From: a phage
Assembly (NCBI GenBank): GCA_020773975.1
Contig: GCA_020773975.1_3638.1
Reading direction: 5' to 3' (one strand)
Length of the DNA: 64,000 nt
How positions within the stretch are numbered: the stretch's first letter is position 1; each line of letters opens with the position of its first letter. Made by a program: the position numbers and the translations under genes. Shown here in pieces: positions 1 through 64,000 of the stretch. The notes beneath the pieces were generated by a model, which worked only from the letters and a program-made list of their open reading frames with translations, was not told the origin of the DNA and ran no database searches.

Positions 1-224
1 TGACAATCGGAGCATGGCCTGATCCACAGCAACCTTTCTCCGCTATGATTTATCTGACGCAGGATGCCACAGGTGGGCACAGTGTGACTCTGGATCCTAA
101 TTATGTTGTCCTTAACAGTGAAACTGTTAATACAACAGCAAATTCAGTCACCATCCTTCAATTAACCTTTAATGGTGTTGAAGGTGGGGTTATCGACACT
201 GTTATTGTCCGTAGACCACAATAA
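1..224 (+). CDS. 3' end of an upstream CDS (C-terminal fragment, function unknown, possibly structural)
   Basis: Frame 3 is open from the window edge to TAA at 222-224 (...NTTANSVTILQLTFNGVEGGVIDTVIVRRPQ*); a hairpin follows. Confidence 0.3.
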   Translation, partial: TIGAWPDPQQPFSAMIYLTQDATGGHSVTLDPNYVVLNSETVNTTANSVTILQLTFNGVEGGVIDTVIVRRPQ

Positions 225-227
225 TGT

Positions 228-255
228 AAAAGGCCACAGCAGTGGCCTTTGTTTT
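228..255 (+). terminator. putative rho-independent terminator
   Basis: GGCCAC-AGCA-GTGGCC stem-loop followed by TTTGTTTT. Confidence 0.4.
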
Positions 256-266
256 AGGAGGTTTAA

Positions 267-874
267 TGTATCCAATTCCTTGTTTCTATAATACAATTAT
301 TAACAAGATAGCGGCACAATCCATAACTTTACAACCTATAGGTATTGCATTAAAAGGTAGTTCTAAAAAGCTGGCGTATGCGGTTTCCCCCGAAGGGGCT
401 GATATATATGATATAACTTTTGAAGCTAATACGCCGGATTCGGTCTCTGTTAATAAAGATGGGGAAATATCCTTTATTTCAGAAGGTTACTTCAGTATAT
501 TAATGACAGCAAAGACAGTTGGAGATATAACTTTATCCGATGTTATAATTGGAAATGTAGAAGAGTTGAGATTGGACGTTGACCCTATAGGAAATAGACC
601 AATCGGGGACAGGTTCTGGTTTGTCTATAGAGGCGATCCTTCTTTTGATCCTGGCAACCCATCCCCTAATATGGTTGGTTTTGATGTATTCCCGCCAAAG
701 ATCATGGAAGAAGATGACTTCTTTGTCTATGGGTTTGCAGAAACACCTAACATCATAAGCATGGCTCCTAGCGGGATATTTACATGCATATCCTCTGGTG
801 AGGCACAATGTGGATTAAAAGGTACATACAAAGATGTTTCTGCCACCCACAAAGAAACAGTAACGGTGGTTTAA
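267..874 (+). CDS. Ig-like (Big_2-type) domain protein, function unknown
   Basis: ATG at 267 preceded by TAGGAGG; the ORF-track start at 242 is a GTG inside the upstream hairpin; beta-rich pattern reminiscent of bacterial Ig-like domains. Confidence 0.5.
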
Positions 875-1020
875 TAAAGCTCTTTTATAATTTTGTAGGA
901 CATCACTTATTTTTACAAGTAAATATTTATTACAAATAATCCACACTTTATAGGAGTATGTAATTATCATAAGATCGCCACTGTTGTATAAATCCCTAAT
1001 AAACACCTAGACTTTAATCA

Positions 1021-1052
1021 AAAAATGGAGGGGAGATCCCCTCCATTTTTAT
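1021..1052. terminator. bidirectional rho-independent terminator between convergent genes
   Basis: AAAAA-TGGAGGGGA-GA-TCCCCTCCA-TTTTT: perfect GC-rich stem flanked by an A-run and a T-run. Confidence 0.65.
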
Positions 1053-1059
1053 GAGGTAT

Positions 1060-2277
1060 TTACAGGATGTATACCCGATGTTTACCGTACTGTAGACCTA
1101 CAGGACTGAAAGGGATATCTTCATCATAGTCAAATTCAGGTGCTGGCGATTCCATATTCGGAATATCGCTATTGGAACTGTTCAAAGGTTCCTCAGCATG
1201 CTGTTTGTTCTTTTGTTGTGTCTTCCCATCACCTTTAGATAAGAACTCGTAAAACGGCTCTGATAGTGTTAGGTAAACATCTTTGGCGGCATTCAGAATA
1301 CTATCTTCTGTTATTTTATCGGTTTGATGATACAAAGCACAAGCCACTAAGATAGCATTACCCGCACTAGCGCCCACCGCATTAGATTCCACATCTTTTC
1401 CTGTTTTCTCTGCCACAAAAGCCTTCATAGCTACTGTAGCGTTGTGAACCATCTTCGCGGCAGAGAGACGATCCTCGATCTTAAAACCAGCTTTAATGAG
1501 TTCCTTCACACCGTTGATGCCGTGCCCACAAGCAACACCTAAAGCATCATAGCCGCCAGATGACTTCTTAGTCTGCCCAGCAGGACCATAGGCTTTAAAT
1601 CCACTTAAGACCGTACCATCACTTAGGTTAACAATCGCAGTGACACGACCACCTACTACAACTTGCGCCAATTGCTCATCTGTGAGGACAAGGTTTCCTT
1701 GACCATTCTTCTCATCATTAACTGTCACCACATTGCCAACGATTGCAGCAATCTCACCATAAATTTTAGTGCCTTTAACTTGGGCATTTGCAGGTGATTG
1801 GGTCGAAGATTGCTGGCGAGGAGCACTTTGACCAACTTTACTTTCATCGAGAATGCTGAAGGTCTTTCCGTTTAAAGTGCCGTTTGTATACGTTTTATCC
1901 CCACTCTTAGTAATTTTGAGAGGGAAAGAAACAACCATCCCCGCCACAATATCTTTGTATCCAGAATCAAATTTCACCTGAATTTTGTCTGCATGGCTTG
2001 GGTGAAGTTTTTTCTCACCCATAGAAATCCACTCACCTTGGCTCTGTGGGTCAATAACGTTGTTATTATCGTCAACCTCTTGCATCAGGAAACTGATTGA
2101 GTGCGTAGCCTCAATAACTTTAGCTGGTTGCCCGTTGCGAGCAGGGATATGGGTACGCCGGATACCATCTGCGTCAGCGTTTTTCACTGGACGAATATTA
2201 ACATACTTGATAAAACCTTTCGCAAAATAATCAACTTTTCCGTTGATTGGATTCTTAAATTCATTGATTACGCTCAT
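1060..2277 (-). CDS. hypothetical protein, possible ssDNA-binding protein (weak)
   Basis: 405 aa; C-proximal acidic motif FDYDEDIPF resembles the SSB C-terminal DDDIPF tail but is followed by 15 more residues. Confidence 0.4.
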   Translation of the reverse strand: MSVINEFKNPINGKVDYFAKGFIKYVNIRPVKNADADGIRRTHIPARNGQPAKVIEATHSISFLMQEVDDNNNVIDPQSQGEWISMGEKKLHPSHADKIQVKFDSGYKDIVAGMVVSFPLKITKSGDKTYTNGTLNGKTFSILDESKVGQSAPRQQSSTQSPANAQVKGTKIYGEIAAIVGNVVTVNDEKNGQGNLVLTDEQLAQVVVGGRVTAIVNLSDGTVLSGFKAYGPAGQTKKSSGGYDALGVACGHGINGVKELIKAGFKIEDRLSAAKMVHNATVAMKAFVAEKTGKDVESNAVGASAGNAILVACALYHQTDKITEDSILNAAKDVYLTLSEPFYEFLSKGDGKTQQKNKQHAEEPLNSSNSDIPNMESPAPEFDYDEDIPFSPVGLQYGKHRVYIL

Positions 2278-2291
2278 TCTCTCTCCTTTTA

Positions 2292-2633
2292 TTACTTAAC
2301 GCCTTCAGCAGTTTCGTTTCCAACGCTCAACATTTTATCTACCACTAAATCTTCAACTTGATTTAGCAGGTTCAATGCAAAAGTGGAAGCAGTATTTAAT
2401 TTCAACAAATTGTTGCGGTGTCCTCGGATCCATGAAATTGCATCCTCTACCGTTTTATAGTTACCACTTTGGATGAGCTTTAGCATCTCTTCTCGAATTT
2501 CTTTCGACCCGATTACTGTTCCCATCTGGTGACTGGCGCTGGACAAGTATACGATTGTTCCAAACTGCCCTTCATCAAGATCAAGAAAACGGATATCCTC
2601 TTTATTTTCAGGTGTTTGTTTTTCTTTAGGCAT
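2292..2633 (-). CDS. hypothetical protein
   Basis: ORF-track ORF in a tightly packed co-directional array; no recognisable motif. Confidence 0.5.
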   Translation of the reverse strand: MPKEKQTPENKEDIRFLDLDEGQFGTIVYLSSASHQMGTVIGSKEIREEMLKLIQSGNYKTVEDAISWIRGHRNNLLKLNTASTFALNLLNQVEDLVVDKMLSVGNETAEGVK

Positions 2634-2693
2634 GTCTATTCCTTACAAGGTTGTTGAGTATCACATCTTACACTATGCATGCATGCATGTATG

Positions 2694-2885
2694 TCAAGAT
2701 GATTTTTTGTCTTTTTCTTGGAGAAAAGACAGGACAAATGCTGTAACCGCTATAATCAAAGGGGGCATGACAACAATTGCCCATGGTAGGTATAGAGGGG
2801 CAAGAACTAACCACCAAGACCAGTCTATAATCTCACACAACTTCAACGCTATGAAGAGAATGCTTAACGCAGATAAAAATCTCAT
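2694..2885 (-). CDS. small membrane protein
   Basis: 63 aa with two hydrophobic segments (ILFIALKL..., WWLVLAPLYLPWAIVVMPPLIIAVTAFVL). Confidence 0.4.
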   Translation of the reverse strand: MRFLSALSILFIALKLCEIIDWSWWLVLAPLYLPWAIVVMPPLIIAVTAFVLSFLQEKDKKSS

Positions 2886-2892
2886 AAAAACC

Positions 2893-3174
2893 TCAAGAGA
2901 AAAACTCTTCTATAACTTCCCAAACCCTTTCCGAACCCCCTCCTGAAAGGATACTCCAAATAACCATATCTTGATAGCCTTTCTTACACACATCCACTTG
3001 TCGAAATGCTTTGTGGAAACCCTCTGGACAACCATATTCCACAGGGAGCATATCCACATTATCTTCGAAATATTTAAGTAGCAATTCCTCTTCCAAAGAG
3101 GGGTTGTTGCGAAGTTTCTCTTTGAGATTCTCAACAAGTTGTGCACCTGTTAACTTTTTGTTTGTCATGTCCAA
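2893..3174 (-). CDS. hypothetical protein
   Basis: ORF-track ORF in co-directional array. Confidence 0.5.
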   Translation of the reverse strand: MDMTNKKLTGAQLVENLKEKLRNNPSLEEELLLKYFEDNVDMLPVEYGCPEGFHKAFRQVDVCKKGYQDMVIWSILSGGGSERVWEVIEEFFS

Positions 3175-3521
3175 TCTCCATTTTTAATTTCCAGTATATC
3201 TACGCTCTCTGTTGGTACAAAGCCAACAACAGGCTTCATACATTTCTCTTTTACATTATCGAAGACATACATTTCATCCAATGCTTTTTGTGTTGTGCAC
3301 GATTCCCAGTTTTTTGTGTACTCTTTGTAGCCATCCTCGTAAAGGAGGAAGTAGTTAATAGTTGTTGCCCCAAGAATAACGAACATAACAAAAGAGACAA
3401 CAACGTGTTTCCATGTTCCTTTATACGATAAAATGAAAGCCCAAATAGAACACAACACATAAAACGATAAAGCAGGGAACCAGTTATTATGCACCTGTAC
3501 CCACTCTAAAAAAGACATCAT
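3165..3521 (-). CDS. membrane-anchored hypothetical protein
   Basis: N-terminal hydrophobic helices (FPALSFYVLCSIWAFILSY..., VVVSFVMFVILGATT). Confidence 0.5.
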   Translation of the reverse strand: MMSFLEWVQVHNNWFPALSFYVLCSIWAFILSYKGTWKHVVVSFVMFVILGATTINYFLLYEDGYKEYTKNWESCTTQKALDEMYVFDNVKEKCMKPVVGFVPTESVDILEIKNGDWT

Positions 3522-3525
3522 GTTT

Positions 3526-3819
3526 CTATCCTTTATTTATATATCTCTTCCAGTCAGAAACAATGTTAGATGCAAGCTGGTAAGTTCCGTTGGCATGTCC
3601 ATCAGTTTTTGCTGCCGCTTTTACATATGGTAGGGATTGTTCGAGAGCATCCACAATCAAGGGACACATTGCAATAGCCAAAGCTAGATTCCCGTTTTCA
3701 GCGGTACAGATTGGGGAGTAGCTCTCCATTCCGTTTCCGTATTTCTCAAGACTACCTTTAACAATAACTTGGTCTTCACCAAACAAATCCTCATGATGTT
3801 CCCACATTTCTTCGATCAT
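3526..3819 (-). CDS. hypothetical protein
   Basis: ORF-track ORF in co-directional array. Confidence 0.5.
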   Translation of the reverse strand: MIEEMWEHHEDLFGEDQVIVKGSLEKYGNGMESYSPICTAENGNLALAIAMCPLIVDALEQSLPYVKAAAKTDGHANGTYQLASNIVSDWKRYINKG

Positions 3820-4041
3820 CTAGTTGTTCCTCAATTTTGCCATTGCATTATTAAATATTTTTTCGAGTTTCCTGTATTTAATCTTTTGTTTTATGCTTAA
3901 CTTTTTTCTCTCTCCGGCAACCATTGCGCCATAATACTTAAATAAAACAACACGTCTATTGCTTACTTTTAATACTTGGGATTCCCTTTTCCTTGGCAGG
4001 AGAAGGATTTTAGCTTTGCGATTTTTCAACTTTACCTCCAA
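3820..4041 (-). CDS. small basic hypothetical protein
   Basis: 73 aa, Lys/Arg-rich. Confidence 0.4.
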   Translation of the reverse strand: MEVKLKNRKAKILLLPRKRESQVLKVSNRRVVLFKYYGAMVAGERKKLSIKQKIKYRKLEKIFNNAMAKLRNN

Positions 4042-4453
4042 TCATCTTATCCAGTTTTCGCCACATATCCCACACACCACCATTACCTATTGTGTTTTTC
4101 GATGGAGTCACACAGGCGATAAATTCCAGATCAGTGCCCTTATTCATAAGATATTCAGATACCAACCCTGAAGCGATCAGTTTTATATTTTCAAGGTCTT
4201 CTTCAAGCTCCTTAATACGAGCCTGTGCTTTTTCAATTTCTTCCTTATGTCTTTTGTATTCTTGAAAAGCGTGCCAAGATTGTCCTTTATGAACACTTTC
4301 ACAAATGGCCTCTACTTGCTCTTTTGAGAGCACAGTGAGTGGTTGAGATGGGAAAATCATTATTTGTCCACTATCCCAATCGAATCCTGCATGTATAGAT
4401 TGAACATCAACCGAAGGTGTTGCTCCAACAGTACCTGGGGAATGAATAACCAT
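4010..4453 (-). CDS. hypothetical protein (coiled-coil segment)
   Basis: 147 aa; heptad-like charged stretch EEIEKAQARIKELEEDLENIK. Confidence 0.5.
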   Translation of the reverse strand: MVIHSPGTVGATPSVDVQSIHAGFDWDSGQIMIFPSQPLTVLSKEQVEAICESVHKGQSWHAFQEYKRHKEEIEKAQARIKELEEDLENIKLIASGLVSEYLMNKGTDLEFIACVTPSKNTIGNGGVWDMWRKLDKMIGGKVEKSQS

Positions 4454-4634
4454 CGTTAATTTTAATCAAAGGGAAGTCAGTAATCAAGACATGATTTAAA
4501 CCAACGGCAGTAACAAGGTATTTCTGCTCTGGATCCCAAGACAATTTAGACTTGTACAAACAACCTTGTCTAATTTTAAAATCTTCCACACACCCACCCT
4601 TCACAGTTGTGATCACGACATCCTTCAAAATCAT
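4407..4634 (-). CDS. hypothetical protein
   Basis: 75-aa ORF; its 5' end overlaps the next gene so the start is uncertain. Confidence 0.35.
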   Translation of the reverse strand: MILKDVVITTVKGGCVEDFKIRQGCLYKSKLSWDPEQKYLVTAVGLNHVLITDFPLIKINDGYSFPRYCWSNTFG

Positions 4635-5262
4635 ATGGGCTGTACTGCCAGGTTATTTTTCCGCAGTGCGGACAATTCCAGCGCACTTTCCCGCTTCGTG
4701 ACCTCTTCCTTCTGTTCTGCTTTTTCAACCAATCAGGCATGACCAAACCTGCGCCCTGAACCATTGTTCTGCGGTTAAAGTTATTGATATTGAACGTCCG
4801 GCGCTTTGCTGCATCAGCAATGGAAAATGGCAACCAAACTATTCCTGGTTCGTTTTTGTTGGCGACGCTAAAGATGGTCGCTTTACTGAAGTCATCTGTT
4901 GGCAATCCACCGTGTTGAAGCCAGTAAACATCGTTGCCGTTCCAGCTACCTTTTTTGTAGGCCACATACGCAGTGCAATCTGACTCAATCAGGCTTTCTG
5001 TAGGGATGTACTGGCAATCAACGTGCCACACAGCCATTGCATCCACACTATCAGCGCAAACAGGTTGATCGATATCTCGACCACAATTCCAGGCTTTTTG
5101 GGCTTCTTCCAGCGTGTAAACATGAGCGCGATCGATATCATAACTGTAACCATTGCCGTTATGGCAATGGAATGAGGCGTTATTACCCACAGTTTCACGC
5201 AAGCACATCATGTAAAAACGGTTGCTCACTGGTTGCCTCCGTTGCGAAGCTGTTCCGCACAA
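4576..5262 (-). CDS. Cys/His-rich hypothetical protein
   Basis: 228 aa with CPHCG and HNCEGWVCG motifs near the C-terminus (possible Zn ribbon). Confidence 0.45.
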   Translation of the reverse strand: MCGTASQRRQPVSNRFYMMCLRETVGNNASFHCHNGNGYSYDIDRAHVYTLEEAQKAWNCGRDIDQPVCADSVDAMAVWHVDCQYIPTESLIESDCTAYVAYKKGSWNGNDVYWLQHGGLPTDDFSKATIFSVANKNEPGIVWLPFSIADAAKRRTFNINNFNRRTMVQGAGLVMPDWLKKQNRRKRSRSGKVRWNCPHCGKITWQYSPYDFEGCRDHNCEGWVCGRF

Positions 5263-5675
5263 TGCCGCAGGGCATCCGTAGCATCTTTAAGCGTAACCAT
5301 CTCGTCATCATCCAGTCCTGCTCCCCTCGCATCCATGACAAACGCTGCGCAAAGGTCGTTAAACACTTCAGCCCGTATTTCAGCCAGAAAAGCATCGGTG
5401 GCTGGGGTTTTGATATCATAAATTTCAGGAAGAATCTCTTCCCATGTGACGATATCACCATTCAAATGCCAATCGGCAATCCCACTGGAGTTATCAGCAA
5501 CATCGTGGACAGCTTTAATCGCTCTGTGCAGGGCTATATTCTCAGCAACCAATTCTGCACAACGAGTCTCCAGTTCTGAGATTTTCTTTTTATTATGGTA
5601 TCCCTTTTCTAAAAGAGTTGCGCATTTACTACCTAGGCGTTTGATTTCATTGGTGTACACTGATTTCTCAGTCAT
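5226..5675 (-). CDS. hypothetical protein
   Basis: ORF-track ORF in co-directional array. Confidence 0.5.
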   Translation of the reverse strand: MTEKSVYTNEIKRLGSKCATLLEKGYHNKKKISELETRCAELVAENIALHRAIKAVHDVADNSSGIADWHLNGDIVTWEEILPEIYDIKTPATDAFLAEIRAEVFNDLCAAFVMDARGAGLDDDEMVTLKDATDALRHCAEQLRNGGNQ

Positions 5676-5895
5676 GGTTGGCTACCCCTTTCTTCAACAA
5701 CTTGATGTTAGTTTTAAGTTCTGCAATTTGACACATAGCGTCAATATTTGTGTCTTCTAACTTCTTAATTTCATCAAGAAGTGTCAATACAACCTCCGGT
5801 GTTACCATACTACGATAATCCGTCACCTCTTGATAAGTACCGCCATCTCTTGCTATCTCTGCTAACTTACGTAATTCTTGGTAGTCAATTTTCAT
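5668..5895 (-). CDS. hypothetical protein
   Basis: ORF-track ORF in co-directional array. Confidence 0.5.
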   Translation of the reverse strand: MKIDYQELRKLAEIARDGGTYQEVTDYRSMVTPEVVLTLLDEIKKLEDTNIDAMCQIAELKTNIKLLKKGVANHD

Positions 5896-6289
5896 AACTT
5901 GATAAGTCCTGCGTTGTTTTATTTACTACATCATATGCCTCTTTGAGCACCCAGTCAACAGCATCTTTCCATGCTCCGGTTTCGACTGGTGGATTCTCAC
6001 GCTTAACCTGTTCATAGAAGCGCACTGCTTTAATCAATCCTTCTAAGGTTACAGGTGTGGTGTATAACGCCTGAATTTCGTAGTTTGGTCTGTCGTTACA
6101 ATCCTCTTTTGTCGGTACATATTTCCAGTCACCAACCCACGGCTCCCCCTGAGAGTCCGTAACGCCTTTTTTCACGTAGCGATATCGCCATGCAACTGGT
6201 TGTTGGGTTGCTGCTTTAAGGCTTGGTGACGAAGATGGAAGCGCAACATTAGTCATTTCCGAGATGACAGGTTGATAACCATTGCTCAT
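5885..6289 (-). CDS. hypothetical protein
   Basis: ORF-track ORF in co-directional array. Confidence 0.5.
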   Translation of the reverse strand: MSNGYQPVISEMTNVALPSSSPSLKAATQQPVAWRYRYVKKGVTDSQGEPWVGDWKYVPTKEDCNDRPNYEIQALYTTPVTLEGLIKAVRFYEQVKRENPPVETGAWKDAVDWVLKEAYDVVNKTTQDLSSYEN

Positions 6290-6464
6290 TTAAATCTCCT
6301 CCTGCCTCATATGCCACTTGTAACCAATACATAAATGTTTCAATAGAAACACAACCACAATCCACATCAATCTGGTCATGTTGTTGTTCCAACCACTGCT
6401 GAAAACGTGATTTTTGAGTATCATTCTCTGGTTGTTCTTTTATCATTATCACCCCCATCGGCAA
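6249..6464 (-). CDS. hypothetical protein
   Basis: ORF-track ORF in co-directional array. Confidence 0.45.
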   Translation of the reverse strand: MPMGVIMIKEQPENDTQKSRFQQWLEQQHDQIDVDCGCVSIETFMYWLQVAYEAGGDLNEQWLSTCHLGND

Positions 6465-6528
6465 ACTGAGTACACTGCAAAGGCTACAGCCATTACAACC
6501 CCTACCGTTGTGAATGCTTCAGGCCAAG

Positions 6529-7191
6529 TCATTGATTCATCCCCTTCTTTTTGAGCATAGCGGCACGACAGGCATTCCAGCCATCAACATAATCAAACGT
6601 ATTGCTATCGTCTGGCTCGATTTCATCTGGTACTGCCAATGTCGGCTGGGCGGCAGCATTGGCAAAGGCTGCACGCAACCCTGTCTTAATCTCCTCTACC
6701 TCATCAGCACCTAGCGATGAATCTGACAGTGCATGATGGAATGCGTATGCCATGTCGTCGTTTACTGTTATCGGTTCCACTTTCTTTACTGTAAGTGTTG
6801 GCGGTACATGATACAACGGGATTACACGACGCGGGTCTGTACCTTTACCTGGTGGGTACGGCATTATCCAGCCTAAACCAATCTGATCAACATCCCGCAA
6901 CTCCTCTTCGTCCGTCCATCCCACCGGTTCTGCTCTCAACTCCACCTGCGCATTAGGGGAGGTGTAGAGTGGGATTCCTTTCCTCCCACCAGAAAATTCA
7001 TTGCGAGCGTTATACTCACGACCATCTGCGTCCTCACACATCCATGCTACAGGCTCTGTTTCCAGCACTGCCAGAGCAATTCGAGCCAGTTCTTGCGCTT
7101 CTTCTGCTGGCAGTACAACGTTGCCACCAAGTCCGTATGTTTCGCGCCATTGCTTGATTGTCAGCAGACGTTCTTTGGTAATAGTGGTCAT
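6529..7191 (-). CDS. hypothetical protein
   Basis: 220 aa, acidic, no recognisable catalytic motif. Confidence 0.55.
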   Translation of the reverse strand: MTTITKERLLTIKQWRETYGLGGNVVLPAEEAQELARIALAVLETEPVAWMCEDADGREYNARNEFSGGRKGIPLYTSPNAQVELRAEPVGWTDEEELRDVDQIGLGWIMPYPPGKGTDPRRVIPLYHVPPTLTVKKVEPITVNDDMAYAFHHALSDSSLGADEVEEIKTGLRAAFANAAAQPTLAVPDEIEPDDSNTFDYVDGWNACRAAMLKKKGMNQ

Positions 7192-7193
7192 AA

Positions 7194-7454
7194 CTATTTC
7201 ACCTTAATCTCAACATTTCTCACATCTAGCTCTACGGGGAGTTCTGACTTTCCGGTCAGTGCTAATGCAAGATTTTCTGGGGTAACAAGGACAGTTATTG
7301 TTTTTCCTCTCTCCAGACGAATAGCCATTCTTATCTTGTCATCATCACCTGTGTTAGGTCGAGTAATTGATATTTGTCCGTTCATATATTTATCCTTTGT
7401 TATTAATATGCCAATCCTTAACAAATAGTTATGTGAATGAAAGAAAGCAACCAA
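7194..7454 (-). CDS. hypothetical protein
   Basis: ORF-track ORF in co-directional array. Confidence 0.45.
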   Translation of the reverse strand: MVAFFHSHNYLLRIGILITKDKYMNGQISITRPNTGDDDKIRMAIRLERGKTITVLVTPENLALALTGKSELPVELDVRNVEIKVK

Positions 7455-7785
7455 AGAATTGACTCAATAGCTGCCCAACCAATAACTGCACAAACAACAC
7501 CAAGAAACAAGAAAAAACCAGTACTGGGCAAATTATTGAACATCCTCACTCCCTTTTTTGTTATTAACACGCTGTTGGAGGTCTTTTAGATGGTCAATAT
7601 TAGAGCGAACATGCTTAAGTAGCTGCTCTTTTGTAAAGGTTTTCATGATTCCCCCTCATTGAACAGAATATCTCGTAATACAGGGACGCTTTTATCCATA
7701 CTTGCTTTAAATTGTTTACTGTTCGCACTTGCCCATGTATACACAACCATTTTAGCAGCGTCGCTCAAAGTTTCATACTTATTTC

Positions 7786-8127
7786 TTAAAGCTCCTTGAA
7801 CAAATCTATGTTGTCTTGTACCCATTGCAAGCGTTCTTTGTTCTCATGGCAAGCCTTTTTAAACATTTCTCTACTATAGGGACTTGTCTGGTTGAAAGGC
7901 AATCTTTTGTCTAGCCCCGCCTTTTCGAAATCATCATGCAGCATGTCTAGTAGGTCATCTCTGTAGCAGGACAAATGATTCACATTGCACCAATCAAATA
8001 AATTAGCGCACAAACCACAGTCACGAGAGAAAATATCAGAGTCTGGTGCTCCTCTTTTTACCCAAGCATCGTAAGAAAGGTAAAAACTTTGTAGTAAGAC
8101 ATGTAGCTTTGTAATATCAAAATTCAT
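7786..8127 (-). CDS. hypothetical protein
   Basis: ORF-track ORF in co-directional array. Confidence 0.5.
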   Translation of the reverse strand: MNFDITKLHVLLQSFYLSYDAWVKRGAPDSDIFSRDCGLCANLFDWCNVNHLSCYRDDLLDMLHDDFEKAGLDKRLPFNQTSPYSREMFKKACHENKERLQWVQDNIDLFKEL

Positions 8128-8585
8128 TGTTCGAAATCTCCATTACGAAGTTGTTCTGCATAAAGAAGGGCTTGCTTTCCCGCATAGATGATGCTTTCTT
8201 CTTGCTCCTGCTCTCCGATACGGATTGTGAGCATACCGTACATATGAACACCTTGAGCCATCATCTCTGTAGAAAACTTCTGTGTGGCTTCCAAACCAGG
8301 CATTAAAAGTGATTGATCTGCTGGGGTATATGCATCAGAGATATCAGATTGTTCCCCATCAAAAACATAACAACTCTCACGAATGAACTTCTTTAGGAGT
8401 GCATTTTCTGATGCTACGTCAATGAACATACCCTCCAGTTTCTTGTAGTCATCGTAAGAAACCATGTCTGTACAGAAGGAACTCCCTTGTACAGGGGGTG
8501 ATAAATAGTCACTTGGTATTGCATGTATCTTTACATTTCTCATAGAAATTCTCCACAAAGTGTCAGGTAGCGAAATGATACACAA
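8124..8585 (-). CDS. hypothetical protein
   Basis: ORF-track ORF; stop/start overlap with the downstream gene. Confidence 0.5.
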   Translation of the reverse strand: MCIISLPDTLWRISMRNVKIHAIPSDYLSPPVQGSSFCTDMVSYDDYKKLEGMFIDVASENALLKKFIRESCYVFDGEQSDISDAYTPADQSLLMPGLEATQKFSTEMMAQGVHMYGMLTIRIGEQEQEESIIYAGKQALLYAEQLRNGDFEQ

Positions 8586-8609
8586 ACAGATTGCCTATAG
8601 CAAGTGTTC

Positions 8610-8981
8610 TTAATTAGCCAATTCAGCATCCAACGACATTATATACTCAGGTAGCTTTCGGATGTTCTCATACAGCACAATCTCTCCGTGTGTCAATGGC
8701 CTGATTTCTTTATCCACACCAACATTATTATGGTAATCCCAATCGGCATCAACATGGACGAAGACCAGTGTTCCTCTATTGCCAGCCTTAGCGTCCTTTC
8801 TTACGATAATCTCTCCGTCTATTGAAGGTAGGCATCTTTTGAAGAATTTGTTTAAAAGTTTTTGTTGAATTGCTTCTGCCAAGATCATTTTGTCTTGGCT
8901 ATCTACGATTCTTTTGATTTCAGAGTCGTTTACTTCAACATCAATAAGTTGTGTTGTTGTCTGGGTTCCTTTTACTTTCAT
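8610..8981 (-). CDS. hypothetical protein
   Basis: ORF-track ORF in co-directional array. Confidence 0.5.
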   Translation of the reverse strand: MKVKGTQTTTQLIDVEVNDSEIKRIVDSQDKMILAEAIQQKLLNKFFKRCLPSIDGEIIVRKDAKAGNRGTLVFVHVDADWDYHNNVGVDKEIRPLTHGEIVLYENIRKLPEYIMSLDAELAN

Positions 8982-9026
8982 GCCACCTCTTCTTTTAAAA
9001 AGGTGCTTTTCAGCACCTTACCATTT

Positions 9027-9326
9027 TTAGTGAGAATCTGCCCATGTGTATCCACAAAGATATTCTCCTGTAATTAAAACTGGAAGCCCCATTATCTTAG
9101 ATGCTTTTTCTACACATTTTGTTGCAAGCTCTCCTACTGGGCAATGCAGTATCCTGTATTTCCCATACACATCAGGTTCAACAATAACTCTACCCGCTTT
9201 CACATAATGTCCGTCGAAACGATGACCTTTTTCAAGCATCATATCTACATAGCTTTGTGCCGCCTCTAAGTTAGAATGCTCCGTTATTGATTTAAATCTT
9301 TCCGGTACTTGTACCTGTATCTCATC
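9027..9326 (-). CDS. DNA polymerase, family A (T7 gp5-like), 3' exon carrying motif C
   Basis: Begins ...DEIQVQV (motif C, HDE of Pol A; T7 gp5 has WVHDEIQV as recalled) and ends ...YTWADSH, like the T7 polymerase C-terminus; ORF-track start 9329 includes the ATG whose G is proposed to be the intron 3' terminal G. Confidence 0.65.
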   Translation of the reverse strand, partial: DEIQVQVPERFKSITEHSNLEAAQSYVDMMLEKGHRFDGHYVKAGRVIVEPDVYGKYRILHCPVGELATKCVEKASKIMGLPVLITGEYLCGYTWADSH

Positions 9327-9644
9327 CATCAGTTCAGAGAGTTCGTTACGCTCTCCCGCACCATTACGTGCATAGCCACAAGATTTCTCCTGTGGGTCGG
9401 ACTATCTCATCCTCCTGATATTAAGGAGGCCTCCCGTTTCGACCGCACTTGCTGGCCTACTCTACTCGCTTTCACATTACTAGTGTGCTTTCGATAGTCT
9501 CTGAACGTTCATCCCATAGGGATGCTTCGCTGCGGATTAGCATATTGAACTTTTGCTACTTTTACGTATAAAAGCCAGCTTAGCCTTCCCGTCAATTAGA
9601 GAGGTTTTCGACATGCATTACTGCATGAAGCCACAATGTTATTT
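9327..9644 (-). ncRNA. putative self-splicing group I intron in the DNA polymerase gene (no ORF)
   Basis: 318 nt between codon His (9645-9647) and codon Asp (9324-9326); joining gives ...VIYYH|DEIQV in frame; 5' exon ends in U, insert ends in G; GUGG 11 nt into the insert can pair with exon CCAU giving a U-G wobble at the splice site. Confidence 0.5.
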
Positions 9645-12056
9645 ATGGTAGTAGATAACCCTCCTGACACCTTGGTCGTACCATCCCCATTTCACCAATT
9701 CCCAATGGAACAGGACTCCCATGAGGTCAAACAATGAAGCACCACCGTTTTGTTGGTAAGCATTCAGCAGAGAATGTTTAGAACGAGTCCAAATTTTACG
9801 CCCGTCCATGCCTGGAATATAGCGTCTCCCATTTGCCTCCCAGAATTTTTCCAACCACTCCCTACGCATTTTCAACCCGAAGTTACTATCCCAGAATGCA
9901 TCTATTACAGCCTGTGCTCTATTAAGGGGGATACCCAGCATTGCGGCTATCTTAGGAGCTTGTGCTCCATACATAATTCCATACGTAACCCCCTTTCCTC
10001 CAGAGCGTGTTACCTCCTTTCCTGCTGCTATTGTGTATGCTCTTGCGTTTCGTTCATGGGCATCCTCTTCCATCATGATACGTAAATACTCACCACCATC
10101 AAACTCAAAAGCCCCTGCCGCTGCAATCATACCTTCTAAGTTAGATCCATCACAACCCATCAGGTAGTAGCCTTCAGGGACTGTCCAAAGACCCCGCATT
10201 TCTTTTCCCAACAAAACCTTCGGATCAGGCTTGGGCATGTTTGCGCAAACAGTATGCTTGCACCTGCCCGTGTTAGTGATTCCAGAAAAACGTGCTGGAA
10301 GTTTTCCGTCAATGTCTAAACGAGGGTGATTTAATAACCCTGTATCCGTCTTATCCTCATCCATTGGGTCTAAAACAGATCGCCTGTTACGAAGTGATAG
10401 CCACTTAACAATCTGTTTTGCCATATGCACATCAATTTTCTCCAAATTTGGACACAGATGCCCAAAATTATCTTTTAATTGAGGAGATGTCGGTAACTGG
10501 CGTGCTTTACGCCGAAATTTCTTAAATATCTCTGAATAACCCCTTTCAGATGCATGGCGATGGTCAAACTTACGCTCTGAAATGTTGAATTTCTCATCTG
10601 AATCATTAAGGTAGTCAAGAATAAGAGATTTATACTCAGACTCTGCCAACTCTTCTATGTACTTCTTAACTAGTACATCAATTTCAGAATCTTCACGAGT
10701 CTTTTTAAATTGATCCTTAGTAACATCTTTTACGCGCCACAGTGTAGGTTTCCAACCAGCATCTTTGATCAAATATTTTTTAATATCATCCTGATTAGAG
10801 ATTTTCATTGGAACCATTAAATCTGGCATTTTTCTGTTTCGAAGGTCTTCTTTAGCCTTCTCTAGAAGATCCGGCGGTAAAGGTTCGAGTGTGTTCTCTT
10901 TGGTTCGCTGGGAACGAATGAAATCACCGTATAAAGCCGGATCTTCAATGCCATTCTGGATGCAATATCTCTCCCCTGCTGCACTTACATCCCCATTGCT
11001 CTTAAAAGCTGTTTTTGGTGGAGCTTTAAACTCCAGAGCTTCCCTGTTAACAGGATAGCCAAGTTTATATTCCAACCAATTCCACCCATGATGAGATATA
11101 TTACCCGCTGTGTCAAAAGGGTTAGCTGGGAATTTTGGTTGTTGAGATTTCGTCATCTCTTTTTTTGGAAGAAGTGGTTCTACCTCTTCTTCAATTTCTC
11201 GCATCATCTTATCTATGCGATCTCTTAATTTTTCTGCCTCCTCCCGATTAAAGTATACGCCTTGTATTTCTTGCTCTATCATCAAATAGTCTGTGAGCAT
11301 TCTCCTACGTAATGCATTTTTCCAATTAATCTGGTGCATCCCGTGAGGTTTATCAGTGTACATAAACTGCTTGTCATCAGGCCATCGCGTACCATTTGAC
11401 TCATCAATAAGAGCTTTCCACACAAGTTCGTTAATGATAACGTCTTCCCACACACGGTTTACATATTCCCACAATGGCTGATTACGCCAATCATCAATCT
11501 GCACTTTCTTGTTTGCTACACGATAACCCCATGCCAATAAGCCGTGTGGCCCAACCCTGTCACGTTTTCCTGTTACAGGGTTCAATACAGAATCTGGGCA
11601 GCCATTAGGCAATGGGCGATCTGGGTAAAGAACACGACTCATTGAAAGAGTGTCGTAAAGATTTACCTGTTTATTACCTATCGTCCCCATACATTTTAGG
11701 TCTTTGAACATGTCATATTCAATCCCAGAAAGTTTTTTCCACAGACGTAAATCATAGCCGAACAGGTTATGTATTGCTATCCCTCTTGGCTCGGTCTGCA
11801 ACCAAGAGTAAAAATCATCATAAGAAAGGATACGTAAATTAACACCTTCTTTGCTGCGTGCAAAATTAACTGCACTCTGGTATTCCTTGTGAGCAGGATC
11901 GAGAAACAACACCCAGTTATTTACAGCATATTCTTTAAAAAGTGTGCAGTGATATTTAGTTGCCTCTTCTAATAATCCGTCAGCTTCGTTATCTCCGACA
12001 AAAAGCCCTTTCATACTCCTCCTATTCAAGATGGGCTTGACTGTATCGTCGCCCAT
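9645..12056 (-). CDS. DNA polymerase, family A (T7 gp5-like), 5' exon
   Basis: N-terminal 3'-5' exo motif LFVGDNEADGLLEEATKYHC (T7 MIVSDIEANALLESVTKFHC as recalled); motif A GCDGSNLEGM; motif B RSGGKGVTYGIMYGA; ORF stops 2 codons after the expected motif-C His. Confidence 0.85.
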
Positions 12057-12209
12057 CTCTTAGTTGGTTATAGATTATGTGGAAAACTACCTATTTTTGA
12101 TTTATGTTTCTTTGCCAAAGGGCTTCTCTTGGCGGGAATGTACCCCTCAAGCCCCTTGGCAACACGAATAGCTAACTCATCATATTTTACATGTATCCTC
12201 TTTTTTCTC

Positions 12210-15182
12210 TCAAAATGGAGAATCGCTATCTAAATCTTCAGGTTGCTCAATCACAACAGCAGGTTCTTGTTGAGGAACAGAAACAGCAATTTTCCCCACA
12301 GGTGTTTCAAGTTCCAGACTTTGAATCATTGATTTAGGTCTTAGCATTACCTCCCCGTTGAGTTTAAACATATTGTCTTCCCACACCCATCCTGACGCAT
12401 CAGAAAACTGACCATTATCATCCATAATCAGGGTATCCGCTATGCCTAATTTTTTGTGTGGACGGTTTTTCAAAACAACACTACGAATACGCCCACGAGA
12501 TCGGTCAGGGAGTTCTTCAGGCTCGACACCTAAGACAACCCACGATAACTGTTCGAGTGCTGCACTATTTCCTGTGACAAAAATATGTCCGTTGCGGCGT
12601 GCCACCCACATACCGGATGGTAATGTAAAGCAATACTTGCGACCATCTGGGGAAGGTACACGTTTAATAGAAGATTTATTTTTCCCTCCTTTACGTATAT
12701 GCATATACTTTGTGGCACAAACTCTTACTACATACAGAGGTTTGTGATCATATTTACCATCAAACGCACCATTGCCATTTTTTACAACAGACACAGACGT
12801 TCTATGCCCACAAGCACTGTAAGCAAATTGTAGGAAATCTGCCTCAAATTTGTTAATGGTTGATACCCTGTTTCTGTTTACAGAATCACCATCCCAATAC
12901 ATGACTTCATCACAGATAATCTCCAACTCGTGCTGTTTAAGATTAAACCATTCCTTTGTCACCCCTTTATACCCACAAGGGGCTTTAAATTGGTACTCTG
13001 TTCTGCCTTCATGCTTCCCGTGCAAATCAAAACTCTTGTAAGGAGTGTTCGTCTTCTTCAGTAGCATCTCAAGGCGTTGTTTCTTACGTTCTTTTTTGAT
13101 GCGTACAGCTACCCTTCCCGTTGATTCAGTAAGAACCGTCCCATCAGCATTTACAGCTATCTGTAAACGTAGTTGATCATCAGTTAACCCTAATGAACCA
13201 TCACATCCAGTGGTGAATGTAGTAGGTATTTTACCACGCATACCTGATCGTTTATTGGTATGGTCATGAACAACCTCCTGCATAGTTTTCATACGAAAAA
13301 TATCAGGCGTTCGATCGTTTACATACACAACACGATGTTCATCGCTCAACATCATGTCTACAACATGGCTATTAGAAAGATGCCACATTTCATTACAAGG
13401 TAGATTAATGTACGCCTCGGGATTTACGAAGGTCATTACACCATTTTTATCGTGTTGTGCAACCAAATCTCCTTCTACGTATTCATCAATACGTTTCCAG
13501 CCTTGCGGGGTTAAGAACTCTGTGCTTGCATCAACACAACCACGGAGATCCTCTTTCCGCACAGGATACCAAAACGGTAACAAATTACCTTCTTTATCTT
13601 TCGGAATTTGTATATCAACACGCTTCATATGACTGATACTGAGGATAAACACGTCATATTTTTTGCAGAAGGCAGCCAATTCCGTCATGATGTTATCTAA
13701 ATCTCTTCGCTCGTTATCGGATTTTAATCCTGATATCACCATCGATAAGTGATCTAAGATAATCCATCTACACCCATCAAGGAAAACCATCTGTTTCAAT
13801 TTTTGTAGTAATTGGTCAGTTGGTATTGAACCAAAGTGATCGAAAATTTTAACCTTATCTTCGGCAATCCATCGTTGGTGTATAGCTAAGTGCTGCTCAT
13901 CGGTAAGGAATTGTTCTGGGTCTGCAACAAATGCTTTCGGGTCAATCTTTAGCTCCTCAGCATATAAACTGTTTACAGACTCCTCCTCATCCTCCTCTAG
14001 ACGAATAATTGCAATTTTCTCGTTCTCTTTCCAACCGTCTAATCGGGGAATATCCATGTTACGGAGGTACTCGATAATTGCATACTCAATCTTTCTTGAG
14101 AAAGTTGATTTCCCAGCTCCAGATGGGCCTGTCAGTGTCCACAATTCTCCTGTTCGTGGGCCTCTTGTTAGTTCATACAAACGAGGAAAGCACGGCAACG
14201 GAACGCCATCTTTTTTCTTTTTACGGAGATTTTCAATAGATATTCTCTCCAACCCAATCAATTTGTCTGGAACATATTTATCCTGCGCTTTAGCAAACAT
14301 ATTCCAGATATCCATCCATTTACCTTTTTTGTAAATATCCCGGATATCTTTAACACCATTTGGGTCATTGCGCTCATTTGGGTATCGTGCAACATAGATG
14401 TTGTCAGACAGTAAAAAACCTGCGACATCATCTGTGGCTTCCTTACCTTTCTTAATTCTGTGTTCTTTTTCCCTTGCTGTGGCTTCATCATTGTCTAAGC
14501 CAAGGACAATCTTTTCATATTCCCTGATAAACTTTTCGTTGTGGGCGAATGTATCCACAGCATTGGCTGTACCACAGTTCAACCCGATAAAAGGTAATGT
14601 CGGGCAATTAGAAACCTCTTCCCCATCCTGAATTGCTTTGATGCCTTTTAAAGCATTGTTTGCCCACTCACGTACTGAACGTGACGTGTTAGGATTGCTA
14701 TGAAGGAATTTAATATACTCAAACCCAGCTTGCCAGCCAGCCGTTACATCACCTTCCCCCTCAACAATAAAGATCTGTTTTTTACCAGATCCCATAGAGG
14801 CCTCATGTTGACCAAAAAATTGAGAGGAAGCCTTTACTGTGCCAACAACAGAGAAATGCCCCTTTTTCTCTTTCGGAACAGTCCAGTCTCGTTTTTTGTA
14901 CCCTGTCAATTTCCCATATTTGTCATAATATGGAAGATATGTTGCCACCACTGTAGTACCGTCTTTCAAATCTGTTGCAGATCTGATCTTGAAGTACTTA
15001 GCTGCATCTAAACTAATATCCATTTGGGGGACAGCCAAGATCCTTGTACTATCTAGGACAGACTCTACAGTTTCTTCTTCTTTTTTCTGATAATTCACTT
15101 TACCACCACTTTTTGTAGGTCGGAATGCTTTTGGGTTCTCACCTTCAAAGTATGCACCAGCCCCCCATTTTGTCATCTTCAT
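12210..15182 (-). CDS. bifunctional primase-helicase (T7 gp4-like) containing an intein
   Basis: Toprim motifs IFIVEGEGD and GLDNDEA; Walker A GPSGAGKST; helicase motif H4 split as DLRG|intein|SAALEQLSWVVLG (T7 gp4 LRGSGALRQLSDTIIAL as recalled); acidic C-terminal tail ending in F. Confidence 0.85.
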   Translation of the reverse strand: MKMTKWGAGAYFEGENPKAFRPTKSGGKVNYQKKEEETVESVLDSTRILAVPQMDISLDAAKYFKIRSATDLKDGTTVVATYLPYYDKYGKLTGYKKRDWTVPKEKKGHFSVVGTVKASSQFFGQHEASMGSGKKQIFIVEGEGDVTAGWQAGFEYIKFLHSNPNTSRSVREWANNALKGIKAIQDGEEVSNCPTLPFIGLNCGTANAVDTFAHNEKFIREYEKIVLGLDNDEATAREKEHRIKKGKEATDDVAGFLLSDNIYVARYPNERNDPNGVKDIRDIYKKGKWMDIWNMFAKAQDKYVPDKLIGLERISIENLRKKKKDGVPLPCFPRLYELTRGPRTGELWTLTGPSGAGKSTFSRKIEYAIIEYLRNMDIPRLDGWKENEKIAIIRLEEDEEESVNSLYAEELKIDPKAFVADPEQFLTDEQHLAIHQRWIAEDKVKIFDHFGSIPTDQLLQKLKQMVFLDGCRWIILDHLSMVISGLKSDNERRDLDNIMTELAAFCKKYDVFILSISHMKRVDIQIPKDKEGNLLPFWYPVRKEDLRGCVDASTEFLTPQGWKRIDEYVEGDLVAQHDKNGVMTFVNPEAYINLPCNEMWHLSNSHVVDMMLSDEHRVVYVNDRTPDIFRMKTMQEVVHDHTNKRSGMRGKIPTTFTTGCDGSLGLTDDQLRLQIAVNADGTVLTESTGRVAVRIKKERKKQRLEMLLKKTNTPYKSFDLHGKHEGRTEYQFKAPCGYKGVTKEWFNLKQHELEIICDEVMYWDGDSVNRNRVSTINKFEADFLQFAYSACGHRTSVSVVKNGNGAFDGKYDHKPLYVVRVCATKYMHIRKGGKNKSSIKRVPSPDGRKYCFTLPSGMWVARRNGHIFVTGNSAALEQLSWVVLGVEPEELPDRSRGRIRSVVLKNRPHKKLGIADTLIMDDNGQFSDASGWVWEDNMFKLNGEVMLRPKSMIQSLELETPVGKIAVSVPQQEPAVVIEQPEDLDSDSPF
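12567..13538 (-). mobile_element. intein (324 aa) inserted in helicase motif H4, probably with a LAGLIDADG-like endonuclease domain
   Basis: Starts CVDASTEF (block A), ends ...NGHIFVTGN with +1 Ser; flanking extein sequence reconstitutes DLRGSAALEQ; internal IAVNADGTV and MYWDGDSV resemble LAGLIDADG motifs. Confidence 0.6.
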
Positions 15183-15333
15183 CTCTTCTCCTTAGAAGGG
15201 TTTGCTAACTACAGCCATATACCAGCCATTACACACAGATATACCACCTGAAATACAGTAACCTTTTCTAAACCAAGTGTTTAGCTTTAATTCTAATTCT
15301 GAAATACTAGTTCCTGTGAGAATCTTGACATTT

Positions 15334-16056
15334 TTATCCACCAGCCCTCCTAAAATCATTATATAGGAATACAGCTTTGGCAAATCCTCTTGGGGTTAAC
15401 GATCTTATAACCTTTGTCTTTTTTGATTTACCACCCAATTTTAGGTGCTGCTCAGAATACCCGCTTACCACGGGAACAGGTAATTTCTCAGGCATCCTAA
15501 AACCATTGCCTGTCCACAAACAAGTCCTCTTAGGGTAGGCATCTCTGGGTTTTATGTATTCTGGAAAAAACGGATGAACATCATTCTCTGATAGATACCC
15601 GCCGTACTCATAAGGATGAAATGAATGATCTGGTTTACGCCACAGAGAAGATAGAACACTAACAGGATTTTCTATCATGTAAGGGCAGTCGTATTCATCT
15701 GCCAACCTTGCTGCCACCTTTGCTGTATTTACAGCCTTTATCTGGAATAAAGGGTCTTTTGCAGCTTTTCTTGCGAAATGCGCTGCACCACTAACAGCCA
15801 TGTCAGTACATGGTGGAGATGCGAATATAATACTTGGCTTACAGATCCCTATCTCTGTTGGGTTAAACTGGTCATCTATCCAAACATTAATGTATTCTAT
15901 ATTTTTATGTTTTACTCGGATACTTTCATAACCGCCGTGATCAGCGCCATCATAGTTAAGGCATATTACTTTGTACCCATTCTTTGCCCACTCATAACCC
16001 ATGATGCCTGATCCGTCAAACATGTACAAAACCGTATCACTCAATACACCTCCCAT
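15334..16056 (-). CDS. DNA (cytosine-5)-methyltransferase-like protein
   Basis: Motif I MFDGSGIMG (FxGxG), motif IV ASPPCTD (PC), motif VI MIENPV (ENV); compact 240 aa; 3' end overlaps a 63-aa ORF (15192-15383) so a C-terminal frameshift is possible. Confidence 0.5.
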   Translation of the reverse strand: MGGVLSDTVLYMFDGSGIMGYEWAKNGYKVICLNYDGADHGGYESIRVKHKNIEYINVWIDDQFNPTEIGICKPSIIFASPPCTDMAVSGAAHFARKAAKDPLFQIKAVNTAKVAARLADEYDCPYMIENPVSVLSSLWRKPDHSFHPYEYGGYLSENDVHPFFPEYIKPRDAYPKRTCLWTGNGFRMPEKLPVPVVSGYSEQHLKLGGKSKKTKVIRSLTPRGFAKAVFLYNDFRRAGG

Positions 16057-16102
16057 ACCAGAAAACAGGCCCGTAATGTGGGCCTTTTGAGTACACTAGA
16101 AA

Positions 16103-16324
16103 TCAATGCAATGCTGTATGGACAGGAGTTCCATCTGCACCGTATGGAATGTCTTGCACTTGGGAATGCTTTCTCACTAAAGTATACACCAGCCAACCTT
16201 CAGCTTCATGCTGTCCTGCAATGTCATAGCCATCATCAAGAAGTTCAGCCAGTTTGCTCTCTACTTCTTCTCTTTTTGTTTTGCTAATTTTGAACTCAAT
16301 GAGTTTAACAGTGTTTTTAACCAT
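16103..16324 (-). CDS. hypothetical protein
   Basis: ORF-track ORF in co-directional array. Confidence 0.4.
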   Translation of the reverse strand: MVKNTVKLIEFKISKTKREEVESKLAELLDDGYDIAGQHEAEGWLVYTLVRKHSQVQDIPYGADGTPVHTALH

Positions 16325-16328
16325 AATT

Positions 16329-16613
16329 CTAGAAACCTTCTTCTCTATTGTAACACCCGTTTATCTCTAGATCTCTTAGGTATTCTCTTAAATGATGGTA
16401 TAGCACATCATCTGGAATGTCAAGATAGATTTGCTTACCGTTTTTGAATACAGCGCAATATTCCAGTTCCTGAAAACCGTTGTAATCCCAGTCGCTTTCT
16501 TTACTGAAGAAGTCAGGTTTTTGAACAGAAAATAGAGCTTCGACAACCACCAATCCGCAATCCTCATGGTCGTATTCGAACTCAATGTCTACCATAGGGG
16601 ATTTGCTATTCAT
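16329..16613 (-). CDS. hypothetical protein
   Basis: ORF-track ORF in co-directional array. Confidence 0.45.
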   Translation of the reverse strand: MNSKSPMVDIEFEYDHEDCGLVVVEALFSVQKPDFFSKESDWDYNGFQELEYCAVFKNGKQIYLDIPDDVLYHHLREYLRDLEINGCYNREEGF

Positions 16614-17080
16614 ACTCCCCCCAACTCTTGTTTTAACTCAATATTTTCTTTTAACAGGGCATCCACAAAAGCTAATATGTGAACAAGAGAACTATGACAA
16701 CCATTAGCATATAGTTCGGCTTCTACACGCTTTTTCAATTCTGCGCCATAGCCGCCTAAGTTGTCGAGATGCTCTTTAATTTTATCATAAGCATCTCGTT
16801 TTCCTCTTAGCTCATTAATAATGTACAGAACATTATCTGGGCTTGCGGTGGCAATGTAACTGGCATCGTAGTCATTTTGCCAGTGAGATAAATTCCCGGT
16901 TCCCTCATGTCTCTTTGCCGGACCCATTTTAGGATCTGTGATGAAAACAGTTTCTATTTTATTATCATTTTGGAATGATACCATTGCATGTCCATGGCTA
17001 TCTATCCACCAGTGCCCTCTGGTGGCTTTCTTTGCCAGTTTCTCAATATCTCCGATTAAGATATCAGCTTTTGTCTGCAT
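16610..17080 (-). CDS. hypothetical protein
   Basis: 156 aa; overlapping stop/start with neighbours. Confidence 0.5.
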   Translation of the reverse strand: MQTKADILIGDIEKLAKKATRGHWWIDSHGHAMVSFQNDNKIETVFITDPKMGPAKRHEGTGNLSHWQNDYDASYIATASPDNVLYIINELRGKRDAYDKIKEHLDNLGGYGAELKKRVEAELYANGCHSSLVHILAFVDALLKENIELKQELGGV

Positions 17081-17390
17081 TGATATCCTCCTTCTTCAAG
17101 ACTAAACTTGCTCTTGAGATCTCAGAAGAAACATACTCTATGTGACTAATCACATATGTCGTTACTTCGCTTCCATCGCCAAAAATATTATCAAGATCTA
17201 CGATAACAAGATCACCATTCTCCGGTTTTTCTACATCCTCGGATAAGATGATAACAGCTTCTGCAACCTCACCAGATTGGTTGAGACGCAGTGTAATATC
17301 GTGACCATTACCCCTATACTTAGTAAAATCAAAAACTTTTTCTGCTTTTTGGTGTGGTGGGAAAAACCACTTAAAGAGCTTCTTCAACAT
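17064..17390 (-). CDS. hypothetical protein
   Basis: ORF-track ORF in co-directional array. Confidence 0.45.
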   Translation of the reverse strand: MLKKLFKWFFPPHQKAEKVFDFTKYRGNGHDITLRLNQSGEVAEAVIILSEDVEKPENGDLVIVDLDNIFGDGSEVTTYVISHIEYVSSEISRASLVLKKEDINADKS

Positions 17391-17545
17391 TCATTCGCTC
17401 CTTAATTTCATTTAGGATGTCTTCGTATCGCTGCCACGACTCTTCGGCAGACAACTTTGCTTCAAGAAAGTTGTCTCGTGCAACATCTCGTAATTTCAAC
17501 AATTTCTCAGTTGAAACTTGACTCAAATCTGTAAAGTCTTCGACT

Positions 17546-17917
17546 TTAAACATCTTTATTTTCCTTAAAGTAGTTAAACAGATCAGTGATCTTCTCTTCC
17601 ACACCTTTATAGAAGAGATACTTTGTGTCTGCCATACGAGAATTATATGCGTCTTGGCCTTTTTCTTGTAACCAAAAGAACGCCTGTGCAAACTCACCCT
17701 CTCTAAGGGTAGGGTCATATTCAAACCCTATTCGTTTACATGCTTGCAAACACTGAAAGATAAGAACATCCAATGAGTTTATTACATGTGCAGCTATCTC
17801 AACATCCCTTGCCATACGATGCTCTCCTTTTGCAGAGAGTTCTTTAGAAATCTCTATGAGTCTGCTGTAATTCTCTTCTGCCGCTGTCTTTGCTCTTTTG
17901 CTTGTAGATGTGCTCAT
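17546..17917 (-). CDS. hypothetical protein
   Basis: 123 aa; the overlapping ORF 17371-17724 most likely starts at an internal Met (MFKVEDF...) just downstream. Confidence 0.45.
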   Translation of the reverse strand: MSTSTSKRAKTAAEENYSRLIEISKELSAKGEHRMARDVEIAAHVINSLDVLIFQCLQACKRIGFEYDPTLREGEFAQAFFWLQEKGQDAYNSRMADTKYLFYKGVEEKITDLFNYFKENKDV

Positions 17918-17919
17918 AA

Positions 17920-18345
17920 TCAGTCCTCGAACTTAATCCAACGCTTCTGGGATTTGATCTGCCCTCGTTCACCTTTACCTTTCAAACGCTGGACAGCCAC
18001 CTGTTGTACAATTTTACTCCGTAAAGCAAAGCTGATAGCGTCAGGAGCTAAAACACGAGCTTTACAAACACAATTATTATGAAGTGACACAGCATCTTCA
18101 AAAGACAGGTTTAAAGGGTGTTTTTCAGAACCCCAAACACGATAATATCCAAAACGACCATCCTTAACATCTGGGTAGTTAGGTAGTAAACGAGGTGCAT
18201 ATCCTAATGCAGCCATCATTTCATCAACCGATGCCATCTGGATATGTGTGGTGTCTTTACCATGATGAGATTCTTTATTATCCCACCAACCCTTTAATTC
18301 AGCTTTAAATTTCTTCAAAAGTTCACTTTTTGAATATGAGGTCAT
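17920..18345 (-). CDS. hypothetical protein
   Basis: ORF-track ORF in co-directional array. Confidence 0.5.
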   Translation of the reverse strand: MTSYSKSELLKKFKAELKGWWDNKESHHGKDTTHIQMASVDEMMAALGYAPRLLPNYPDVKDGRFGYYRVWGSEKHPLNLSFEDAVSLHNNCVCKARVLAPDAISFALRSKIVQQVAVQRLKGKGERGQIKSQKRWIKFED

Positions 18346-18355
18346 CAGCTATCTC

Positions 18356-19660
18356 CTACTTACCAGGGAAAGTCTCTTCATAAAACTTAACAAGACGTTG
18401 ATCAACGATAATATCTTTATCCCTGATCCTACGTAATAACCTTAATCCTTTTGCACTTGTTGCTCTGCTAAAAGCCACGTATGCCATGCCTGGTGCAAAA
18501 GTCCCATTGCCAAAGTCAACATTAACTTCCGGTAATGTTAATCCTTGTGCTTTGTGTATTGTAACAGCCCACCCAAGACGAATCGGCAAAGCCCTGTACT
18601 CACCAATGATAATCTTCTCAATTTCTTCAGTTATTGTACCATCTGGGTTTTTCACCTTTATGGGGTTATACTCAACATTTTCCCACACATAAGGTTCTAC
18701 GTCAACAATATCACCATTCTCAAGGCGGACTTTAACACTGTATTTACGTAGTTCAACAATCTCCCCACGGGAACCATTCACATAACTTGGTTCATCCAGA
18801 CCTCTGGGGTCATTGACAGTAATCATCACCTGCGCCCCCTCTTTCAGATATAACTCTTCAGGTACAGGTGTCTGGTTAAATTGCCCTGTCTTTTTTGCCT
18901 TGTAAACTGTTGGGATTCCAGGTATTGCATCAAAACGTTTTTTGTTTATTTTGTCTGCTGCCGCGTTTGTTGAGGTTATTGTTATAGCATCCAAGGGTTT
19001 TCCCATGTTGTAGCAATAAGTATTCATAAACTCAACAATCTCTGGAATACGCTCTCCCTTGCGAAGGCAATTAAGAAGTGTTGAAAAATGAACACTACTT
19101 TGCCTGTATATTTTATCAAGAAATACAGGATATGGGTTCAATTCTTTCCATGTTTTAGAAAAGCAACAAAGTTCTGTGTCGTGGAACTGGTAGTAGATCT
19201 CTTTTTCTTCACCTTTCAAAACAGGTGGATTCTGTAAGAAATCCCCGAACATGCACACCTGCAAACCACCGAAAGGCTCTTTAGGTTTTTTACGTGCCAG
19301 ACGACATTTCATGTCCATTTCCCAAAGTTTGTCTGCCCTGAACATACTTATCTCTTCAATAATAAGAATCTTCAGTGCTTTACTTTTAAGCAACTTCTTA
19401 GCCTTTGCCTTTATCTCTTCTGCATCTTTTTTAGTGGACACGCCTAATGAAAGTCCGAAAGCTCTGTGTGCCGTCATACCATCCACATTAATGGCAGCAG
19501 CCCCTGTAGGGGCCACTGTCAAGACTGAACCTGCGTATAAGGATTGGATAGTTTTTATGGTATGGCTCTTTCCAGCACCTGCATAACCACTGATAAACAC
19601 ATTTTCACCGGACATTATAGCGCCAAGAGCTTCTTCAACGCCAACCCCGTATTGAGACAT
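18356..19660 (-). CDS. SF1B DNA helicase (Dda/RecD/Pif1-like)
   Basis: Walker A GYAGAGKSHT; C-terminal motif AVTIHKAQGLTLPEV and YVAFSRA typical of Dda/RecD-type helicases. Confidence 0.8.
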   Translation of the reverse strand: MSQYGVGVEEALGAIMSGENVFISGYAGAGKSHTIKTIQSLYAGSVLTVAPTGAAAINVDGMTAHRAFGLSLGVSTKKDAEEIKAKAKKLLKSKALKILIIEEISMFRADKLWEMDMKCRLARKKPKEPFGGLQVCMFGDFLQNPPVLKGEEKEIYYQFHDTELCCFSKTWKELNPYPVFLDKIYRQSSVHFSTLLNCLRKGERIPEIVEFMNTYCYNMGKPLDAITITSTNAAADKINKKRFDAIPGIPTVYKAKKTGQFNQTPVPEELYLKEGAQVMITVNDPRGLDEPSYVNGSRGEIVELRKYSVKVRLENGDIVDVEPYVWENVEYNPIKVKNPDGTITEEIEKIIIGEYRALPIRLGWAVTIHKAQGLTLPEVNVDFGNGTFAPGMAYVAFSRATSAKGLRLLRRIRDKDIIVDQRLVKFYEETFPGK

Positions 19661-20634
19661 CAGTCCTCCTTAGATTCTTGTAGATAAATCTCTTCAAGAA
19701 TTTTACCCTGTACACCAATGACAATAATATCTGGTGCACCTGCTGGTTTTGGTGTTCCTGTCAGAACTTCATAACGACAGCAACGGCATTTTTTCTGGTT
19801 ATAGTCATAAGGGACACTGACAATATCTGCCGGATCCACAGATACTTCTACAAGTGCCCTTGAAGTCTTCTCAAAGGTAGCGGCATAGTCAATAGATGCA
19901 ACATGCAAACCTTGGCTACATGTTCTATTGGGATTATCCTCAACCATATTACGTGGCATGGAAATCACTTGCCCTTTATAATTAGGAACTTTACCTGTAT
20001 GACAATCTCGTGGGCCATCTACAGTTATCTTAATTTTCTTGTATGCCTTAATATTTCCGTTTTCAAGGATCTCAAGATCATTATGTTTTACAAAATCATA
20101 AAGCATTTTAACAGAAGCATACGACGGGTTGTGTAGCAACTTCTGCATGAATTTGACATATCGTTCGTCAAAGCAATCATTCTCAATATCTTTAATGATT
20201 CGTTTAGCAATACTGCTTTCCTGTTTTTGACCGTGCCAATATAAAACGTTATCTATCAATACTAAATTATCACCAAAATCAATGGTCTTTTTCTTTTCTG
20301 CTTCTTTCTCTTCCAAAATACGTTGTACAGCAGCATCTATTCCTCCTGTCCAAAGGATAACACCAACTTCTTTGAAGATGGGGCTGCTACTATTTAGAGT
20401 ATATTGTTCACCATTTAACAAAGTGATATGGATATTGTCTTGGGTAACAAGGACAATTGGTTGTGCAAGAGTATGCACTGGCTTCATAATACCTACAGGA
20501 TCTTCCTTAGCCTTTTTGGTTGTCGGCATTCCTTTTTTGGGTGCAACTGTCCAGCGTTTAAGAACATTTAGACCACGATCAACAACCACCATATTATTTT
20601 TCTTAGCGTATTCACGAGCTTCACGACGTGACAT
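19660..20634 (-). CDS. rIIB: rIIB-like protein
   Basis: C-terminal region PRNMVEDNPNRTCSQGLHVAS...VSVPYDYNQKKCRCCRYEV matches the T4 rIIB C-terminus as recalled; lies directly downstream of the rIIA-like gene; first in-frame ATG at 20634 (ORF-track start 20673 is TTG). Confidence 0.7.
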   Translation of the reverse strand: MSRREAREYAKKNNMVVVDRGLNVLKRWTVAPKKGMPTTKKAKEDPVGIMKPVHTLAQPIVLVTQDNIHITLLNGEQYTLNSSSPIFKEVGVILWTGGIDAAVQRILEEKEAEKKKTIDFGDNLVLIDNVLYWHGQKQESSIAKRIIKDIENDCFDERYVKFMQKLLHNPSYASVKMLYDFVKHNDLEILENGNIKAYKKIKITVDGPRDCHTGKVPNYKGQVISMPRNMVEDNPNRTCSQGLHVASIDYAATFEKTSRALVEVSVDPADIVSVPYDYNQKKCRCCRYEVLTGTPKPAGAPDIIVIGVQGKILEEIYLQESKED

Positions 20635-20644
20635 GAATAAAGGA

Positions 20645-22657
20645 TTACTCACCTTTTTCTCCTTTGCTGTCAATAAATTTACGATACTCTAGCATCTCTG
20701 GAGTATTGAAATGCCTAATATTAATGTATTTTAACAATGGGTAACGATCTTTCTTAATCTGTAGTAGCTTTTTCCCAATTCTCTTCTTGGCCTCTATCAT
20801 CCTTAATGCTTTCTCACGACTATCTTCGTAGCCAGGAACTGACCAATAACTGGGTATGTTTACCTTCATCTCCCATTTTGGGAAACTAGCTACCATCACA
20901 CCAAAATAGCTAAGCTCTTTAACAATGTTATGATACTCATGATCTTTCCCCACTTCTTGATATAAATGATATTCAAGAAGGTTAGTTTTTGCAAGAGCAT
21001 GAATATCCTCCTCAGTTATAACCCGTGCCTCATCTGGCAGCCAACTTGATCTGTTTAAAGGCACAATATATAACTTACCAGCTACACCAAGATTCTTAAG
21101 AAATGTTGGTGGTTGCTTTCTCCAAGATGTTCTAAGATTTGTTCTAAGATTGGAAACGTATCCTAACGGGCATAATCCTTTCACCTGCCCACCCCAGTAG
21201 ACCATAGCCGCCTCAATATCTTCAAACTGAGCACGGGAAATGCGGGTTACATCTACGGAGCCATCTTGGTTGATTATCCAAACTTTATGACCCGGTTCGT
21301 AATAACCATAGCCACCATACTTTTTATCTGCTTTTTGCACTGGTCGTTTTTCAAGTTCAGATAACTTGAAAATCATCCCTTCAAAGAATTTATCACTGTA
21401 TAAGGACAGAGCGTAATCAGCATCGGTTATAAATGATCTCTTACCAAACTTCTCTGCGAGCCAGTTACATTTAGAGCGCACATACTTGTGATCATCATTG
21501 TAAACCAGTGGATGACCATTCATCAACTCTGCGTATGAATATCTCTCATCCTTACCACGGCGTGATCCTTCGCCACCATATGTTTCACAGTAATCTATGT
21601 AAGAACCATCAGTATAATTCTTGAACTTATTTGCAATAAAAGCAGCACCGTACTTTGTAGCGAAGTACCCGCCAATAAACTTCATATGATCAAGAACTGC
21701 TTTTAACGTTGGCAGATCGCTTAATTCTTTTGTGATTTCTTCTCCGCGAAGTCGGATAGCTTTCGTCACAAAACTTTCAAGTTTATCACGAAATCCCCCG
21801 TCATTCTTTCCTTCTACTGTCCACTCCCTGCCAGGATCTACATTACAATCCCCAATAGGGATAGATACCGTCATCATAGGCAGTTCTTTGCGAGTAGAGA
21901 GATAATCAGAGAGATATGGTTGTTGCCCCATGATGACAACACTATCAGCGTTTCTTGAAATGCTACTATACATCTCAAGAACCCAGCCAGTCTCCTCATC
22001 CTCATACCGATACTGAACAGGATAAGTGCGATCTTCAATCTGAGTTTTAACAAAAGGATCGTTAATAATATATGGGAATTTGGCATAACGAAGGCATTTT
22101 ACAATAGCCTGTCGATAAGCTCCTGTTTCCCAAGTGTTTACGTTAAATTTAACCTCTACACCATTCTCCTCTGTTGTTTCACAACAGAATAAAGGTACAA
22201 CCTCTGGTATTCCGCTGTTTTTGTGAACAGAGTATGTTGTTTTCACTCCATCTTTAACAGAAACAACTGTGAACATATCTGTTACTGCAAGAGGCGCTTT
22301 TGACCCAATACCTTTCGCGCCAATCAGATCATTACTGTTTCTTTTTGTGGACTTACCAATCATCATGAATGTACGTGTTACCATCTCATGATCCATACCT
22401 AACCCTGTATCCTTAACAGAATACCAAGGTTCCAAGTCTGTTGGTGAGTGGATGATGATGGGTTTATCAGAACACCCTGCCTCTGTATGAGCATCTACAG
22501 CGTTGAAGAGAGGCTCTCGTACTGCTGCCAAAGGTTTATCTTTATAAATTCCATCGATAAGAATACTGAAAGTCTCAGGATTCATTGCAATTGATGCTTG
22601 GTATCTTTCTACGTTCCCAGTTACCTGAACTTTGTTGTCAGATCTTTGAATAATCAT
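20645..22657 (-). CDS. rIIA: rIIA-like protein with N-terminal GHKL ATPase fold
   Basis: Bergerat-fold motifs FNAVDAH, VKDTGLGMD, IGAKGIGSKA in the N-terminal 130 aa; 670 aa; followed by rIIB-like gene. Confidence 0.7.
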   Translation of the reverse strand: MIIQRSDNKVQVTGNVERYQASIAMNPETFSILIDGIYKDKPLAAVREPLFNAVDAHTEAGCSDKPIIIHSPTDLEPWYSVKDTGLGMDHEMVTRTFMMIGKSTKRNSNDLIGAKGIGSKAPLAVTDMFTVVSVKDGVKTTYSVHKNSGIPEVVPLFCCETTEENGVEVKFNVNTWETGAYRQAIVKCLRYAKFPYIINDPFVKTQIEDRTYPVQYRYEDEETGWVLEMYSSISRNADSVVIMGQQPYLSDYLSTRKELPMMTVSIPIGDCNVDPGREWTVEGKNDGGFRDKLESFVTKAIRLRGEEITKELSDLPTLKAVLDHMKFIGGYFATKYGAAFIANKFKNYTDGSYIDYCETYGGEGSRRGKDERYSYAELMNGHPLVYNDDHKYVRSKCNWLAEKFGKRSFITDADYALSLYSDKFFEGMIFKLSELEKRPVQKADKKYGGYGYYEPGHKVWIINQDGSVDVTRISRAQFEDIEAAMVYWGGQVKGLCPLGYVSNLRTNLRTSWRKQPPTFLKNLGVAGKLYIVPLNRSSWLPDEARVITEEDIHALAKTNLLEYHLYQEVGKDHEYHNIVKELSYFGVMVASFPKWEMKVNIPSYWSVPGYEDSREKALRMIEAKKRIGKKLLQIKKDRYPLLKYINIRHFNTPEMLEYRKFIDSKGEKGE

Positions 22658-22677
22658 TCAATACCTCTATGAACTAA

Positions 22678-23223
22678 TTATGCGTCAGGATGCTTGTAAA
22701 AAATATGATTCCCAACCTTCACTGTTTTCACCATGACTTTTGCCCAAGATGGCCTAACAGTAGTTGCATGATAGTACGTTGCTGATTTTGTGTAGTCAAG
22801 AGCCTTGTATAAACTTTTGTGGTCTTTATGCAATCTCATCAAGATTTTAGCATAAAATTTAGCTCTTAACCACCTATCCTTTTCATAGACTTTAAAGGAT
22901 TGCCCACCGAATGTCCAAGAGAATTGCCCCGGCTGGTAAACTACTTTCTTGATAGTATGCGGGAAATTCTTGTCATCTTTTCTATTCAATGTGACAAAAG
23001 CGACACCCATCATTCCATAATCACCTTCTCCTCTTCCCTCTTTATACAAGTTACAGGCAAGAATATTAAGCTCTGTATCATTCTTCTTGCAAATGTGAAG
23101 AACTTGGGGCTTCTTTGCACTTTCTTTGGCTAGAACAGGGGTAATAGACAGAGAAAGTGCACAGCAAACTGCAAATAATAAAGATCTTATTTTCAAAACT
23201 AACTCCAGACAAATAAGCCCCAT
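22678..23223 (-). CDS. secreted cell-wall hydrolase (SleB/CwlJ-like)
   Basis: Signal peptide-like N-terminus (SLLFAVCCALSLSITPVLA) from the first ATG at 23223; motif NLYKEGRGEGDYGMMGVAFVTLNRK as in SleB-family hydrolases. Confidence 0.6.
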   Translation of the reverse strand: MGLICLELVLKIRSLLFAVCCALSLSITPVLAKESAKKPQVLHICKKNDTELNILACNLYKEGRGEGDYGMMGVAFVTLNRKDDKNFPHTIKKVVYQPGQFSWTFGGQSFKVYEKDRWLRAKFYAKILMRLHKDHKSLYKALDYTKSATYYHATTVRPSWAKVMVKTVKVGNHIFYKHPDA

Positions 23224-23237
23224 AAAGGGGCTTTCTG

Positions 23238-23579
23238 TTAACGATGGGTAATATCTCCAGATACTGTGTTTACACTTCCATGGATTGTATTTGCGCAAAC
23301 ATCGCCAGACACCGAAGACACATTGCCTAAGATATCTTTTTCAACATTAATATCCCCAGATGTTGAGATCACACCATTAGAGACATTTCCATAGACATTG
23401 ATACCACCTGATGTTGTACGTACCTCTTTAGCATCACCTTTGATAATAACTGTGATGTTTTTATCGTTTGTGGTATGAACTAAATCACCATTGATATAGA
23501 CATTATCACCCTTAGTGGTGATAGAGATACTACCATTGGTATAGTTTCCAGAAATTGTATTACCATTAATCGTAATCAT
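23238..23579 (-). CDS. beta-helical repeat protein, bactofilin-like (tentative)
   Basis: From ATG 23579: repeated G-N/D-V/I units (ITINGNTISGN...INGDLV...GINVYGNVSNGVISTSGDINV...GNVSSVSGDV...GSVNTVSGDI). Confidence 0.35.
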   Translation of the reverse strand: MITINGNTISGNYTNGSISITTKGDNVYINGDLVHTTNDKNITVIIKGDAKEVRTTSGGINVYGNVSNGVISTSGDINVEKDILGNVSSVSGDVCANTIHGSVNTVSGDITHR

Positions 23580-23754
23580 TGTTTTGTTTCTCTTTAACAA
23601 TAGGTGCTTTCTGAACAGAGTATACAAATGTTTTATTGTCTTCAATAAACTTTCTGCCCTGTTCTTCATCTTCAAAAATAATTGTGTCACACTTTGCCTT
23701 TAACATACCACGTTCTACAGTTGTGTGTGTCGTAGAAACAATTAAAGCCATCAA
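23566..23754 (-). CDS. hypothetical protein
   Basis: 62 aa, translationally coupled to neighbours. Confidence 0.35.
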   Translation of the reverse strand: MMALIVSTTHTTVERGMLKAKCDTIIFEDEEQGRKFIEDNKTFVYSVQKAPIVKEKQNNDYD

Positions 23755-24785
23755 GACACCTCGTTAAGTTGTTCCATGTACCAACTACGGGCTTTATTTG
23801 TTGTAAATTTTGCCACGTCTTTCATAGAAAGAGAATTGGCTTCTAACACATCTGCTTCTTCTTTGTTGATATCGCGGTTAACCCATGCGATAAATGCCCC
23901 CAGAGATGCGATGTCCAATCCAATTTCTTGCAACCCTTGTCGTAAACGGTTCTCAGTAACTGCATACTCCACAAAATCTTTGATAGATTGCAGTTTCACA
24001 GGATCAACAGCAGCCAGGGTTTTCACTTTAGAAACAGAATGTTTTTGCCCTTTCACTTTAAACCAAAGTGCAGAAACATGTGCCAAGTGGCGATCTTTAG
24101 GTGTCCATACCACACCCTCACCAACACCAGATACGCCAAAATATTTACCTACTGGACACTCTTTTTCCACACCTTCGGTAATCTGTGCAATTTCTGATTG
24201 CACTGTCTCTGGCATGTTAAAAGGAATATCCAGTTCCCACTTACCAAAAGTTAAAATATTATAAATACGTTGTTCTGGTAATCCAATGCCAAGAATATCG
24301 TTTAAAGCTAACCATTTCCGATGGTCATTCTCTTTTCCTACTGCCACACGGAAAATAGTAAAGAAAGGCATGATTTCAGATACCGCAACACCTTTCTGGA
24401 TACCTTTCCCTGCAAATTCCCCAGCGATTTCTACTGGGAACTTAAATTCAATACCACGATCTTCGCAGATCTGTTTGACTTGCTCCAACAGGCCTTTAGG
24501 GTCTTTTTCAACCATAAAGGCCATAAACCCATAATTATCTTCTTCCAGAGACAAAACGCGTTCTTTGGACTGGTATACAACCTCATTTTCAGAATTAAAG
24601 ACTACACGGCAATTAGTCCCGTGAATTTTAACTGTTCCTACATAAGGAATGAGATATTGGTCTGGAGAGGCAACCTTACGCTTTATATTGCCATTCTCAT
24701 CACGACCATCATAAGTCAGACGGTCATTAACCGCTCGGATAACATTGCGAAATTGACTAGTGCTTGGGTACTTAGTTGCTTGCAT
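23751..24785 (-). CDS. RNA ligase 2 family (T4 Rnl2-like)
   Basis: Nucleotidyltransferase lysine motif VKIHGTN (KxHGxN) near the N-terminus; 344 aa, same size class as T4 Rnl2. Confidence 0.7.
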   Translation of the reverse strand: MQATKYPSTSQFRNVIRAVNDRLTYDGRDENGNIKRKVASPDQYLIPYVGTVKIHGTNCRVVFNSENEVVYQSKERVLSLEEDNYGFMAFMVEKDPKGLLEQVKQICEDRGIEFKFPVEIAGEFAGKGIQKGVAVSEIMPFFTIFRVAVGKENDHRKWLALNDILGIGLPEQRIYNILTFGKWELDIPFNMPETVQSEIAQITEGVEKECPVGKYFGVSGVGEGVVWTPKDRHLAHVSALWFKVKGQKHSVSKVKTLAAVDPVKLQSIKDFVEYAVTENRLRQGLQEIGLDIASLGAFIAWVNRDINKEEADVLEANSLSMKDVAKFTTNKARSWYMEQLNEVS

Positions 24786-25158
24786 TACTATCTTCCTTAT
24801 TAATAAAAGTCACACCAAGAGTTGCCTGGGCAAGAAGTTTCGTGATCTCCTGGCTCCATACAGGACTGGAGATAAAATGTTGTAATTGGAGGCTACCTAA
24901 GCGATAGGCGCTGTTCATCGTAATAGCATAGATCTCCCCATCGTGCATAATCAGACTTTCGACAACAGAAGTCCTGATATTAGAACCACTAAATCCACGC
25001 TTTTTGAGGTCATCTGCTAAGTATCCGCAGATACAACGCACATCTTTTGTATCACCAAAACCGAAATAGGGTTCAGCACCAAACAGGATACCAGCGTATC
25101 TCTTCCCACAGACATAAGTATCTTTAGATACGCCTGTTACAGATTTACTTTCCATCAT
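24772..25158 (-). CDS. hypothetical protein
   Basis: ORF-track ORF in co-directional array. Confidence 0.5.
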   Translation of the reverse strand: MMESKSVTGVSKDTYVCGKRYAGILFGAEPYFGFGDTKDVRCICGYLADDLKKRGFSGSNIRTSVVESLIMHDGEIYAITMNSAYRLGSLQLQHFISSPVWSQEITKLLAQATLGVTFINKEDSNASN

Positions 25159-25340
25159 TGTCCCTCCACATCGTCAATATCTTCCATACCATCTTGCCAC
25201 AGAACTTCATAGCAAGCGTCATAAATTGCGCTCATAGCATCTTTACGATCTAACACATCTACAATTTTTGGATCAATACTTTTAATTGCTTCCGCAATTT
25301 TATCGTAAGCAATATCAGGATGCATGTTCTCTTTTGCCAT
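25155..25340 (-). CDS. hypothetical protein
   Basis: 61 aa acidic ORF. Confidence 0.4.
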   Translation of the reverse strand: MAKENMHPDIAYDKIAEAIKSIDPKIVDVLDRKDAMSAIYDACYEVLWQDGMEDIDDVEGQ

Positions 25341-25836
25341 CTGGGATCTCCTCTTCGTTTAAGACATAAATTGTCACATCACAATCATGGAGAACAGATT
25401 CTATCATAGTTTCTATGATTTTCCAATCCCCACCTGCTAGTCCAGCACCTATTTTTGGCAGCCCGATCTTATAATCAGACATAAAGCCATCTGTGTGCCT
25501 TTGCAAACAATCTCGCATTGCTGCTAAAGAATCGTAAAGGGCGTTATAATTCAGATCCCTCACACCCATTCTACGCCCATTATATCCGTATTGTGTGTAC
25601 AGATTAAAACCCGCCAGCTTACCTTCGTTCATGACAGCCCAAGTATAACTGCCCAGTTTTGTTCGATCACCTTTCTCTGTCTTTAAATCTTCAGCATACA
25701 TTTTTGGGAATGTATTCTTTATTTCTTTAGCAATTCCAGACCCCATGGTGCAAAATGTATTACAACCATGAGCTATCACATTAACATCCCTTTTAAGTGC
25801 TGCCTCTATTAAGCAACCAACTTTATACTTAAGCAT
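25315..25836 (-). CDS. macro-domain protein (ADP-ribose binding / ADP-ribosyl hydrolase-like)
   Basis: DVNVIAHGCNTFCTMGSGIA (cf. IVNAAN...GGGV) and GLPKIGAGLAGGDW (cf. P.IGTG.GG); start taken at the ATG at 25836 so that it abuts the upstream stop. Confidence 0.65.
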   Translation of the reverse strand: MLKYKVGCLIEAALKRDVNVIAHGCNTFCTMGSGIAKEIKNTFPKMYAEDLKTEKGDRTKLGSYTWAVMNEGKLAGFNLYTQYGYNGRRMGVRDLNYNALYDSLAAMRDCLQRHTDGFMSDYKIGLPKIGAGLAGGDWKIIETMIESVLHDCDVTIYVLNEEEIPDGKREHAS

Positions 25837-26011
25837 TGTCTGATACCTCTTCGCATTCGTATGGATAGATATCCAGTCTTTTCCCATTCCATTCGCAAGA
25901 GTAACACTCAAGAAAACTACCATTAAATATTTCTTCTCTTACTTCAAGAATATCTCCTGTTTTTGGATATCCATCAACATCCGAAAAATCAGAAATCATT
26001 TTAACCTTCAT
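25829..26011 (-). CDS. hypothetical protein
   Basis: 60 aa; part of a chain of translationally coupled small ORFs. Confidence 0.4.
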   Translation of the reverse strand: MKVKMISDFSDVDGYPKTGDILEVREEIFNGSFLECYSCEWNGKRLDIYPYECEEVSDNA

Positions 26012-26183
26012 TCACAACTCCTTTCAAGGAAGGCATTCATACTTTCCAATGCCTCGCTTTTATTTTTAGCACAAACAACAAACACACGCTTATTTTTATA
26101 GGTGTATCCTGCCATGACCATATCGGATCTTTCAACCCACCATTTCTCATGTAGCTGGTCTTTCTTAAATTTATGTTTTGCCA

Positions 26184-26600
26184 TCAACGATTATACCATA
26201 CCACATGTGTGGCCCAGTCTGGCTTTTTATCCCATACTGAAACGTCAGATTCATAGCTATCGTTAGGACACCAGTATCCATTCCCATCTTCAGGGCTAAA
26301 AATCGCCGCTTGGACACCGAAATTCCAATCATCAAGATCCATCACCTTAGCTCCAGCGGTCTTAAAATTAGCATCTGTTTTAAAATGCTCTTTCAGAAGA
26401 TTACTGACAGATGGTATAGGCATATAAGCAATGACAGGTTCACAATCAAAGTAGAAAGACCCATTGATGACATGAGCAATACAGTTATTGCCTTGATAGG
26501 ATTCACAAATGCCAATCTCACCATCTGCCAAGACTACAAGCCATCTACCAACATCAAGATCTTTAACACCATTTGGTGTTTTTATCCACATATCATTCAT
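26184..26600 (-). CDS. hypothetical protein
   Basis: ORF-track ORF in co-directional array. Confidence 0.5.
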   Translation of the reverse strand: MNDMWIKTPNGVKDLDVGRWLVVLADGEIGICESYQGNNCIAHVINGSFYFDCEPVIAYMPIPSVSNLLKEHFKTDANFKTAGAKVMDLDDWNFGVQAAIFSPEDGNGYWCPNDSYESDVSVWDKKPDWATHVVWYNR

Positions 26601-26640
26601 TCAGGTATTCCTGGGAAAAGCAGCCATTAGGCTGCTGTTA

Positions 26641-27849
26641 TTAATTTAAAATTGCATCTACATCTTTTGCAAAGTTCTTGTGATATTCAGTAATAATCTG
26701 CATGACAACAGGATACTTCTTAAGTAACTTCGCTGGCAGTCTGTCACGAAGGCCATCTAACAAAATACCCTTCCCTGTAGAACTGTCATTAATAAACATC
26801 ATGAAGACAGATGATACAAAATCACGGTTGGAATGAGCATCATCTTTACCAAAGTTATCATACAGATATTGCAAGAAATTGGCTGAGAAGTCAATAATCT
26901 GATCATCTGTGTAGTTGGTATTCTTCATAGCCTTACGTAGCCAGATGCAACCTTGTGATCCTAGCGTCCACAATACATCAGAGCTATCAGAGCCAGTGTG
27001 TTCCTTAATTGAACCATCCATTACTTTCTCAATGGGGACCATATCAGCAACGCGAGTATGGTAATACCATAACTCTTTCATTAACGGCCCACCAATACAC
27101 CCTTGCAAAGCAGCCATTGCAAGACGGGAAGTAAGATCACCATCCTCATACGCATACAGAATATCACTTGCAGTAACCCAAGTTCGTGGTGTGGCATATG
27201 CAGGACTGTTAATCTCATACATGGCCTCGAAGTTTTCCAGTTTATCGGGATTGGCCTGGATAAAACCAATTACTGATGGATGCACATTTTTACGCAACGC
27301 ATAATCCTGCATCCACACAGAGGCATCGTAATCAAGTTCCACAACAATAAAACGGTTAGCCAAAGGAGCTTCCATCATGGTCACTGCCGTACCATCACCA
27401 GGACGGTTCCCTGCCGCTGCAAAAACTGCACCTTTTGGAAAGGTGTACTTACCAATTTTATGATCCAAAACAATCTGGAAAGCTACTTTCTGTAAGTAGT
27501 TATCAGCATGTAAAAGTTCGTCAAGGAAAATAATACCTTCCCAATCTGGGTCTTCTGGCCAGAAATCTGGTAGCGCATAGACTGTACGTGTTTTTCCATT
27601 ATCGTCTGTTACAGGAATCTGTACACCTACTACGTCTGTCGGATCTTTATCCGCAAGACGAAAATCAACGAGATTATCATCTCGTTCACCAAACATCTCA
27701 TTGGCAACTTGCTTCATGACTTGACTCTTACCAAGCCCAGCACCACCAAACATCATAAGTGCTTTGTTTGCCTTCTTACAAAATTTCATGAGGCTTGGAA
27801 TATCACGGAGTGTAACACGATGATCTTCAAAAATATTTCTACTAGACAT
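26641..27849 (-). CDS. AAA+ ATPase, MoxR/CbbQ/CobS-like
   Basis: Walker A MMFGGAGLGKSQV, Walker B IIFLDELLHAD; 402 aa. Confidence 0.75.
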   Translation of the reverse strand: MSSRNIFEDHRVTLRDIPSLMKFCKKANKALMMFGGAGLGKSQVMKQVANEMFGERDDNLVDFRLADKDPTDVVGVQIPVTDDNGKTRTVYALPDFWPEDPDWEGIIFLDELLHADNYLQKVAFQIVLDHKIGKYTFPKGAVFAAAGNRPGDGTAVTMMEAPLANRFIVVELDYDASVWMQDYALRKNVHPSVIGFIQANPDKLENFEAMYEINSPAYATPRTWVTASDILYAYEDGDLTSRLAMAALQGCIGGPLMKELWYYHTRVADMVPIEKVMDGSIKEHTGSDSSDVLWTLGSQGCIWLRKAMKNTNYTDDQIIDFSANFLQYLYDNFGKDDAHSNRDFVSSVFMMFINDSSTGKGILLDGLRDRLPAKLLKKYPVVMQIITEYHKNFAKDVDAILN

Positions 27850-28084
27850 TCGTCTCGTTCCTTAAATCGTTCTTCTGCTCAAGATAACTTTCAATGATAC
27901 TGTCTATATCTGCTGATTCAATATCAGCATACAGATTCATAATGCTTGATGCAAGGTCTTTGGCAGAAAAATTGTCTACTCTTTCTGCACCAAAAACTAA
28001 AAACCATTGTCGTCGTGTCATCCTCGCTCTAACAACGGTTTTTAAATACTCCGCTCTCTCTGAAAAATCAAGAGGTTTTACCAC
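27842..28084 (-). CDS. hypothetical protein
   Basis: ORF-track ORF in co-directional array. Confidence 0.45.
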   Translation of the reverse strand: MVKPLDFSERAEYLKTVVRARMTRRQWFLVFGAERVDNFSAKDLASSIMNLYADIESADIDSIIESYLEQKNDLRNETNV

Positions 28085-28434
28085 TTATCCACCCAAACTC
28101 TGTTCTCATCACACCAGTCGTAGAACTCGTTCAAAGCTAGATTGAACTGCTGTAGAGGACTCACGATAAGGTTGGGGTTATCTTCTTTGCTACAGATTTC
28201 CAAGTATTCTTCATATGTGAGAATATGCTGCATTTCTTCAAGAATATCATACAACCACCCATCGAAGTCAGCATTCTCTTCATCAGTTTGCTTTGGTAAA
28301 AGTCGTTTTACTCTTTTTACAAGCATGTCCACAAACAGGTGAATATTATCATCTGCCCAAGGCTCTACCTTACCTTCTACGGGATTACCTTTCCAGATAT
28401 CACGTAAATCAAGTCGATGTTTCCACTGTGCCAT
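28078..28434 (-). CDS. hypothetical protein
   Basis: ORF-track ORF in co-directional array. Confidence 0.5.
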   Translation of the reverse strand: MAQWKHRLDLRDIWKGNPVEGKVEPWADDNIHLFVDMLVKRVKRLLPKQTDEENADFDGWLYDILEEMQHILTYEEYLEICSKEDNPNLIVSPLQQFNLALNEFYDWCDENRVWVDKW

Positions 28435-28435
28435 T

Positions 28436-28630
28436 TTATAACTCCTTAACAGATTCTAAATCAAGATATTCATCACCACCCACTCGTTTACCGTCTTTCT
28501 TACGGTATTTTGCCTTGCTTTCAAATGCTACCCAATAAGCACCTTCATCTTTTAACTTGTCTTCCCATACCCAACCGAACTGCTTTTTCCTAATGGTTCC
28601 TTTGTGGGTATATTGTTGTTTACAATACAT
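28436..28630 (-). CDS. hypothetical protein
   Basis: ORF-track ORF in co-directional array. Confidence 0.4.
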   Translation of the reverse strand: MYCKQQYTHKGTIRKKQFGWVWEDKLKDEGAYWVAFESKAKYRKKDGKRVGGDEYLDLESVKEL

Positions 28631-28631
28631 C

Positions 28632-28847
28632 CTAATCCTCCCATTTTATCCATAAAGGGTATTCTGCAACATGCACTTTCTTACCCTTTTTGTTAATAAA
28701 AGTATACTCAACAAACTTTGCTATGTAAAACCTATTGTAATCCTCTGTACCTTTAACAGGACAGTCTGTTTTCCTTCTCTCCACCCATTCTCTGTGGATC
28801 ACCGCTTTGTTCTTTGGATCAAATGGATGTGGTTGATAAACATTCAT
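28632..28847 (-). CDS. hypothetical protein
   Basis: ORF-track ORF in co-directional array. Confidence 0.4.
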   Translation of the reverse strand: MNVYQPHPFDPKNKAVIHREWVERRKTDCPVKGTEDYNRFYIAKFVEYTFINKKGKKVHVAEYPLWIKWED

Positions 28848-29344
28848 TATTTCCCCTCGAATCTTTTTCTTGCATCAGCAAGTTTAAGATGCATTTCATG
28901 GTATTTCTTTAACCTTGCCAAATCCTTATCAGATAAGGATTTAAGACGTTTTACGTCCATATTGTCTTTTAAATCAGCGAGTTTTACACGAATCGCATCA
29001 TAATTAGTACAGATGCCCTCAATGTACTCTTCTTCAGTCAGGCTCTGTTTCTTTGTTAGCAGAAGAACTGCATCTTTTACTCTGTTAGTGAACCCTAACA
29101 TTACCAAATCGTAAGCTGTAACTTTAGTATCCTCAAGGATATCGTGAAGGACACCGATTGCCATTAGCTGTAAGTCATCATTACCAAGTTCATGCATCAC
29201 CCTTAATGGGTGAAGAATGTATGGCATTCCACCACGATCTTTCTGCTTAAGATGGTTTTCAGAGGCCAACTTTACAGCTAAAGCCAACTCCTGATGGGGT
29301 CTTAAATCTTGCATATTACTGGGGACAGACTTCGATTGTACCAT
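28847..29344 (-). CDS. HD-domain (p)ppGpp hydrolase-like protein (small alarmone hydrolase, SpoT/MESH1-type)
   Basis: GGMPYILHPLRV ... AIGVLHDILEDT, matching the RelA/SpoT hydrolase HD motif (H.L.VA ... LLHD..EDT); 165 aa. Confidence 0.65.
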   Translation of the reverse strand: MVQSKSVPSNMQDLRPHQELALAVKLASENHLKQKDRGGMPYILHPLRVMHELGNDDLQLMAIGVLHDILEDTKVTAYDLVMLGFTNRVKDAVLLLTKKQSLTEEEYIEGICTNYDAIRVKLADLKDNMDVKRLKSLSDKDLARLKKYHEMHLKLADARKRFEGK

Positions 29345-30162
29345 TTATATGTCTCTTCCATGTTAAAGGGTTTTATACCGATATTATCAAAATCTACAAG
29401 AGAATCAAGAAAAAATTCTCCTTTGTACCCAGCCATTTCTATCATTGAGCGTTCCTCTTGGGTAGGGATCTCCCCCAAGATAAGCTCTTTTAGCTCCTTT
29501 TCTACAACACGATGGTACATTACTTCTTGGGTATTACACACCAAGTAGTAGTGCGATTTCTTATTCTCTACGTTTGGCGTGTTGGCTATCTTAATTGCAG
29601 CATGACCTACATAATCATACATCTTTGTTTGGTAAAACATTCCATAACAACCCGCCAGAGAAAAGGATCCAAAACTGGAGTTAATCTCCCTGATGTGGAG
29701 AATATCTGGGTTTGTTCTGACATAGGAAGCCTTTATGGAAAACATATTACCATCCCAATGCCCCAATTGGGACAAAACAGACAGGAATTTTTGTGTTCGT
29801 GCAGACAACGATCCTGCTAAACACATTCCATAATTAAAGCCTTGGAAAGAAATTGTTATTTGCCCACAAGTAATATCATAGCTTGAAAACTCATGCGTTA
29901 AGTTTACGCTTGCCATGTAAGCACGCTCGTCAGCTTCAACATAATATTTCCAGTAACATTTCCTATCCCGAGTATCAAAACACATAAGCACAGCATGTTT
30001 TATGAGTTCTATTAAAGGGTTTGGTTCATGGTGGCGACTTTCAACTTCCCTTATAATGGCTTCACGGAATACATTAAAATCTATTTTCATAGATTTTGTG
30101 TGATACAGGTAGGCATCAAAGTAAGAAGAAATGTTTTCGTCAGGTATCTTTGTCATGGTCAA
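29302..30162 (-). CDS. hypothetical protein
   Basis: 286 aa; first gene of the minus-strand block next to the divergent region. Confidence 0.5.
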   Translation of the reverse strand: MTMTKIPDENISSYFDAYLYHTKSMKIDFNVFREAIIREVESRHHEPNPLIELIKHAVLMCFDTRDRKCYWKYYVEADERAYMASVNLTHEFSSYDITCGQITISFQGFNYGMCLAGSLSARTQKFLSVLSQLGHWDGNMFSIKASYVRTNPDILHIREINSSFGSFSLAGCYGMFYQTKMYDYVGHAAIKIANTPNVENKKSHYYLVCNTQEVMYHRVVEKELKELILGEIPTQEERSMIEMAGYKGEFFLDSLVDFDNIGIKPFNMEETYKWYNRSLSPVICKI

Positions 30163-30267
30163 ACTCCAAAAATATTTTCATTGGTTATGAGGAATGTACA
30201 GAACTAAAAAATCAAAGTCAACGCTTGACAAACTGGAAATTTGTGAGATACTACGAACACAAGTTAA
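30163..30267. promoter_or_regulatory. divergent promoter region between the minus- and plus-strand blocks
   Basis: TTGACA at 30225-30230 followed at 15-17 nt by GATACT/TACTAC; AT-rich. Confidence 0.35.
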
Positions 30268-31083
30268 GTGACAGAGATATTCTGTATGAACTGGAATGAA
30301 GAGTTTACAACCAAAGAGATAAGGTATCTCAAAACACGACTCTTTTTCAAAAAGAGGAATACCAAAGCGAGAGGTATAGAGTTTAATCTGACAGAAGATG
30401 ACTGGTTTATGATGGGCAACGGATTACTTGGGAAAGGTGTTTGTGATTACACAGGCCTACCTTTTTCTGCAACACCTAATGACCCCCTCTACCCGTCTGT
30501 TGAACGAATAGATGACAAAAAAGGGTATGTTCGTGGAAACGTTTGTGTAGTCGGTAAGAGAGCAAACCAGTTAAAAGATTTTCTTGTAGACAAAAAGAAA
30601 GCTCTAACGATTGTAGATCCACTCGACATGGATATCGTCCAAGGAATGATGTTAAATATGTCAAAGGATCACTTGGAAAAGTTAAAACTTAAATACATAC
30701 CTACGGAAACAGATATGAAAGAGACAGAGAACGTAATTATTGATGAGCAGGTTGAAGAGATGAAAGAAAAATCTCTTCCTGACGATGTTGAAATTGCACT
30801 TGCATACGCAAACTACTGTAAAACATTTGCGGAAGCAGGTATGAATGTTAGCGTTACTTATGCACAATTTAAAGCTAAATATTCAAGAAACACCTGTTCT
30901 CTAACAGGGGAGAAGTTAACAAAAACACCAAAACCTATTCTCATTATGGATTTAGATCTTGGGTTCGCAAAAGACAACTTTATTATTGTTTCTGAAAAGA
31001 TGGAAACAGCATTAACACAACTCATGATCAATACGAAAATGAGTTTACCAAAAATTACAGCTATGCTGAACAAGGTGGTTTAA
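30268..31083 (+). CDS. hypothetical protein with two repeated domains, possible HNH-like endonuclease (tentative)
   Basis: ORF-track start is GTG; first ATG at 30286; motif PSVERIDDKKGYVRGNVCVVGKRAN recalls endonuclease/DNA-binding modules. Confidence 0.35.
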   Translation: MTEIFCMNWNEEFTTKEIRYLKTRLFFKKRNTKARGIEFNLTEDDWFMMGNGLLGKGVCDYTGLPFSATPNDPLYPSVERIDDKKGYVRGNVCVVGKRANQLKDFLVDKKKALTIVDPLDMDIVQGMMLNMSKDHLEKLKLKYIPTETDMKETENVIIDEQVEEMKEKSLPDDVEIALAYANYCKTFAEAGMNVSVTYAQFKAKYSRNTCSLTGEKLTKTPKPILIMDLDLGFAKDNFIIVSEKMETALTQLMINTKMSLPKITAMLNKVV

Positions 31084-31271
31084 TGAAAGATTCTCTACCA
31101 AAACCGTGTCCGTTTTGTAAAAATGATGCACTTCTGCTTAAACAATCACGCTCTGGTCAAACAATATTTCACTACATTTACTGCCAGAAATGTGGAACAT
31201 CTGGGCCACAGGCTCTGAGTGAGCCTACTGCTGTAAGTTGGTGGAATGTCGGTAATAAAGAGGTAAAATAA
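31083..31271 (+). CDS. Lar-family restriction alleviation protein (Zn ribbon)
   Basis: 62 aa; KPCPFC ... CQKCGTSGP ... AVSWWN matches the Lar-family pattern CPFCG...C..CG..GP...A...WN. Confidence 0.55.
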   Translation: MKDSLPKPCPFCKNDALLLKQSRSGQTIFHYIYCQKCGTSGPQALSEPTAVSWWNVGNKEVK

Positions 31272-31272
31272 T

Positions 31273-31536
31273 ATGTTTGAAGAGATTCTTGGAAGGCCAG
31301 CTACCGATCAAGAAGCCCAGATGATTGAATCTGGAAAGAAACCAAATTTTAAAGTTGGTGATAGGGTTCGTTATAAAAATGCCAGAAACGTTATAACTTC
31401 TGTAGAGGCTATAGTATTATTTATGTTCCCACACCAACCAACTGGAGGACAAGTTCCGGTATGGGGAGCCAGATTAACTGGCGGTAATAATTTTATGCCG
31501 CTTGATACCATAGAATTATTTACAAGTAAAAAATAA
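31273..31536 (+). CDS. hypothetical protein
   Basis: ORF-track ORF in co-directional array. Confidence 0.45.
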   Translation: MFEEILGRPATDQEAQMIESGKKPNFKVGDRVRYKNARNVITSVEAIVLFMFPHQPTGGQVPVWGARLTGGNNFMPLDTIELFTSKK

Positions 31537-31544
31537 CAAGTATA

Positions 31545-31573
31545 ATAGGCTGTCGAAAGATAGCCTATTTTTG
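31545..31573 (+). terminator. possible rho-independent terminator
   Basis: ATAGGCT-(10 nt loop)-AGCCTAT followed by TTTTTG. Confidence 0.4.
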
Positions 31574-31587
31574 TATGGAGCATAATT

Positions 31588-33024
31588 ATGCAAAAAGACG
31601 AACATGAAATGATTGCCAAGTTAGAGAAGGATGCTGTAAAAGTTATCCAATCGGCACGAATAGCTCTTTTAAAGTACAGACCATTTTACGGGACTTTGTT
31701 AAGTTCTCTACCCTTAGTTGCTAACTGGAAATGGTTGCCAACAGCAGCGACTGATCACAAAAACCTCTACTTCAACCCTGAGTTTATTATGGGTATGCCT
31801 GAAGAAAGGAAGAAGAAGGTTTTTGAGCGTGTGGATAATCACCCCACAATGACACAACAAGAAAAAGATGACTATAAAGACTATGTGAACGTATTTTATC
31901 GTAAGAAAACACCCAAAGAGGTTGTTGTTATTCTTATGCACGAGCTACGTCATATTACTAACGATCATTTATCCCGTGGAAAAGCATTTGATTCTAAAAC
32001 CTACAACACAGCAGCAGATCATTATATTAACACGGATTTAGTGGTGTCTGATCTTGGGCCACGCTCCAGCCAGATGTGTTTCTTCCCAATGGGGAAACAG
32101 ACAACCTTTGACAAAGGTAAAGAGTTTGGGTTTATGGCTTATTGCTACTGTGATTTTAATTTCCACGGTAAGACAGCGGAGGAGATTTACAGTCTCATAA
32201 ACAAAGGCCAACCGTCTGTTGGTAAACCTATGGGCACACACATAGGTGATTATGATCAAGACAGCAATATCCTAGGATATGAAGATCCTCACCCAGTGCC
32301 AAGCCAAGCAGAAAAAGATGATAATATGTCGTGGTCATCTGGTCTTATCGAGGCCGCGATGGAAGCAGCGGGAGGAGAGGGGCCGAAAGAGGTGCGTGAC
32401 GTTATTGCAAGAATGCGTAAACCACACATAAATTATCTTCAGATAATCAAACAGCGTATGCTTTCTCGGATCAAGTCTAACCTGACATACAGGAAACCAT
32501 CTCGTAGGTCTGGATCTATGACACAGGCACTTCGGCAGTATGGAGCTATTGGAAAAAAACAGCATATTGTTTTACCAGGAAGGGAGTACGATAATACTAT
32601 AGATATAGTTATTGGCTTCGATGTGTCTGGATCAATTTCGAAGGCGAATTTAGACAAAATCTTCGGAGAAATTGTAGGATTATGCCAGCTTTACCGCGTT
32701 TTTCGCGTGACATTGTTCTGTTGGTCAACAAAAGTCGGAGAGGTTAAAGTTTATACACATGATAATATCAAGGAAATGCTTGATTATAAAGTAAATTCTA
32801 CGGGTGGGACACTTGCAGCATCGGCTTTTGAGTATATTGAAAATAACATTTTTGATGCAAAAGACGTTATTATTTTTACAGACGGATATATAGAGGATTT
32901 AAGACACAAGAAAAAAGATTGGGGACGCAAATGGGATATTCTTTGGGTTATTTGTGGTCGCGGAAATAATAAATTTGTACCACCTTTCGGAAGGGCTGTA
33001 AATTTAGATGAACACGCAAAATAA
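31588..33024 (+). CDS. vWA-domain protein with N-terminal putative metallopeptidase-like domain
   Basis: HExxH-type motif LMHELRHI; MIDAS motif IVIGFDVSGSIS and FTDGY; 478 aa; candidate partner of the MoxR-like ATPase. Confidence 0.65.
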   Translation: MQKDEHEMIAKLEKDAVKVIQSARIALLKYRPFYGTLLSSLPLVANWKWLPTAATDHKNLYFNPEFIMGMPEERKKKVFERVDNHPTMTQQEKDDYKDYVNVFYRKKTPKEVVVILMHELRHITNDHLSRGKAFDSKTYNTAADHYINTDLVVSDLGPRSSQMCFFPMGKQTTFDKGKEFGFMAYCYCDFNFHGKTAEEIYSLINKGQPSVGKPMGTHIGDYDQDSNILGYEDPHPVPSQAEKDDNMSWSSGLIEAAMEAAGGEGPKEVRDVIARMRKPHINYLQIIKQRMLSRIKSNLTYRKPSRRSGSMTQALRQYGAIGKKQHIVLPGREYDNTIDIVIGFDVSGSISKANLDKIFGEIVGLCQLYRVFRVTLFCWSTKVGEVKVYTHDNIKEMLDYKVNSTGGTLAASAFEYIENNIFDAKDVIIFTDGYIEDLRHKKKDWGRKWDILWVICGRGNNKFVPPFGRAVNLDEHAK

Positions 33025-33442
33025 ATTAAAAGTTTTCGACATGTTAGTGGATATTCACTTCCTGTCTCTAGGGTGTGCCATAGATATATCATGGAAGAGT
33101 TGGAACGGTGGTAAATTTATTTTTGGGTCGCTTAGACAAGATACCACAAAATATTTTGTAAGTTGCACAAGGAAATCTCTTGAAATACAGAAATTTTTTG
33201 GGTCTGGTTGGAAAACATTAATTGATCCCAGCATGACACTTGACCCACAAAATATATCAGAGAGTGAAAAACTCTTGGTAAATATTCTCCCAGGACTCAC
33301 AGATTTTGAGAGGGAACTCTACGAAGTGGCTGGGAATGTGGCTAAAATGTGGGCAGATGACCACACACAAGAAACGGATGCAAGGGAGTACGTGAGGAAG
33401 TTTCTCCATAGTCATCTCGATTGGGATACACCAGAAGAGTAA
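33008..33442 (+). CDS. hypothetical protein
   Basis: ORF-track ORF in co-directional array. Confidence 0.45.
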   Translation: MNTQNKLKVFDMLVDIHFLSLGCAIDISWKSWNGGKFIFGSLRQDTTKYFVSCTRKSLEIQKFFGSGWKTLIDPSMTLDPQNISESEKLLVNILPGLTDFERELYEVAGNVAKMWADDHTQETDAREYVRKFLHSHLDWDTPEE

Positions 33443-33479
33443 AATTTAACCACACAGGGAGGCTAACGCACGTAGTCTC

Positions 33480-33535
33480 CCATATGTCCCCATTTCAGGG
33501 ACATGGGTATGTCCCTGTTTTGGGGACACAATACT
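33480..33535. promoter_or_regulatory. cluster of GTCCC/GGGAC palindromes
   Basis: ATGTCCCCATTTCAGGGACATGGGTATGTCCCTGTTTTGGGGACAC: four half-sites forming two palindromes. Confidence 0.45.
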
Positions 33536-33539
33536 AACT

Positions 33540-33740
33540 GATCAAATTAAACTAACTTATAAGATCTATTAAATATAATACTACGTATTATAATACTATG
33601 ATCTATTTAATATAATATATTATACTACGTATAATATAATTTAATATGATCTAATATAATATAATATAAATTATATAATATAATTTAATATAATACTACG
33701 TATTATATATTATAATATATATATTATATAAAATTTATTT
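33540..33740. repeat. AT-rich iteron region (candidate origin of replication)
   Basis: About 200 bp of roughly 90 percent A+T with three copies of GATCTA(T)TTAATATAATA and three copies of ACTACGTAT. Confidence 0.6.
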
Positions 33741-33750
33741 AAAATACACT

Positions 33751-33895
33751 AAGTCTTGAAGAATGTCAAGACTTGATTTTAAATATTTTTGTTGATATGA
33801 TTCGATTGAGTCGAATCGTATGGTTCGATGATTTCGAATCATAGAGTTCATAGTGTTTTGCCTGAAAGTGTGAGTCGATGAGACTCTTCAGGCAA
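33751..33895. promoter_or_regulatory. series of perfect palindromes/hairpins
   Basis: AAGTCTTGA-AGAATG-TCAAGACTT (33751-33774), GATTCGA-TTGAG-TCGAATC, TTCGAATC repeats, GCCTGAA...GAGTC-GATGA-GACTC...TTCAGGC. Confidence 0.5.
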
Positions 33896-34183
33896 TACGT
33901 GAGTGTGTAAGATGCTCACTGCGCTGATAGCTTGTGACCATCTAACCCTCATGAGCCATTCTGAGATAAACCCACATCAACAAACCCTACAGGTTTGTCT
34001 CTGTGTGTTGATCTCAATCATGGATTCGGGTTGTCACAGGTCACTATGTGACTCTGTGTGTGGGGGATTTTGAATGTGTACCGGAGCATGGCGCACAGGA
34101 CTGGTTCATCTGTCTGTCTCAACTGGGGCGCGGCGGGTGTCAAGGTTTAGTTTTACGTTTGTTTGGGTGTGGAGGAGAGTTTT

Positions 34184-34501
34184 ATGGCCTACGATGAAAA
34201 TTCTATCCGTGTGCTGTCACCTGAGGATATCAAACAACGATTTGACTGGGTACGCATCGGGGATTTGGTTCACGAATATAACTTACCTGTGGATTGGGTC
34301 AGACGTGGTTTTGAAGCGTGCTGGAGGTTAGACATCGATCCTGATTATTTTATCAACAAGTACATCCTCAAGCAGGATGTTGATCCTGTACCTGATTTTG
34401 AGGCTGTTTTTAAGGAGATTGTTATGGAGTCTCGATTCAAGGATCAGGTATGCACTCGGCAGTCTCAAAAACGCACCTACGAATCAGATTTGCAAATGTA
34501 G
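34184..34501 (+). CDS. hypothetical protein
   Basis: ATG at 34184 preceded by GGAGGAGAG; the ORF-track start at 34163 is TTG. Confidence 0.5.
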   Translation: MAYDENSIRVLSPEDIKQRFDWVRIGDLVHEYNLPVDWVRRGFEACWRLDIDPDYFINKYILKQDVDPVPDFEAVFKEIVMESRFKDQVCTRQSQKRTYESDLQM

Positions 34502-34580
34502 CCTACGGATAGGTAAAAACATCAACGAAAATCGATTCTCCGCTGGATCTACAGAGTAAATTTTCAATTTTCGGAGAAAA

Positions 34581-34955
34581 ATGATGAAACGTACCATGAC
34601 AGATAAAGAGCGCGAAATTGCCCTCCAGTTAGCAAGAGAAAAAAGAGAGCAACAAAAGCGAGAATGGACTGCGCTGGCAGAAGCGGGAAAAATACGCCAA
34701 CATTTCGCTGACGCTAATCACTGGACAAGGCTTCGTAGCAAGTATAGGATTTCGTCTCCGTACAAATTAGCTCCCGCAGAAAGTGAGCATGGAATGAAAA
34801 TTCTTAGACGAACGATCAGACTGACCGGAGGATTCGAGTGGTTCAATGAGTCTTTCGGTATGGACATCAAGCAGTTTGTCAGAATGAACCATACGTGGCC
34901 TGCATACGCCATTCAGGGGATCATCCTTGAAGAGTGGGATGATTATCAGAATTGA
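34581..34955 (+). CDS. hypothetical protein
   Basis: ATG preceded by GGAGA. Confidence 0.5.
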   Translation: MMKRTMTDKEREIALQLAREKREQQKREWTALAEAGKIRQHFADANHWTRLRSKYRISSPYKLAPAESEHGMKILRRTIRLTGGFEWFNESFGMDIKQFVRMNHTWPAYAIQGIILEEWDDYQN

Positions 34956-35048
34956 TTTTTGTTGTATTTCTGGTAGCCAACTGGTATGTTTATTACAGGG
35001 AGTGATAAACACCCCTGTGTTACTTGTTTTATACAGGAGAGTTGATAT

Positions 35049-35663
35049 ATGTCTTGGCCTTTTTTGATTTATCTTATTGATGTTCTTAGTACGGATGGGA
35101 AGTATGATGGCTGGGGATTCTTGTTGTTTCTGTGTGTTATTGTATACATGCTGATGCGTATTCTTCCAAAGATCCTCGAAAAACCTAAGCTGGATATCTA
35201 TCCAGGACAAAACCTTGTTTTAGCACAAGACTGGTCACGATTTAAAGCCGGAGATGTTCTTGTTGTGAAGGATACTGCGGGTGGTGATGTTCTTCTTCGC
35301 CACGGGGAGGAATCACTTGGTTATTGGGTGGGTAAGAGCATTTTACGAAAAGTGTGCAAACTTGATGAAAAACAAGAATATATCCCACAGCAAGATGCGA
35401 TGGAAACACCGCGAAAGTTAACTGTTATTGCTATGGTTGTCTGTGTAATAGGTATTCTATATGCCAACTTCATGCCGCAGAAAGAGACTTCTTACAAGAT
35501 GCTTGCTGCGTATGTAGGTCAAAACATTGTAGAATCTCCAAGGACTCAACAACTTGCAGACAGCACAATCAAGTATCTGGATGCCCAAATCAAGAAGTAC
35601 ACCCAAGAATTGGGTGACGAGGGGAGTAAGGAGTCTAAGCCTGGTGAGAAGGTGAAAGAATGA
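35049..35663 (+). CDS. membrane protein
   Basis: N-terminal TM (WGFLLFLCVIVYMLM) and a second TM (LTVIAMVVCVIGILYA); AGGAGAG SD. Confidence 0.5.
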   Translation: MSWPFLIYLIDVLSTDGKYDGWGFLLFLCVIVYMLMRILPKILEKPKLDIYPGQNLVLAQDWSRFKAGDVLVVKDTAGGDVLLRHGEESLGYWVGKSILRKVCKLDEKQEYIPQQDAMETPRKLTVIAMVVCVIGILYANFMPQKETSYKMLAAYVGQNIVESPRTQQLADSTIKYLDAQIKKYTQELGDEGSKESKPGEKVKE

Positions 35664-36025
35664 TGGGAAAGCCATTTGAAATAAAACGAATAGCGTTGGA
35701 CTTTGATGATACTTTCACGCTAGATACTGAGAGATGGTCACAATTTGTTGCTATATTCGCAGCAAAAGATTCAGGTTGGTGTGTTAAATTTGTTACTTAT
35801 CGATTCGACTCAGATGATAACTCTGATATCCAGTTTTGGGCTGAAAAACTAGGTATCGAAATAATTTATTGCAATGGTATCCAGAAAGCACAAGTTTGTG
35901 CAGAACTTGGTTGGATCCCAGATGTGTGGATAGACGATTTTCCTGTTCTCATTCCTGTGAAACAACAACTACAGGGTATGCTTTTAGGAATAGAAAATAA
36001 CGAAGAAAAACACAATGTTAAGTAG
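35660..36025 (+). CDS. hypothetical protein
   Basis: ATGATG start overlapping the upstream stop. Confidence 0.5.
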   Translation: MMGKPFEIKRIALDFDDTFTLDTERWSQFVAIFAAKDSGWCVKFVTYRFDSDDNSDIQFWAEKLGIEIIYCNGIQKAQVCAELGWIPDVWIDDFPVLIPVKQQLQGMLLGIENNEEKHNVK

Positions 36026-36262
36026 TTTAAGGGGGAGTGTTGAGAAGCGTTGCGTATTACAAATTCAAATGTTGGGAGAAACTCTATGATTTGAGCTACC
36101 TTATTTTTGGGAATCTCCCTGTCACTGAAGACATTAAACACAAAATGTATCTTGCATACATGAAATACCGTCTCCACGAAAGAAAGAGTGGTTGATGAGA
36201 ATGTTATGATGCCCTGTAGATACTCTCTACAGGGCTTGAATGCTTAATCACAGGACTTACCA

Positions 36263-37087
36263 ATGACAAGTATTTTACACACGACAGGTATTTTACCACA
36301 CTATCAGAAGGACTATTCTTTCCCTGATTTCTCTGGGGATATGTTGCAAATATACGACAAAGTGCAAGGCGAAGTGTCGGAGCTACAGTTTAGTTCAGAC
36401 CCTGATGATGAGCAAGAGTTTGATAAACAGATTTGTCGTGTAGAAAACGAGCTTATAGAGCTACAATCATTAGCCAAATCAACAGATATCGAAGACTTAA
36501 GGCGATACGTCGAGAATCTTGAAAATTTAGTGTTCGGGCTTTCGCAAGCTATTATAAACATTGGTGAAATTGCTAAAATTGCCTCTGACAAGTTGCCAGA
36601 CAACGCAGAAGATATTGAAGAAGCGTTGCAGAATATCTGCTATGAAGGAAGTTCTGCTCTCGGTTGTGAATGTAATCTAGGAAATGCTCTTGAAGAACGT
36701 GGGTGGAGCCTAGCCCAAAAAACTTTTGTTTATCTTGTTATTGGTGGTGAGTTCCCACGACTTTTACAACTTAATGCCCTTTTTGGAAACAGTCAGAGCG
36801 ATAATATTGCATTAGGTATTGATGGTTGGTTCTGCTTAAGAGGTAAAGAATTAACATTTTGTCGTGGCGATGATGTGTTAATTCTCAATGCTTCTAAACC
36901 TGGTGTTGGAATAACAGTAAGACTTAATGGTAAGTCCACTAATTTCCACACCACAGAATTGACAGATATTTTTATGGACATATTCGATCCTACAGAAGAC
37001 GAAATTCTTATGTATGAAATGACCAGTGGAAAAAGGTATGATATTTTGTTGTGGAGAAATATTTTCGGTAAGAAGAAAAGTTTATAG
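36263..37087 (+). CDS. hypothetical protein
   Basis: 274-aa acidic ORF. Confidence 0.5.
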   Translation: MTSILHTTGILPHYQKDYSFPDFSGDMLQIYDKVQGEVSELQFSSDPDDEQEFDKQICRVENELIELQSLAKSTDIEDLRRYVENLENLVFGLSQAIINIGEIAKIASDKLPDNAEDIEEALQNICYEGSSALGCECNLGNALEERGWSLAQKTFVYLVIGGEFPRLLQLNALFGNSQSDNIALGIDGWFCLRGKELTFCRGDDVLILNASKPGVGITVRLNGKSTNFHTTELTDIFMDIFDPTEDEILMYEMTSGKRYDILLWRNIFGKKKSL

Positions 37088-37114
37088 TATGATATTTTAT
37101 CGCTGATATTTGTT

Positions 37115-37142
37115 TTCCCTGTGATATTTTTGTCACAGGGAA
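37115..37142 (+). other. perfect 10-bp hairpin
   Basis: TTCCCTGTGA-TATTTTTG-TCACAGGGAA directly after the preceding stop; no U-tract. Confidence 0.4.
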
Positions 37143-37359
37143 AGTTTCAACAACAGATATTTTCTTGATACTTTAAAACTCTACCAGAATTTAAAATTCT
37201 GTAAATTTAGAAAACTATTACTTATAAGCGTTTCGACACAATTTTGTTATGAAAGCCTTGTTTTTATATAAAAACCTGTTTTAGCATGAGTGGTAGGATC
37301 ACACTCCATACTACCTTTATTCCTACAGATGAGCACCTCCATGTCCGAAAACTCGGTTC

Positions 37360-37560
37360 TCGATCGAAAATTCATTTTCCAGATCGTATTTGCTCCTTAC
37401 GGAGAAAATTTTTTAGGGCTACAAATTTCAGTTCTCGATCAGTTTTTCGATTTCAAAATCGTATTTGTTTTTTCTTGCGAAAAATTTCGCACGCTCAGTT
37501 CTCGATCGAGTTTTCAAAATCGAAATCGTATTTGCTCTATAGCGCGAAAAAATTTTTATG
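37360..37560. repeat. three imperfect direct repeats of about 65 bp (GTTCTCGATC ... ATCGTATTTG ... GMGAAAAATTTTT)
   Basis: GTTCTCGATC begins at 37366, 37431 and 37498; each unit also contains ATCGTATTTG and an A-run/T-run; a fourth diverged copy is at 45983. Confidence 0.6.
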
Positions 37561-37909
37561 GGTATCATAATTCTATCACACACTTAAACGCAAAGCAACA
37601 TAAAAATTTTTGTTGAATGATAATCATTCTTATTTGCATAATGACAGGCAGGAGCGGTGTCTTATCCTCCCCCGTTGACCATCGTCGCCGTAGTTTGAAG
37701 TTTATAGCCGTTCTCGGCTTATATCTTTGTTAGATATAGATTAGCATAATTGATAAAGAAAGCAAGTTTTAGGCATAATCTTTACGTTTCTTTACAAATT
37801 TATTTTTGACGAGTTACCGGCGATCGACCTTCCAACCAGCGCCCTGATATGTTAGCCCCGCCTTTACGCCGTGGGGATGGCGTTTCCTCTTCTGTATGTG
37901 AAACATTAT

Positions 37910-37932
37910 AAGCCCGACCCCCGGGCTTGTCA
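37910..37932 (-). terminator. hairpin downstream of the minus-strand HTH gene
   Basis: AAGCCCG-GGGGT-CGGGCTT on the minus strand followed by a partly T-rich tract. Confidence 0.4.
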
Positions 37933-37939
37933 AACATTT

Positions 37940-38206
37940 TTATTGTTTATTTTCTTGCCAGGTTAGGACACCTAGCCAGAAATGGCAATCACCTTTCGCC
38001 CATTGTGGTATATTGCTTTCTTTCCCACCTTCCCGCGCCCAGGAATAACCGCCCGTGTAACTTTGCAATTGATAACTATCCTCGACCTTATAATCTGACA
38101 GGCTGAGAACTGTTTCTACCTTTAAGCCCGTTGCGCTCGCTACCTGGTGGATAGTTCCCCCTTGCCAGCCTAACGCGTGCATAAGGTGCAATGTGGTAGT
38201 GGTCAT
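37940..38206 (-). CDS. small HTH-containing protein, candidate transcriptional regulator
   Basis: 88 aa; GGTIHQVASATGLKVETVLSL resembles a helix-turn-helix; GAGGAA SD 9 nt upstream of ATG; the only minus-strand gene inside the plus block, divergent from the small-ORF cassette. Confidence 0.45.
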   Translation of the reverse strand: MTTTTLHLMHALGWQGGTIHQVASATGLKVETVLSLSDYKVEDSYQLQSYTGGYSWAREGGKESNIPQWAKGDCHFWLGVLTWQENKQ

Positions 38207-38235
38207 TTTTTCTATTCCTCTGTTAGTTGGCTAGT

Positions 38236-38285
38236 TGTTAAAATTATATCTATAACCAGCCAGGTTAGCAAGGCAAATAAAAGAG
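38236..38285 (-). promoter_or_regulatory. putative sigma70 promoter for the HTH gene
   Basis: Minus strand TTGCTA-17 nt-TATAAT. Confidence 0.4.
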
Positions 38286-38340
38286 AAAAATTTTTTAAAA
38301 ATAGTATTGACAGCGGGGGTAGTATAGATCTACTATGTGC
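38286..38340 (+). promoter_or_regulatory. sigma70-like promoter with AT-rich UP element (copy 1 of a duplicated 27-bp module)
   Basis: AAAAATTTTTTAAAAATAGTATTGACA (38286-38312), then TACTAT at 38331-38336 (18-nt spacer). Confidence 0.5.
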
Positions 38341-38391
38341 ACATCAAGGCGATACACCGCCACCAACCAACCTAAAAAGGGGTGAATTAAT

Positions 38392-38739
38392 ATGAAAACC
38401 ATCGTTAACGCTGAGAATGTATCTTTTGATAAGTTGAGCGACGCACAAAAAGAAAAAGCCATTGATCTTATTCGTGAGCGTGAAAGAGAAAGTAATAATG
38501 ATTTCTTTGCTGATAGTGTCATTGAAGACTATAAGAATGACATTTTGCCAGAGTACGGGATCGATGACGCGGTTATCTATTGGTCAGGATTCTGGTCGCA
38601 AGGCGACGGCGCATCAATCAGCACTGACCGCGTGGATATTGAAAAATTTTTAAGAAAAGTTAAATCTTTAACAAAATTCAGAGGGATCCGCAAACTATTT
38701 GATATTGATGAAGATGGAAAAGTTTACGCTATCGCTTAA
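38392..38739 (+). CDS. hypothetical protein
   Basis: AGGGGTGA SD; 115 aa acidic. Confidence 0.55.
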   Translation: MKTIVNAENVSFDKLSDAQKEKAIDLIRERERESNNDFFADSVIEDYKNDILPEYGIDDAVIYWSGFWSQGDGASISTDRVDIEKFLRKVKSLTKFRGIRKLFDIDEDGKVYAIA

Positions 38740-38779
38740 AAGTGCTTGCATTCAGTTTTAAAATAGGAGGTAAATAAAA

Positions 38780-39136
38780 ATGGCAATCAAGGCAATCATG
38801 TTAGAACTTACAGACTTCCGTAATACTGTAAAAAATTTAACCAAAAAACAGGTTGATAATATTATCAACGGATACCGTAGCAAGATTAAAGATCTTCCGC
38901 TTAAACGCGATCAACATGCGGCTAATATGATGCTTGACGCTATGATCAAAAAGATGATTCAGTGCGATCTTACTCTGGCTTATGAATACGCTGGCGATCT
39001 CTTTGTAACGTATAATAAGCCAGTGCCAGGCATGTGCACCACGGAAGAATTGCACGCCCTGAATCTAAAACAAGATGCATGGGATAATATGCGCCGCGTT
39101 ATGGTGTGGGCAGAAAGCGGTAAAATTTATCAATAA
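38780..39136 (+). CDS. hypothetical protein
   Basis: AGGAGGT SD. Confidence 0.55.
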   Translation: MAIKAIMLELTDFRNTVKNLTKKQVDNIINGYRSKIKDLPLKRDQHAANMMLDAMIKKMIQCDLTLAYEYAGDLFVTYNKPVPGMCTTEELHALNLKQDAWDNMRRVMVWAESGKIYQ

Positions 39137-39142
39137 AGATAG

Positions 39143-39189
39143 TTGTCTTTTAGTTATGCCGTGGTAGAATACACGGCATAGATAAGAGA
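39143..39189 (+). promoter_or_regulatory. promoter-palindrome module (type B, copy 1)
   Basis: -35 TTGTCT (39143-39148), 16-nt spacer, -10 TAGAAT (39165-39170); inverted repeat TATGCCGTG (39155-39163) / CACGGCATA (39172-39180) brackets the -10; followed by GATAAGAGA. Confidence 0.5.
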
Positions 39190-39212
39190 AACTACTTATC
39201 AGAGTTTAAAAG

Positions 39213-39431
39213 ATGAAAAATATTACGGGTAAAACCGAGCTATTAAAGGCGCTTTCTGTCGGTGAGTCAGCTTTATGGGTATGTGAAAAAGATCGCCTAC
39301 CGTCGCGTGAGATGGCCTTGTTTAAGGCTTTATCTTTGAAGCTGAAAATTAAATTATCCCAAAAATTAGCGGTTGTTGCCGCACCTGGGGAAACTGCTTT
39401 CAGTATCGTAATGGTTAAAAGGTTGGAGTAG
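39213..39431 (+). CDS. hypothetical protein
   Basis: 72-aa ORF downstream of the promoter module. Confidence 0.45.
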   Translation: MKNITGKTELLKALSVGESALWVCEKDRLPSREMALFKALSLKLKIKLSQKLAVVAAPGETAFSIVMVKRLE

Positions 39432-39449
39432 AAAAAATTAAAAATTATA

Positions 39450-39478
39450 TTGACAAGCAAAACAGCAAAAATTAAACT
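39450..39478 (+). promoter_or_regulatory. sigma70-like promoter
   Basis: TTGACA-17 nt-TAAACT with an A-rich upstream tract. Confidence 0.4.
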
Positions 39479-39516
39479 TACACACAGTTAAATAAACAAT
39501 ATTAACGAGGTAAATC

Positions 39517-39888
39517 ATGAAACAGTTAACCGCTTCCCAAAAAGCAATGATCCGTGAGTATGTTTTAAACTCTCTTTCTTTCGATATTGAATCGGGTAGC
39601 GAGCAAGAGCAGATCAAAGAATTAAAAAACCGATTTGAATCTGAATACTGGTACGATAGCAACAAGAAACGCTATCAAAATGATAAAGTACAAGGCCTCA
39701 AAAATTGGTTGCAAGGCTTGCCGAGTGGTGTTAATATCGATTTCACTTATTACGATATTGAGCAACGCCTTAAAGATCTTGGAATCATTACCGAGACGAC
39801 CAGAGAAAGCACTATTGAAAAATATATATCTGAGTGGTGGGATCTGGTAGCGCCGTTTTATGCTGGGCTAATCGTCAACTTAAAATAA
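39517..39888 (+). CDS. hypothetical protein
   Basis: GAGG SD; 123 aa. Confidence 0.55.
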   Translation: MKQLTASQKAMIREYVLNSLSFDIESGSEQEQIKELKNRFESEYWYDSNKKRYQNDKVQGLKNWLQGLPSGVNIDFTYYDIEQRLKDLGIITETTRESTIEKYISEWWDLVAPFYAGLIVNLK

Positions 39889-39923
39889 TTATTGCAAACT
39901 ATCTAAAACTGGTTTAAATTAAA

Positions 39924-39945
39924 GGGAGTGAGTTTAATCACTCCC
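39924..39945 (+). other. perfect 8-bp hairpin upstream of the next start codon
   Basis: GGGAGTGA-GTTTAA-TCACTCCC; the ORF-track GTG start at 39928 lies inside it. Confidence 0.45.
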
Positions 39946-39966
39946 AACATGAAAGAGGTTAATCAA

Positions 39967-40278
39967 ATGAATACTTATTTTTCTACTCGTTCACTTGCAC
40001 GCATTGCAGCGAAAGAAACAGGCGGTAAAGTTTTAGATAATGGCAAAGATGCGCCGATCGGTAAACGTTGGCAAGTTATCCCTGGCTATGTTATTGAAGC
40101 CGTCCAGGATACAGCAAAACAACGCGCTGAGATGGAAAATAAACCAGTAGTCACCTTGTCCATTGGTAAGCGTAGCAATGTAGCGAATCAAGCCCGTAAG
40201 GCGCTTTATTACGCCATCAATTACGCAAGAAATAATAAAACTGTTCCGCTTTATCATAAGCGTTCATTTAAGAAATAA
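39967..40278 (+). CDS. hypothetical protein
   Basis: ATG at 39967 preceded by AAGAGG. Confidence 0.5.
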   Translation: MNTYFSTRSLARIAAKETGGKVLDNGKDAPIGKRWQVIPGYVIEAVQDTAKQRAEMENKPVVTLSIGKRSNVANQARKALYYAINYARNNKTVPLYHKRSFKK

Positions 40279-40347
40279 TTTTTAATTAGATAAAAAGCGC
40301 CCTAAGAAATGGGCGCTAAACAAAAACACTTAAAGAGGTAAATTATT

Positions 40348-40698
40348 ATGGCTAGCATTGTAGAAATTTTCAAAAAAGCTGTTGAAAATAAAAACGCTGA
40401 GTTGTCTTTAACGTCTTTGAATTTTACTGATGCTTACGGTAATACTTATTTTGTTTATGAGCTTGGTTTTACTTGTCCTGAGTTAAAAACATGGGAAACG
40501 TTGCATAAATCTCGCGATCTGCAATATGGATATGGTGATCACGTTTTAACTGTTGCAATGAAAGACCTTTCAACTATTACCGGGGTAAAATCTGAGGCCG
40601 CATATATTACCCGTTGGGCGCATGACAACGGCTTAAAAATTAGTGTCAACAAGCGCACCAATTGCCGGAAAAAAGATTTAAAACAGTTTATCGCTTGA
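40348..40698 (+). CDS. hypothetical protein
   Basis: AAGAGG SD; preceded by hairpin AGCGCCC...GGGCGCT. Confidence 0.55.
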
Positions 40699-40723
40699 TC
40701 CTGTTAATCATCTTGGTGGTTGT

Positions 40724-41074
40724 ATGATCCAGTTTTATATAATCATCGCGGCGCTTGCAATTTACTTAGGATTGCACCAAAAAGTATTCAGGGTAATTCT
40801 TTGGTTTTATTACGAGTACAGGATCAGAATGGGTTATCACTATATCGAATACTCTTTCCACGGCGAGAGATACCACACAAGGAGATCCGGCCCATTAAAT
40901 GATCTTGAGGGAAACGGTTTAATCTGTGAGGTCAAAAAGCGGGGCGGGAAAATTCTTTACCACAAAGAGGGCACTTTTGATTATATTGATGAGGTGATTA
41001 ATTTTAGGCAACAAGCCGTAAAAGATCACGCCAGCAAAATAATCAACGGCAGCTATAAACGCAAAGCGGGGTAA
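40724..41074 (+). CDS. membrane-anchored hypothetical protein
   Basis: N-terminal TM (FYIIIAALAIYLGL). Confidence 0.5.
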   Translation: MIQFYIIIAALAIYLGLHQKVFRVILWFYYEYRIRMGYHYIEYSFHGERYHTRRSGPLNDLEGNGLICEVKKRGGKILYHKEGTFDYIDEVINFRQQAVKDHASKIINGSYKRKAG

Positions 41075-41075
41075 T

Positions 41076-41258
41076 ATGCGGAATTTTGAAAAAATTGTTA
41101 AAGCTAATCGCCTGGAATACGGGGAAACAGACGAAAAACGGGAACGGGTAGGCAAACGCCATAAACCTAAAAAGGTTCCTAAATTGTGGTGTCCTGATAA
41201 ATACGATCACAAATTAAAACAGCGTATCGCTGAGAAACAGCGATTAAACGCAAGATAA
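41076..41258 (+). CDS. small basic hypothetical protein
   Basis: 60 aa, Lys/Arg-rich. Confidence 0.4.
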   Translation: MRNFEKIVKANRLEYGETDEKRERVGKRHKPKKVPKLWCPDKYDHKLKQRIAEKQRLNAR

Positions 41259-41264
41259 CAGACA

Positions 41265-41290
41265 AGGCCGGAACTATCCGGCCTTTTTAA
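41265..41290 (+). terminator. rho-independent terminator
   Basis: AGGCCGGA-ACTA-TCCGGCCT followed by TTTTTAA. Confidence 0.7.
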
Positions 41291-41371
41291 TGCCTGGTGG
41301 CGTTCAGAACGATTAAAACTATTAAAGATGGTCCGATGTACCACAAAATAAAATAGCTCGTTAGAGAGTGT

Positions 41372-41394
41372 TTTAGAGGCCTTAAAATCGATCC
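41372..41394 (+). promoter_or_regulatory. conserved 23-nt motif (copy 1) downstream of a terminator
   Basis: TTTAGAGGCCTTAAAATCGATCC; second copy TTTAGGCCGCTTAAAATCGATCC at 44842-44864. Confidence 0.45.
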
Positions 41395-41415
41395 TAAAAA
41401 TATCTATAAAAATGC

Positions 41416-41444
41416 TTGCAATGCTTTCCCGCTATCGTTATAGT
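41416..41444 (+). promoter_or_regulatory. sigma70-like promoter
   Basis: TTGCAA-17 nt-TATAGT. Confidence 0.45.
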
Positions 41445-41653
41445 GTTCCCAACAAGCAAGCAAACGAGGTTAACGGCAATGATTGAGATTCTTAAAAATC
41501 CTATTTTGTGTGGTATGGTTGTTTCTGTGTCACTTCCGATCGTGCTGTTAGTCGTTAGCGAAATAGATGATTTTATCTTTAATAAAAGACTTGCCAACAA
41601 GTCAAAAACAAATTAATATAGTATCAGCATACTAACTAGCGAGGTGATTTAAT

Positions 41654-41872
41654 ATGTTTGGTTTTATTGTTCTATCTTGTTCTCTTCCTGTCACTGCTGC
41701 AAAGGTAGAATGTAACTACACTGTAAAAGAGACTTTTAATGATGAAAAGTCTTGCAATGTATACGAAAATAATTATAAACTAGGAGACGGGGAGCAGTTC
41801 GGGATCTGTGATGAATTAAAGGACGGTATGAAGAAAGGCGATAAGCGCCCGATCCTGGTCCTGAAAAAATAA
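41654..41872 (+). CDS. small secreted protein
   Basis: Signal peptide-like MFGFIVLSCSLPVTAAK; GAGGTGA SD. Confidence 0.5.
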   Translation: MFGFIVLSCSLPVTAAKVECNYTVKETFNDEKSCNVYENNYKLGDGEQFGICDELKDGMKKGDKRPILVLKK

Positions 41873-41913
41873 TTTTTCTAATCATGTTGATCAATTCTTA
41901 AGAGGTGAATAAA

Positions 41914-42201
41914 ATGTTTGAAGTTTTCGCGGGTATGTGTTTTTATACAGCTTTGGCAGTTCGCCAATGTGATGATTATATCGTTGAATCATACGATGAT
42001 CAGTTGACTTGCGAAATAGTCGCTAATGACTACGGCAAAAAAGATCGCTGGATTAATCCGGCTTGCATACCATCCCCAGAGGTAGAAGCCATGCCGGAAG
42101 GGGAAGAGGTATCAAATCCAGTTGTAGCAGTATCCTCCTTTTTCGTTGACAACCTGGACGCCCAAGAATTGATCAACATGTATGTAAAAAATCAAAAATA
42201 A
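41914..42201 (+). CDS. hypothetical protein
   Basis: ATG at 41914 preceded by AAGAGGTGA; the ORF-track start at 41905 is GTG. Confidence 0.5.
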   Translation: MFEVFAGMCFYTALAVRQCDDYIVESYDDQLTCEIVANDYGKKDRWINPACIPSPEVEAMPEGEEVSNPVVAVSSFFVDNLDAQELINMYVKNQK

Positions 42202-42204
42202 CGC

Positions 42205-42240
42205 TTGACGTTGATTTGTGCCACCTTATAATAGGTGGCA
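42205..42240 (+). promoter_or_regulatory. promoter-palindrome module (type C)
   Basis: -35 TTGACG (42205-42210), -10 TATAAT (42227-42232) sitting exactly between the arms TGCCACCT (42219-42226) and AGGTGGCA (42233-42240). Confidence 0.5.
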
Positions 42241-42291
42241 TAGGTAAGCGAAAGCGGATCTAAGTCTTAAACAAGGTAAGAGAGGTAAATC

Positions 42292-42612
42292 ATGGAACAA
42301 GCTAATAAATTTTTCTTCCTGGCTGGGATCGTGGATAATGTGAAATGTGATTTCAAGCGTGAAAATGATAAGACGTTACTCACTTTCTGCGATATGCTTG
42401 ATCATGAGAATGCCGACAAGTTACGAATCGAGATCCGCACGATAACCAATATCGACAATTCAAGCCGTTTAATTTATAAATCTCATTCGATAGCTTACAG
42501 CTTGGAAACATCAACAAGCTGCATACAACAAGGTGAGAGCTTGCCCATTCTAAATAGTGCCGATGTATTTGGCGCGGTTGTTGCAATTGTAAATGATGTT
42601 TTTTCTCGTTGA
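42292..42612 (+). CDS. hypothetical protein
   Basis: AGAGAGG SD. Confidence 0.5.
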   Translation: MEQANKFFFLAGIVDNVKCDFKRENDKTLLTFCDMLDHENADKLRIEIRTITNIDNSSRLIYKSHSIAYSLETSTSCIQQGESLPILNSADVFGAVVAIVNDVFSR

Positions 42613-42729
42613 TTGGTGTTAATATTATGTTAGAGAATATCGTGTTTTGGTGTGGTGTCGTTATCGCTGTTATGGTTGGCATCCTGGCGACGATGGCGAA
42701 CATTGTGATCTCAAACAACCTGGCAGGGT

Positions 42730-42778
42730 AAAAATTTTTTAAAAATAGTATTGACATACTGGCGGCATATGGTATCAT
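42730..42778 (+). promoter_or_regulatory. sigma70-like promoter with AT-rich UP element (copy 2 of the duplicated 27-bp module)
   Basis: AAAAATTTTTTAAAAATAGTATTGACA (42730-42756), identical to 38286-38312, then TATCAT. Confidence 0.5.
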
Positions 42779-42910
42779 TTACCACATGAAGGGGCGAGAT
42801 TGACTTGCCTCACTAACGAAAGGTAAATAATGATGAACATTTCTAAAACTACTTTTAACTTTGCTAAAAAGCGTGGAATTTAGCTTGAGCTAGTCGAAGC
42901 AGATGATCGC

Positions 42911-43099
42911 TTGCTCCTGGCTTTTTATGAAGCTAAAAACGAATGTGAGTGGATGTTCTCTTATAATGTTAATCATGATTGCCTAACCTGGCGCGGAAAT
43001 ATCTATCTTTCAAACGAAGTGAAAGAGGAATTACCCGCCACGATCACGACTGAGAAAAAACTACGTGAGGTTATTGACTTCATCTCTAAAAGTATCTAA
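42911..43099 (+). CDS. hypothetical protein
   Basis: 62-aa ORF. Confidence 0.4.
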   Translation: MLLAFYEAKNECEWMFSYNVNHDCLTWRGNIYLSNEVKEELPATITTEKKLREVIDFISKSI

Positions 43100-43145
43100 G
43101 ATTACAGGGAAAGGGGCAAAAGCCCCCTACCGCAGAAGGTATAAA

Positions 43146-43370
43146 ATGGATAAATTAACAAAGATTGAACATGAAGTTATGGATCTTGCAAGGGCTAATA
43201 GGCCATTTGACAAGATTTTCTCTAAGGAGAATAAAGAGATCTTGAAAGATCTAACGCAAGGTCAAAAAGACGGCTTGCGCCGCTTATATCGTGAGGCGTA
43301 TGACTATTTTCGCTGGTGGGAAATAGAAGAGGCTAACGCGAAAATAGAAGGCCTAGAAAATTTAGTATAA
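43146..43370 (+). CDS. hypothetical protein
   Basis: ATG at 43146 preceded by GAAGGT; the ORF-track ORF 43065-43370 starts further upstream. Confidence 0.45.
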   Translation: MDKLTKIEHEVMDLARANRPFDKIFSKENKEILKDLTQGQKDGLRRLYREAYDYFRWWEIEEANAKIEGLENLV

Positions 43371-43376
43371 AAGTAG

Positions 43377-43423
43377 TTGACTTTTACTTATGCCGTGATA
43401 GAATGCACGGCATAGATAAGAGA
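43377..43423 (+). promoter_or_regulatory. promoter-palindrome module (type B, copy 2)
   Basis: -35 TTGACT (43377-43382), 16-nt spacer, -10 TAGAAT (43399-43404); arms TATGCCGTG (43389-43397) / CACGGCATA (43406-43414); followed by GATAAGAGA as in copy 1. Confidence 0.5.
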
Positions 43424-43465
43424 GACGGCACAAGCCATTGATTAAACTTAAAGAGGTAAATTATC

Positions 43466-43867
43466 ATGAATACTTACAAAACTGTTTTTAATTTCGACAA
43501 CTTCAAAGCTATCTGTGACGATCAGATCGGTAAGTGCCGTAAAGAAAAAGGATTCTATAAATCTTATAAATTGATTGCGGTTGTTGATGAAGAGATCACC
43601 GAAGTGGCAACGCTCAACCTGTACCACACCAACGCTACTAATTACGCTTGCCTGTGGATGCACTGGACCAATATTAAAGGTTGGGATCATGGCTATGTTG
43701 GCGGGAAAGCAAGCGGATACGGTTACGACAGGGAGGAGGCCGCGATCCATGTCGTAGCTAATAAGCTCGGTATTACTGGCAACTGGTTTAAAGGTGAGCA
43801 ATTGCTAGATGCGATGGCACGCCATTTTGATATGAAAGGCGCAAAGGTTATAACTTGCAACGCGTGA
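43466..43867 (+). CDS. hypothetical protein
   Basis: AAGAGG SD; 133 aa. Confidence 0.55.
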   Translation: MNTYKTVFNFDNFKAICDDQIGKCRKEKGFYKSYKLIAVVDEEITEVATLNLYHTNATNYACLWMHWTNIKGWDHGYVGGKASGYGYDREEAAIHVVANKLGITGNWFKGEQLLDAMARHFDMKGAKVITCNA

Positions 43868-43914
43868 TCATTCAATAGCGGGGAATATTCCCCGCTTATA
43901 GATAGGGCATAATC

Positions 43915-44166
43915 ATGATTTACGATCTTAAATATTACGACGAATTGAGCATTACAGCACAATTAACCGCCCGTGTCAATATTATAGCAGACCTTGAGAA
44001 TCACCACAGAAAGCGCATAGTCCAGACTATCGCAAGTTTTAAAAATAATCCTCATAAAGTGATTAATGACACGAAGCACATTCAACGCCTCAGAAACGGC
44101 GCAAAGGCGCTTTATAGTGTACAAGTTTTAACGAGATCGCCCCGCGTTTTGACTGGTCGAGCTTAA
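43915..44166 (+). CDS. hypothetical protein
   Basis: 83-aa ORF. Confidence 0.45.
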   Translation: MIYDLKYYDELSITAQLTARVNIIADLENHHRKRIVQTIASFKNNPHKVINDTKHIQRLRNGAKALYSVQVLTRSPRVLTGRA

Positions 44167-44241
44167 AAACAATAGTTTAAAATTAATTTAGTTATTGATA
44201 AAATCTTATATAAAACTTTAATCTAAAAGGGGTGAATTAAT

Positions 44242-44442
44242 ATGAAACGTTTTACCTATGGTGTTGTTGGTGGTTATGTTTCAAACCGGTTTTACAATAC
44301 CGAGCGTGGTGCTAAAAATGCGGCTACCCGTGGATATGGCAATAGTGCAAATTTACAAGTTGGCTACATTAGCAAAATTAGCGGTATGTTTATTCCGGTT
44401 GCTCAACGCGGCATGTATTGCATAAACTGGATGCCAATGTAA
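44242..44442 (+). CDS. hypothetical protein
   Basis: AAGGGGTGA SD. Confidence 0.45.
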   Translation: MKRFTYGVVGGYVSNRFYNTERGAKNAATRGYGNSANLQVGYISKISGMFIPVAQRGMYCINWMPM

Positions 44443-44457
44443 AAAGGAGTAATAAAA

Positions 44458-44649
44458 ATGGATGTATCACAAGTTAGAAAGGTATTAGCAGCGTTACGCT
44501 ATCACAATTATAGCAAGGTGAAGAATGATCCTGATTATGTTGATTCCAGCTTGGAGGAAGACACCTTGCAAGCTATAAGCCATATGCAGGAATTGCTTAA
44601 GCGTATGACAGAGAAGAACAGATCTGATTATATAGGTGAAGAGATTTAA
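44458..44649 (+). CDS. hypothetical protein
   Basis: AAGGAG SD; last ORF of the cassette. Confidence 0.45.
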   Translation: MDVSQVRKVLAALRYHNYSKVKNDPDYVDSSLEEDTLQAISHMQELLKRMTEKNRSDYIGEEI

Positions 44650-44682
44650 TCTCTTACAACCGCACAAAGTAAAATTGTACAA

Positions 44683-44709
44683 GGGGCGCATTAAGCGCCC
44701 TTTATTTTT
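44683..44709 (+). terminator. rho-independent terminator closing the small-ORF cassette
   Basis: GGGCGC-ATTAA-GCGCCC followed by TTTATTTTT. Confidence 0.7.
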
Positions 44710-44911
44710 GCCCTAACAAGCATGATAAGTTTTATCTATCAAAACACCACACAGAAAAAAGTGAATAAAACGCGGTATCGAGCTAAACGAGGGTAGGCAG
44801 TACAACGGCAAGGGTAAACAATTAAGGCCGTTATAACGCGATTTAGGCCGCTTAAAATCGATCCCCATCACGAACAACCCCCATAATCTGACCAAAACGA
44901 CACAACATGAC

Positions 44912-45000
44912 TTAAATGATAACCATTCTCAACAACATAAGAATTTTTATGCAATTTTAGTGAATATCTATTTAAATGATAATGACTCTCAACAACAAAA
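44912..45000. repeat. two direct repeats of about 29 bp
   Basis: TTAAATGATAACCATTCTCAACAACATAA (44912-44940) and TTTAAATGATAATGACTCTCAACAACAAAA (44971-45000). Confidence 0.55.
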
Positions 45001-45092
45001 TAACACGACCGAAGCGATTTAATCGCCTATCACAAAACAAATCAATTGTAAAGAACAATTTAAAAGCTGCGTAAGTGGCGCGACCGTAGGGA

Positions 45093-45320
45093 GCGACACA
45101 ATAACGCAGTAGTAACCCCTCCCCCTCACTCCTTACAGTCGCCCGGTATCGGGATAGCGTTATTATGTCGCTACGCGCCAACGCGTTAACAATTTTGCAA
45201 AGAAGCCTGCTTTGCAGGTTAAGCGCATTGCGCTTAATCGCGTAGCGACTATGTGAAATTATAACAGTTAAATTATTAATAAAATCTTGCAAAATTGTTA
45301 ACCTACTGCGTTATTGTGTC
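45093..45320. repeat. nested inverted-repeat element (18-bp perfect terminal inverted repeats around about 190 bp)
   Basis: GACACAATAACGCAGTAG (45095-45112) is the exact reverse complement of CTACTGCGTTATTGTGTC (45303-45320); inside, GTCGCTACGCG / CGCGTAGCGAC plus the palindromes ACGCGT, GTTAAC, CCTGC...GCAGG, AAGCGCATTGCGCTT. Confidence 0.6.
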
Positions 45321-45433
45321 CTGTATATAATTCGTTAAATTAACCAAATTAATCCCCGATTATTACGCAGTAAATCACCTGCTTTTAACCCTGTTAATGT
45401 GCCACGTAGTGATCTGCTATCTTGCCCAGGGAT

Positions 45434-45452
45434 AACCGCATGGCATGCGGTT
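45434..45452. repeat. perfect 9-bp-arm palindrome
   Basis: AACCGCATG-G-CATGCGGTT. Confidence 0.55.
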
Positions 45453-45530
45453 AAATGCTGTTAAGTGCTTGAAATGCCAGATCAATTTGGTCACTGCGTG
45501 ATTATGATTGCGACAATAATTTGCTATTTA

Positions 45531-45560
45531 TTTGTTATAATTTGTTATAATTTGTTAAAC
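45531..45560. repeat. tandem 10-mer repeat (3 copies)
   Basis: TTTGTTATAA TTTGTTATAA TTTGTTAAAC. Confidence 0.6.
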
Positions 45561-45659
45561 ACTCTTTTATCTTTTCTCTTACATTTTCGTTATATTTGAT
45601 TTGTTATCGTTTTCCCTCATTTCGCTTCGTTATTGAAAACAAGAATTATTATCATTGAT

Positions 45660-45960
45660 ACGCCTTAACAGGCTGGCGGGTCTGTTAGTGGTCTGGCTCT
45701 CTGTGTGGTCATGTTGTTATTGGTTGTGATAGCTTGGTTTTATTGTCTGGCCTGTTATTGTTAGCTTGCTTATTGTTGTGTGGTGTATGTATTAGTTAGC
45801 TAGTACATTAGCTGGTGCGCATAACGTGTATTATGTTAAATCAGGTGGCCCACAAGTAAGGTGGCTTGTCAATAACAATAAGTGCTATGTGCGGTAGTCT
45901 GGCCCATCAGTGTGCCCCTTTGTTGTGTGGTGCTCTCAGTGTGTGACCTGTCTGCTGTGT
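45660..45960 (+). other. strand-biased G+T-rich non-coding tract
   Basis: Top strand almost devoid of A and C runs; recurring TGTGTGG/CTCTGTGTGG; ends with a diverged fourth copy of the GTTCTCGATC repeat at 45983. Confidence 0.5.
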
Positions 45961-46190
45961 GCGCTGCGCCAAATCTCGAGCGGTTCTCGATCACAATAGC
46001 TGTAGGATATTTTCAAAACATCCGAATTTCCATCGACACCCCCAGCTCATCTGCCTGTCACCTCTGAGATAAAGCTGTAGATATTTTCACTCCTCACATC
46101 ATGCACAAGTTAATACATGCAAGTCTTTACAGACAGGGGTGGGTGGTGTAAAATACCTGTGCCAACAGTACAAAACACAGAGGAGGTTTA

Positions 46191-47651
46191 GTGGCAAAAC
46201 AGTTCTTTGACAAACATTACATGGAAACGCATTTTGTAGAGAAACCTCTGCATCGCCTGAACTTTACAGATTTAGAAGGAATGAGGTTTGGCAAGATAAC
46301 GGTGCACAAACTTAACAGAAGAGAGGATAAGTCTTTTGTGTGGTGGTGTACGTGTGATTGTAACCCATCCAGATATTTTATGGTTGTGCCTTACTCACTT
46401 AAAACAGGGGTGACAACATCTTGTGGTTGCAATTATAAAACTAATGGAGGGAATATACATGAAACACTCCAAGAGTTTCAAAAGAAAGTTGGTGGTGATT
46501 GGGAGATTATCTCATACCAAGGTAGAAAGCACGATTGTGTTGCCAAATGTACTATGTGTGGGAGTATTGTCACCAAACAAGGTGGCTCATTTATCTGCGG
46601 TGTGACGTGCCATTGCACTGATAAAAGAATAAAGAGGCGTGATGATATTTTGCATCTTGCGGGGTACAGTCTGATCAAAGAAGAGAAAGTTCAACAGCAG
46701 AATGGTGAATATATAATGCACTTGCGCTGTAAATCTTGTGGTGTTAAGAAACTGACGCGAAACACGGAGTTAAGGGATTTAAAGCCATGCCTGTGTAGAG
46801 GCGACCACACCAACAATGGGAAACCTTGCGCCATTTACCTGCTTTCACATAAAGATGGTAAGTATTGTAAGATTGGTAGGTCTTATAGCCCCTCCTCAAG
46901 ATTACGTATGATTAATGGTTCTGGTGGCGACTTTATATTGGAGCATGTTTGGTGGACACCTAACTATCACTACGCATCTGTGCTGGAGACAACACTCCAC
47001 AGGGAATTTTCTGAGCATCGCTTTGACGCTGGTGGTTTCGATGGGAGCACAGAGTGTTTCTACATAAAGCCTGACAAATTGGCAAAAGGAATATCTGAGA
47101 TAGTCGCCAAGTTGGTTGGGGATTACAAACCTGAAGATGGGGTGTTGACAAAAGATGTGAAGATAAGGAATAACTACAAGAACAGCGGTATGATTGTGAA
47201 GTCTAGGAGTTATCACTTCAAAGAGTCAGATGTGTGTTTGTGGATACCTTATAAAGGGTATCTCAGAAAGAAGAGATCCCCATTCTCCTCTTGGGAGATG
47301 GCAGAAGAGTGTCACTATTTAGCTGCAAATGTGCAGCCTTCCAAAAACTTAGATAGGTTTAAAATTTATGATGTGGATGGGGTTACTGACTCCATAGCAG
47401 GTTGGTCAAGGAGAACTGGAATCCCTGCTCAGACACTTACGTGGAGAATGCAACGCACAGGCATGACAATGAAAGAGGCGATTAATTATTGCAGACCAGA
47501 CACTGTTATTTGGTGTGGCGGGAAAATGGTTAAGAAGAGAGATCTTAAAAGCATTATCGGTGTTTCTTGGGAGTCGGTTTATACAGCATCCAGAAAAAGC
47601 AAGAAGTCCCCAGAACATATTATAGAAGAAATACTGAAAAGGGCCACTTAA
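46191..47651 (+). CDS. T5orf172 (GIY-YIG superfamily)-like protein with N-terminal Cys-rich Zn-finger repeats and C-terminal HTH-like module
   Basis: GTG start 4 nt after AGGAGG; core AIYLLSHKDGKYCKIGRSYSPSSRLRMING ... EHVWW ... ETTLHREF ... GSTECFYI; several CxxC/CxC clusters upstream; C-terminal GVTDSIAGWSRRTGIPAQTLTWRMQRTGMTMKEAI. Confidence 0.55.
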   Translation: MAKQFFDKHYMETHFVEKPLHRLNFTDLEGMRFGKITVHKLNRREDKSFVWWCTCDCNPSRYFMVVPYSLKTGVTTSCGCNYKTNGGNIHETLQEFQKKVGGDWEIISYQGRKHDCVAKCTMCGSIVTKQGGSFICGVTCHCTDKRIKRRDDILHLAGYSLIKEEKVQQQNGEYIMHLRCKSCGVKKLTRNTELRDLKPCLCRGDHTNNGKPCAIYLLSHKDGKYCKIGRSYSPSSRLRMINGSGGDFILEHVWWTPNYHYASVLETTLHREFSEHRFDAGGFDGSTECFYIKPDKLAKGISEIVAKLVGDYKPEDGVLTKDVKIRNNYKNSGMIVKSRSYHFKESDVCLWIPYKGYLRKKRSPFSSWEMAEECHYLAANVQPSKNLDRFKIYDVDGVTDSIAGWSRRTGIPAQTLTWRMQRTGMTMKEAINYCRPDTVIWCGGKMVKKRDLKSIIGVSWESVYTASRKSKKSPEHIIEEILKRAT

Positions 47652-48336
47652 GGCCCGTTGTGTTGTTGGTATGGGACACCCGACTTACCATTGACCAGGT
47701 AAACCAATATCAAGGCCAAATTCGTGACACTCATCCCAGTCAAGACTTTGATTCCAGTTTGTAACTGTCCTCTCTGTGTGGTGGGTGTATGATGCTCTCC
47801 GTGACTGCTTTGGCATCTTTTTTGTCTGAGATTTCCCGAAAAGAGGTGTGTTGTCATTGAGTCTTCCGGCAGCCTTTTCACCCTTTTTGACTTGTCTCCC
47901 ACGGGCATTCCACTGCTCCAGTGTCCTGTAACACATAAAATCATTCTCCTGTAATATCTGGTGTGGGGATAATGACAGATTGTACCAGAGGTGTCAAGTC
48001 TGTTGACCAGAGTGTGTGGGAGGGGTGTCGCTATAAAAAATTTTTGGAGAGCTTTCTATGGTTTATTCTGTAGCTTCAGACAGGCCATAAACCCAGATGT
48101 GACGGGGCTTTCAGCTATGTTGTGTGTTGATCGCAAATAAGGATAAAATAATCAATATAAATGCAGATAAATGTTGTTTTATTGTGTTTGTGTAACTGGG
48201 GTGTCATGTCTTGATAGGTTATGACCTGTACATATTTTGTACAGAAGTGTGGTGTGCAGAGTGGAGGTGGCAATTCCCCAGACGGGGGTGGGGGTAGGTC
48301 ATGGTGGAGAGCAGGGGCATGGTTAGCCCCATATGA

Positions 48337-48660
48337 TCAGGGTTGTGCGTCTGTTTGTTTGAACTGGTCTTTTGAACGTATTACATAACCACAACCATAT
48401 TTTCTCAGCCAGACCAGTTCCCATGGACTATCACTCAGGTTATTCCTGTTTATCTCTTTTAGCTGGGCAACCGCATCGTCCCATGATGTGACTTCGAGAT
48501 AACCGATAAGACTGTCCTCTCCAAAATCTCCATAATCAAATGTACATTTGACCTTGGCGATGAACTCTGTCTGTGGGTTTGTTGGTTTTACAAAAACCCA
48601 GTGGAAGATTTGTTCTGTGCAGTGCTCATTCACCCATCTGATTTGTGTGGTCATAATCAC
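48337..48660 (-). CDS. hypothetical protein
   Basis: 107-aa ORF. Confidence 0.5.
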   Translation of the reverse strand: MIMTTQIRWVNEHCTEQIFHWVFVKPTNPQTEFIAKVKCTFDYGDFGEDSLIGYLEVTSWDDAVAQLKEINRNNLSDSPWELVWLRKYGCGYVIRSKDQFKQTDAQP

Positions 48661-48663
48661 CTC

Positions 48664-49287
48664 TCATCGTATAATCTCGCCTCGAAAAACTGGCGCTTTC
48701 TCCTGGGGTTGCTTTGCCATGTAGTCTTTAATCCGATCATCAACCCATTTAATACGTTCTGGGTTGGTGTGACATTTATCATTGAGGCTTTCCAACCAGT
48801 AAGCCGCTTGGTCAGCGGTGAATGGAAAATTCAATGGGCGACCCGCAGCTACGAATTGTGCTTGCATCTCCCGAAGTAAGTTATCCCTTTCTCGCCATGA
48901 CCAGCGCCATTCTGCATAAGCCTTCAGATTGTTTTTCAGACCTGTCTGTTTTGAAAACTTATATCCTAGATATTCGTCAGGGTCATTAAGCCATTTCTGG
49001 TAAGCCGTGTAAAACTCATATAGTTTTTCACTTGAAACTTTTATCTTTGTTGTCTGCATTGGTGGCAGAGGCAGATATGCCCAGTGTGTTGGTTCACACA
49101 CAATACGTGTATCATCGTGGTAAGCATACTGGAATACACCTTGCCCAATATGAGCACCAACAAACATTTCTTTAGTGTCTGAACAAAACACCAACACATC
49201 TACAAAATCTGGTGGTAACTTATCGGAGCACATTACCCATGTATCTGTGTGATGGGTTTTTAATTCCGCAAAAAATTTATTGTTCAT
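48664..49287 (-). CDS. hypothetical protein (possibly DUF551-like N-terminal domain)
   Basis: ATG at 49287 preceded by AAGGGTG; motif PTHWAYLPLPP. Confidence 0.5.
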   Translation of the reverse strand: MNNKFFAELKTHHTDTWVMCSDKLPPDFVDVLVFCSDTKEMFVGAHIGQGVFQYAYHDDTRIVCEPTHWAYLPLPPMQTTKIKVSSEKLYEFYTAYQKWLNDPDEYLGYKFSKQTGLKNNLKAYAEWRWSWRERDNLLREMQAQFVAAGRPLNFPFTADQAAYWLESLNDKCHTNPERIKWVDDRIKDYMAKQPQEKAPVFRGEIIR

Positions 49288-49480
49288 ACTTACACCCTTA
49301 AAAATAAGGAAAACAGACAGGCGACCCCAGCAAATACACTGACACAACTTAGAAGAATACTCCACAATCTTTTCCAGCCTTTAACAGCAGCACTTTCCGA
49401 GAATCCGCAGAGTGCCAATATGAAATTGGAAATTCCAAGAAAGGCCAGTAGTAAATTTAATAGTATATCTATCATCGGCA

Positions 49481-49837
49481 TCACCCAAACCACATTACTA
49501 TCCCTAATACTACGAAAAGAAACCCAAGTAGGCAAAAGGAGGTTATTCTCTCTTTCTTTTTAAACTCTTTTGTTGGGTTGTAATTTTCCTGTTTTAATAC
49601 AAGGTTCTCATCATACCAAGTAATCCGTTGCCCGTTCAGGTTATGATACCGCTTATGAAGCTGCACAGCTTTTTTGGCAATATCTCCTGTTGGGTATGGG
49701 TTTGAGTACATGGCCTCGCCATCATCTGAAACTACTGTTTGGTTTATCGCATTACCATCGTAGTACACTTCCCAGCAGGATTTAGTTATAACCCCATCAA
49801 CCATGTCTTCTATGTGGTATATATTGTACTTGCTCAT
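49481..49837 (-). CDS. C-terminally membrane-anchored hypothetical protein
   Basis: C-terminal TM SFCLLGFLFVVLGIVMWFG. Confidence 0.45.
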   Translation of the reverse strand: MSKYNIYHIEDMVDGVITKSCWEVYYDGNAINQTVVSDDGEAMYSNPYPTGDIAKKAVQLHKRYHNLNGQRITWYDENLVLKQENYNPTKEFKKKERITSFCLLGFLFVVLGIVMWFG

Positions 49838-50205
49838 GCGTACTCTTTTATCTCCTGGATTGCATCTTTCGATAGCCAGCTATCAACAGGAATACTACTG
49901 AAATCTTTGTGCCACCGATGGGGCTTGTGCCCCTCCCTATGGTCAAGGGGGCATATATCCTCTGGCACTTTAAAATGAATGCCTTCGATATCGTAATAGT
50001 TTCCGTCTATAAGGGTATAGACGTGCCCTTGTATCCTGCTATAGCATATCTGTGCTTGTGGGAAAATGTGTTTAAGTACTAATGCCACTTGGTAGCACTT
50101 CCCATTCTGACCAATCCACACACTATCTACTTGTGGTGGGAAAATATCCCTGATTTTTCTTATCAGGGATGTTATATGGTTTTCTACACAACCTGCCATA
50201 CTCAT
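49834..50205 (-). CDS. hypothetical protein
   Basis: 123-aa ORF, overlapping stop/start. Confidence 0.5.
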   Translation of the reverse strand: MSMAGCVENHITSLIRKIRDIFPPQVDSVWIGQNGKCYQVALVLKHIFPQAQICYSRIQGHVYTLIDGNYYDIEGIHFKVPEDICPLDHREGHKPHRWHKDFSSIPVDSWLSKDAIQEIKEYA

Positions 50206-50477
50206 CGCCTTGCTTTTAGCAGTGCCTTGAAAAATTTTCTCGCTGCTTTTTCTGCCTGTCCTTTACGAGAAAACTCGTTCTCTCTGAATCTCCATTTTCC
50301 CGTATCTTCATCCTTCCAGACTTCTGCGTTAAGGAAATCAAGAATATTATCTGGAATCAATTCAATATCCTCATCTGTAAACCAATATTTTATAGCCCCG
50401 CTATAGACTTCCCGGAGGTACTCTCTACAGTCATTACCAGAAATCATACTTTTCCCTGATAGCTGCTCCCAGTCCAA
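50202..50477 (-). CDS. hypothetical protein
   Basis: 91-aa ORF. Confidence 0.45.
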   Translation of the reverse strand: MDWEQLSGKSMISGNDCREYLREVYSGAIKYWFTDEDIELIPDNILDFLNAEVWKDEDTGKWRFRENEFSRKGQAEKAARKFFKALLKARR

Positions 50478-50619
50478 TACCGATAACTAATAATATTGCC
50501 ACAGTGATCAACCAAAAGAGATAGGCATTGCCAAAAAAGGTTATTGGAAACACAACAATAAACAAAGCAAGCAGTACGACAGGAACCCCGATACACAAAT
50601 TCTTTAACACTTCCTTCAT
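50434..50619 (-). CDS. small membrane protein
   Basis: 61 aa, two TM helices. Confidence 0.35.
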   Translation of the reverse strand: MKEVLKNLCIGVPVVLLALFIVVFPITFFGNAYLFWLITVAILLVIGIGLGAAIREKYDFW

Positions 50620-50621
50620 AA

Positions 50622-50807
50622 TTACAAACTACCTTTTTTCTTTGGTAATGGCTTGAAACATGGGGGTAATTCACCACCTAACGACCAACGCAGCAGATTG
50701 TTATATCCAGGAAGTCTTTTTCTACCACCTTCTCCTTTATACACCCACGGAACATGCGTAGTTTCAAACTTTCTCTCACCTGTCTTTGATTCGTACAATA
50801 GCCACAT
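50622..50807 (-). CDS. hypothetical protein
   Basis: 61-aa ORF. Confidence 0.3.
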   Translation of the reverse strand: MWLLYESKTGERKFETTHVPWVYKGEGGRKRLPGYNNLLRWSLGGELPPCFKPLPKKKGSL

Positions 50808-51069
50808 ACCTAATGTGAGGGTTTCTGTGTCTGTCCAGTTTATCTGCTACTCAGATGTGCCTATTAATTCGAAATTGTCTTTTTCTTTCTTTTTCTTAAA
50901 CCATCCGAACATTATTCAATCCTCACTGATACATATCGCCATGTTCTTTTGTAGTATTCTACGGTTTCCACCAATTTGTCAAGAGGTACTCTTGTTTTCA
51001 ATATCCACCAGCTACCAAGATACTCTGTAGAACATGCACTCATCCTGCCACATATGGTATACGTTGCCA

Positions 51070-51270
51070 CTACATCCTCCACGTTAGTTTCTGAGCGATC
51101 TCTAACAAAGCATCTATCTTGTGTATATACTCTTTCCTTTTCTCACTGCCAGGAGGGAATTGGTCTCTCGTTTGCATCAAGGTTTTTATCTCTTCAGACA
51201 GATGATTAAGGATTTCAACGCGCTCACGTTTTCGACCTAGTTGTTCAATTTCTTTATCACTACAATTCAT
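51070..51270 (-). CDS. hypothetical protein
   Basis: 66-aa ORF. Confidence 0.4.
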   Translation of the reverse strand: MNCSDKEIEQLGRKRERVEILNHLSEEIKTLMQTRDQFPPGSEKRKEYIHKIDALLEIAQKLTWRM

Positions 51271-51283
51271 AACACACCCTACA

Positions 51284-51631
51284 GTGTTGTCAAACTATGA
51301 GAGTATGATAATATATGGTGCAACAACTTACAATAGCAGGAGACAATTTATGACTGTGAAAATACCTAAAGGCGGCAGACCAGATAGAAATGCATGTGAC
51401 ATGCGTGTAAGGGTAGGGAGAATGTGTCTAATTTATGGAATAACTTATCCACCAATGGTGCGACTTAATGGTAAAATATGTAAGGTCATCGACATACCAA
51501 AAGATAGAACAACACGCTTCTTGTGCAAGGTCAAAGGTGAAGAGAAGGTTTTTAACATCTCACACAAAAACCTAACAGTTTTGGATCTTAATGACAACAT
51601 TGTTATCTCCAAATACCGTTGTATAAACTAA
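51284..51631 (+). CDS. hypothetical protein (lone plus-strand ORF)
   Basis: Ends immediately before the bidirectional terminator; likely starts at the internal ATG (MTVKIPKGGRP...). Confidence 0.35.
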   Translation: MLSNYESMIIYGATTYNSRRQFMTVKIPKGGRPDRNACDMRVRVGRMCLIYGITYPPMVRLNGKICKVIDIPKDRTTRFLCKVKGEEKVFNISHKNLTVLDLNDNIVISKYRCIN

Positions 51632-51632
51632 A

Positions 51633-51665
51633 ATAAAAGCCCCGCATGGGGCTTTTATTTTTATT
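51633..51665. terminator. bidirectional rho-independent terminator
   Basis: AAATAAAAGCCCCGCATGGGGCTTTTATTTTTATT: GC stem flanked by an A-run and a T-run, between convergent ORFs. Confidence 0.7.
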
Positions 51666-52401
51666 CAAAATCATCAACACCGCTATCGGTAAGGTTTTCT
51701 CTGCTCGAAGGTTTTGTCGAAAGAACTTGCTCAAGCAGAGAGGAAAATTTCTGCAAATTACTTACAGAAGAAGTCCCTGCTGCCATGGCAAGCATATCCA
51801 CTTCTTTTTCGGTAGGTTGCGTCCAGTCTAGAAACATCTCTTTCATGTACAACGTTGATATCCCTATTGGTGTGGCGTGGTCAACCCTATCAGTACGGAC
51901 CCAGAAAAGAACTTCTTTCTCTATACATACACACAAAGCAGCACCCAACGAGTATCCTGTAACGATGGATGGATAACTTGCAACGAGGATCTCGACATTC
52001 AGGTCATCCCAGTGAAATACAACACCCAAACACTTCATATCCACAATGTCTTCCACTGCGGGTCTTAGCTCCTCATGGGAAGAAAGGGAGTCATAGTTAA
52101 TATTCTTTATGAATTTAAGAACGTCTTGGCGGTTGTAGGCACAATCGTTATTACCTTGCTTCCAGTAGCCCCAAAATGAAGTCGATAAATTCAACCAAAA
52201 ACTTGCAGTTGTCCCTAATGTCTCAGCCAGTTTTTCAGCCACATCTTCTGATACTTCTTCCATGTTATATAGGATAGTTCTTAACTTATTTACAGGTATA
52301 CCAGATCTGTCGGCAAGATCATCCACACACCAACCTAATGGATCCAGATATTCGTGGATAATAACCTCCCCTGGTGACACTGGTGCTCTTTCTTTCTGCA
52401 T
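51661..52401 (-). CDS. HigA/XRE-family HTH protein fused to a C-terminal domain of unknown function
   Basis: From ATG 52401 (AAGGAG SD): PGEVIIHEYLDPLGWCVDDLADRSGIPVNKLRTILYNMEEVSEDVAEKLAETLGTTASFWLNL matches the HigA antitoxin HTH pattern; about 170 further residues with no recognisable motif. Confidence 0.6.
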   Translation of the reverse strand: MQKERAPVSPGEVIIHEYLDPLGWCVDDLADRSGIPVNKLRTILYNMEEVSEDVAEKLAETLGTTASFWLNLSTSFWGYWKQGNNDCAYNRQDVLKFIKNINYDSLSSHEELRPAVEDIVDMKCLGVVFHWDDLNVEILVASYPSIVTGYSLGAALCVCIEKEVLFWVRTDRVDHATPIGISTLYMKEMFLDWTQPTEKEVDMLAMAAGTSSVSNLQKFSSLLEQVLSTKPSSRENLTDSGVDDFE

Positions 52402-52421
52402 TCTCTCTCCTTTCTCTCTAC

Positions 52422-52448
52422 CAGAAAACCCTGCAAAGCAGGGTTTTG
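52422..52448 (-). promoter_or_regulatory. hairpin just upstream of the HigA-like gene (terminator/attenuator-like)
   Basis: Minus strand AACCCTGC-TTTG-CAGGGTT followed by TTCTGG; sits between the upstream stop and the SD. Confidence 0.4.
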
Positions 52449-52454
52449 TTACTA

Positions 52455-52658
52455 TCAGCATTTAGGCGAGCATTTATCGCACGGGCATGAAATTCCGTGG
52501 AAACACAAACCTGTTCCGTCTTTCTTGACCCCTGTTCCACCACATTGGGGACAACTATCGTGTAAGCATTTTGTTTTTGTTGTCTCCTCTTTATCTTTAT
52601 TAAAGAGGTTTTTCATAATCATTTTCTGTTGCTCAATCGTAAACATTTTCGTCCCCAA
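52455..52658 (-). CDS. small Cys-rich (Zn-ribbon-like) protein
   Basis: CLHDSCPQCGG ... CFHGISCPCDKCSPKC. Confidence 0.45.
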   Translation of the reverse strand: MGTKMFTIEQQKMIMKNLFNKDKEETTKTKCLHDSCPQCGGTGVKKDGTGLCFHGISCPCDKCSPKC

Positions 52659-52827
52659 AATCTTTCAAGTGCTTCTACCTCTCCCATGTTTGGGAAGATA
52701 CCACAGAGACTTTTATAGCCTCTTTAATACTTTTATCCCACTGATGCGCCATTTACAGGCTTTTAAGTACCCACTACTATTGTAAAAGCCTACTCTCCGA
52801 AAGATACTGGTGAGGAACTTTTTATTT

Positions 52828-53133
52828 TTACGAATAATCTTCTTTTTCACTCAAAAACCTCGTTTCTTCAAACTGCTCTGGTGTCAATAAACTTGTTCCT
52901 ACACGACTGCCATTACCACACATAATGGGCACGGCAATCATGTGGCTATCCTTTTCTGCATTAGCTGTATCAAGGTACTGCCCATAACGTTTGATAAGTC
53001 GGATACTCATTTTTGAATTAGCTAAAGCCCTTGTATTATAGAGATAATCCTCAATGTACAAACGCAATGCGTTTGCGGATTTTAAGGATTTCGATAAGAA
53101 TAATTTATTACGCCGTACCAGTTTTTTCTTCAT
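52828..53133 (-). CDS. hypothetical protein
   Basis: 101-aa ORF. Confidence 0.45.
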   Translation of the reverse strand: MKKKLVRRNKLFLSKSLKSANALRLYIEDYLYNTRALANSKMSIRLIKRYGQYLDTANAEKDSHMIAVPIMCGNGSRVGTSLLTPEQFEETRFLSEKEDYS

Positions 53134-53326
53134 GCAACCCTCGCTTGTGCCTGTACATTGCTAGGGGCCATACAGAACTCACTATAAAGCATTTCCATGC
53201 CCAACCCCATGCAGTTTTTGGTGCATATACCTGCTCAAGTATTTTACTATTCTCCATCTCTGCGGTATGTACAAACCATACAGCAATATACAATGTAACT
53301 ATAATGTAGATAAAGCCATTAATCAT
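53108..53326 (-). CDS. small membrane protein
   Basis: 72 aa, two hydrophobic segments. Confidence 0.35.
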   Translation of the reverse strand: MINGFIYIIVTLYIAVWFVHTAEMENSKILEQVYAPKTAWGWAWKCFIVSSVWPLAMYRHKRGLHEEKTGTA

Positions 53327-54380
53327 TCATCTTATCCCAACACATTTGTTGTGCTGTCATCAAAACATCGGCAGCAAAGTTAAGATCTGTTGTTTTCGGT
53401 AAATGCGTGTTCTTGTACAGAGTGTTACGAATATAATCATCCTTCTCTTCTGCCCAAGCCAAGAGCTTCTCCAAAGACCATGCGCCATTCCTGATTGCAA
53501 GAAGCTCCTGAGCATCAGGTCTTTTTACTAAGACTTTCCCTTCCGTCAGGATTTCTTCCGCTTGACGCATCAGCCTAACCAAGTGCATACCATGCTTTGA
53601 ATCGAAGCCATACTTTTCTTCTAACTCATGACGTGCTGGGTTTCTGTTTTCAACCCATGTCCAGTAGTTCTTATGCTTTTCCTTTGCTTGTTTATGCTCA
53701 TCTGCCAGATATTTAACGATTAAAATTGGCTTACGTTTCTTATCTTCGTCAGAGAACTGCTCGTATGGAACTTTACGAATAGAACCATCAGAGTTAAACA
53801 AACCAGCATTGTCGCGTGTTCCGATTACACCATAGATATTATCACCCATGGGTAAAAAGACACACAACTTGTTAAGATCATCCAACATTTTCTGGAAGTC
53901 TTTGTGTTTTGTAAGATTATCATCCATCCACGAGTGTGTCAAGCGCATGAACTCTTTTTGTGTTGGTTGCTCTTTAGGCTGCGGGTTATTAATCCATTTA
54001 TTATGGCCTTTGATACGCTTCAGTTGCGCCATCGCATACCCAGAAAAAGTAAAAGCAACTTTACTGGATAGGAGTTTTGGCGCTTGCTCGCGTAGGTACT
54101 CGTAAACATCTGAAGTTTGCAGAATGTCACTTCTATCAACAAACATAAGCTCGATGATGTTTGGGTTCATATCAACGAACAACTTCATGTAGTTTGTTAG
54201 CTCATACAGCTTACCATCCTCTTCATCAATAAGAGTCATTTCTCTGTCAACGAAAAACGGGGTAAGAATGCTTTTAGGCTCTGCACAATAAATTCCGCGA
54301 ATATCCACATCGGATGTTGGTAAGTTAGTTCCATAGGCAATGCTACCACTGTAGCAGCGCATTAGTTCTAGTTTCTTCAT
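53319..54380 (-). CDS. nucleotidyltransferase-fold protein (Pol-beta-like NTase superfamily)
   Basis: GSIAYGTNLPTSDVDIRGIY = GS...G...SDxD signature of the minimal nucleotidyltransferase fold; 353 aa. Confidence 0.55.
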   Translation of the reverse strand: MKKLELMRCYSGSIAYGTNLPTSDVDIRGIYCAEPKSILTPFFVDREMTLIDEEDGKLYELTNYMKLFVDMNPNIIELMFVDRSDILQTSDVYEYLREQAPKLLSSKVAFTFSGYAMAQLKRIKGHNKWINNPQPKEQPTQKEFMRLTHSWMDDNLTKHKDFQKMLDDLNKLCVFLPMGDNIYGVIGTRDNAGLFNSDGSIRKVPYEQFSDEDKKRKPILIVKYLADEHKQAKEKHKNYWTWVENRNPARHELEEKYGFDSKHGMHLVRLMRQAEEILTEGKVLVKRPDAQELLAIRNGAWSLEKLLAWAEEKDDYIRNTLYKNTHLPKTTDLNFAADVLMTAQQMCWDKMND

Positions 54381-54757
54381 TCTTGTACCTTTGTGCTTTT
54401 TCTTACATTATCCCAAAAATCAAGGATATTTTGGTAACGGATTTTGTCTTCCATATATTCAGCTTCATCCCGAAGATCGCACACATGTTCTATTAAGGCA
54501 CACACTTCATTGTGGTATGTTGTATCACTTGTGATGTGCTTAATCATACAAGATCCTGCTTTCCACTTTGAAAGTGAGTATCTCAGATTATCATCTTTCT
54601 CTGTTGGAAAAGCATCAACTAGCACCTTTGCCCTATTCCCTTGTATCGTTTGTATTGTTCCTTGGCGCAACTCGTTTCCACCCCAATAGATAAACACAGT
54701 ATCACCAACAAATAATCTAGTTCCACTTGCGTCTCTCATTTTATGCCTCCAACCCAA
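54377..54757 (-). CDS. hypothetical protein
   Basis: 126-aa ORF, ATGA overlap with the downstream gene. Confidence 0.45.
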   Translation of the reverse strand: MGWRHKMRDASGTRLFVGDTVFIYWGGNELRQGTIQTIQGNRAKVLVDAFPTEKDDNLRYSLSKWKAGSCMIKHITSDTTYHNEVCALIEHVCDLRDEAEYMEDKIRYQNILDFWDNVRKSTKVQE

Positions 54758-55085
54758 AGAAATAATAAATTGTTACCGCTGCAAAGTAAAGTGTTTTGGA
54801 AATCAGCCGTAACCAACAATCTCTGTTTGTATACACTTTTCCTGCTAAGATATTACTACCTGTTACGATATGTCCCCACACCCACACACCAAACAGGAAT
54901 CCTCCTAGCAAACCCCCTGTTGGTGGTGTTAATGTGGTAATCATTGCAATACCTTCTAGGATGGTGAATATGAAGAAATATGAGAATGCCTCTCTTACAC
55001 ATTTTATTCCTTTGCCAGTAACGCAGGTATTGACTAAACCTATAAGACAAAAGATCGTCCAAAGTACATACAATGTATAAACCAT
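54741..55085 (-). CDS. integral membrane protein
   Basis: Four predicted TM helices. Confidence 0.45.
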   Translation of the reverse strand: MVYTLYVLWTIFCLIGLVNTCVTGKGIKCVREAFSYFFIFTILEGIAMITTLTPPTGGLLGGFLFGVWVWGHIVTGSNILAGKVYTNRDCWLRLISKTLYFAAVTIYYFFGLEA

Positions 55086-55150
55086 AAACCACTTAACCCC
55101 GAGAATGTTAACCTCTCCAACCCTATCAGAGAGGTTTCAGAAATGATCTG

Positions 55151-55561
55151 TTACTCACCTTTCAGCTTAAAACTTTTCAATGTTTTGATAAAGTTTTTCT
55201 CTGCTGGTGTGTAAGTGTGAACGAAACCTGTTTCTTCACAGGTGTAGGTATCATTAACCTCCATTGCGTGTGGAGGGATAAATGCACCATCAGGAACAGA
55301 CTTATATTCCGGGTTGTAGATAAATTCCGGCAGTACAACAGCTACAGCAGTCATTGCTCCGTTCAAGGCTTTCTTTTCTTCACGCCACCACGCTACTGGG
55401 TAAGTCTCTAAAGACATTGCCTGGGTAAGAAAATCTTCAAGCACGGACTGATAACCGCCATTCAAAACAATAATGGTCTTATCTTCTTCTTTCCAGCATT
55501 TCAGCCAATGGTGTGCAGTGATCTGCTCTGGTGTATATGCTTCACCACTATGCAAAACCAT
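55151..55561 (-). CDS. hypothetical protein, possibly PTH2 (peptidyl-tRNA hydrolase 2)-like; 5' end uncertain
   Basis: The 27 in-frame codons upstream of the ATG encode ...YISGIHAGIQSAHAIAEL (cf. the PTH2 motif GK.AAQC.HAA) with no ATG/GTG/TTG; downstream WLKCWKEEDKTIIVLN also recalls PTH2; weak. Confidence 0.4.
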   Translation of the reverse strand: MVLHSGEAYTPEQITAHHWLKCWKEEDKTIIVLNGGYQSVLEDFLTQAMSLETYPVAWWREEKKALNGAMTAVAVVLPEFIYNPEYKSVPDGAFIPPHAMEVNDTYTCEETGFVHTYTPAEKNFIKTLKSFKLKGE

Positions 55562-55639
55562 AAGCTCTGCAATGGCGTGTGCTGATTGGATACCCGCATG
55601 GATACCGGAGATATATTGATTAACAATACATTCTTGTTT

Positions 55640-55858
55640 TCATTTTTGTTTTTTCCTCAGAATTATTCTATCTTCACTAAAAATTTCCTGTAACCCAGCA
55701 GCAATCAGAGCAAATATTGCTACCCACCATACAACTAACAGGAGTGCCCCAACAAGCAAATCTCTACCTGTGATCTGTTGCTCAATCCTGTAGGTAAAAA
55801 TAAAGAAAGCTACGGATACTAAAGCACCAACAAAGAAGTAGATAAACACTTCAGTCAT
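55640..55858 (-). CDS. small membrane protein
   Basis: 72 aa, two TM helices; in frame with 55151-55561 across a single TGA. Confidence 0.4.
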   Translation of the reverse strand: MTEVFIYFFVGALVSVAFFIFTYRIEQQITGRDLLVGALLLVVWWVAIFALIAAGLQEIFSEDRIILRKKQK

Positions 55859-56186
55859 TATCTCTTTTCTCCAAATCCCGTTTCTCCAAGTATCCTTTTA
55901 CCATAAGTGCTACAGCGTAAATCCCCACAAGACAAATACAAAATGTGAAAATAATAGGTAAAACCATTACCGCAAACATCATAAATAGCGGTCCTGCAAC
56001 AGTAATGAATGCTTCTCCAAGCAACAGCAAAAATACTACATATTTATTTGCCGTCTCATCCACCTTCTTAAGATACACACCTAAACACACAGAAGACAAC
56101 AGGAATGACAGAATGGACAGCAATAGATACCAATTATCAATAAAGATGATAATTGGACCAGCAACATTTTCTAACCACCACATCAT
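55851..56186 (-). CDS. integral membrane protein
   Basis: 111 aa, three TM helices. Confidence 0.45.
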   Translation of the reverse strand: MMWWLENVAGPIIIFIDNWYLLLSILSFLLSSVCLGVYLKKVDETANKYVVFLLLLGEAFITVAGPLFMMFAVMVLPIIFTFCICLVGIYAVALMVKGYLEKRDLEKRDND

Positions 56187-56200
56187 ATATACTTACCTCT

Positions 56201-57445
56201 TTAGAATAACATATCTCTGCTGATTGCTTTACGAATAGCATCAATACGGGCTACTCGCACAGCTTCACCAATCTCTTTACCCTTCTTACCCTTTTCCAGA
56301 AGGGGTTTTGTTATAGCTTTAGAATCAACTTTTGTCATAGCGTCGTAGGCTTCCAACAAAAAATGACCTTGAAGATAAGGTTTATGTCTAAAATCACCAC
56401 CTCTTCCTTTAGCATCACAATAACACGCATCTGCAAGTGTGTAAACCTTCATTTTCTGGTCAGCTTGTCCAGCAGCTTCAAATATTTTCATGATGCTTTT
56501 TGGTTTCAAACCGTTGTTACCATCTCTGGGAGAGATGGTGTGCACTTTTGTGTGATTTTCTGCAACATATTTTGCCGTGTCACGATAGATATTATAAATC
56601 TTCAACCTTTCACACAAGGATTGGATAACATCTACCCCAGCTTTCTCATGACCATGAAGATTACCATTGTCCTTGTAAGTTATAGCTTTGCCAAAATCAT
56701 GGCACAGCACAGCAAACTTGGTCAGTGGATCAGCTTCTAATTCATCAGCAACCCGTAACGCTAGAATTGTATGGGTGTAAGCATCCCCCTCTGGGTGATG
56801 TTCTTTAGGTTGTTGCACACGACGTAGGGCTTCCAGTTCAGGAAGTTCGCCAATACGTCCCATATTGACAGCAAAAGACCTGAAATAACCACTCTTTAAG
56901 GCTTTCAACATTTCCTTCCATTTACGATAGGCGCTTATTTCTGCCAAAGAGTGTCGGTTGTCATAAGCCAGTTTAAAAGTTTCTGGATGGATATGCCATT
57001 CTTCCCCAAGCTGGGCTTTAAATCTAAACAGGCGTAGAATACGTAATGGATCTTCAATAAACGCCTCCGATGTATGACGTAATGTTTTAAGTCCTAAGTC
57101 AACCTGACCACCAAAAGGATCAATAATCTCACCACTGTCAACATCCATCGCCATGGAGTTGATGGTAAGATCTCTACGTGCCAAATCCTCTTCCAGAGTT
57201 ACATCTGGACTAAAGCATACCTCAAATCCTTTATGGCCTTCGCCTGTTTTTCTTTCTGTGCGTGCAAGAGCGTACTCTTCTTTTGTTTCTGGGTGAAGAT
57301 AAACTGGAAAAGATGCGCCAACTTGTGTGAACCCTCTTTTCAGCATCTCTTCATGCGTAGCACCAACAACCACATAATCACGGTCTGATATTTCACGACC
57401 TAACAATTTATCTCTTACTGCGCCACCTACCAAGTATACCTTCAT
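56201..57445 (-). CDS. cca: tRNA nucleotidyltransferase (CCA-adding enzyme) with HD domain
   Basis: From ATG 57445: MKVYLVGGAVRDKLLG...DRDYVVVG (class II CCA motif, cf. E. coli Cca MKIYLVGGAVRD as recalled), RRDLTINSMA, HD motif VLCHDFGK; about 415 aa. Confidence 0.8.
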   Translation of the reverse strand: MKVYLVGGAVRDKLLGREISDRDYVVVGATHEEMLKRGFTQVGASFPVYLHPETKEEYALARTERKTGEGHKGFEVCFSPDVTLEEDLARRDLTINSMAMDVDSGEIIDPFGGQVDLGLKTLRHTSEAFIEDPLRILRLFRFKAQLGEEWHIHPETFKLAYDNRHSLAEISAYRKWKEMLKALKSGYFRSFAVNMGRIGELPELEALRRVQQPKEHHPEGDAYTHTILALRVADELEADPLTKFAVLCHDFGKAITYKDNGNLHGHEKAGVDVIQSLCERLKIYNIYRDTAKYVAENHTKVHTISPRDGNNGLKPKSIMKIFEAAGQADQKMKVYTLADACYCDAKGRGGDFRHKPYLQGHFLLEAYDAMTKVDSKAITKPLLEKGKKGKEIGEAVRVARIDAIRKAISRDMLF

Positions 57446-57768
57446 TTCTTCGCCCACGTATTCATATAATTAACAATATCTTTTACGGTTCTCTTTCCGT
57501 CCAGTGGATAAACCATGTCATCGCTCATCCCACCGTGTTTTAGCATTGCTACCAGTCTAGTATATACCTCTTTTGGTCTTTTGCAAGTTCTTTTCTTCCA
57601 TTTATGACCGTCTGGGAAGTACTCCTTATCTTCAAGAGAGATATGAAGGATGTCCCCTATAAACTCTTTAGCCTGTGTGCTGTAAAGTGGACGGTGGAAT
57701 ATGTAGAATTTCATTGCTTGCTCCTTTGTTGTAATAACAATATCAGTGCAAGCCACCTGTGTCAACAC
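57442..57768 (-). CDS. hypothetical protein
   Basis: ATGA overlap with cca. Confidence 0.4.
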   Translation of the reverse strand: MLTQVACTDIVITTKEQAMKFYIFHRPLYSTQAKEFIGDILHISLEDKEYFPDGHKWKKRTCKRPKEVYTRLVAMLKHGGMSDDMVYPLDGKRTVKDIVNYMNTWAKK

Positions 57769-57803
57769 ATAAAGAAAAACCCGCTAAAAAGCGGGTTAAT
57801 CTC

Positions 57804-58085
57804 TTACCATGTTACAAATATGTTTATAGATGTGCCTTGTTTTGTTGGTCGATAGCTAATAATATCTACCGTGAAGCCACCACCACGAAGATCGCCAACA
57901 ATATGAGGCAGGTAATCACCCATTTCCTCCGGGAACTGTAGTGACATACCCATTCCAAATAGACCTTTCTTTGCACATTGGCTGATCCCGTTTACTATCT
58001 GGTCGTACAGTTCCACCAGAGATTTTGGGGTATCCTTTTTCGACTTGTTCGCTATCTCTCTCATTTTGCTGGCGACATTTGCCAT
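57804..58085 (-). CDS. hypothetical protein
   Basis: 93-aa ORF; overlaps the 3' 170 nt of the MTase ORF in another frame. Confidence 0.35.
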   Translation of the reverse strand: MANVASKMREIANKSKKDTPKSLVELYDQIVNGISQCAKKGLFGMGMSLQFPEEMGDYLPHIVGDLRGGGFTVDIISYRPTKQGTSINIFVTW

Positions 58086-58596
58086 CTTTACCTCTTAAAA
58101 AATAGAAAGGCTTCAAATTAAGGGTGTTCTTTTTGTCCCACACATACCATGCATACCCGCTCCCATCGGTTTTACCATCCTCTGTAAAAGATGGTCTTTG
58201 AGAAAGTACAAGCAGAGATGTTGGGGGATTATCTTGCCACCACTCCCACCTTTTCATACTTTCAAGAAAACCAAGACGTAGAAGCATGATAACGACATCA
58301 GCATCACGTAGAGCTTTCTCAACAAATTCTTGAGCCAGTGAGTATGGGGGGTTAGAGATTATGATGTCTGTGTGATTATACTCTGTTGTCAGATAATCAA
58401 CACCTTGACGTATTTCTCCCCAAGCACTTCCAATAGGTAGAAAATTGTAGATCCTACCAGAAGCCCTGCAAGGCTCCATATATTTCTTTTTCATATCTAT
58501 AGGGATAACTTCCAACAGGGCTTCAACAGCCCACACTGGTGTTTCATATGTGTCGTATTCTCTTCGCTCACCCTTCTTTTTCAGCGGAGCTGCCAT
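57916..58596 (-). CDS. DNA N6-adenine methyltransferase
   Basis: Motif I-like EPCRASGRI and motif IV DIIISNPPY; first ATG at 58596; the low-complexity C-terminal tail past about 58085 may not be real. Confidence 0.6.
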   Translation of the reverse strand: MAAPLKKKGERREYDTYETPVWAVEALLEVIPIDMKKKYMEPCRASGRIYNFLPIGSAWGEIRQGVDYLTTEYNHTDIIISNPPYSLAQEFVEKALRDADVVIMLLRLGFLESMKRWEWWQDNPPTSLLVLSQRPSFTEDGKTDGSGYAWYVWDKKNTLNLKPFYFLRGKDGKCRQQNERDSEQVEKGYPKISGGTVRPDSKRDQPMCKERSIWNGYVTTVPGGNG

Positions 58597-59522
58597 CAAT
58601 TACCAACCTTTTCGACAGTTTCTTTCAGAATACCTTCGGAAACACTAAGAATTTGATTCAATAGAATATCTCTTTTGTGTGGTATTACTCTAGTTTCATT
58701 CTCCCCATATTGCAGATTGTTTAGTTGTGCAAGAATTTCTTTTAACTCGTCAACATTAAAACCATCAAAATCACGTTCGTTCAGAGTTGACATATTGAAA
58801 CTAAAATTCTCACCACCAACCGAGATGTTCATAAGCATTTCTTGCACCTCACCTTTAGGAACAGCACCTATGTTTTGTGGTGTGACATTCTTGACCACTG
58901 TTGTTTTTGTGGTTTTGGGGCCAGTTACATACCGCAACCCTTGCTGTTCTCTTCGGATATTCTCTTTATCCAGTAAAGCTGCGTCTGTGCGTACCAAAAT
59001 ATCTTCTTCTGTCAGCCACACTTCCCCACCACCTTTAATGGTTTCCATTTCTTCAGGTGTCAGTACATCTTTATAGAAATGGTCGAAGACACGATCAAAG
59101 TAGTCTTTTTGGAACACAGCCTGACGATAGATATTGGAACCATCACCACCTATCCAACCCTGATAATTATGGAACATAAAAATTGTCAGTGGTGAAACAG
59201 TTCGACGCTCACATGCCAACCATAATACTGTCCCTGCTGAACACACTTGGCCTTCTGCATGAACAATAACCATGGCCTGACTTTCTCGGATAGCACTAAC
59301 GTATGCCATTGCTATGGCAACATCACCACCCAATGTGTTTATAATAATTCTTACTGTGTCCTCTGGATTGGCTGCACGAATTGTTTGTAACCGCTCTTGG
59401 TGGTCTTCCAACCAATGCATCTCGTTAACATATATGACATGATTATTGGCATGAGCACGATATGTAAAAACATTAGCAGTCTCTACACGGTTAACATTAA
59501 AACCGTTATTCAGTTTTTGCAT
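58596..59522 (-). CDS. ClpP-family serine peptidase with C-terminal extension
   Basis: IIINTLGGDVAIAMAYVSAIRES and VHAEGQVCSAGTVLWLA (ClpP active-site Ser region), His in TIFMFHN; about 130 extra C-terminal residues. Confidence 0.6.
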   Translation of the reverse strand: MQKLNNGFNVNRVETANVFTYRAHANNHVIYVNEMHWLEDHQERLQTIRAANPEDTVRIIINTLGGDVAIAMAYVSAIRESQAMVIVHAEGQVCSAGTVLWLACERRTVSPLTIFMFHNYQGWIGGDGSNIYRQAVFQKDYFDRVFDHFYKDVLTPEEMETIKGGGEVWLTEEDILVRTDAALLDKENIRREQQGLRYVTGPKTTKTTVVKNVTPQNIGAVPKGEVQEMLMNISVGGENFSFNMSTLNERDFDGFNVDELKEILAQLNNLQYGENETRVIPHKRDILLNQILSVSEGILKETVEKVGN

Positions 59523-60003
59523 CACAACCCTCTCCGTTTTTAATGAGAATATCTCTCAAAATATGGCTATTACTCAAAAGCCAATCTATATTTATGCCAC
59601 ACTCTTCATCAACAATAACTTTATCACTATATCTAGAGCATCGAAGGACTCTCTTGGCATACTCAGCCGCTATCGTTGCTTGGTGTATGATTGTAAATTT
59701 GTCAAGATCATCTTTAGTAAGACAAATGAACTTAGATTTACCATTCATACAGATGAGATGCTCTAGCAACTCAATTCTGTTAGAGAACATCAATTCGGCA
59801 TCCTTCTTAGCAGCACTTTCAGAATAAAACATACTAGCTAAGAAGCCTTTATTAACAATTCTTAAAGAATTAGCTACTGTGGTCATATATCTAGTATAAA
59901 GCTCAGTAGCCATCTCTTCGAACACGTCAGGCTCTACAACACCGCAATTCTGTAACTTTACCAAGGTATCGTTTGTTAAGACACTGTAGACAGTACTTTT
60001 CAT
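59506..60003 (-). CDS. hypothetical protein
   Basis: 165-aa ORF. Confidence 0.45.
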   Translation of the reverse strand: MKSTVYSVLTNDTLVKLQNCGVVEPDVFEEMATELYTRYMTTVANSLRIVNKGFLASMFYSESAAKKDAELMFSNRIELLEHLICMNGKSKFICLTKDDLDKFTIIHQATIAAEYAKRVLRCSRYSDKVIVDEECGINIDWLLSNSHILRDILIKNGEGCDAKTE

Positions 60004-60009
60004 TGTCCC

Positions 60010-60318
60010 CTACCTAGCAATTAGATATCGTATCTTTCCGTCATCTTCCTGATACCCAACATCCACAACATAGTATTCTCCAACATCAGGAATCAACAAC
60101 TTATCCCCAACCTCGTACTCTTTTGGGGTATGGTATACCATTGATTCTGTAAAATATTTGTACTTATCCGTATCGTTAATGTTGCATGAAATTTCCATTT
60201 CTCCGTTGTTGTTGGGTATGAGAATATCCTCACCATTCTTTTTCCCAACCACATAACCACCTACCAATGTTTTAACTAAGCACAGTGTTTTATTGAGTTT
60301 GTCTTGGAACTTTGGCAA
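60010..60318 (-). CDS. hypothetical protein
   Basis: 102-aa ORF. Confidence 0.45.
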   Translation of the reverse strand: MPKFQDKLNKTLCLVKTLVGGYVVGKKNGEDILIPNNNGEMEISCNINDTDKYKYFTESMVYHTPKEYEVGDKLLIPDVGEYYVVDVGYQEDDGKIRYLIAR

Positions 60319-60934
60319 AAGAATCCTCCATTTTGTCCAGGAATGTTTCCAGGATTTTTATTCTTTCTGGTGTGTTAAGATTAAGAGTTTTAATCCCTTT
60401 CATTTTAGCCAGATTGACAGCAGTGGCTGTACCTCCTTTCGGGTTTCCGTTCTTATCTTCTTTTGCAAAGTAAAGCACAAAGGAAGATGGTTTTGGGTTG
60501 TTAATATCCACTCCCAACACTTGATGCACATTCCTGGAATGTAAAGCAAATGCTGCTCTGTTTCTCAGTAATGCTTGTGGGTTGGGATGCACCTTTTGCA
60601 CCAATTCATCTCGGTGCTCTATTTGTTCGGTATACAGATGGTTAATATATTGTAAGCCATAATCCCAGTTATCGTACAAATCCGCTTCTTTATCACCAAA
60701 ACCTTTCCATGGTATGTAAATTTCTGCGAGTCTGTTACCATACAACATTTTTGTTTTATCGTCAAGGCTATCGAAATATCGCTGCATCCCTCTCTGGAAC
60801 GCCGTATCAGCCCCTTCTGCCTTGCCACTCCGCAATGTAAACCCTAAACCAGCCAACCGGAAAGCAGCGTCCTCCATGACGCTGATAACCTCTGGGGGTG
60901 TTTCACGGGAACCCACCCCAGTATAATAACGCAT
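60290..60934 (-). CDS. DprA/SLOG-family Rossmann-fold protein
   Basis: YTGVGSRETPPEV ... LRSGKAEGADTAFQRG resembles the DprA/Smf motif GSR...SGxAxGxD. Confidence 0.45.
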   Translation of the reverse strand: MRYYTGVGSRETPPEVISVMEDAAFRLAGLGFTLRSGKAEGADTAFQRGMQRYFDSLDDKTKMLYGNRLAEIYIPWKGFGDKEADLYDNWDYGLQYINHLYTEQIEHRDELVQKVHPNPQALLRNRAAFALHSRNVHQVLGVDINNPKPSSFVLYFAKEDKNGNPKGGTATAVNLAKMKGIKTLNLNTPERIKILETFLDKMEDSFAKVPRQTQ

Positions 60935-60942
60935 AAACCCCC

Positions 60943-61728
60943 TTATGATGCCATTGGTGTGTAAATACCTTTATCTCTGTCTTTCAACAATCCCTTGGCG
61001 ATCTCCTTGACAACACCACCACGGACTACATCCTGTAGTTGATTAAATTGAACAATACCTACACCAGAAATATTATGTCTGTGGAGAAAATCTTCAACCC
61101 ATTCCAAACCAGAGACACCACGTATATCTTTTTGACTTTCATCTCCCATGATGACAAGAGTGCAATTATCTGAAATACGAGTTACAATACTCAGCATTTC
61201 TTCTGGAGTGCTTTGTTGTGCCTCGTCAATCAGTAGAAAGCTGTTTTCATCAAACGACCTTCCTCTAATACTCTCCAACTCTTGCACCTCGATACGTCCA
61301 TGCAGTCCATCTTTCAATGAATTATAATACGCCCCATCACCCATTCTTTTACGAATTGTATCGAGCATATTCCTTACGTAAGGATATAGTTTCTCCAGAG
61401 TAGAACCAGGTTTGAAGCCCGATGTCTTTCCCGTTTGCACATATGGCCTTGCCACAATGATTTTATCTATCTCGTTTTTCCTGAGAAGATCTGCTGCATA
61501 TGCAGAGGCGAGATATGTTTTTCCTGTTCCAAAAATCCCTTTGGCTATAATGATGTTACATGTCTTAAGTTTTTGGAGATAATCTTGTTGTTTTTTATTC
61601 ATAGCAACAAGTGCTGGGGCGCTGTTTCTATCTTCCTCAAACTTAGGGTTGTATTTCATCTTTCTTTCAGCACGTTCTTTCTTCCTTGCTGCAAGTTTTA
61701 AAGCACGCGTCTCTTTGCTTCTTCCCAT
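60943..61728 (-). CDS. phoH: PhoH-like ATPase
   Basis: Walker A GIFGTGKTYLA, ARPYVQTGKTSGFKPGS, Walker B LIDEAQQSTPEEM, VIMGDESQ; AAGGAGA SD. Confidence 0.8.
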   Translation of the reverse strand: MGRSKETRALKLAARKKERAERKMKYNPKFEEDRNSAPALVAMNKKQQDYLQKLKTCNIIIAKGIFGTGKTYLASAYAADLLRKNEIDKIIVARPYVQTGKTSGFKPGSTLEKLYPYVRNMLDTIRKRMGDGAYYNSLKDGLHGRIEVQELESIRGRSFDENSFLLIDEAQQSTPEEMLSIVTRISDNCTLVIMGDESQKDIRGVSGLEWVEDFLHRHNISGVGIVQFNQLQDVVRGGVVKEIAKGLLKDRDKGIYTPMAS

Positions 61729-61740
61729 CAGGGGTTCTCC

Positions 61741-62445
61741 TTAAGAGTTCAGGACAGATTTAGCTTTATTATAGTATGCAGTTCTTTCAGACAGGTGATT
61801 TGTCCCACCATTCACAAGTTTTGTTATTTTGACAATATCATCAGCATCACAAGCTGCATTAATATCCCGAGATTGCCAGTACCACCCAGCACTTAATACA
61901 GCGTATTCCGGCTGCTCAAGAAGCTCTGGGTGATTAATCAAATCTATACCTAGAGCTTTGCCACAATCTCTATAATTAGCATAACCTGTAATCTGGATAA
62001 GACCTCTTCCTTTATACTTTGCCCCATCACCATCTTTTTCCGGTGTGTTGCCGAGTTTTTTTGCTAGGCTACCTGTATCATACTTATCAAAGTATGCGTC
62101 ATTACCAAGTTCCCTAACATATTTAAACTCAGCGGATTCAACACCTATCTGGGATAAGAAACCAGCTATCCTGTTTGGGGTGTTAATATCTGTTTTCAAG
62201 AAAAGATTGTTTAGAGGCCCAAGAAATTTAGAATTTCTGTTTGCTTTTGCTCCGATAGGAAAGATCTTGTCCAATTGTGTTTGTGTTAGTAGTGTATTTC
62301 CCCCGTTTGTCGAGTTAGCTTTCTGTATGCATTTTTCCAATGCGGATTTAGTGGCGGGGCCATAGATGCCATCAGCCCCTGACTTTCCTACACTAAAACC
62401 ACCATTAATCAGCATACGTTGAATTTCGGCTATCGCAGAGTTCAT
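61741..62445 (-). CDS. endolysin: N-terminal peptidoglycan-binding domain plus GH19 (chitinase-like) catalytic domain
   Basis: DGIYGPATKSALEKCIQ (PG_binding_1-like); KGRGLIQITGYANYRDCGKALGIDLINHPELL ... AGWYW (GH19 signature). Confidence 0.8.
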   Translation of the reverse strand: MNSAIAEIQRMLINGGFSVGKSGADGIYGPATKSALEKCIQKANSTNGGNTLLTQTQLDKIFPIGAKANRNSKFLGPLNNLFLKTDINTPNRIAGFLSQIGVESAEFKYVRELGNDAYFDKYDTGSLAKKLGNTPEKDGDGAKYKGRGLIQITGYANYRDCGKALGIDLINHPELLEQPEYAVLSAGWYWQSRDINAACDADDIVKITKLVNGGTNHLSERTAYYNKAKSVLNS

Positions 62446-62918
62446 TTTTCCTCTTCTGTGTTAGCCCTCTCCAATGCCTCATTAAAAACTGTTGGAAAAC
62501 TGGAAGCGACCCCAGTAAGTTTAATCGTAATTCTTTCTTGATAAATTGCATACGCTAGCTCATCTGGTGAAAGAGCTTCTTTCAGATGGTCAGCCATTAC
62601 ACCCATTACTTTCTCAAGTGTATCTTCAGATAGCATCTTCTTGAGCCGTTTCTGGGCTGTATCCAACTCTTTCTCAAGAGTTGGGTTAGAGTCTTTCTTA
62701 GCTTGCGCTTTCATCCTCTTCATGGAATCAATCATTAACTGAGTGTCCTCAGTCACCTGATTAATCAGTCTTGGGAAGATCAATTCTGCGAAGATATAGG
62801 CCAACTCTTCATGAGTTTTAAGAAGTAGGCTATCAATCGCTAATTTTGGTGCGTACAAGTTTTCTTCATTAATGATATCTGTCATAATATTATCCTCTAC
62901 GGGTTGCTCGTGCTGCAT
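62442..62918 (-). CDS. hypothetical protein
   Basis: 158-aa acidic ORF. Confidence 0.45.
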   Translation of the reverse strand: MQHEQPVEDNIMTDIINEENLYAPKLAIDSLLLKTHEELAYIFAELIFPRLINQVTEDTQLMIDSMKRMKAQAKKDSNPTLEKELDTAQKRLKKMLSEDTLEKVMGVMADHLKEALSPDELAYAIYQERITIKLTGVASSFPTVFNEALERANTEEEK

Positions 62919-63036
62919 TATCTGCCATTACCTGAAACAATTCCTCTTCGGTAATTTTTCTTTTCTTGCGTTTTCCACTACGCAGTGCCAGCGCAAGCTC
63001 TTTTTCATATGCTTTTCGTAGAGTTTTCTTACTCAT

Positions 63037-63510
63037 CTAAATCCCCTCTTTCCACAAACCATCTTTTTTAACCCACATTTTTTGGTTATCAGAACCCCTG
63101 AACCTTTTGGTTGTAGGCTTAGACATATCATACTTACCATCTATAACAATGTCAACAAGATTTTTAATCCTTTCAGGTATTTCGTCAAATAAATATCCTG
63201 TCCATAGCCAAATGTCTTTATCATCTCCGTAAACTGAACGTACCTTTAAAATAATCTTTATAACACCATCAATATTTTGCGGGTCAAGTGGTTCTCCCCC
63301 TAAAATTGAGAGTCCTTTTATTTGCTTACGTGCCAAATCCTTTATAATTCTATCTAAGTGTTCATCTGTAAACATTTCTCCGTAATTATATGACCAAGCT
63401 CTTTGATTAAAGCAGCCACGGCAACCATGACTGCAACCGCTTACCCAGAGGGAGCATCGCACTCCCTCTCCGTTGATCATATCTGTTGGTTCATAACCGC
63501 AGAAATTCAT
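63037..63510 (-). CDS. nrdG: anaerobic ribonucleotide reductase activating protein (radical SAM)
   Basis: GEGVRCSLWVSGCSHGCRGCFN (CxxxCxxC radical-SAM cluster in the NrdG arrangement); 157 aa. Confidence 0.8.
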   Translation of the reverse strand: MNFCGYEPTDMINGEGVRCSLWVSGCSHGCRGCFNQRAWSYNYGEMFTDEHLDRIIKDLARKQIKGLSILGGEPLDPQNIDGVIKIILKVRSVYGDDKDIWLWTGYLFDEIPERIKNLVDIVIDGKYDMSKPTTKRFRGSDNQKMWVKKDGLWKEGI

Positions 63511-64000
63511 GTATGTTTCACTCTCTCCACAACTTCTTGCATCTTACCCTTGTTATAAGGACGGCTGTTTGGGGCAGACAAATAGCCAGACACACGTCTG
63601 ATAACACTTATTGTTTCTTCATTGTGATTTCCACAAGAAGGACACTCAAATCCCTTAGCTGTGGCCTTAAACTCACCGGAAAAACCGCACTCATAGCATC
63701 TATCACAAGCACTGTTTATACCAAAATAAGGGATGTTTTCATATCCATAATCCACTAAGGCTTCCAATGCTTGCATGTTGTTTTTTAGATTAGGAACTTC
63801 CACATAACCTATGTTACCACCATTACTTATCTCAGCAAACCCACATTCATAATCCCATTTGGAGAATGGATCAGACTTTTTCCACACTGGTTGGTGAAAC
63901 GAGTTTGTCAGGTAATCTCTTTCAATTAGCCCAGGGTATGCTTCTTTAAGTTTTGTAGCAAATTTATAACACAGAGATTCTGCCGATGTACCGCTGCTTT
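63507..64000 (-). CDS. nrdD: anaerobic ribonucleoside-triphosphate reductase, 3' part (5' end beyond the window)
   Basis: Frame stays open upstream of the ORF-track GTG to the window edge (...GTSAESLCYKFATKLKEAYPGLIERDYL...); C-terminal CDRCYECGF ... CPSCGN ... RRVSGYL glycyl-radical region; ATGA overlap with nrdG. Confidence 0.75.
   Translation of the reverse strand, partial: SSGTSAESLCYKFATKLKEAYPGLIERDYLTNSFHQPVWKKSDPFSKWDYECGFAEISNGGNIGYVEVPNLKNNMQALEALVDYGYENIPYFGINSACDRCYECGFSGEFKATAKGFECPSCGNHNEETISVIRRVSGYLSAPNSRPYNKGKMQEVVERVKHT

Follow-up and report, generated by a model that had tools for sequence, protein, structure and literature searches.

A phage macrodomain protein as a candidate partner of a distantly encoded NAD+ reconstitution pathway

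A 64,000-nucleotide stretch of phage DNA (NCBI GenBank assembly GCA_020773975.1, contig GCA_020773975.1_3638.1), which is called the window throughout, carries a gene for a stand-alone macrodomain protein of the Poa1p/Tk.4/Adpp family (PHROG 335). The protein is predicted to be catalytically competent, and its sequence features suggest that its most likely role is to help the phage reverse a bacterial defense based on NAD+. From these features and from the genomic context of its relatives, we infer that it may be an Adpp-type phosphatase that partners a distant NARP1, the phage NAD+ reconstitution pathway. We give this specific reading an even chance of being correct.

In the proposed mechanism, the enzyme would bind ADP-ribose (ADPR) and hydrolytically remove a group carried on the distal ribose at position 1''. 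Its substrate would most likely be the ADP-ribose-1''-phosphate that is made by the aRES NADase defense. Removal of the phosphate would yield ADP-ribose, which the phage NARP1 enzymes (Adps and Namat) would then convert to NAD+. In the lineage of the window, the NARP1 genes would be located in another part of the genome, and the macro protein would act as Adpp in trans.

The gene is a further member of a known and widely annotated family, and the function of two of its homologs has recently been worked out. Only two aspects are mildly new: the proposed unlinked partnership with NARP1 in enterobacterial Vequintavirinae, and a rule based on the length of a single loop.

The gene and its start site

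Two features define the gene and the beginning of its reading frame:

25315..25836, minus strand: macro-domain gene, ortholog of Av05_00156 of phage Av-05 (open reading frame, PHROG 335, Pfam, AlphaFold2 and Foldseek results, and the Av-05 annotation)
25846..25849, minus strand: Shine-Dalgarno-like GAGG, 9 nt upstream of the ATG at 25836 (read from GAAGAGGTATCAGACA-ATG)

The open reading frame comprises 522 nt, or 173 codons and a stop, and its longest possible reading extends to 25923. The ATG at 25836 is favored as the start because it is preceded at 9 nt by the GAGG, because the stop of an upstream 60-aa gene overlaps the region of this ATG by 8 nt (25829-25836), and because the same start is used in homologs and in both published Av-05 annotations. 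No overlapping open reading frame of at least 40 aa is listed on the plus strand opposite the gene. An earlier note on this DNA had described a stand-alone macro domain of 173 aa. This description is borne out by the open reading frame, the PHROG 335 match and the structural predictions. Its coordinates and length were also correct; it gave no strand, and the gene lies on the minus strand.

Escherichia phage Av-05 (Vequintavirinae, Avunavirus) matches the window at approximately 97% identity, and phages TH18, 18-1-2, 19-1-2 and 24-2-1 match it at 96%. The Av-05 counterpart, Av05_00156, is the same 522-nt gene, and it is labeled as a “putative phosphatase” in GenBank and as a “macro domain-containing protein” in RefSeq. 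Thus, the gene is already annotated in a near-identical phage.

More broadly, a tblastn search located the macro family in 3004 of 50,697 phage records. The family spans Vequintavirinae, Phapecoctavirus, the T-even phages and other Straboviridae (where the gene is known as tk.4) and Felixounavirus, and it is also present in Ackermannviridae, Pseudomonas Otagovirus and T5-like Vibrio phages. A search of a large protein database with the window protein returned 827 matches at E<=1e-5. The Av-05 record additionally carries a T4-type tk.4 gene beside vs and tk, and this second macro gene was not found in the 64-kb window.

Macro fold and conserved motifs

The macro identity of the protein is well beyond chance. 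The PHROG 335 “phosphatase” profile matches it at E=1.5e-61, and the Pfam Macro model (PF01661) scores 22.3 bits, which is barely above the cut-off of 22.0. Sequence matches in the PDB include BT1257, yeast Poa1p (E=3.6e-7), a Streptomyces macrodomain, TARG1 and DarG. An AlphaFold2 (AF2) model built from an alignment of 67 homologs reached a pLDDT of 94.8 and a pTM of 0.90, and a three-layer alpha/beta/alpha macro fold is confidently predicted. With this model, Foldseek returned a probability of 1.0 for the TARG1, BT1257, Poa1p and DarG macrodomains, with TM values of 0.7-0.87 against TARG1, Poa1p and DarG, and it found the Poa1p-ADPR complexes at E~1e-9.

Three segments of the protein carry the residues on which comparisons with other macrodomains depend:

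25729..25770, minus strand: residues 23-36, HGCNTFCTMGSGIA, with Poa1p-type His23, Asn26, Thr30 and the first glycine-rich (GxG) phosphate-binding loop
25546..25593, minus strand: residues 82-97, Q-YGYNGRRMGVRDLN-Y, with Gln82 at the position of the DarG/TARG1 catalytic lysine, followed by a 14-residue loop
25423..25458, minus strand: residues 127-138, PKIGAGLAGGDW, the predicted second glycine-rich ADP-ribose-binding loop, with Ala134 at the position of the TARG1 catalytic Asp125

The two glycine-rich motifs that had been reported from the sequence are both present (TMGSGIA at 30-36 and the segment at 127-138). Their cores, MGSGIA (31-36) and IGAGLAGG (129-136), are invariant or nearly so in the 67 homologs. 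In the first segment, all of these homologs have N26, G34, I35 and A36, and conservation reaches at least 90% at H23, C25, T30 and M31. The family likewise shows no variation at Q82, Y97, P127, G130, G132, G136 and W138.

Several of these positions coincide with residues of importance in characterized macrodomains. H23 and T30 align with H23 and S30 of Poa1p, and two of the PDB entries matched by Foldseek, 6lfs and 6lft, are the Poa1p mutants H23A and S30A. By alignment, N26 falls in the same motif as N23 of PhiKZ AdfM, a conserved active-site asparagine whose replacement by alanine lowers activity (PMC13309987). In an HMM alignment, FNLYTQ of the window protein stands opposite FNFPTK of DarG. 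The Poa1p-type His23 and Ser/Thr30 do not split the subtypes of the family because T4 Tk.4 and Adpp share both.

Characterized homologs

Phage T4 becomes sensitive to DarTG2 when tk.4 is knocked out, and a HIDEN-SEQ screen identified tk.4, which was then named AdfM, as the single T4 gene required on a DarTG2 host (bioRxiv 10.1101/2025.11.20.689424). The evidence for T4 Tk.4 in this study is entirely genetic, and de-ADP-ribosylation of DNA was inferred by its authors. PhiKZ gp104, which has also been called AdfM, strips the ADP-ribose attached by DarT2 off single-stranded DNA in vitro (Morgan et al., PMC13309987). Inspection of its sequence reveals a true DarG-like macrodomain with the FPTK lysine motif.

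A separate study concerns RES-domain defense proteins (aRES), which cleave NAD+ to nicotinamide and ADPR-1''-phosphate, a product that is unusable by NARP1 (Osterman et al., bioRxiv 10.64898/2026.01.28.702374). It was found that 15% of NARP1 operons encode a Poa1p-like Macro protein, Adpp. The Adpp protein of Vibrio phage Gary converts ADPR-1P to ADPR, restores NARP1 and is required against aRES. The text of this report does not state which Adpp residues were mutated.

The operon screen in the same report covered only those macro genes that lie within two genes of NARP1 (an arrangement termed NARP1-AP). The macro protein of phage PHB09 appears in its Table S1 as NARP1-associated. The names of Escherichia, Salmonella, Klebsiella, Cronobacter and Erwinia phages are absent from its supplementary files, which fits the limitation of the screen to two genes from NARP1. 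Achelous gp176 shares 98.7% identity with Gary Adpp, and the gp176 gene sits between those for Adps and Namat.

Loop length and phylogeny

By raw identity, the window protein appears equidistant from the two characterized family members. It is 35-36% identical to T4 Tk.4 (35% over 159 aa) and 36% identical to Adpp, represented by Achelous gp176. It shares 47% identity with the PHB09 macro protein.

The loop between Gln82 and Tyr97 was compared in 135 sequences. It comprises 14 residues in the window protein, 12-15 in Adpp, Poa1p, BT1257 and most NARP1-linked macro proteins, and 8 in every vs-adjacent T4-type Tk.4 and in the Felix-type protein. The same loop also has 8 residues in TARG1, DarG and PhiKZ AdfM. 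Many NARP1-linked macro proteins share the loop pattern GR..G..D[LVIT][DNS] with the window protein; it is present in 26 sequences, 17 of which are NARP1-linked. The corresponding sequence is GRRMGVRDLN in the window protein and HAHKVAPGRNTD in Adpp.

Counted per locus, NARP1 linkage was observed for 34 of 72 proteins with a long loop, 4 of 24 with an intermediate loop and 1 of 23 with a short loop (5 of 47 when the loops that are not long are pooled). After sequences were collapsed to clusters of 70% identity, the comparison became 14 of 34 versus 4 of 22 (Fisher p=0.087), and loop length is therefore taken as only suggestively associated with linkage to NARP1. In published macrodomain mechanisms, Lys84 of TARG1 is a catalytic residue located just before this loop and acts at the ribose 1'' position. 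For this reason, the loop plausibly shapes leaving-group specificity. Net charge and pI were also considered as proxies for DNA binding, and these values fail to discriminate.

Neighbor-joining trees were computed from approximately 140 columns with 100 bootstraps after the loop columns had been removed. The smallest clade that holds the window protein and the PHB09 macro protein leaves out T4 Tk.4 in 92 of 100 bootstraps. This grouping with PHB09-type NARP1-adjacent macro proteins is the sole solid one in the trees. The clade descending from the common ancestor of the window protein and Adpp leaves out T4 Tk.4 in just 49 of 100 bootstraps, and a direct assignment to Adpp or to Tk.4 was not adopted, with deep splits at only 46-49%. 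The long loop, the grouping with NARP1-adjacent macro proteins and the presence of NARP1 at another site in the genomes of the close relatives together place the window protein nearer the Adpp side than the T4 Tk.4 side, as far as sequence and gene content can indicate.

For our purposes, a T4-type Tk.4 was defined by vs-tk.4-tk synteny and an 8-residue [FY][QE]PGPN loop. T4 Tk.4 resembles the window protein in that it belongs to the same PHROG-level family, has the same motifs, including glutamine at the position of the DarG lysine, and is small, stand-alone and encoded by a virulent myovirus of E. coli. In contrast to the T4-type proteins, which have the 8-residue loop and whose genes are flanked by vs and tk, the window protein combines a loop of 14 residues with a different neighborhood, in which neither vs nor tk is nearby, and with a place in a separate subclade (92/100). 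Gary Adpp is likewise a stand-alone macro protein, of approximately 160-170 aa, with the H-x-C-N and glycine-rich motifs and a long Q-to-Y loop. In addition, relatives in the phage lineage of the window encode NARP1, and close homologs such as that of PHB09 are NARP1-associated. Unlike the Gary gene, the window gene is not in or beside a NARP1 operon; the two loci are about 70 kb apart in relatives.

NARP1 in related phages

Genetic context was surveyed at the 80 IMG/VR loci with the best matches to the window protein. Homologs of Adps and/or Namat lie within 10 kb of the macro gene, often directly adjacent, at 32 of these 80 loci. In phages Achelous and PHB09, the macro gene is inside or beside the Adps-Namat pair.

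Closer relatives also encode these enzymes. Av-05 carries both Namat and Adps, and the Namat homologs of Av-05, TH18, 18-1-2 and 24-2-1 are 97-100% identical to each other. Namat homologs at 74-76% identity are present in phages Iguana, 4MG, Ro1 and others, which carry the macro gene as well.

The window spans only part of the phage genome, and neither Adps and Namat nor a counterpart of the Av-05 Nudix gene was found within its 64 kb. In relatives, Namat and the macro gene are approximately 70 kb apart by our own mapping. When TH18 is mapped onto the window, its Namat gene is located approximately 45 kb before the window start, which fits the absence of Namat from the window. The macro gene is not within two genes of Adps-Namat. 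Thus, the operon linkage that defines NARP1-AP is absent, given that the window contains no NARP1 and that relatives carry it about 70 kb away.

Gene neighborhood and alternative explanations

One alternative function draws on a neighboring RNA ligase gene:

23751..24785, minus strand: RNA ligase gene (Pfam RNA_ligase, 38 bits; PHROG 548, E=4e-73)

The macro and ligase genes belong to one tightly packed minus-strand array with overlapping junctions. Two small open reading frames (61 and 128 aa) separate them, and the ligase gene begins approximately 530 bp downstream. Other neighbors of the macro gene are small open reading frames and an ATPase. Sigma-70-like promoter matches in the window number 22 versus 24.7 expected from shuffled sequence, which is not above chance, and operon boundaries were therefore not drawn from them. 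The earlier note had placed the macro gene next to RNA ligase 2. An RNA ligase is indeed nearby, although two open reading frames intervene, and the Rnl2 label was set aside because a search of PDB sequences gave no match for the ligase at E<=1e-3 that could confirm the subtype. At the loci of the Vequintavirinae subclade (L010-L020), a MoxR-like ATPase gene is found 2-4 kb upstream of the macro gene, an RNA ligase gene 1-1.8 kb downstream, and no NARP1 near the macro gene. The proximity of the ligase is conserved synteny within Vequintavirinae and not direct adjacency.

This arrangement raises the prospect that the macro protein participates in RNA repair with the co-transcribed ligase. It would either clear the ADP-ribose-1''-phosphate that arises from 2'-phosphate removal or de-ADP-ribosylate RNA ends or bases so that tRNA or mRNA can be sealed. 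Beyond the shared array and the linkage that is kept across L010-L020, an RNA ligase gene is found 3-8 kb from the macro gene in Achelous, PHB09 and three IMG/VR loci (L087, L130 and L132). The native role of Poa1p is in the pathway for tRNA-splicing by-products (bioRxiv 10.64898/2026.01.28.702374), and a survey has connected Macro with KptA/2H RNA repair (PMC9503650). However, in those parts of Av-05 that were examined, the annotation lists neither Tpt1/KptA nor a 2H phosphoesterase, and in unrelated phages the ligase goes with the whole NARP1-macro block rather than with the macro gene alone. The linkage is missing for the Phapecoctavirus, T4-type, Felix-type and Cba120 homologs, and the PDB sequence search gave no match that would define the ligase subtype. 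We consider a role in RNA repair improbable.

An activity of the kind proposed for Tk.4 carries more weight, and yet it is unlikely to be the main function. Such an enzyme would remove the ADP-ribose that DarT2 attaches to thymidine in single-stranded phage DNA. The earlier note had suggested that the protein counters ADP-ribosylating toxins or defense systems, with DarT as its example. Its general idea of an anti-defense role is backed by homologs, namely by the DarTG2 sensitivity of the T4 tk.4 knockout and by Gary Adpp. T4 Tk.4 is a clear homolog (family-HMM E=5e-38) that has the H-x-C-N...T-M-G-x-G and P-[KR]-I-G-A-G motifs in common with the window protein, DarG models are the sole matches in the NCBIfam and PADLOC libraries, and PhiKZ AdfM clears the DarT2 modification from DNA in vitro. 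Reversal of DarT modification is nevertheless not the best-supported example. The protein scores 37.8 with the NCBIfam DarG model, for which the cut-off is 250, and the catalytic lysine of DarG and PhiKZ AdfM (FPTK) is replaced by Gln82. The window protein also has neither the 8-residue PGPN-type loop nor the vs-tk synteny that are present for every T4-type Tk.4, and relative to NARP1-adjacent macro proteins, with which it clusters, it stands apart from T4 Tk.4 in 92 of 100 bootstraps. The support for T4 Tk.4 itself is genetic. Macro domains are often promiscuous, so the two roles are not mutually exclusive, and DarT2-modified DNA may be acted on as a secondary activity alongside an Adpp-type role.

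The earlier note also raised the idea of a binder of ADP-ribose-derived signals. Such a protein would be noncatalytic and would act as a sponge for immune signals, cyclic ADPR isomers among them. Binding of ADP-ribose derivatives is a property of macro domains, and phages are known to use sequestration. Moreover, phage macro proteins have been suggested to act on soluble ADPr derivatives (PMC9503650). Against this stand the residues relevant to catalysis in homologs (H23, N26, T30 and Q82), which vary little or not at all among family members. Because these enzyme-type residues are conserved, the idea finds no specific support. Both characterized family members are enzymatic, as was shown or inferred, and no macro-type sponge is described in the literature on phage macro proteins that was examined. 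Sequestration is consequently the least probable of these alternatives, and we regard it as very improbable.

The window protein was also compared with DarG2, PhiKZ gp104 and TARG1. These proteins belong to the same broad macro class, with the conserved asparagine and glycine-rich loops, and they provide the best Foldseek matches as well as the NCBIfam and PADLOC DarG matches. Membership in DarG2 (NCBIfam NF048014) was rejected on the basis of the score of 37.8 versus 250 bits, Gln82 in place of the FPTK lysine, and the wrong architecture. The window protein is a single 173-aa domain without a C-terminal DarT-binding domain, and darT is not adjacent to its gene. Membership in TARG1/OARD1 was likewise rejected, with Lys84 replaced by Q82 and Asp125 by A134.

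Implications of an unlinked partnership

The Adpp-type reading can be extended to a wider group of phages. In enterobacterial phages of the Vequintavirinae type, a long-loop Adpp-type macro protein would supply ADPR made from ADPR-1''P to NARP1 in trans; its gene would lie tens of kilobases away from Adps-Namat and be transcribed together with an RNA ligase gene. We offer this “unlinked” form of NARP1-AP tentatively, as a possible generalization that on present comparisons is more doubtful than the assignment of the window protein itself.

If this extension is correct, counter-defense against RES proteins would reach phage groups that are missing from the published operon-based list. If the Adpp-type assignment holds, NARP1-bearing myoviruses of the rV5/PVP-SE1 type that infect E. 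coli, Klebsiella, Salmonella and Cronobacter would be pre-armed against RES-type NAD+ depletion, and such readiness would bear on host-range prediction for therapeutic phages. The published value of 15% of NARP1 phages with the extended pathway would then be an undercount because it included only macro genes within two genes of NARP1.

On the unlinked reading, the number of residues in the Q82-Y97 loop (8 versus 12-15) would moreover represent the specificity switch of the Tk.4 family. A short loop would then be the sign of a hydrolase that acts on macromolecules such as DNA-ADPr, and a long loop that of a phosphatase of the small molecule ADPR-1''P. This dichotomy could serve as a cheap sequence rule by which approximately 3000 phage genes labeled “Tk.4/phosphatase” might be split into two functional classes.

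Two long-loop proteins of known structure resemble the window protein. Yeast Poa1p (PDB 6LFQ/6LFR), a eukaryotic housekeeping enzyme of tRNA splicing that functions as an ADP-ribose-1''-phosphate phosphatase, has the same fold, equivalents of H23 and S/T30, and a long loop. It differs in overall sequence (approximately 23% identity), in having serine at the Q82 position, and in having F152 where the window protein has Ala134. The best PDB sequence match is BT1257 of Bacteroides thetaiotaomicron (PDB 2FG1/2AFC; E=7e-8), an uncharacterized bacterial protein. At approximately 26% identity, it shares with the window protein the same glutamine, the same loop length of 14 residues and the same PRIGCGLAGGKW motif.

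The RNA ligase gene and its neighborhood

Five genes or open reading frames (ORFs) of the window near the macro-domain gene are considered here.

Features near the macro-domain gene (window coordinates)
23751-24785 (-), RNA ligase (PHROG 548 / PF09414)
24772-25158 (-), 128-aa ORF between the macro-domain and ligase genes (PHROG 16099 'methyltransferase', E=3e-60)
25829-26011 (-), small ORF with an inherited PHROG-derived name
26008-26187 (-), small ORF with an inherited PHROG-derived name
28847-29344 (-), predicted HD-domain metal-dependent phosphohydrolase (PHROG 990, E=7e-55; weak Pfam HD_4 match)

An RNA ligase of the same family (PHROG 548 / PF09414) is found ~1-8 kb from the macro-domain gene in unrelated phage groups in which the NAD+ reconstitution pathway NARP1 adjoins the macro-domain gene. 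The groups sharing this ligase-NARP1-macro neighborhood are Vibrio Thalassavirus, Pseudomonas Otagovirus, and one IMG/VR contig, and in all Vequintavirinae the ligase gene is likewise close to the macro-domain gene. Among the macro-bearing loci compared with the window, the ligase occupies L009:1-228 and L093:1-776, lies at ~1417 in L087, and is about 4-5 kb from the macro-domain gene in L130 and L132. Because no PDB sequence matched the window ligase at E<=1e-3, and T4 Rnl2 was not recovered, its assignment to the Rnl2 subtype under the label 'RNA ligase 2' is putative.

Annotation of adjacent genes

The two small ORFs (59-60 aa) bear the names 'exonuclease' and 'baseplate wedge subunit', which are implausible for proteins of this length and are probably annotation artifacts that have also been propagated in the RefSeq record of the related phage Av-05. 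The size of the 128-aa ORF is small for a methyltransferase, and Pfam gave no match for it. The HD-domain gene adjoins a gene that the Av-05 annotation calls thymidylate kinase.

Organization of related phage records

The TH18 record (133,882 bp) appears to be an end-to-end fusion of the two contigs of phage 18-1-2 (79,447 and 54,435 bp). The sequence of the window is continuous across their junction (compared at window ~27900-38000), and the order in the published record is therefore arbitrary with respect to the actual genome.

In the Av-05 record there is a T4-like block (regB, vs.1, vs, tk.4, tk, and rI; L004:7043-10593, equivalent to Av-05 110042-113592). Its Tk.4, a macro-domain protein, is 85% identical to T4 Tk.4, and Av-05 would therefore have two macro-domain genes. 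Since this block is absent from the window at the collinear position (~40500-44500), either Av-05 is a mosaic phage or its assembly is chimeric. An 85%-identical Tk.4 is likewise encoded by a 121,442-bp IMG/VR contig (L098). Elsewhere in Av-05 (78072-82318), the DNA polymerase is annotated as three pieces with HNH homing endonuclease genes between them, and the collinear region of the window (~8700-13000) probably contains the same split polymerase.

Follow-up and report, generated by a model that had tools for sequence, protein, structure and literature searches.

An Aph1/PbcSpo-type hydrolase of a phage related to Escherichia phage Av-05 and its probable role against alarmone-synthetase effectors

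Phage small alarmone hydrolases (SAHs) are a proposed means of escape from abortive infection by toxic alarmone synthetases, and a short open reading frame (ORF) within 64,000 nucleotides of phage DNA (the window, i.e., the whole stretch that was analyzed) raises the question of which alarmone such an enzyme would cleave and against what it would be used. A sequence-only reading of the window had described the product as SpoT/MESH1-like, acting on (p)ppGpp or (p)ppApp, and had offered two roles: blunting of the host stringent response, or neutralization of alarmone-synthetase toxins and defense effectors. Phage origin is confirmed by the 4-kb neighborhood of the ORF, which shows 96% identity to Escherichia phage Av-05 (Vequintavirinae, Avunavirus). 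The locus contains the following features:

28847..29344, minus strand: hydrolase CDS, 165 aa, stop codon included (ORF listing, match to PDB 7smg, AF2 model)
28632..28847, minus strand: DUF7202 gene downstream, 71 aa (Pfam DUF7202, E 1.5e-36)
29302..30156, minus strand: companion CDS upstream, 284 aa from the ATG at 30156, which GGAG precedes (the start in the ORF list is a TTG at 30162)
30193..30221, minus strand: sigma-70-like promoter candidate, TTGACT-17-TACATT (consensus scan only)

The 165-aa ORF was found at 28847-29344 as first described, and its start codon is ATG. It is a genuine, conserved gene under purifying selection. A search against PHROG 990 returned a match with E 7e-55, and 4,895 database homologues were retrieved at E<=1e-5, the best of them with 96% identity (E 1.5e-98); together, these numbers and the PHROG 990 match exclude by far a chance origin of the ORF. 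Homologues are present in 394 phage records. Compared with Av-05, the gene carries six synonymous and three non-synonymous differences, corresponding to a pN/pS of 0.13. The protein consists of one stand-alone HD domain of ~150 aa, and regulatory domains are absent. A profile search with the translated ORF found no synthetase domain, as the sequence-only reading had stated: TIGR00691 (spoT_relA) matched with E 7e-14, yet only profile positions 1-120 of 687 were covered. The match to Pfam HD_4 was weak (16.5 bits, under the gathering score of 27.2 bits).

We then asked to which branch of the RelA/SpoT-type hydrolases the protein belongs. The closest solved structure is PDB 7smg, Aph1 of Bacteroides caccae (E 1.1e-25), while matches to Rel and MESH1 chains were weaker (E 1e-7 to 1e-5). 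The AF2 model is a single all-helical domain (pLDDT 93.1). When compared by Foldseek, it superimposed on 7smg with a TMt of 0.90-0.93, an rmsd of 1.1-1.5 A and 37% identity, but on MESH1, PaSAH and Rel with a TM of only ~0.6-0.7 and an rmsd mostly >3.5 A. DSSP assigned nine elements to the model, H58-66 and H69-72 being two parts of a single kinked helix; the predicted structure has the compact eight-helix fold of Aph1 and lacks the additional C-terminal helices found in (p)ppGpp hydrolases, which have at least nine helices. The Aph family has been defined by a jackhmmer search with Aph1 Y90-E143, a segment that excludes the HD motif (Ahmad et al., PMC10083569), and we ran this search in the reverse direction. 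With the C-terminal 63 aa of the hydrolase, which likewise lack the HD motif, 7smg was the only PDB match (E 3.9e-6), and no Rel, SpoT or MESH1 match was found among all PDB chains. By sequence and fold, the hydrolase belongs with Aph1/PbcSpo-type enzymes rather than with SpoT or MESH1. The earlier label 'SpoT/MESH1-like' therefore holds as far as a RelA/SpoT-type small alarmone hydrolase is meant, but the nearest relative is Aph1.

The two enzymes are alike in their compact HD fold, in all catalytic residues, in the Aph-type C-terminal segment and in being phage-borne. The window hydrolase has ~12 further residues at its N-terminus, modeled with low pLDDT, and its last helix is longer; its gene lacks the adjoining MuF-Apk2 toxin and IapK; moreover, Aph1 is carried by a prophage, whereas the carrier here is an apparent lytic myovirus. 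It falls into the same HD-domain superfamily as the hydrolase domains of MESH1, SpoT and Rel and has their HD...ED catalytic core, but those enzymes carry extra C-terminal helices and guanine-binding residues, the latter being replaced in the window hydrolase.

We mapped the catalytic and specificity residues and counted their conservation over 121 sequences aligned with MAFFT. The RelA/SpoT hydrolase HD signature reported earlier was located at the following positions, together with two Aph-type elements:

29237..29239, minus strand: codon of D36, the equivalent of Aph1 D24 (MAFFT mapping)
29198..29212, minus strand: HPLRV, residues 45-49; H45 is the first metal-binding His (Aph1 H33) (read from the sequence)
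29126..29149, minus strand: LHDILEDT, residues 66-73; catalytic HD (H67-D68) and ED (E71-D72) (read from the sequence)
28901..28966, minus strand: C-terminal Aph signature block, residues 127-148 (DNMDVKRL...KKY) (alignment)

The metal site, His...His-Asp...Glu-Asp...Asp, is complete, and its residues H45, H67-D68, E71-D72 and D124 vary little or not at all in the alignment (H45 in 121/121; H67, D68 and D72 invariant; E71 in 120/121). Within the signature block, N128, D130, R133, K147 and Y148 pair with Aph1 N114, D116, R119, K133 and Y134. All but one of the six Aph1 specificity residues have their equivalent in the hydrolase (D24, D116, R119, K133 and Y134), and D36 and R133, which correspond to D24 and R119, each occur in all 121 sequences. 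The sixth column, Aph1 R96, is occupied by G110, with G in 74 and R in 9 of the 121 sequences; in Aph1, R96 sits away from the active site (PMC10083569). Aph1 hydrolyzes pApp, ppApp and pppApp but not ppGpp, and forms a tetramer (Ahmad et al. 2023, PMC10083569). Its D24 stands in for the guanine-stacking Arg of Rel/SpoT, and ppGpp hydrolysis was gained only by the D24R/R119A double mutant (PMC10083569). In the window hydrolase, the guanine-contacting R43/R44/S45 of TtRel are replaced by D36/R37/G38. Hence, of the two substrate classes first suggested, the residues favor (p)ppApp, while (p)ppGpp is less likely given D36 and R133. Strict adenine specificity is nevertheless not guaranteed: although 12 of the 12 Aph1-family members tested hydrolyzed ppApp efficiently, 2 of the 12 also showed modest ppGpp hydrolysis (Ahmad et al., PMC10083569), and ATfaRel, an enzyme of the PbcSpo subfamily, cleaves both ppGpp and ppApp.

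Among the toxic synthetases, (pp)pApp is the product of FaRel, Tas1 and Apk, and tRNA is pyrophosphorylated by CapRel, FaRel2 and PhRel. The positional counterpart of the hydrolase is gp220 of Salmonella phage PVP-SE1, with 63% identity over 160 aa and a matching neighborhood that comprises an overlapping upstream companion, a divergent Srd-like gene and a MoxR ATPase. It is the sole hydrolase-homologous place in the PVP-SE1 genome at E<=1e-5, and the 'PVP-SE1 SAH (PbcSpo)' studied by Jimmy et al. (2020) is almost certainly this protein. When co-expressed in E. coli, this SAH neutralized five of the five toxSAS tested, namely CapRel, PhRel2, FaRel2, PhRel and FaRel (PMC7229694 Table 1), in agreement with the earlier proposal of a role against alarmone-synthetase toxins and defense effectors. 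Judged by identity and synteny, the window hydrolase very likely belongs to the same PbcSpo subfamily; the two phages are both Vequintavirinae, but of different genera (Seunavirus versus an Avunavirus relative). A second relative, 43% identical, occupies the Aph1 position of the MuF-Apk2/IapK/Aph1 module in an S. pneumoniae prophage, and S. pneumoniae Aph1 hydrolyzes (p)ppApp (PMC12226406).

Four of the five toxins neutralized by the PVP-SE1 SAH pyrophosphorylate the tRNA CCA end, and this modification was reversed in vitro by the SAHs ATfaRel and MESH1 (bioRxiv 10.1101/2021.04.30.441581); hydrolysis of the tRNA 3'-pyrophosphate is thus demonstrated for those two enzymes, not for the PVP-SE1 SAH or Aph1. 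C. marina ATfaRel, a type IV antitoxin, and PaSpo of Salmonella phage SSU5 are described, like the window hydrolase, as hydrolase-only RSH enzymes, and both detoxify (pp)pApp-producing as well as tRNA-pyrophosphorylating toxSASs. Unlike the window hydrolase, ATfaRel belongs to a three-gene TA operon, and PaSpo represents another SAH subfamily. A pyrophosphorylated tRNA A76 is, chemically, also an adenosine 3'-pyrophosphate.

Since the PVP-SE1 counterpart neutralized every toxSAS tested and the Aph1 specificity residues are present, counter-defense is the likely role. The protein is probably an Aph1/PbcSpo-type adenosine 3'-pyrophosphohydrolase that serves the phage against toxSAS/Apk-type effectors. 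It would be transcribed from a leftward operon beginning at the divergent promoter region. In its active site, H45, H67-D68, E71-D72 and D124 would coordinate a metal ion (Mg2+ or Mn2+) and N128 would touch the ribose, while D36 and R133, aided by D130, K147 and Y148, may form a pocket that takes adenine and refuses guanine. By removal of the 3'-pyrophosphate, pppApp, ppApp and pApp would be returned to ATP, ADP and AMP; judging from the PVP-SE1 counterpart, the 3'-pyrophosphate placed on tRNA A76 by FaRel2-, PhRel- and CapRel-type toxSAS may be removed as well. A lytic phage could in this way reverse the products of toxSAS/Apk-type abortive-infection or antagonism effectors of its host or of prophages, and ATP pools as well as tRNA charging would thereby be preserved through infection. 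We infer the activity of this protein, including that on tRNA, together with its expression timing and its benefit in infection. The neutralization data for phage SAHs all come from plasmid co-expression, and in the literature searched we found no paper in which a phage SAH was tested during real infection.

The companion gene overlaps the start of the hydrolase gene by 43 nt, and the overlapping pair is kept in PVP-SE1, 4MG, Mydo, VIK251, GAP31 and metagenomic contigs. It is missing from the syntenic locus of rV5; the pair is an accessory insertion. Its neighbors include genes of host-takeover and counter-defense type (Srd-like, Lar). By sequence, the companion belongs to a fast-evolving ORFan family: an exhaustive search with a profile yielded just 11 relatives among 1.84 billion representatives, none of them with a Pfam domain, and the companions of the window and PVP-SE1 are just ~26% identical. 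No match to the companion was found in Pfam, PADLOC or the PDB sequences. Its fold prediction, built on eight sequences, reached a pLDDT of 49, and Foldseek matches to that model were noise (best E 0.03, TM 0.2). The label 'thymidylate kinase' derives from PHROG 10920 alone and is without support; no P-loop motif was seen in the sequence. We also considered the companion as a disguised Apk2/toxSAS toxin, and rejected this for absence of similarity (E 2.5 versus Apk2).

It is conceivable, though unlikely, that hydrolase and companion form a two-part counter-defense module against toxSAS/CapRel-type immunity. The hydrolase would then erase adenosine 3'-pyrophosphates universally, on (pp)pApp and tRNA A76-3'-PP alike, and might act with the CCA-adding enzyme, the RNA ligase and the RlaP of the phage in a toolkit for tRNA-end repair. 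The companion, evolving in step with host effectors, would serve as their binder, inhibitor or decoy and be specific to its lineage. Such an arrangement would resemble the double immunity of prophage Apk2 modules, in which a universal Aph1 is combined with a specific IapK.

Other roles of the hydrolase were weighed against counter-defense. Were it a SpoT/MESH1-like (p)ppGpp hydrolase, it would lower host ppGpp and avert a stringent shutdown that limits phage replication, and a 2026 preprint describes the stringent response as a possible barrier to phage infection. The RSH hydrolase fold and the HD/ED motifs fit this role, as does the ppGpp cleavage by ATfaRel and, modestly, by two Aph homologues; relatives in GenBank are even named 'guanosine-3',5'-bis(diphosphate) 3'-pyrophosphohydrolase'. 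Those names, however, are automatic transfers and not experiments. Aph1 is far closer to the protein than any (p)ppGpp hydrolase by both sequence and fold, the guanine contacts of TtRel are replaced, and D36 and R133 match the ppGpp-excluding pair D24 and R119 of Aph1 (PMC10083569). We consider this role improbable, and stringent-response blunting appears, from these residues, to be the less likely half of what the sequence-only reading had put forward. A wider function in phage nucleotide metabolism, with NADPH, pGpp or 3'-phosphorylated nucleotides as substrates of a general phosphohydrolase, is improbable too. In its favor, MESH1 is an NADPH phosphatase (bioRxiv 10.1101/2021.04.30.441581) whose PDB entries 5vxa and 9chy are among the Foldseek matches, an orphan bacterial SAH is described as metabolically promiscuous (PMC9765508), and Aph homologues occur mostly in varied contexts, not adjacent to toxins (Ahmad et al., PMC10083569). 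Yet all tested Aph1-family members are efficient on ppApp (PMC10083569), the PVP-SE1 counterpart neutralizes toxSAS toxins (PMC7229694), and the gene occupies an accessory slot amid host-takeover genes, outside the nucleotide-metabolism cluster.

That same scarcity of toxin neighbors speaks against a further reading, in which the hydrolase confers immunity to a (p)ppApp-synthetase toxin of the phage itself, as Aph1 does for MuF-Apk2 in temperate phages. Exactly such a role is played by Aph1 and its homologues in S. pneumoniae, Mannheimia and Pasteurella (PMC12226406); the 43%-identical S. pneumoniae prophage homologue directly follows MuF-Apk2 and IapK, and in the window, too, an upstream gene overlaps that of the hydrolase. 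A toxin to match was nevertheless missing wherever we looked: no RelA_SpoT synthetase or MuF domain was present in window ORFs of at least 150 aa, no such gene is annotated in the ~106 kb of Av-05 that were covered, and tblastn with MuF-Apk2 and IapK against the window and Av-05 gave only E > 0.4. The companion is unrelated to Apk2 and without PADLOC or Pfam match, and the Av-05 annotations examined include no integrase, which fits a lytic lifestyle. We regard immunity to a toxin of its own as very improbable, and counter-defense against host or prophage effectors as the reading to retain.

The idea itself is not ours: in 2020, phage SAHs were put forward as a way around toxSAS and examined by co-expression (PMC7229694). 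Phage SAHs as counter-toxin enzymes are thus already known, and the finding for the window gene is correct but not new. What the analysis offers is a corrected annotation, as the signature points to an adenosine- rather than a guanosine-specific enzyme, where Vequintavirinae labels for the family vary among 'hypothetical protein', 'metal-dependent phosphohydrolase' and the guanosine-specific name quoted above. The system is also tractable, with an E. coli host, known enterobacterial CapRel systems and a single accessory gene pair.

Some observations on the locus complete the picture. The ATG of the DUF7202 gene overlaps the hydrolase stop (TAATG), and the two genes therefore share a transcription unit. 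The promoter candidate, located between the divergent genes and upstream of the operon of companion and hydrolase, is weak evidence, because the total of consensus matches equals chance expectation; in the records of PVP-SE1 and rV5, the promoter annotated in the equivalent divergent region is assigned to the opposite, Srd-like gene. The base composition of the locus is not atypical (GC 0.36-0.41), and there is hence no sign of recent foreign origin. No tRNA genes were found in the window, which also codes for a CCA-adding-enzyme-like protein, RlaP and an RNA ligase.

The hydrolase, a 165-aa ORF with an ATG start, was found exactly where the sequence-only reading had placed it, and both motifs quoted there, HPLRV (residues 45-49) and LHDILEDT (residues 66-73), were read from the sequence. 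The claimed absence of a synthetase domain also holds, since the protein is too short for one and its match to TIGR00691, the RelA/SpoT model (E 7e-14; profile positions 1-120 of 687), is confined to the N-terminal hydrolase part. The match to Pfam HD_4 is weak and falls under the gathering score, which explains why some GenBank records carry the label "hypothetical"; PHROG 990 matched with an E of 7e-55. A large protein collection held 4,895 homologues at E<=1e-5, and homologues were present in 394 phage records and 275 plasmid records. Together with a pN/pS of 0.13 against Escherichia phage Av-05 (Vequintavirinae, Avunavirus), the closest published genome, these matches clearly mark the ORF as a genuine gene. 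The surrounding 4 kb is 96% identical to Av-05, confirming its phage origin.

Features of the hydrolase locus
26641-27849, minus strand: MoxR-like AAA ATPase
28632-28847, minus strand: DUF7202 gene, 71 aa (Pfam E 1.5e-36)
28847..29344, minus strand: hydrolase (ORF listing)
29302-30156, minus strand: companion, a 284-aa ORFan (ORF listing)
30268-31083, plus strand: Srd-like "anti-sigma factor / HNH" protein (PHROGs 3118, 1400, 4592)
31083-31271, plus strand: Lar-like restriction-alleviation protein, directly after the Srd-like gene (PF14354)
31588-33024, plus strand: DUF2201 metallopeptidase/VWA-like protein

To which hydrolase family the protein belongs was indicated by sequence, fold and specificity residues. 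By a wide margin, the best PDB sequence match was 7smg (E 1.1e-25), i.e., Aph1, a (p)ppApp hydrolase of Bacteroides caccae, with the Rel, SpoT and MESH1 entries ranking behind it (E 1e-7 to 1e-5). A confident AlphaFold2 model (pLDDT 93.1, pTM 0.87; 49 homologues in the input) was superposed by Foldseek on 7smg with a target-normalised TM of 0.90-0.93 and an rmsd of 1.1-1.5 A over ~138 residues; for MESH1, the Pseudomonas aeruginosa small alarmone hydrolase (SAH), RelH and the Rel/SpoT hydrolase domains, TM was ~0.6-0.7 and rmsd mostly >3.5 A. The Aph family is marked by six residues that are not conserved in (p)ppGpp hydrolases, and the double mutation D24R/R119A enables Aph1 to hydrolyze ppGpp (Ahmad et al., PMC10083569). 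We mapped these residues in a MAFFT alignment of the hydrolase, Aph1 and 120 homologues, in which the catalytic H45, H67-D68, E71-D72, D124 and N128 were invariant or near-invariant.

Aph1 signature residues and their counterparts in the hydrolase (MAFFT)
D24: D36, conserved and invariant
R96: G110, not conserved; G is the commonest residue in the hydrolase's subgroup
D116: D130, conserved
R119: R133, conserved and invariant
K133: K147, conserved
Y134: Y148, conserved

Ahmad et al. (PMC10083569) used the C-terminal part as sole query, leaving out the HD motif, as their operational criterion; mirroring this, the last 63 residues of the hydrolase matched only 7smg in the whole PDB (E 3.9e-6). 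The hydrolase is also 43% identical to a Streptococcus pneumoniae prophage protein that occupies the Aph1 position, in the order MuF-Apk2 toxin, IapK-sized gene, hydrolase; S. pneumoniae Aph1 hydrolyzes (p)ppApp and gives cross-protection (PMC12226406). The earlier label "SpoT/MESH1-like" should thus be sharpened to "Aph1/PbcSpo-type" on the strength of the 7smg match, the fold and the signature residues. Judged from its sequence, the protein is expected to act on adenosine 3'-pyrophosphates.

A counterpart of the hydrolase exists in Salmonella phage PVP-SE1, where gp220 shares 63% identity with it across 160 residues. In both loci an overlapping gene lies upstream, and the strand of the hydrolase also carries several small genes followed by a MoxR-like ATPase, with a divergent Srd-like gene and a DUF2201/VWA gene on the other side. 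The PVP-SE1 SAH neutralized all five toxic small alarmone synthetases (toxSASs) tested, namely CapRel, PhRel2, FaRel2, PhRel and FaRel, and hydrolase-encoding incoming phages were proposed to be able to bypass alarmone-based abortive infection (Jimmy et al., PMC7229694, Table 1). The protein tested is almost certainly gp220, the sole homologous place in the PVP-SE1 genome. Four of these toxins (FaRel2, PhRel, PhRel2 and CapRel) make no alarmones (Kurata et al., bioRxiv 10.1101/2021.04.30.441581), and PaSpo, the SAH of phage SSU5, is in routine use against toxSAS toxins. By analogy with this counterpart in the same neighborhood, the toxin-neutralizing half of the sequence-only reading gains support; the concept and a close counterpart of the hydrolase are already in print.

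We propose that the hydrolase would be a metal-dependent 3'-pyrophosphohydrolase with an adenine-shaped pocket, predicted to convert pppApp to ATP, ppApp to ADP and pApp to AMP. It would probably also restore the 3'-OH of tRNA A76, because the terminus of pyrophosphorylated tRNA is itself an adenosine 3'-pyrophosphate, and cells exposed to tRNA-modifying toxSASs are rescued by the PVP-SE1 counterpart.

The hydrolase is the second cistron of a compact leftward operon: the companion, the gene directly upstream, extends 43 nt past its start codon, whereas the DUF7202 gene is translationally coupled to it through a TAATG stop/start overlap. The operon starts at a divergent intergenic region with sigma-70-like hexamers, whose matches do not exceed chance expectation. 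The window shares with rV5 (NC_011041.1), another member of the Vequintavirinae, a backbone of the MoxR ATPase (51% identical), the Srd-like gene and gp006, and the hydrolase, companion and DUF7202 genes are all absent from the syntenic rV5 locus. The slot of the companion and hydrolase is filled there by an unrelated gene, as follows.

rV5 5703-6602, minus strand: 299 aa, annotated "putative alpha 1-3 fucosyltransferase"

The hydrolase locus is therefore an accessory slot, the first position past the divergent early promoter being variable in accessory-gene content in Vequintavirinae.

Blunting of the stringent response through ppGpp hydrolysis, the other half of the sequence-only reading, was weakened by these data. 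Although ATfaRel degrades both ppGpp and ppApp, and two of the 12 tested Aph homologues hydrolyzed ppGpp modestly (Ahmad et al., PMC10083569), the hydrolase carries the D36/R133 signature, the guanine-contacting residues of Rel are replaced in it, and every (p)ppGpp hydrolase matches it much more poorly. Nothing was found in favor of immunity against a toxin of the phage itself: window ORFs of at least 150 aa contained neither a RelA_SpoT nor a MuF domain, no such toxin is annotated in about 106 kb of the Av-05 genome, and tblastn with a MuF-Apk2 toxin and IapK gave no match in the window or Av-05. A general role in the nucleotide pool agrees less well with the toxSAS data and with a gene that sits in an accessory slot.

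The companion matched nothing in Pfam, PDB or PADLOC, no P-loop motif was seen on reading its sequence, and structure prediction gave no usable model (pLDDT 49). Its name in RefSeq and PHROGs, "thymidylate kinase", derives solely from PHROG 10920 and is unsupported. A profile search of 1.84 billion proteins returned only 11 representative relatives, none with a known domain. In genomes of Avunavirus, Seunavirus and Mydovirus, the companion lies directly upstream of the hydrolase gene and overlaps it, and the pairing recurs in metagenomic contigs (companion ~34% identity over 56 residues vs. 62% for the hydrolase). Identity to PVP-SE1 is ~26% for the companion vs. 63% for the hydrolase; the companion thus evolves far faster, with the pairing always kept in the genomes examined. 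We hypothesize that a conserved enzyme with a fast-evolving partner may recall the immunity provided in prophage toxin modules by a "universal Aph1 plus specific IapK", an analogy that no homology supports.

The neighbors of the hydrolase (the Srd-like anti-sigma factor, Lar and the MoxR/VWA pair) are of host-takeover or counter-defence type. The Srd-like gene is divergent from the hydrolase operon, and the MoxR and VWA genes flank the locus on opposite strands, a pairing kept in PVP-SE1 and rV5. Elsewhere in the window lie four RNA/tRNA-end repair-type genes and a gene with a T5orf172/MUG113 domain.

56201-57457, 53319-54380, 23751-24785 and 25315-25923, all minus strand: CCA-adding-enzyme-like protein (PolyA_pol head, RNA-binding and HD domains), RlaP nucleotidyltransferase, RNA ligase (PF09414) and macro-domain protein (weak)
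46191-47651, plus strand: 486-aa protein with a T5orf172/MUG113 (GIY-YIG-related) domain

Circumstantially, the RNA-end genes would suit a phage able to mend RNA ends, and along with the hydrolase they may serve as a toolkit for tRNA repair or counter-defence. The T5orf172/MUG113 gene lies in a region of few long ORFs (~37 to 46 kb). Outside the window, Av-05 (NC_025830.1) encodes a nicotinamide phosphoribosyltransferase and a ribose-phosphate pyrophosphokinase (10571-13159), an NAD-salvage pair of a kind reported to counter NAD-depleting defences.

Follow-up and report, generated by a model that had tools for sequence, protein, structure and literature searches.

A conserved array of three non-coding repeats at the inner border of the early-gene block in V5-like phages

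Non-coding repeats of 63–78 bp are kept at three copies and at the same spot in all the Vequintavirinae (V5-like phages) examined, which were sampled from six genera (Avuna-, Mydo-, Seuna-, Certre-, Henuna- and Vequintavirus). In the window, the whole 64-kb stretch of phage DNA analysed here, the array occupies 37352–37566, and it stands far above chance expectation. The pattern of its conservation suggests that the array probably works as protein-bound DNA.

A repeat search resolved the array into three 63-nt copies (37352–37414, 37427–37489 and 37494–37556) with a mutual identity of 67–75% and spacings of 75 and 67 nt; TRF did not report the array in the window. Exact matches to GTTCTCGATC on the plus strand of the window number four, at 37356, 37431, 37498 and 45983. 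The three imperfect direct repeats of the preliminary description are real, with the starts at 37431 and 37498 given correctly, but its first start at 37366 is a slip of 10 nt from the position where GTTCTCGATC begins. The second shared motif it had noted is ATCGTATTTG, located in all three units 27 nt past the start of GTTCTCGATC, and the A-run/T-run it had noted lies near the 3' end of each unit. The unit core is an ungapped 38 nt consisting of box A (GGTTCTCGATCG) and, at +28, box B (ATCGTATTT), with a T-tract between them. On the plus strand, the core of unit 1 (37355–37392) has box A as GGTTCTCGATCG (37355–37366), an A/T spacer and box B as ATCGTATTTG (37383–37392). The core of unit 2 (37430–37467) combines box A AGTTCTCGATCA (37430–37441), a T-tract and the same box B (37458–37467), and that of unit 3 (37497–37534) combines box A AGTTCTCGATCG (37497–37508), a T-tract and again ATCGTATTTG (37525–37534), followed by GAAAAAATTTTT at 37545–37556. 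All three units are arranged head-to-tail in one direction, and the boxes are without dyad symmetry. GATC occurs four times in the 215 bp of the array vs. 0.8 expected at the window-wide density.

A profile built from the three units of the window was used for an nhmmer search of related genomes. The search recovered the window's own three units and another three from each of the related genomes; E-values lie between 1e-8 and 1e-16 for Mydovirus and Seunavirus, and the matches in more distant genera are weaker. The three units are syntenic in 14/14 Avuna-, Mydo-, Seuna-, Certre- and Henunavirus genomes examined, and three units are also present in four IMG/VR contigs and two Vequintavirus genomes. 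A complete relative genome of 133,882 bp contains exactly three units and no other match with E<1. The preliminary description had proposed looking in relatives for an absent or differently placed repeat; the three-unit array is present there, at the same place. Between genera, the array has a DNA identity of ~74%, and blastn similarity opens at 37347, exactly at unit 1, compared with only 15–39% identity for the adjoining 274-aa protein between the same genera. Alignment of 35 distinct units was gapless over the 38-nt core; some of its positions never vary, and box B stands at a constant offset from box A. The spacing is held across the genera (74–78 and 63–71 nt) although the spacer sequence differs. 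The spacers contain A6T6 tracts in most genera and are GC-rich in Certrevirus, so that an A/T-rich unwinding element could not be common to all genera. Altered boxes (e.g. ACTTGAGrGG, AATGGATTT) are found in Henunavirus and Vequintavirus in all three units together, the pattern expected from co-evolution with a lineage-specific binder. The Henunavirus units contain no GATC, and the repeats at the analogous place in Phapecoctavirus are unrelated to the array.

The ORFs that span the array (37286–37570 and 37290–37616, plus strand) are spurious, as suspected earlier: the frame from 37286 gives a low-complexity peptide interrupted by stops. The distances between units differ from genus to genus and do not follow multiples of three, so that the array keeps no reading frame. 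RNAalifold on the array found neither pairs nor covariation in either sense, and the folding energy of the array is ordinary (z = -0.95 and -1.7). For a pairing of box A with box B, 65.7% of cells are paired, with little covariation. Rfam returned nothing for the array at the gathering score, the top match being TYMV_upPK (E=0.65). None of the units has its own promoter or terminator, and no terminator was found past the array. These results give no support to the proposal of repeated small-RNA units. A mini-CRISPR array was also rejected, because the units are only 67–75% identical and the 'spacers' are conserved in related phages and contain the common A6T6 motif; related phages show 97.5–97.8% identity across the region by blastn, 'spacers' included. 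The array does not match a type III toxin-antitoxin RNA or pseudo-ToxI either, as the units are 63–78 nt long without a terminator or a toxin gene, and the PhiTE locus lies elsewhere. Since neither a reading frame nor an RNA fold is preserved, and covariation and an Rfam match are likewise missing, the array is read as cis-acting protein-binding sites.

Promoters around the array were called as consensus matches only. The leftward sigma-70 promoter P1 (37905–37933, minus strand) matches TTGACA-17-TATAAT at 12/12 positions and is conserved in 10/10 genomes scanned; the predicted leftward promoters P2 and P3 occur in subsets. A ~110-nt non-coding element (37790–37900, minus strand), which would be read from predicted P1, is highly conserved, at 80–90% in Phapecoctavirus also. 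Genome comparison revealed a GTAAA-N5-GTAAA direct repeat (37781–37795, minus strand) that lies directly upstream of P2 in KB57, SSE121, CR8 and GAP31. In two Henunavirus genomes, the P2-equivalent place holds a promoter but the GTAAA box is missing, and the window's own P2 is below the promoter-scan threshold. Candidate P3 (TTGCTT-17-TAGAAT, 37570–37598, minus strand) was read by eye and would start at the right edge of unit 3; its homologues in SSE121, GAP31, KB57 and SNUABM01 are above the threshold, whereas the window's P3 is below it. No minus-strand ORF of >51 aa is located downstream of the leftward promoters. In the opposite direction, a rightward promoter (TTGAAT-18-CATAAT, 37613–37644, plus strand) has a spacer that contains a Fur-box-like 9-1-9 palindrome, AATGATAATCATTCTTATT, and every genus has between one and four such palindromic promoters after the array. 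No DnaA boxes (TTWTNCACA) were found in 37090–38390 and 44650–46190, and their window-wide count equals chance. The GC skew tracks the transcription direction and gives no origin signal.

The small-ORF cassette beside the array is not mobile but is a conserved early-gene block adjoining the chromosome end. Every genus has the block in a syntenic position, and the genes in it come from established phage families. The array is part of a large non-coding control region at the inner border of this block, 8.7–12.9 kb (6–9% of the genome) from one end (putative ends in the window), and the block between is transcribed toward that end. The true brackets of the cassette are Fur-box-like palindromes, not GTTCTCGATC as previously proposed: besides the one in the rightward promoter, the repeat search located two at its far end (44912–45003, plus strand, comprising 44912–44943 and 44972–45003), and a fourth, inverted one was found through an inverted-repeat pair (45634–45656, minus strand). 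We infer that the right border of the cassette is a ~0.5-kb direct terminal repeat of the virion DNA (45556–46060) rather than a repeat unit, with boundaries transferred to the window phage from an alignment to the repeat ends of Klebsiella phages DP and KPP-1. The terminal repeat measures 459–514 bp and leaves the array outside, and the inverted palindrome lies within it.

The putative terminal repeat also carries a dif-like XerC/XerD site, near-perfect against that of E. coli, GGTGCGCATAA-CGTGTA-TTATGTTAAAT (45814–45841, plus strand), whose 11-nt XerC arm, 6-nt centre and 11-nt XerD arm agree with a Xer site by sequence. Its arms are identical to those of a single-copy E. coli chromosomal site beside hipA, and the centre differs at 2/6 positions. 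The site was seen in 246 phage records and is apparently so far undescribed. Within the same repeat lies a solitary box-A-like 12–13-mer without box B (45981–45993, plus strand), which had been taken for a fourth, diverged copy at 45983. The exact match spans only 12 nt (CGGTTCTCGATC, 45981–45992) and aligns only to profile positions 3–17 (nhmmer, E=5.7); the site is not a unit. It is kept in Av-05 (GCGGTTCTCGATCGC) and altered in TH18 (GGGGACTCGATCGC), and Mydovirus has GGACCGGATCGAC; the check in relatives, with no copy at the homologous place in Mydovirus or Vequintavirus, went against a fourth repeat. Only Avunavirus has the box, and its statistical weight is borderline: the array shares five exact 12-mers with other parts of the window vs. 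~1.5 expected, and two of the five are plain A/T runs. The TCGATC core, also said to recur, is present in CTTAAAATCGATCC, which occurs exactly twice (41381 and 44851), each time 3' of a hairpin; however, nothing ties CTTAAAATCGATCC to the array, and the window has 20 copies of TCGATC against 17.6 expected, which is no enrichment.

Among the roles suggested in the preliminary description, iterons for a phage DNA-binding protein fit best, since the boxes are invariant, the spacing is fixed, the three copies run head-to-tail in one array per genome, and the boxes change together in each lineage. A role in replication is preferred because conserved leftward sigma-70 promoters face the array, with no gene downstream of them on the same strand; that the array is a replication origin is nevertheless a tentative proposal. 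The three composite recognition sites (box A, T-tract, box B) would be bound by a sequence-specific protein, probably phage-encoded. Predicted P1, P2 and candidate P3 would transcribe leftward into the array in vivo. The leftward RNA, or unwinding from leftward transcription, could together with the box-bound protein open the A/T-tract-rich DNA, which might then be taken by the T7-like primase-helicase and polymerase of the phage. Genes for a primase/helicase and a DNA polymerase are present in the relatives; the helicase of rV5 has been described as T7 gp4-like, and the origin of rV5 was not located by skew analysis (PMC3606486). No recognisable initiator gene lies beside the array. The adjoining 274-aa protein is acidic (pI 4.4–5.3), falls in a PHROG of unknown function and has neither a Pfam DNA-binding or Rep domain nor an invariant basic residue. 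The combined reading of a protein-bound three-site array acting as a transcription-activated origin is plausible, if somewhat short of an even chance.

Alternatively, the array may be the scaffold of a transcription switch. A phage regulator at the three sites would build a nucleoprotein complex over the face-to-face promoters, setting the rightward palindrome-controlled promoter against leftward P1–P3, and would time the exit from early expression; phi29 p4 acts in such a switch at its multiple A-tract sites. The convergent promoters are conserved, the array ends ~115 bp upstream of the palindromic promoter at a distance conserved in four genera, and the array region is the entry to an early block rich in sigma-70 promoters (PMC7344957). 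However, this distance differs in Certrevirus and Vequintavirus, and no regulator was recognised: a nearby 88-aa helix-turn-helix-like protein is present in Phapecoctavirus, which is without the array, and is not annotated in the array-bearing CR8, Hena1 and rV5-like genome. Since every small early operon has its own promoter (PMC7344957), a single array cannot control the whole early block, and a switch of this kind seems unlikely. The distance of the array from the chromosome end, with the early block between transcribed toward that end, would also suit a T5-like signal for a pause in DNA entry. The early-block end would enter first and stall at the array, and the remaining DNA would follow once early proteins are made, or transcription starting at the leftward promoters would draw it in. 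The position resembles that of the T5 non-coding repeat regions at the inner edge of the first-step-transfer DNA (preprint 10.1101/866236). Such a pause is improbable, given that DnaA boxes are absent from both non-coding regions, that the terminal repeat is ~0.5 kb vs. 10 kb with the array outside, that older work describes rV5, PhiTE and CB7 as circularly permuted, and that there is no literature report of two-step entry in V5-like phages.

The leftward promoters run into non-coding DNA and might yield a repeat-containing non-coding RNA from P3, P2 or P1, whose repeats would bind protein or RNA through their primary sequence as a sponge, a decoy or an antitoxin-like RNA, as in the pseudo-ToxI of PhiTE, a relative that uses a repeat RNA decoy (PMC3475682). 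We give this little credence: neither sense shows a conserved fold or covariation, Rfam matches stay at noise level, no terminator follows the array, blastn of the array found no similarity in 5,426 E. coli genomes, and pseudo-ToxI lies at another locus with 36-nt repeats (PMC3475682). The earlier idea of boundary or recombination sites of a mobile cassette, with the array on one side and the fourth copy on the other, drew on a 12-mer identical to unit 1 that lies 8.6 kb downstream past the cassette and is kept in Av-05. It is largely refuted and hardly credible, as the far site is box A alone, of a kind expected ~1.5 times by chance and found in one genus, and the block itself is syntenic throughout. 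Small-terminase targets are typically repeated, possibly bent sites, and the P1 pac site has GATC clustering, features that the array recalls. A packaging (pac or cos) recognition site for terminase is nonetheless highly improbable, because the ends of the packaged DNA are 8.7–12.9 kb off at a variable distance and the terminase genes are ~16 kb away in TH18.

Like PhiTE pseudo-ToxI, the array is a tandem non-coding repeat in an intergenic position of a Vequintavirinae phage, but its units are 63–78 nt and its copy number is fixed at three. Like the phi29 p4 sites and multi-operator switches, it has several A-tract-containing sites between opposed promoters in an early/late control region; unlike them, its boxes lack dyad symmetry, the spacing and copy number differ, and no p4-like gene is known. 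In T5, the first-step-transfer DNA (7.9%) is marked on its inner side by conserved non-coding repeat regions, among them 66-bp direct repeats, whose conservation exceeds that of the ORFs (10.1101/866236). The array resembles the T5 injection stop signal / Repeat Region 3 (Davison, 10.1101/866236) in having repeats at the inner edge of a terminal early block, small early genes transcribed toward the end and repeats that outdo the ORFs in conservation; it differs in having no DnaA boxes or inverted-repeat partner and in lying outside the ~0.5-kb terminal repeat. The T7 primary origin consists of tandem promoters followed by an A/T-rich stretch, and here predicted strong tandem leftward promoters would run into A/T-tract-rich non-coding DNA just inside the early region of phages whose relatives encode a T7-like replisome. 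However, the promoters are of the host sigma-70 type, the conserved boxes are not needed by T7, and the A/T-rich spacers are missing in Certrevirus. Compared with iteron origins (lambda ori, P1 oriR, P4 ori/crr), the array has no recognisable Rep-type initiator gene beside it, and its 38-nt, two-box cores stand 63–78 bp apart, whereas classical iterons are 17–22 bp in helical phase. With these origins it shares several head-to-tail copies of a conserved putative recognition sequence, a single non-coding locus per genome with A/T tracts and GATC nearby, and a sequence that shifts by lineage while the architecture stays constant.

A repeat search of the window returned three copies of 63 nt (37352-37414, 37427-37489 and 37494-37556), 67-75% identical to one another and spaced by 75 and 67 nt; the array escaped Tandem Repeats Finder. 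Exact GTTCTCGATC occurs at 37356, 37431, 37498 and 45983. The three repeats of the preliminary description therefore stand, but the first of them, placed at 37366, begins ten bases earlier, at 37356. In every unit, ATCGTATTTG lies 27 nt after the start of GTTCTCGATC and is followed by a short variable stretch with an A-run/T-run at its end. Ungapped alignment of 35 distinct units gave a 38-nt core, GG(T)TCTCGATCG-a-nTTTTC-aatTTC-nAaAtCGTATTt, in which the first box (box A) and the second (box B), separated by a T-tract, keep a fixed offset of 28 nt. The boxes are neither palindromic nor inverted copies of one another, and all units have the same orientation. The remainder of the unit varies, reading TTTTTC...GAAAAAATTTTT in most genera and being GC-rich in Certrevirus, and yet the centre-to-centre distances are held at 74-78 and 63-71 bp. 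Altered boxes were found in Henunavirus and Vequintavirus (ACTTGAGrGG, GTACTCGATCTG and AATGGATTTT), each change being shared by all three units of a genome. Vequintavirus, Mydovirus and Seunavirus also have solitary box-B-like elements (AAAATGGATTT and GAAATGGTTTT), clustered ~200 bp before the first of the three units (locus L136, 1935-2030; L003, 2785-2830; L004, 2780-2830).

The closest relatives of the window are the Escherichia phages Av-05 and vB_EcoM_TH18 (Vequintavirinae, Avunavirus), with 94-95% identity over 37000-38300. A blastn search with 37280-37640 matched 87 phage records. Outside Avunavirus, the match begins at 37347, exactly at unit 1, and continues through the array, which is ~74% identical in Klebsiella phages (Mydovirus) and in Salmonella, Cronobacter and Escherichia phages (Seunavirus); matches to the region in Certrevirus and Henunavirus are shorter. 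In every fetched locus, the array occupies ~0.8-1.2 kb of intergenic DNA between a conserved upstream gene of ~275 aa and a downstream group of small ORFs on the plus strand. A search of 14 genomes with a profile built from the three units of the window gave exactly three units per genome; the complete TH18 genome (133,882 bp) has three and no other match at E<1, and a profile search found three in each of four IMG/VR contigs. A scan of IMG/VR with a 14-base gapped pattern gave mostly chance matches, with true units at five loci only. Two Vequintavirus genomes carry three units each at the syntenic place: those of an rV5-like genome that was filed as a plasmid came from a repeat search, and those of ECP2309 (near 12.75-12.93 kb) from a profile search. 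Among the same genera, the identity of the neighbouring 274-aa protein reaches only 15-39%; thus, the non-coding array is much better conserved than the adjacent gene. Phapecoctavirus, of a different subfamily, lacks these units; unrelated repeats stand at the analogous position, and beyond them come the palindromes and the conserved downstream element that it shares with the array-bearing phages. No array match was found in 5,426 E. coli genomes, and a host or plasmid origin was rejected for lack of similarity to E. coli genomes or plasmids, the sole notable plasmid match, CP057073.1, being the rV5-like genome. The record presents this 137.5-kb phage genome as a circular 'plasmid' from an E. 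coli isolate of cattle, a hint of persistence as an episome or of a carrier state that is of interest given the dif-like site of these phages. The array is thus real and strongly conserved; a literature search found no published description of it.

Coding of the array was rejected because the unit spacings vary from genus to genus and are not divisible by three, and because the frame at 37286 yields a low-complexity peptide with stops, in agreement with the earlier suspicion that the ORFs proposed there are spurious. A structured RNA was likewise rejected. RNAalifold predicted zero consensus pairs in either sense, for the cores or for whole units, and the folding energy is unremarkable. The sole plausible helix, between CGATCG of box A and GATCG of box B, has 65.7% of its cells paired with little covariation, and is broken without compensation in a third of the units. 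Rfam gave no match to the array at the gathering score and nothing above noise at permissive thresholds, two hits to TYMV_upPK (E=0.65 and 1.1) being chance matches to AGUUCUCGAUC...AUCG. ARAGORN found no tRNA; box A resembles a T-arm, but the resemblance stops short of a stem. The pseudo-ToxI repeat of PhiTE (36 nt) differs in unit length and locus, and a mini-CRISPR array is contradicted by the divergence of the repeats and the conservation of the spacers.

At 45983, where a fourth, diverged copy had been proposed, the match is limited to CGGTTCTCGATC (45981-45992), a 12-nt stretch; the unit profile aligns there over its positions 3-17 at E=5.7, and box B is absent. Five exact 12-mers are common to the array and the remaining window, against ~1.5 expected by chance, and two of them are plain A/T runs. 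The homologous site keeps GCGGTTCTCGATCGC in Av-05 and reads GGGGACTCGATCGC in TH18 and GGACCGGATCGAC in Mydovirus. From these comparisons, the site is neither a unit nor a general feature, and may be a solitary box A in Avunavirus. The TCGATC core, noted earlier to recur in the post-terminator motif, is not enriched in the window. That motif, the exact 14-mer CTTAAAATCGATCC, is a separate one, found twice (41381-41394 and 44851-44864), each time directly after a hairpin ending an early operon.

The small-ORF cassette between the array and ~46 kb is the early block adjoining the chromosome end, which forms its far border. Its ORFs fall into known phage families without an assigned function, and the corresponding block of Certrevirus has been described as a likely early region with many sigma-70 promoters (PMC7344957). 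A 514-bp direct terminal repeat is reported for KPP-1 (PMC9862379), a repeat_region is annotated at 1-514 in the record of Klebsiella phage DP, and the first 459 bases of the Vequintavirus ECP2309 equal its last 459. All three genomes have the same order of end repeat, early block transcribed endward, palindromic promoter(s) and three-unit array, with ~8.9 kb (KPP-1), 10.7 kb (DP) or 12.9 kb (ECP2309) between the end and the array. Alignment of the DP and KPP-1 repeat ends places the terminal repeat of the window probably at ~45556-46060, so that the array would be ~8.7 kb distant from the end and the solitary box A would fall within the repeat, ~70 bp in from its edge. This placement conflicts with older papers that describe rV5, PhiTE and CB7 as circularly permuted. 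Immediately after the putative repeat, a gene at 46191-47651 (+) encodes a 486-aa T5orf172/MUG113 protein with an HNH-like C-terminus; it is absent at the corresponding place in TH18 and Av-05, so that a recent insertion of a homing endonuclease is probable. Non-coding DNA before the putative terminal repeat contains a perfect inverted repeat of 18 nt (45095-45112 and 45303-45320, 190 nt between the arms), and GATATTTT occurs twice (46004-46013 and 46078-46088) within or beside the terminal repeat. The motif (T)GATATTT is found four times at 37088-37170, just past the 274-aa gene and around a hairpin at 37117-37140, as well as in both non-coding regions of KPP-1. Within the cassette, early promoter and ribosome-binding-site modules are duplicated: a 27-nt UP element plus -35 is identical at 38286-38312 and 42730-42756, an 81-nt pair is 79% identical (39112-39192 and 43346-43426), and a 23-nt stretch is identical at 38375-38397 and 44225-44247, which suggests that early operons are shuffled as modules. 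Elsewhere, the window has a group I intron (9379-9654, minus strand; Rfam RF00028, 81 bits) and, in an ORF-free gap inside a plus-strand block (33573-33745), extremely A/T-rich tandem repeats of TAATA and related 34-44-nt units.

Inside the putative terminal repeat lies a dif-like site, GGTGCGCATAA-CGTGTA-TTATGTTAAAT (45814-45841), the sole stretch common to the right-hand non-coding region of the window and Mydovirus. The site is present in 246 phage records covering all Vequintavirinae genera, and of 5,426 E. coli genomes, 5,423 match it at a single chromosomal place. In the one example fetched, the E. coli match adjoins hipA and reads GGTGCGCATAA-TGTATA-TTATGTTAAAT; this site is dif. Both 11-nt arms (XerC and XerD) are the same in phage and host, and two of the six central bases differ. 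The centre varies by genus (CGTGTA, CGTGTT or TGGGTA), the host TGTATA occurring in none of the aligned phage sites. We infer that XerC/D may use the end sites: recombination between the directly repeated end copies could circularise incoming DNA or resolve multimers, and the mismatched centre would disfavour exchange with host dif. A literature search found no papers linking Xer or dif to Vequintavirinae. In the HIDEN-SEQ preprint, a ~2-kb intergenic region of Bas54 between oppositely transcribed genes tolerates no transposon insertion; judged from the layout of ECP2309, this stretch may correspond not to the array but to the region of the end repeat.

A rightward promoter, TTGAAT-18-(c/t)AgAAT, follows unit 3 in all genera; its spacer contains the 9-1-9 palindrome AATGAgAATCATTCTCATT, which closely resembles Fur boxes such as that at iucA. 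Relatives have one to four tandem copies beside the array, and KPP-1 and ECP2309 also have palindrome copies in or beside the end repeat. Copies with up to 4 mismatches occur in the window only at 37616, 44915, 44975 and 45638 (elements 37613-37644, 44912-44943, 44972-45003 and 45634-45656), the leftmost being the one in the promoter spacer; the cassette is bracketed by this palindrome family, not by GTTCTCGATC. Three candidate leftward sigma-70 promoters to the right of the array were found as consensus matches. P1 (37933-37905, minus strand; TTGACA-17-TATAAT) matches the consensus at 12/12 positions and is present in all ten genomes scanned. It would drive an adjoining non-coding element of ~110 nt (37790-37900, minus strand), which has no Rfam family match and is kept across Vequintavirinae, with 80-90% identity in Phapecoctavirus. 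A plus-strand terminator-like hairpin (37866-37883) overlaps this element, so sense and antisense RNAs are possible. P2 faces the palindrome-controlled rightward promoter, and in KB57, SSE121, CR8 and GAP31 it lies directly downstream of a GTAAA-N5-GTAAA repeat, presumably the CpxR-type direct-repeat consensus (window 37781-37795, minus strand; L003 3417, L004 3377, L005 3338 and L009 1906). The GTAAA box is missing from two Henunavirus genomes, which do have a promoter at the equivalent position. In four genomes, the P3 candidate sits on the right-hand edge of unit 3. Downstream of P1-P3, minus-strand ORFs do not exceed 51 aa; thus, leftward transcription would enter the array with no evident gene to express. 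An 88-aa ORF at 37940-38206 (-), assigned to phrog_19316, has a helix-turn-helix-like N-terminus (GGTIHQVASATGLKVETV), 80-90% DNA identity to Phapecoctavirus and shorter versions in Mydovirus and Seunavirus; its product is a possible regulator of the control region.

The invariant boxes, the fixed geometry and copy number, the single locus per genome and the concerted change by lineage, together with the lack of coding or folding signal, form the pattern of protein sites. From this pattern we infer the function of the array, which probably provides binding sites for a sequence-specific protein; for the same reasons, iterons are the best of the three roles first proposed. The 274-aa neighbour is unlikely to be the binder since it is acidic and has no invariant basic residue; it is also very divergent, has no DNA-binding domain, and retrieved close relatives only in a homologous-protein search. 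The early-cassette ORFs were set aside for want of informative Pfam or PHROG annotations, and domain and family annotation brought out no other candidate. As a more specific role, a transcription-activated replication origin is tentatively favoured. A scaffold for a switch over the opposed promoters is rather unlikely. Leftward transcription into the units could also make a repeat RNA, which we consider quite improbable; the repeated small-RNA units suggested earlier find no support in predicted pairs of either sense or in an Rfam family. A pause of DNA entry at the array, by comparison with T5 (preprint 10.1101/866236), has an equally small probability, and neither non-coding region has DnaA boxes. 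The flanking position that had suggested the boundary of a mobile cassette does not hold, because the 45983 site is not a unit and the cassette border is the chromosome end, leaving that reading extremely improbable. The same is true of a pac site, for which the array is too far from the DNA ends.

The array and the terminal repeat could together delimit a module that starts infection, a reading that is unlikely as a whole. The early-gene end would enter first, and the array would act as a stop-or-go point for the remaining chromosome, as a replication origin, or as both. Host XerC/D would circularise the incoming DNA via the dif-like sites of both terminal repeats, and host Fur sites, possibly with CpxR sites, would gate the module. 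If true, a large lytic myovirus would here establish infection in a manner so far undescribed for such phages, and the dif-like site, if functional, would tie such a phage to the chromosome-dimer resolution machinery of its host. The whole locus with its dif-bearing terminal repeat deserves more attention than the array alone. As a single short cis element kept across the subfamily, with fixed copy number and fast-evolving neighbours, the array is a precise target for functional work. V5-like phages are in wide use in collections for therapy and biocontrol, and phage engineers are cautioned that the 'empty' intergenic DNA of the array is unlikely to be safe for insertions.

For the favoured role as a transcription-activated origin, tandem strong promoters would read leftward into the non-coding, A/T-tract-rich array on the inner border of the early region. 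Genes for a primase/helicase and a polymerase are present in relatives; the rV5 authors described the helicase as T7 gp4-like and did not locate the origin by skew. GC skew in our analysis follows transcription direction only and gives no origin signal. Three points count against an origin: no initiator gene is visible, A/T-rich spacers are lacking in Certrevirus, and the units of the array do not resemble classical iterons. The predicted arrangement of promoters at the array is that of the primary origin of T7, where a non-coding A/T-rich stretch just inside the early region follows tandem strong promoters.
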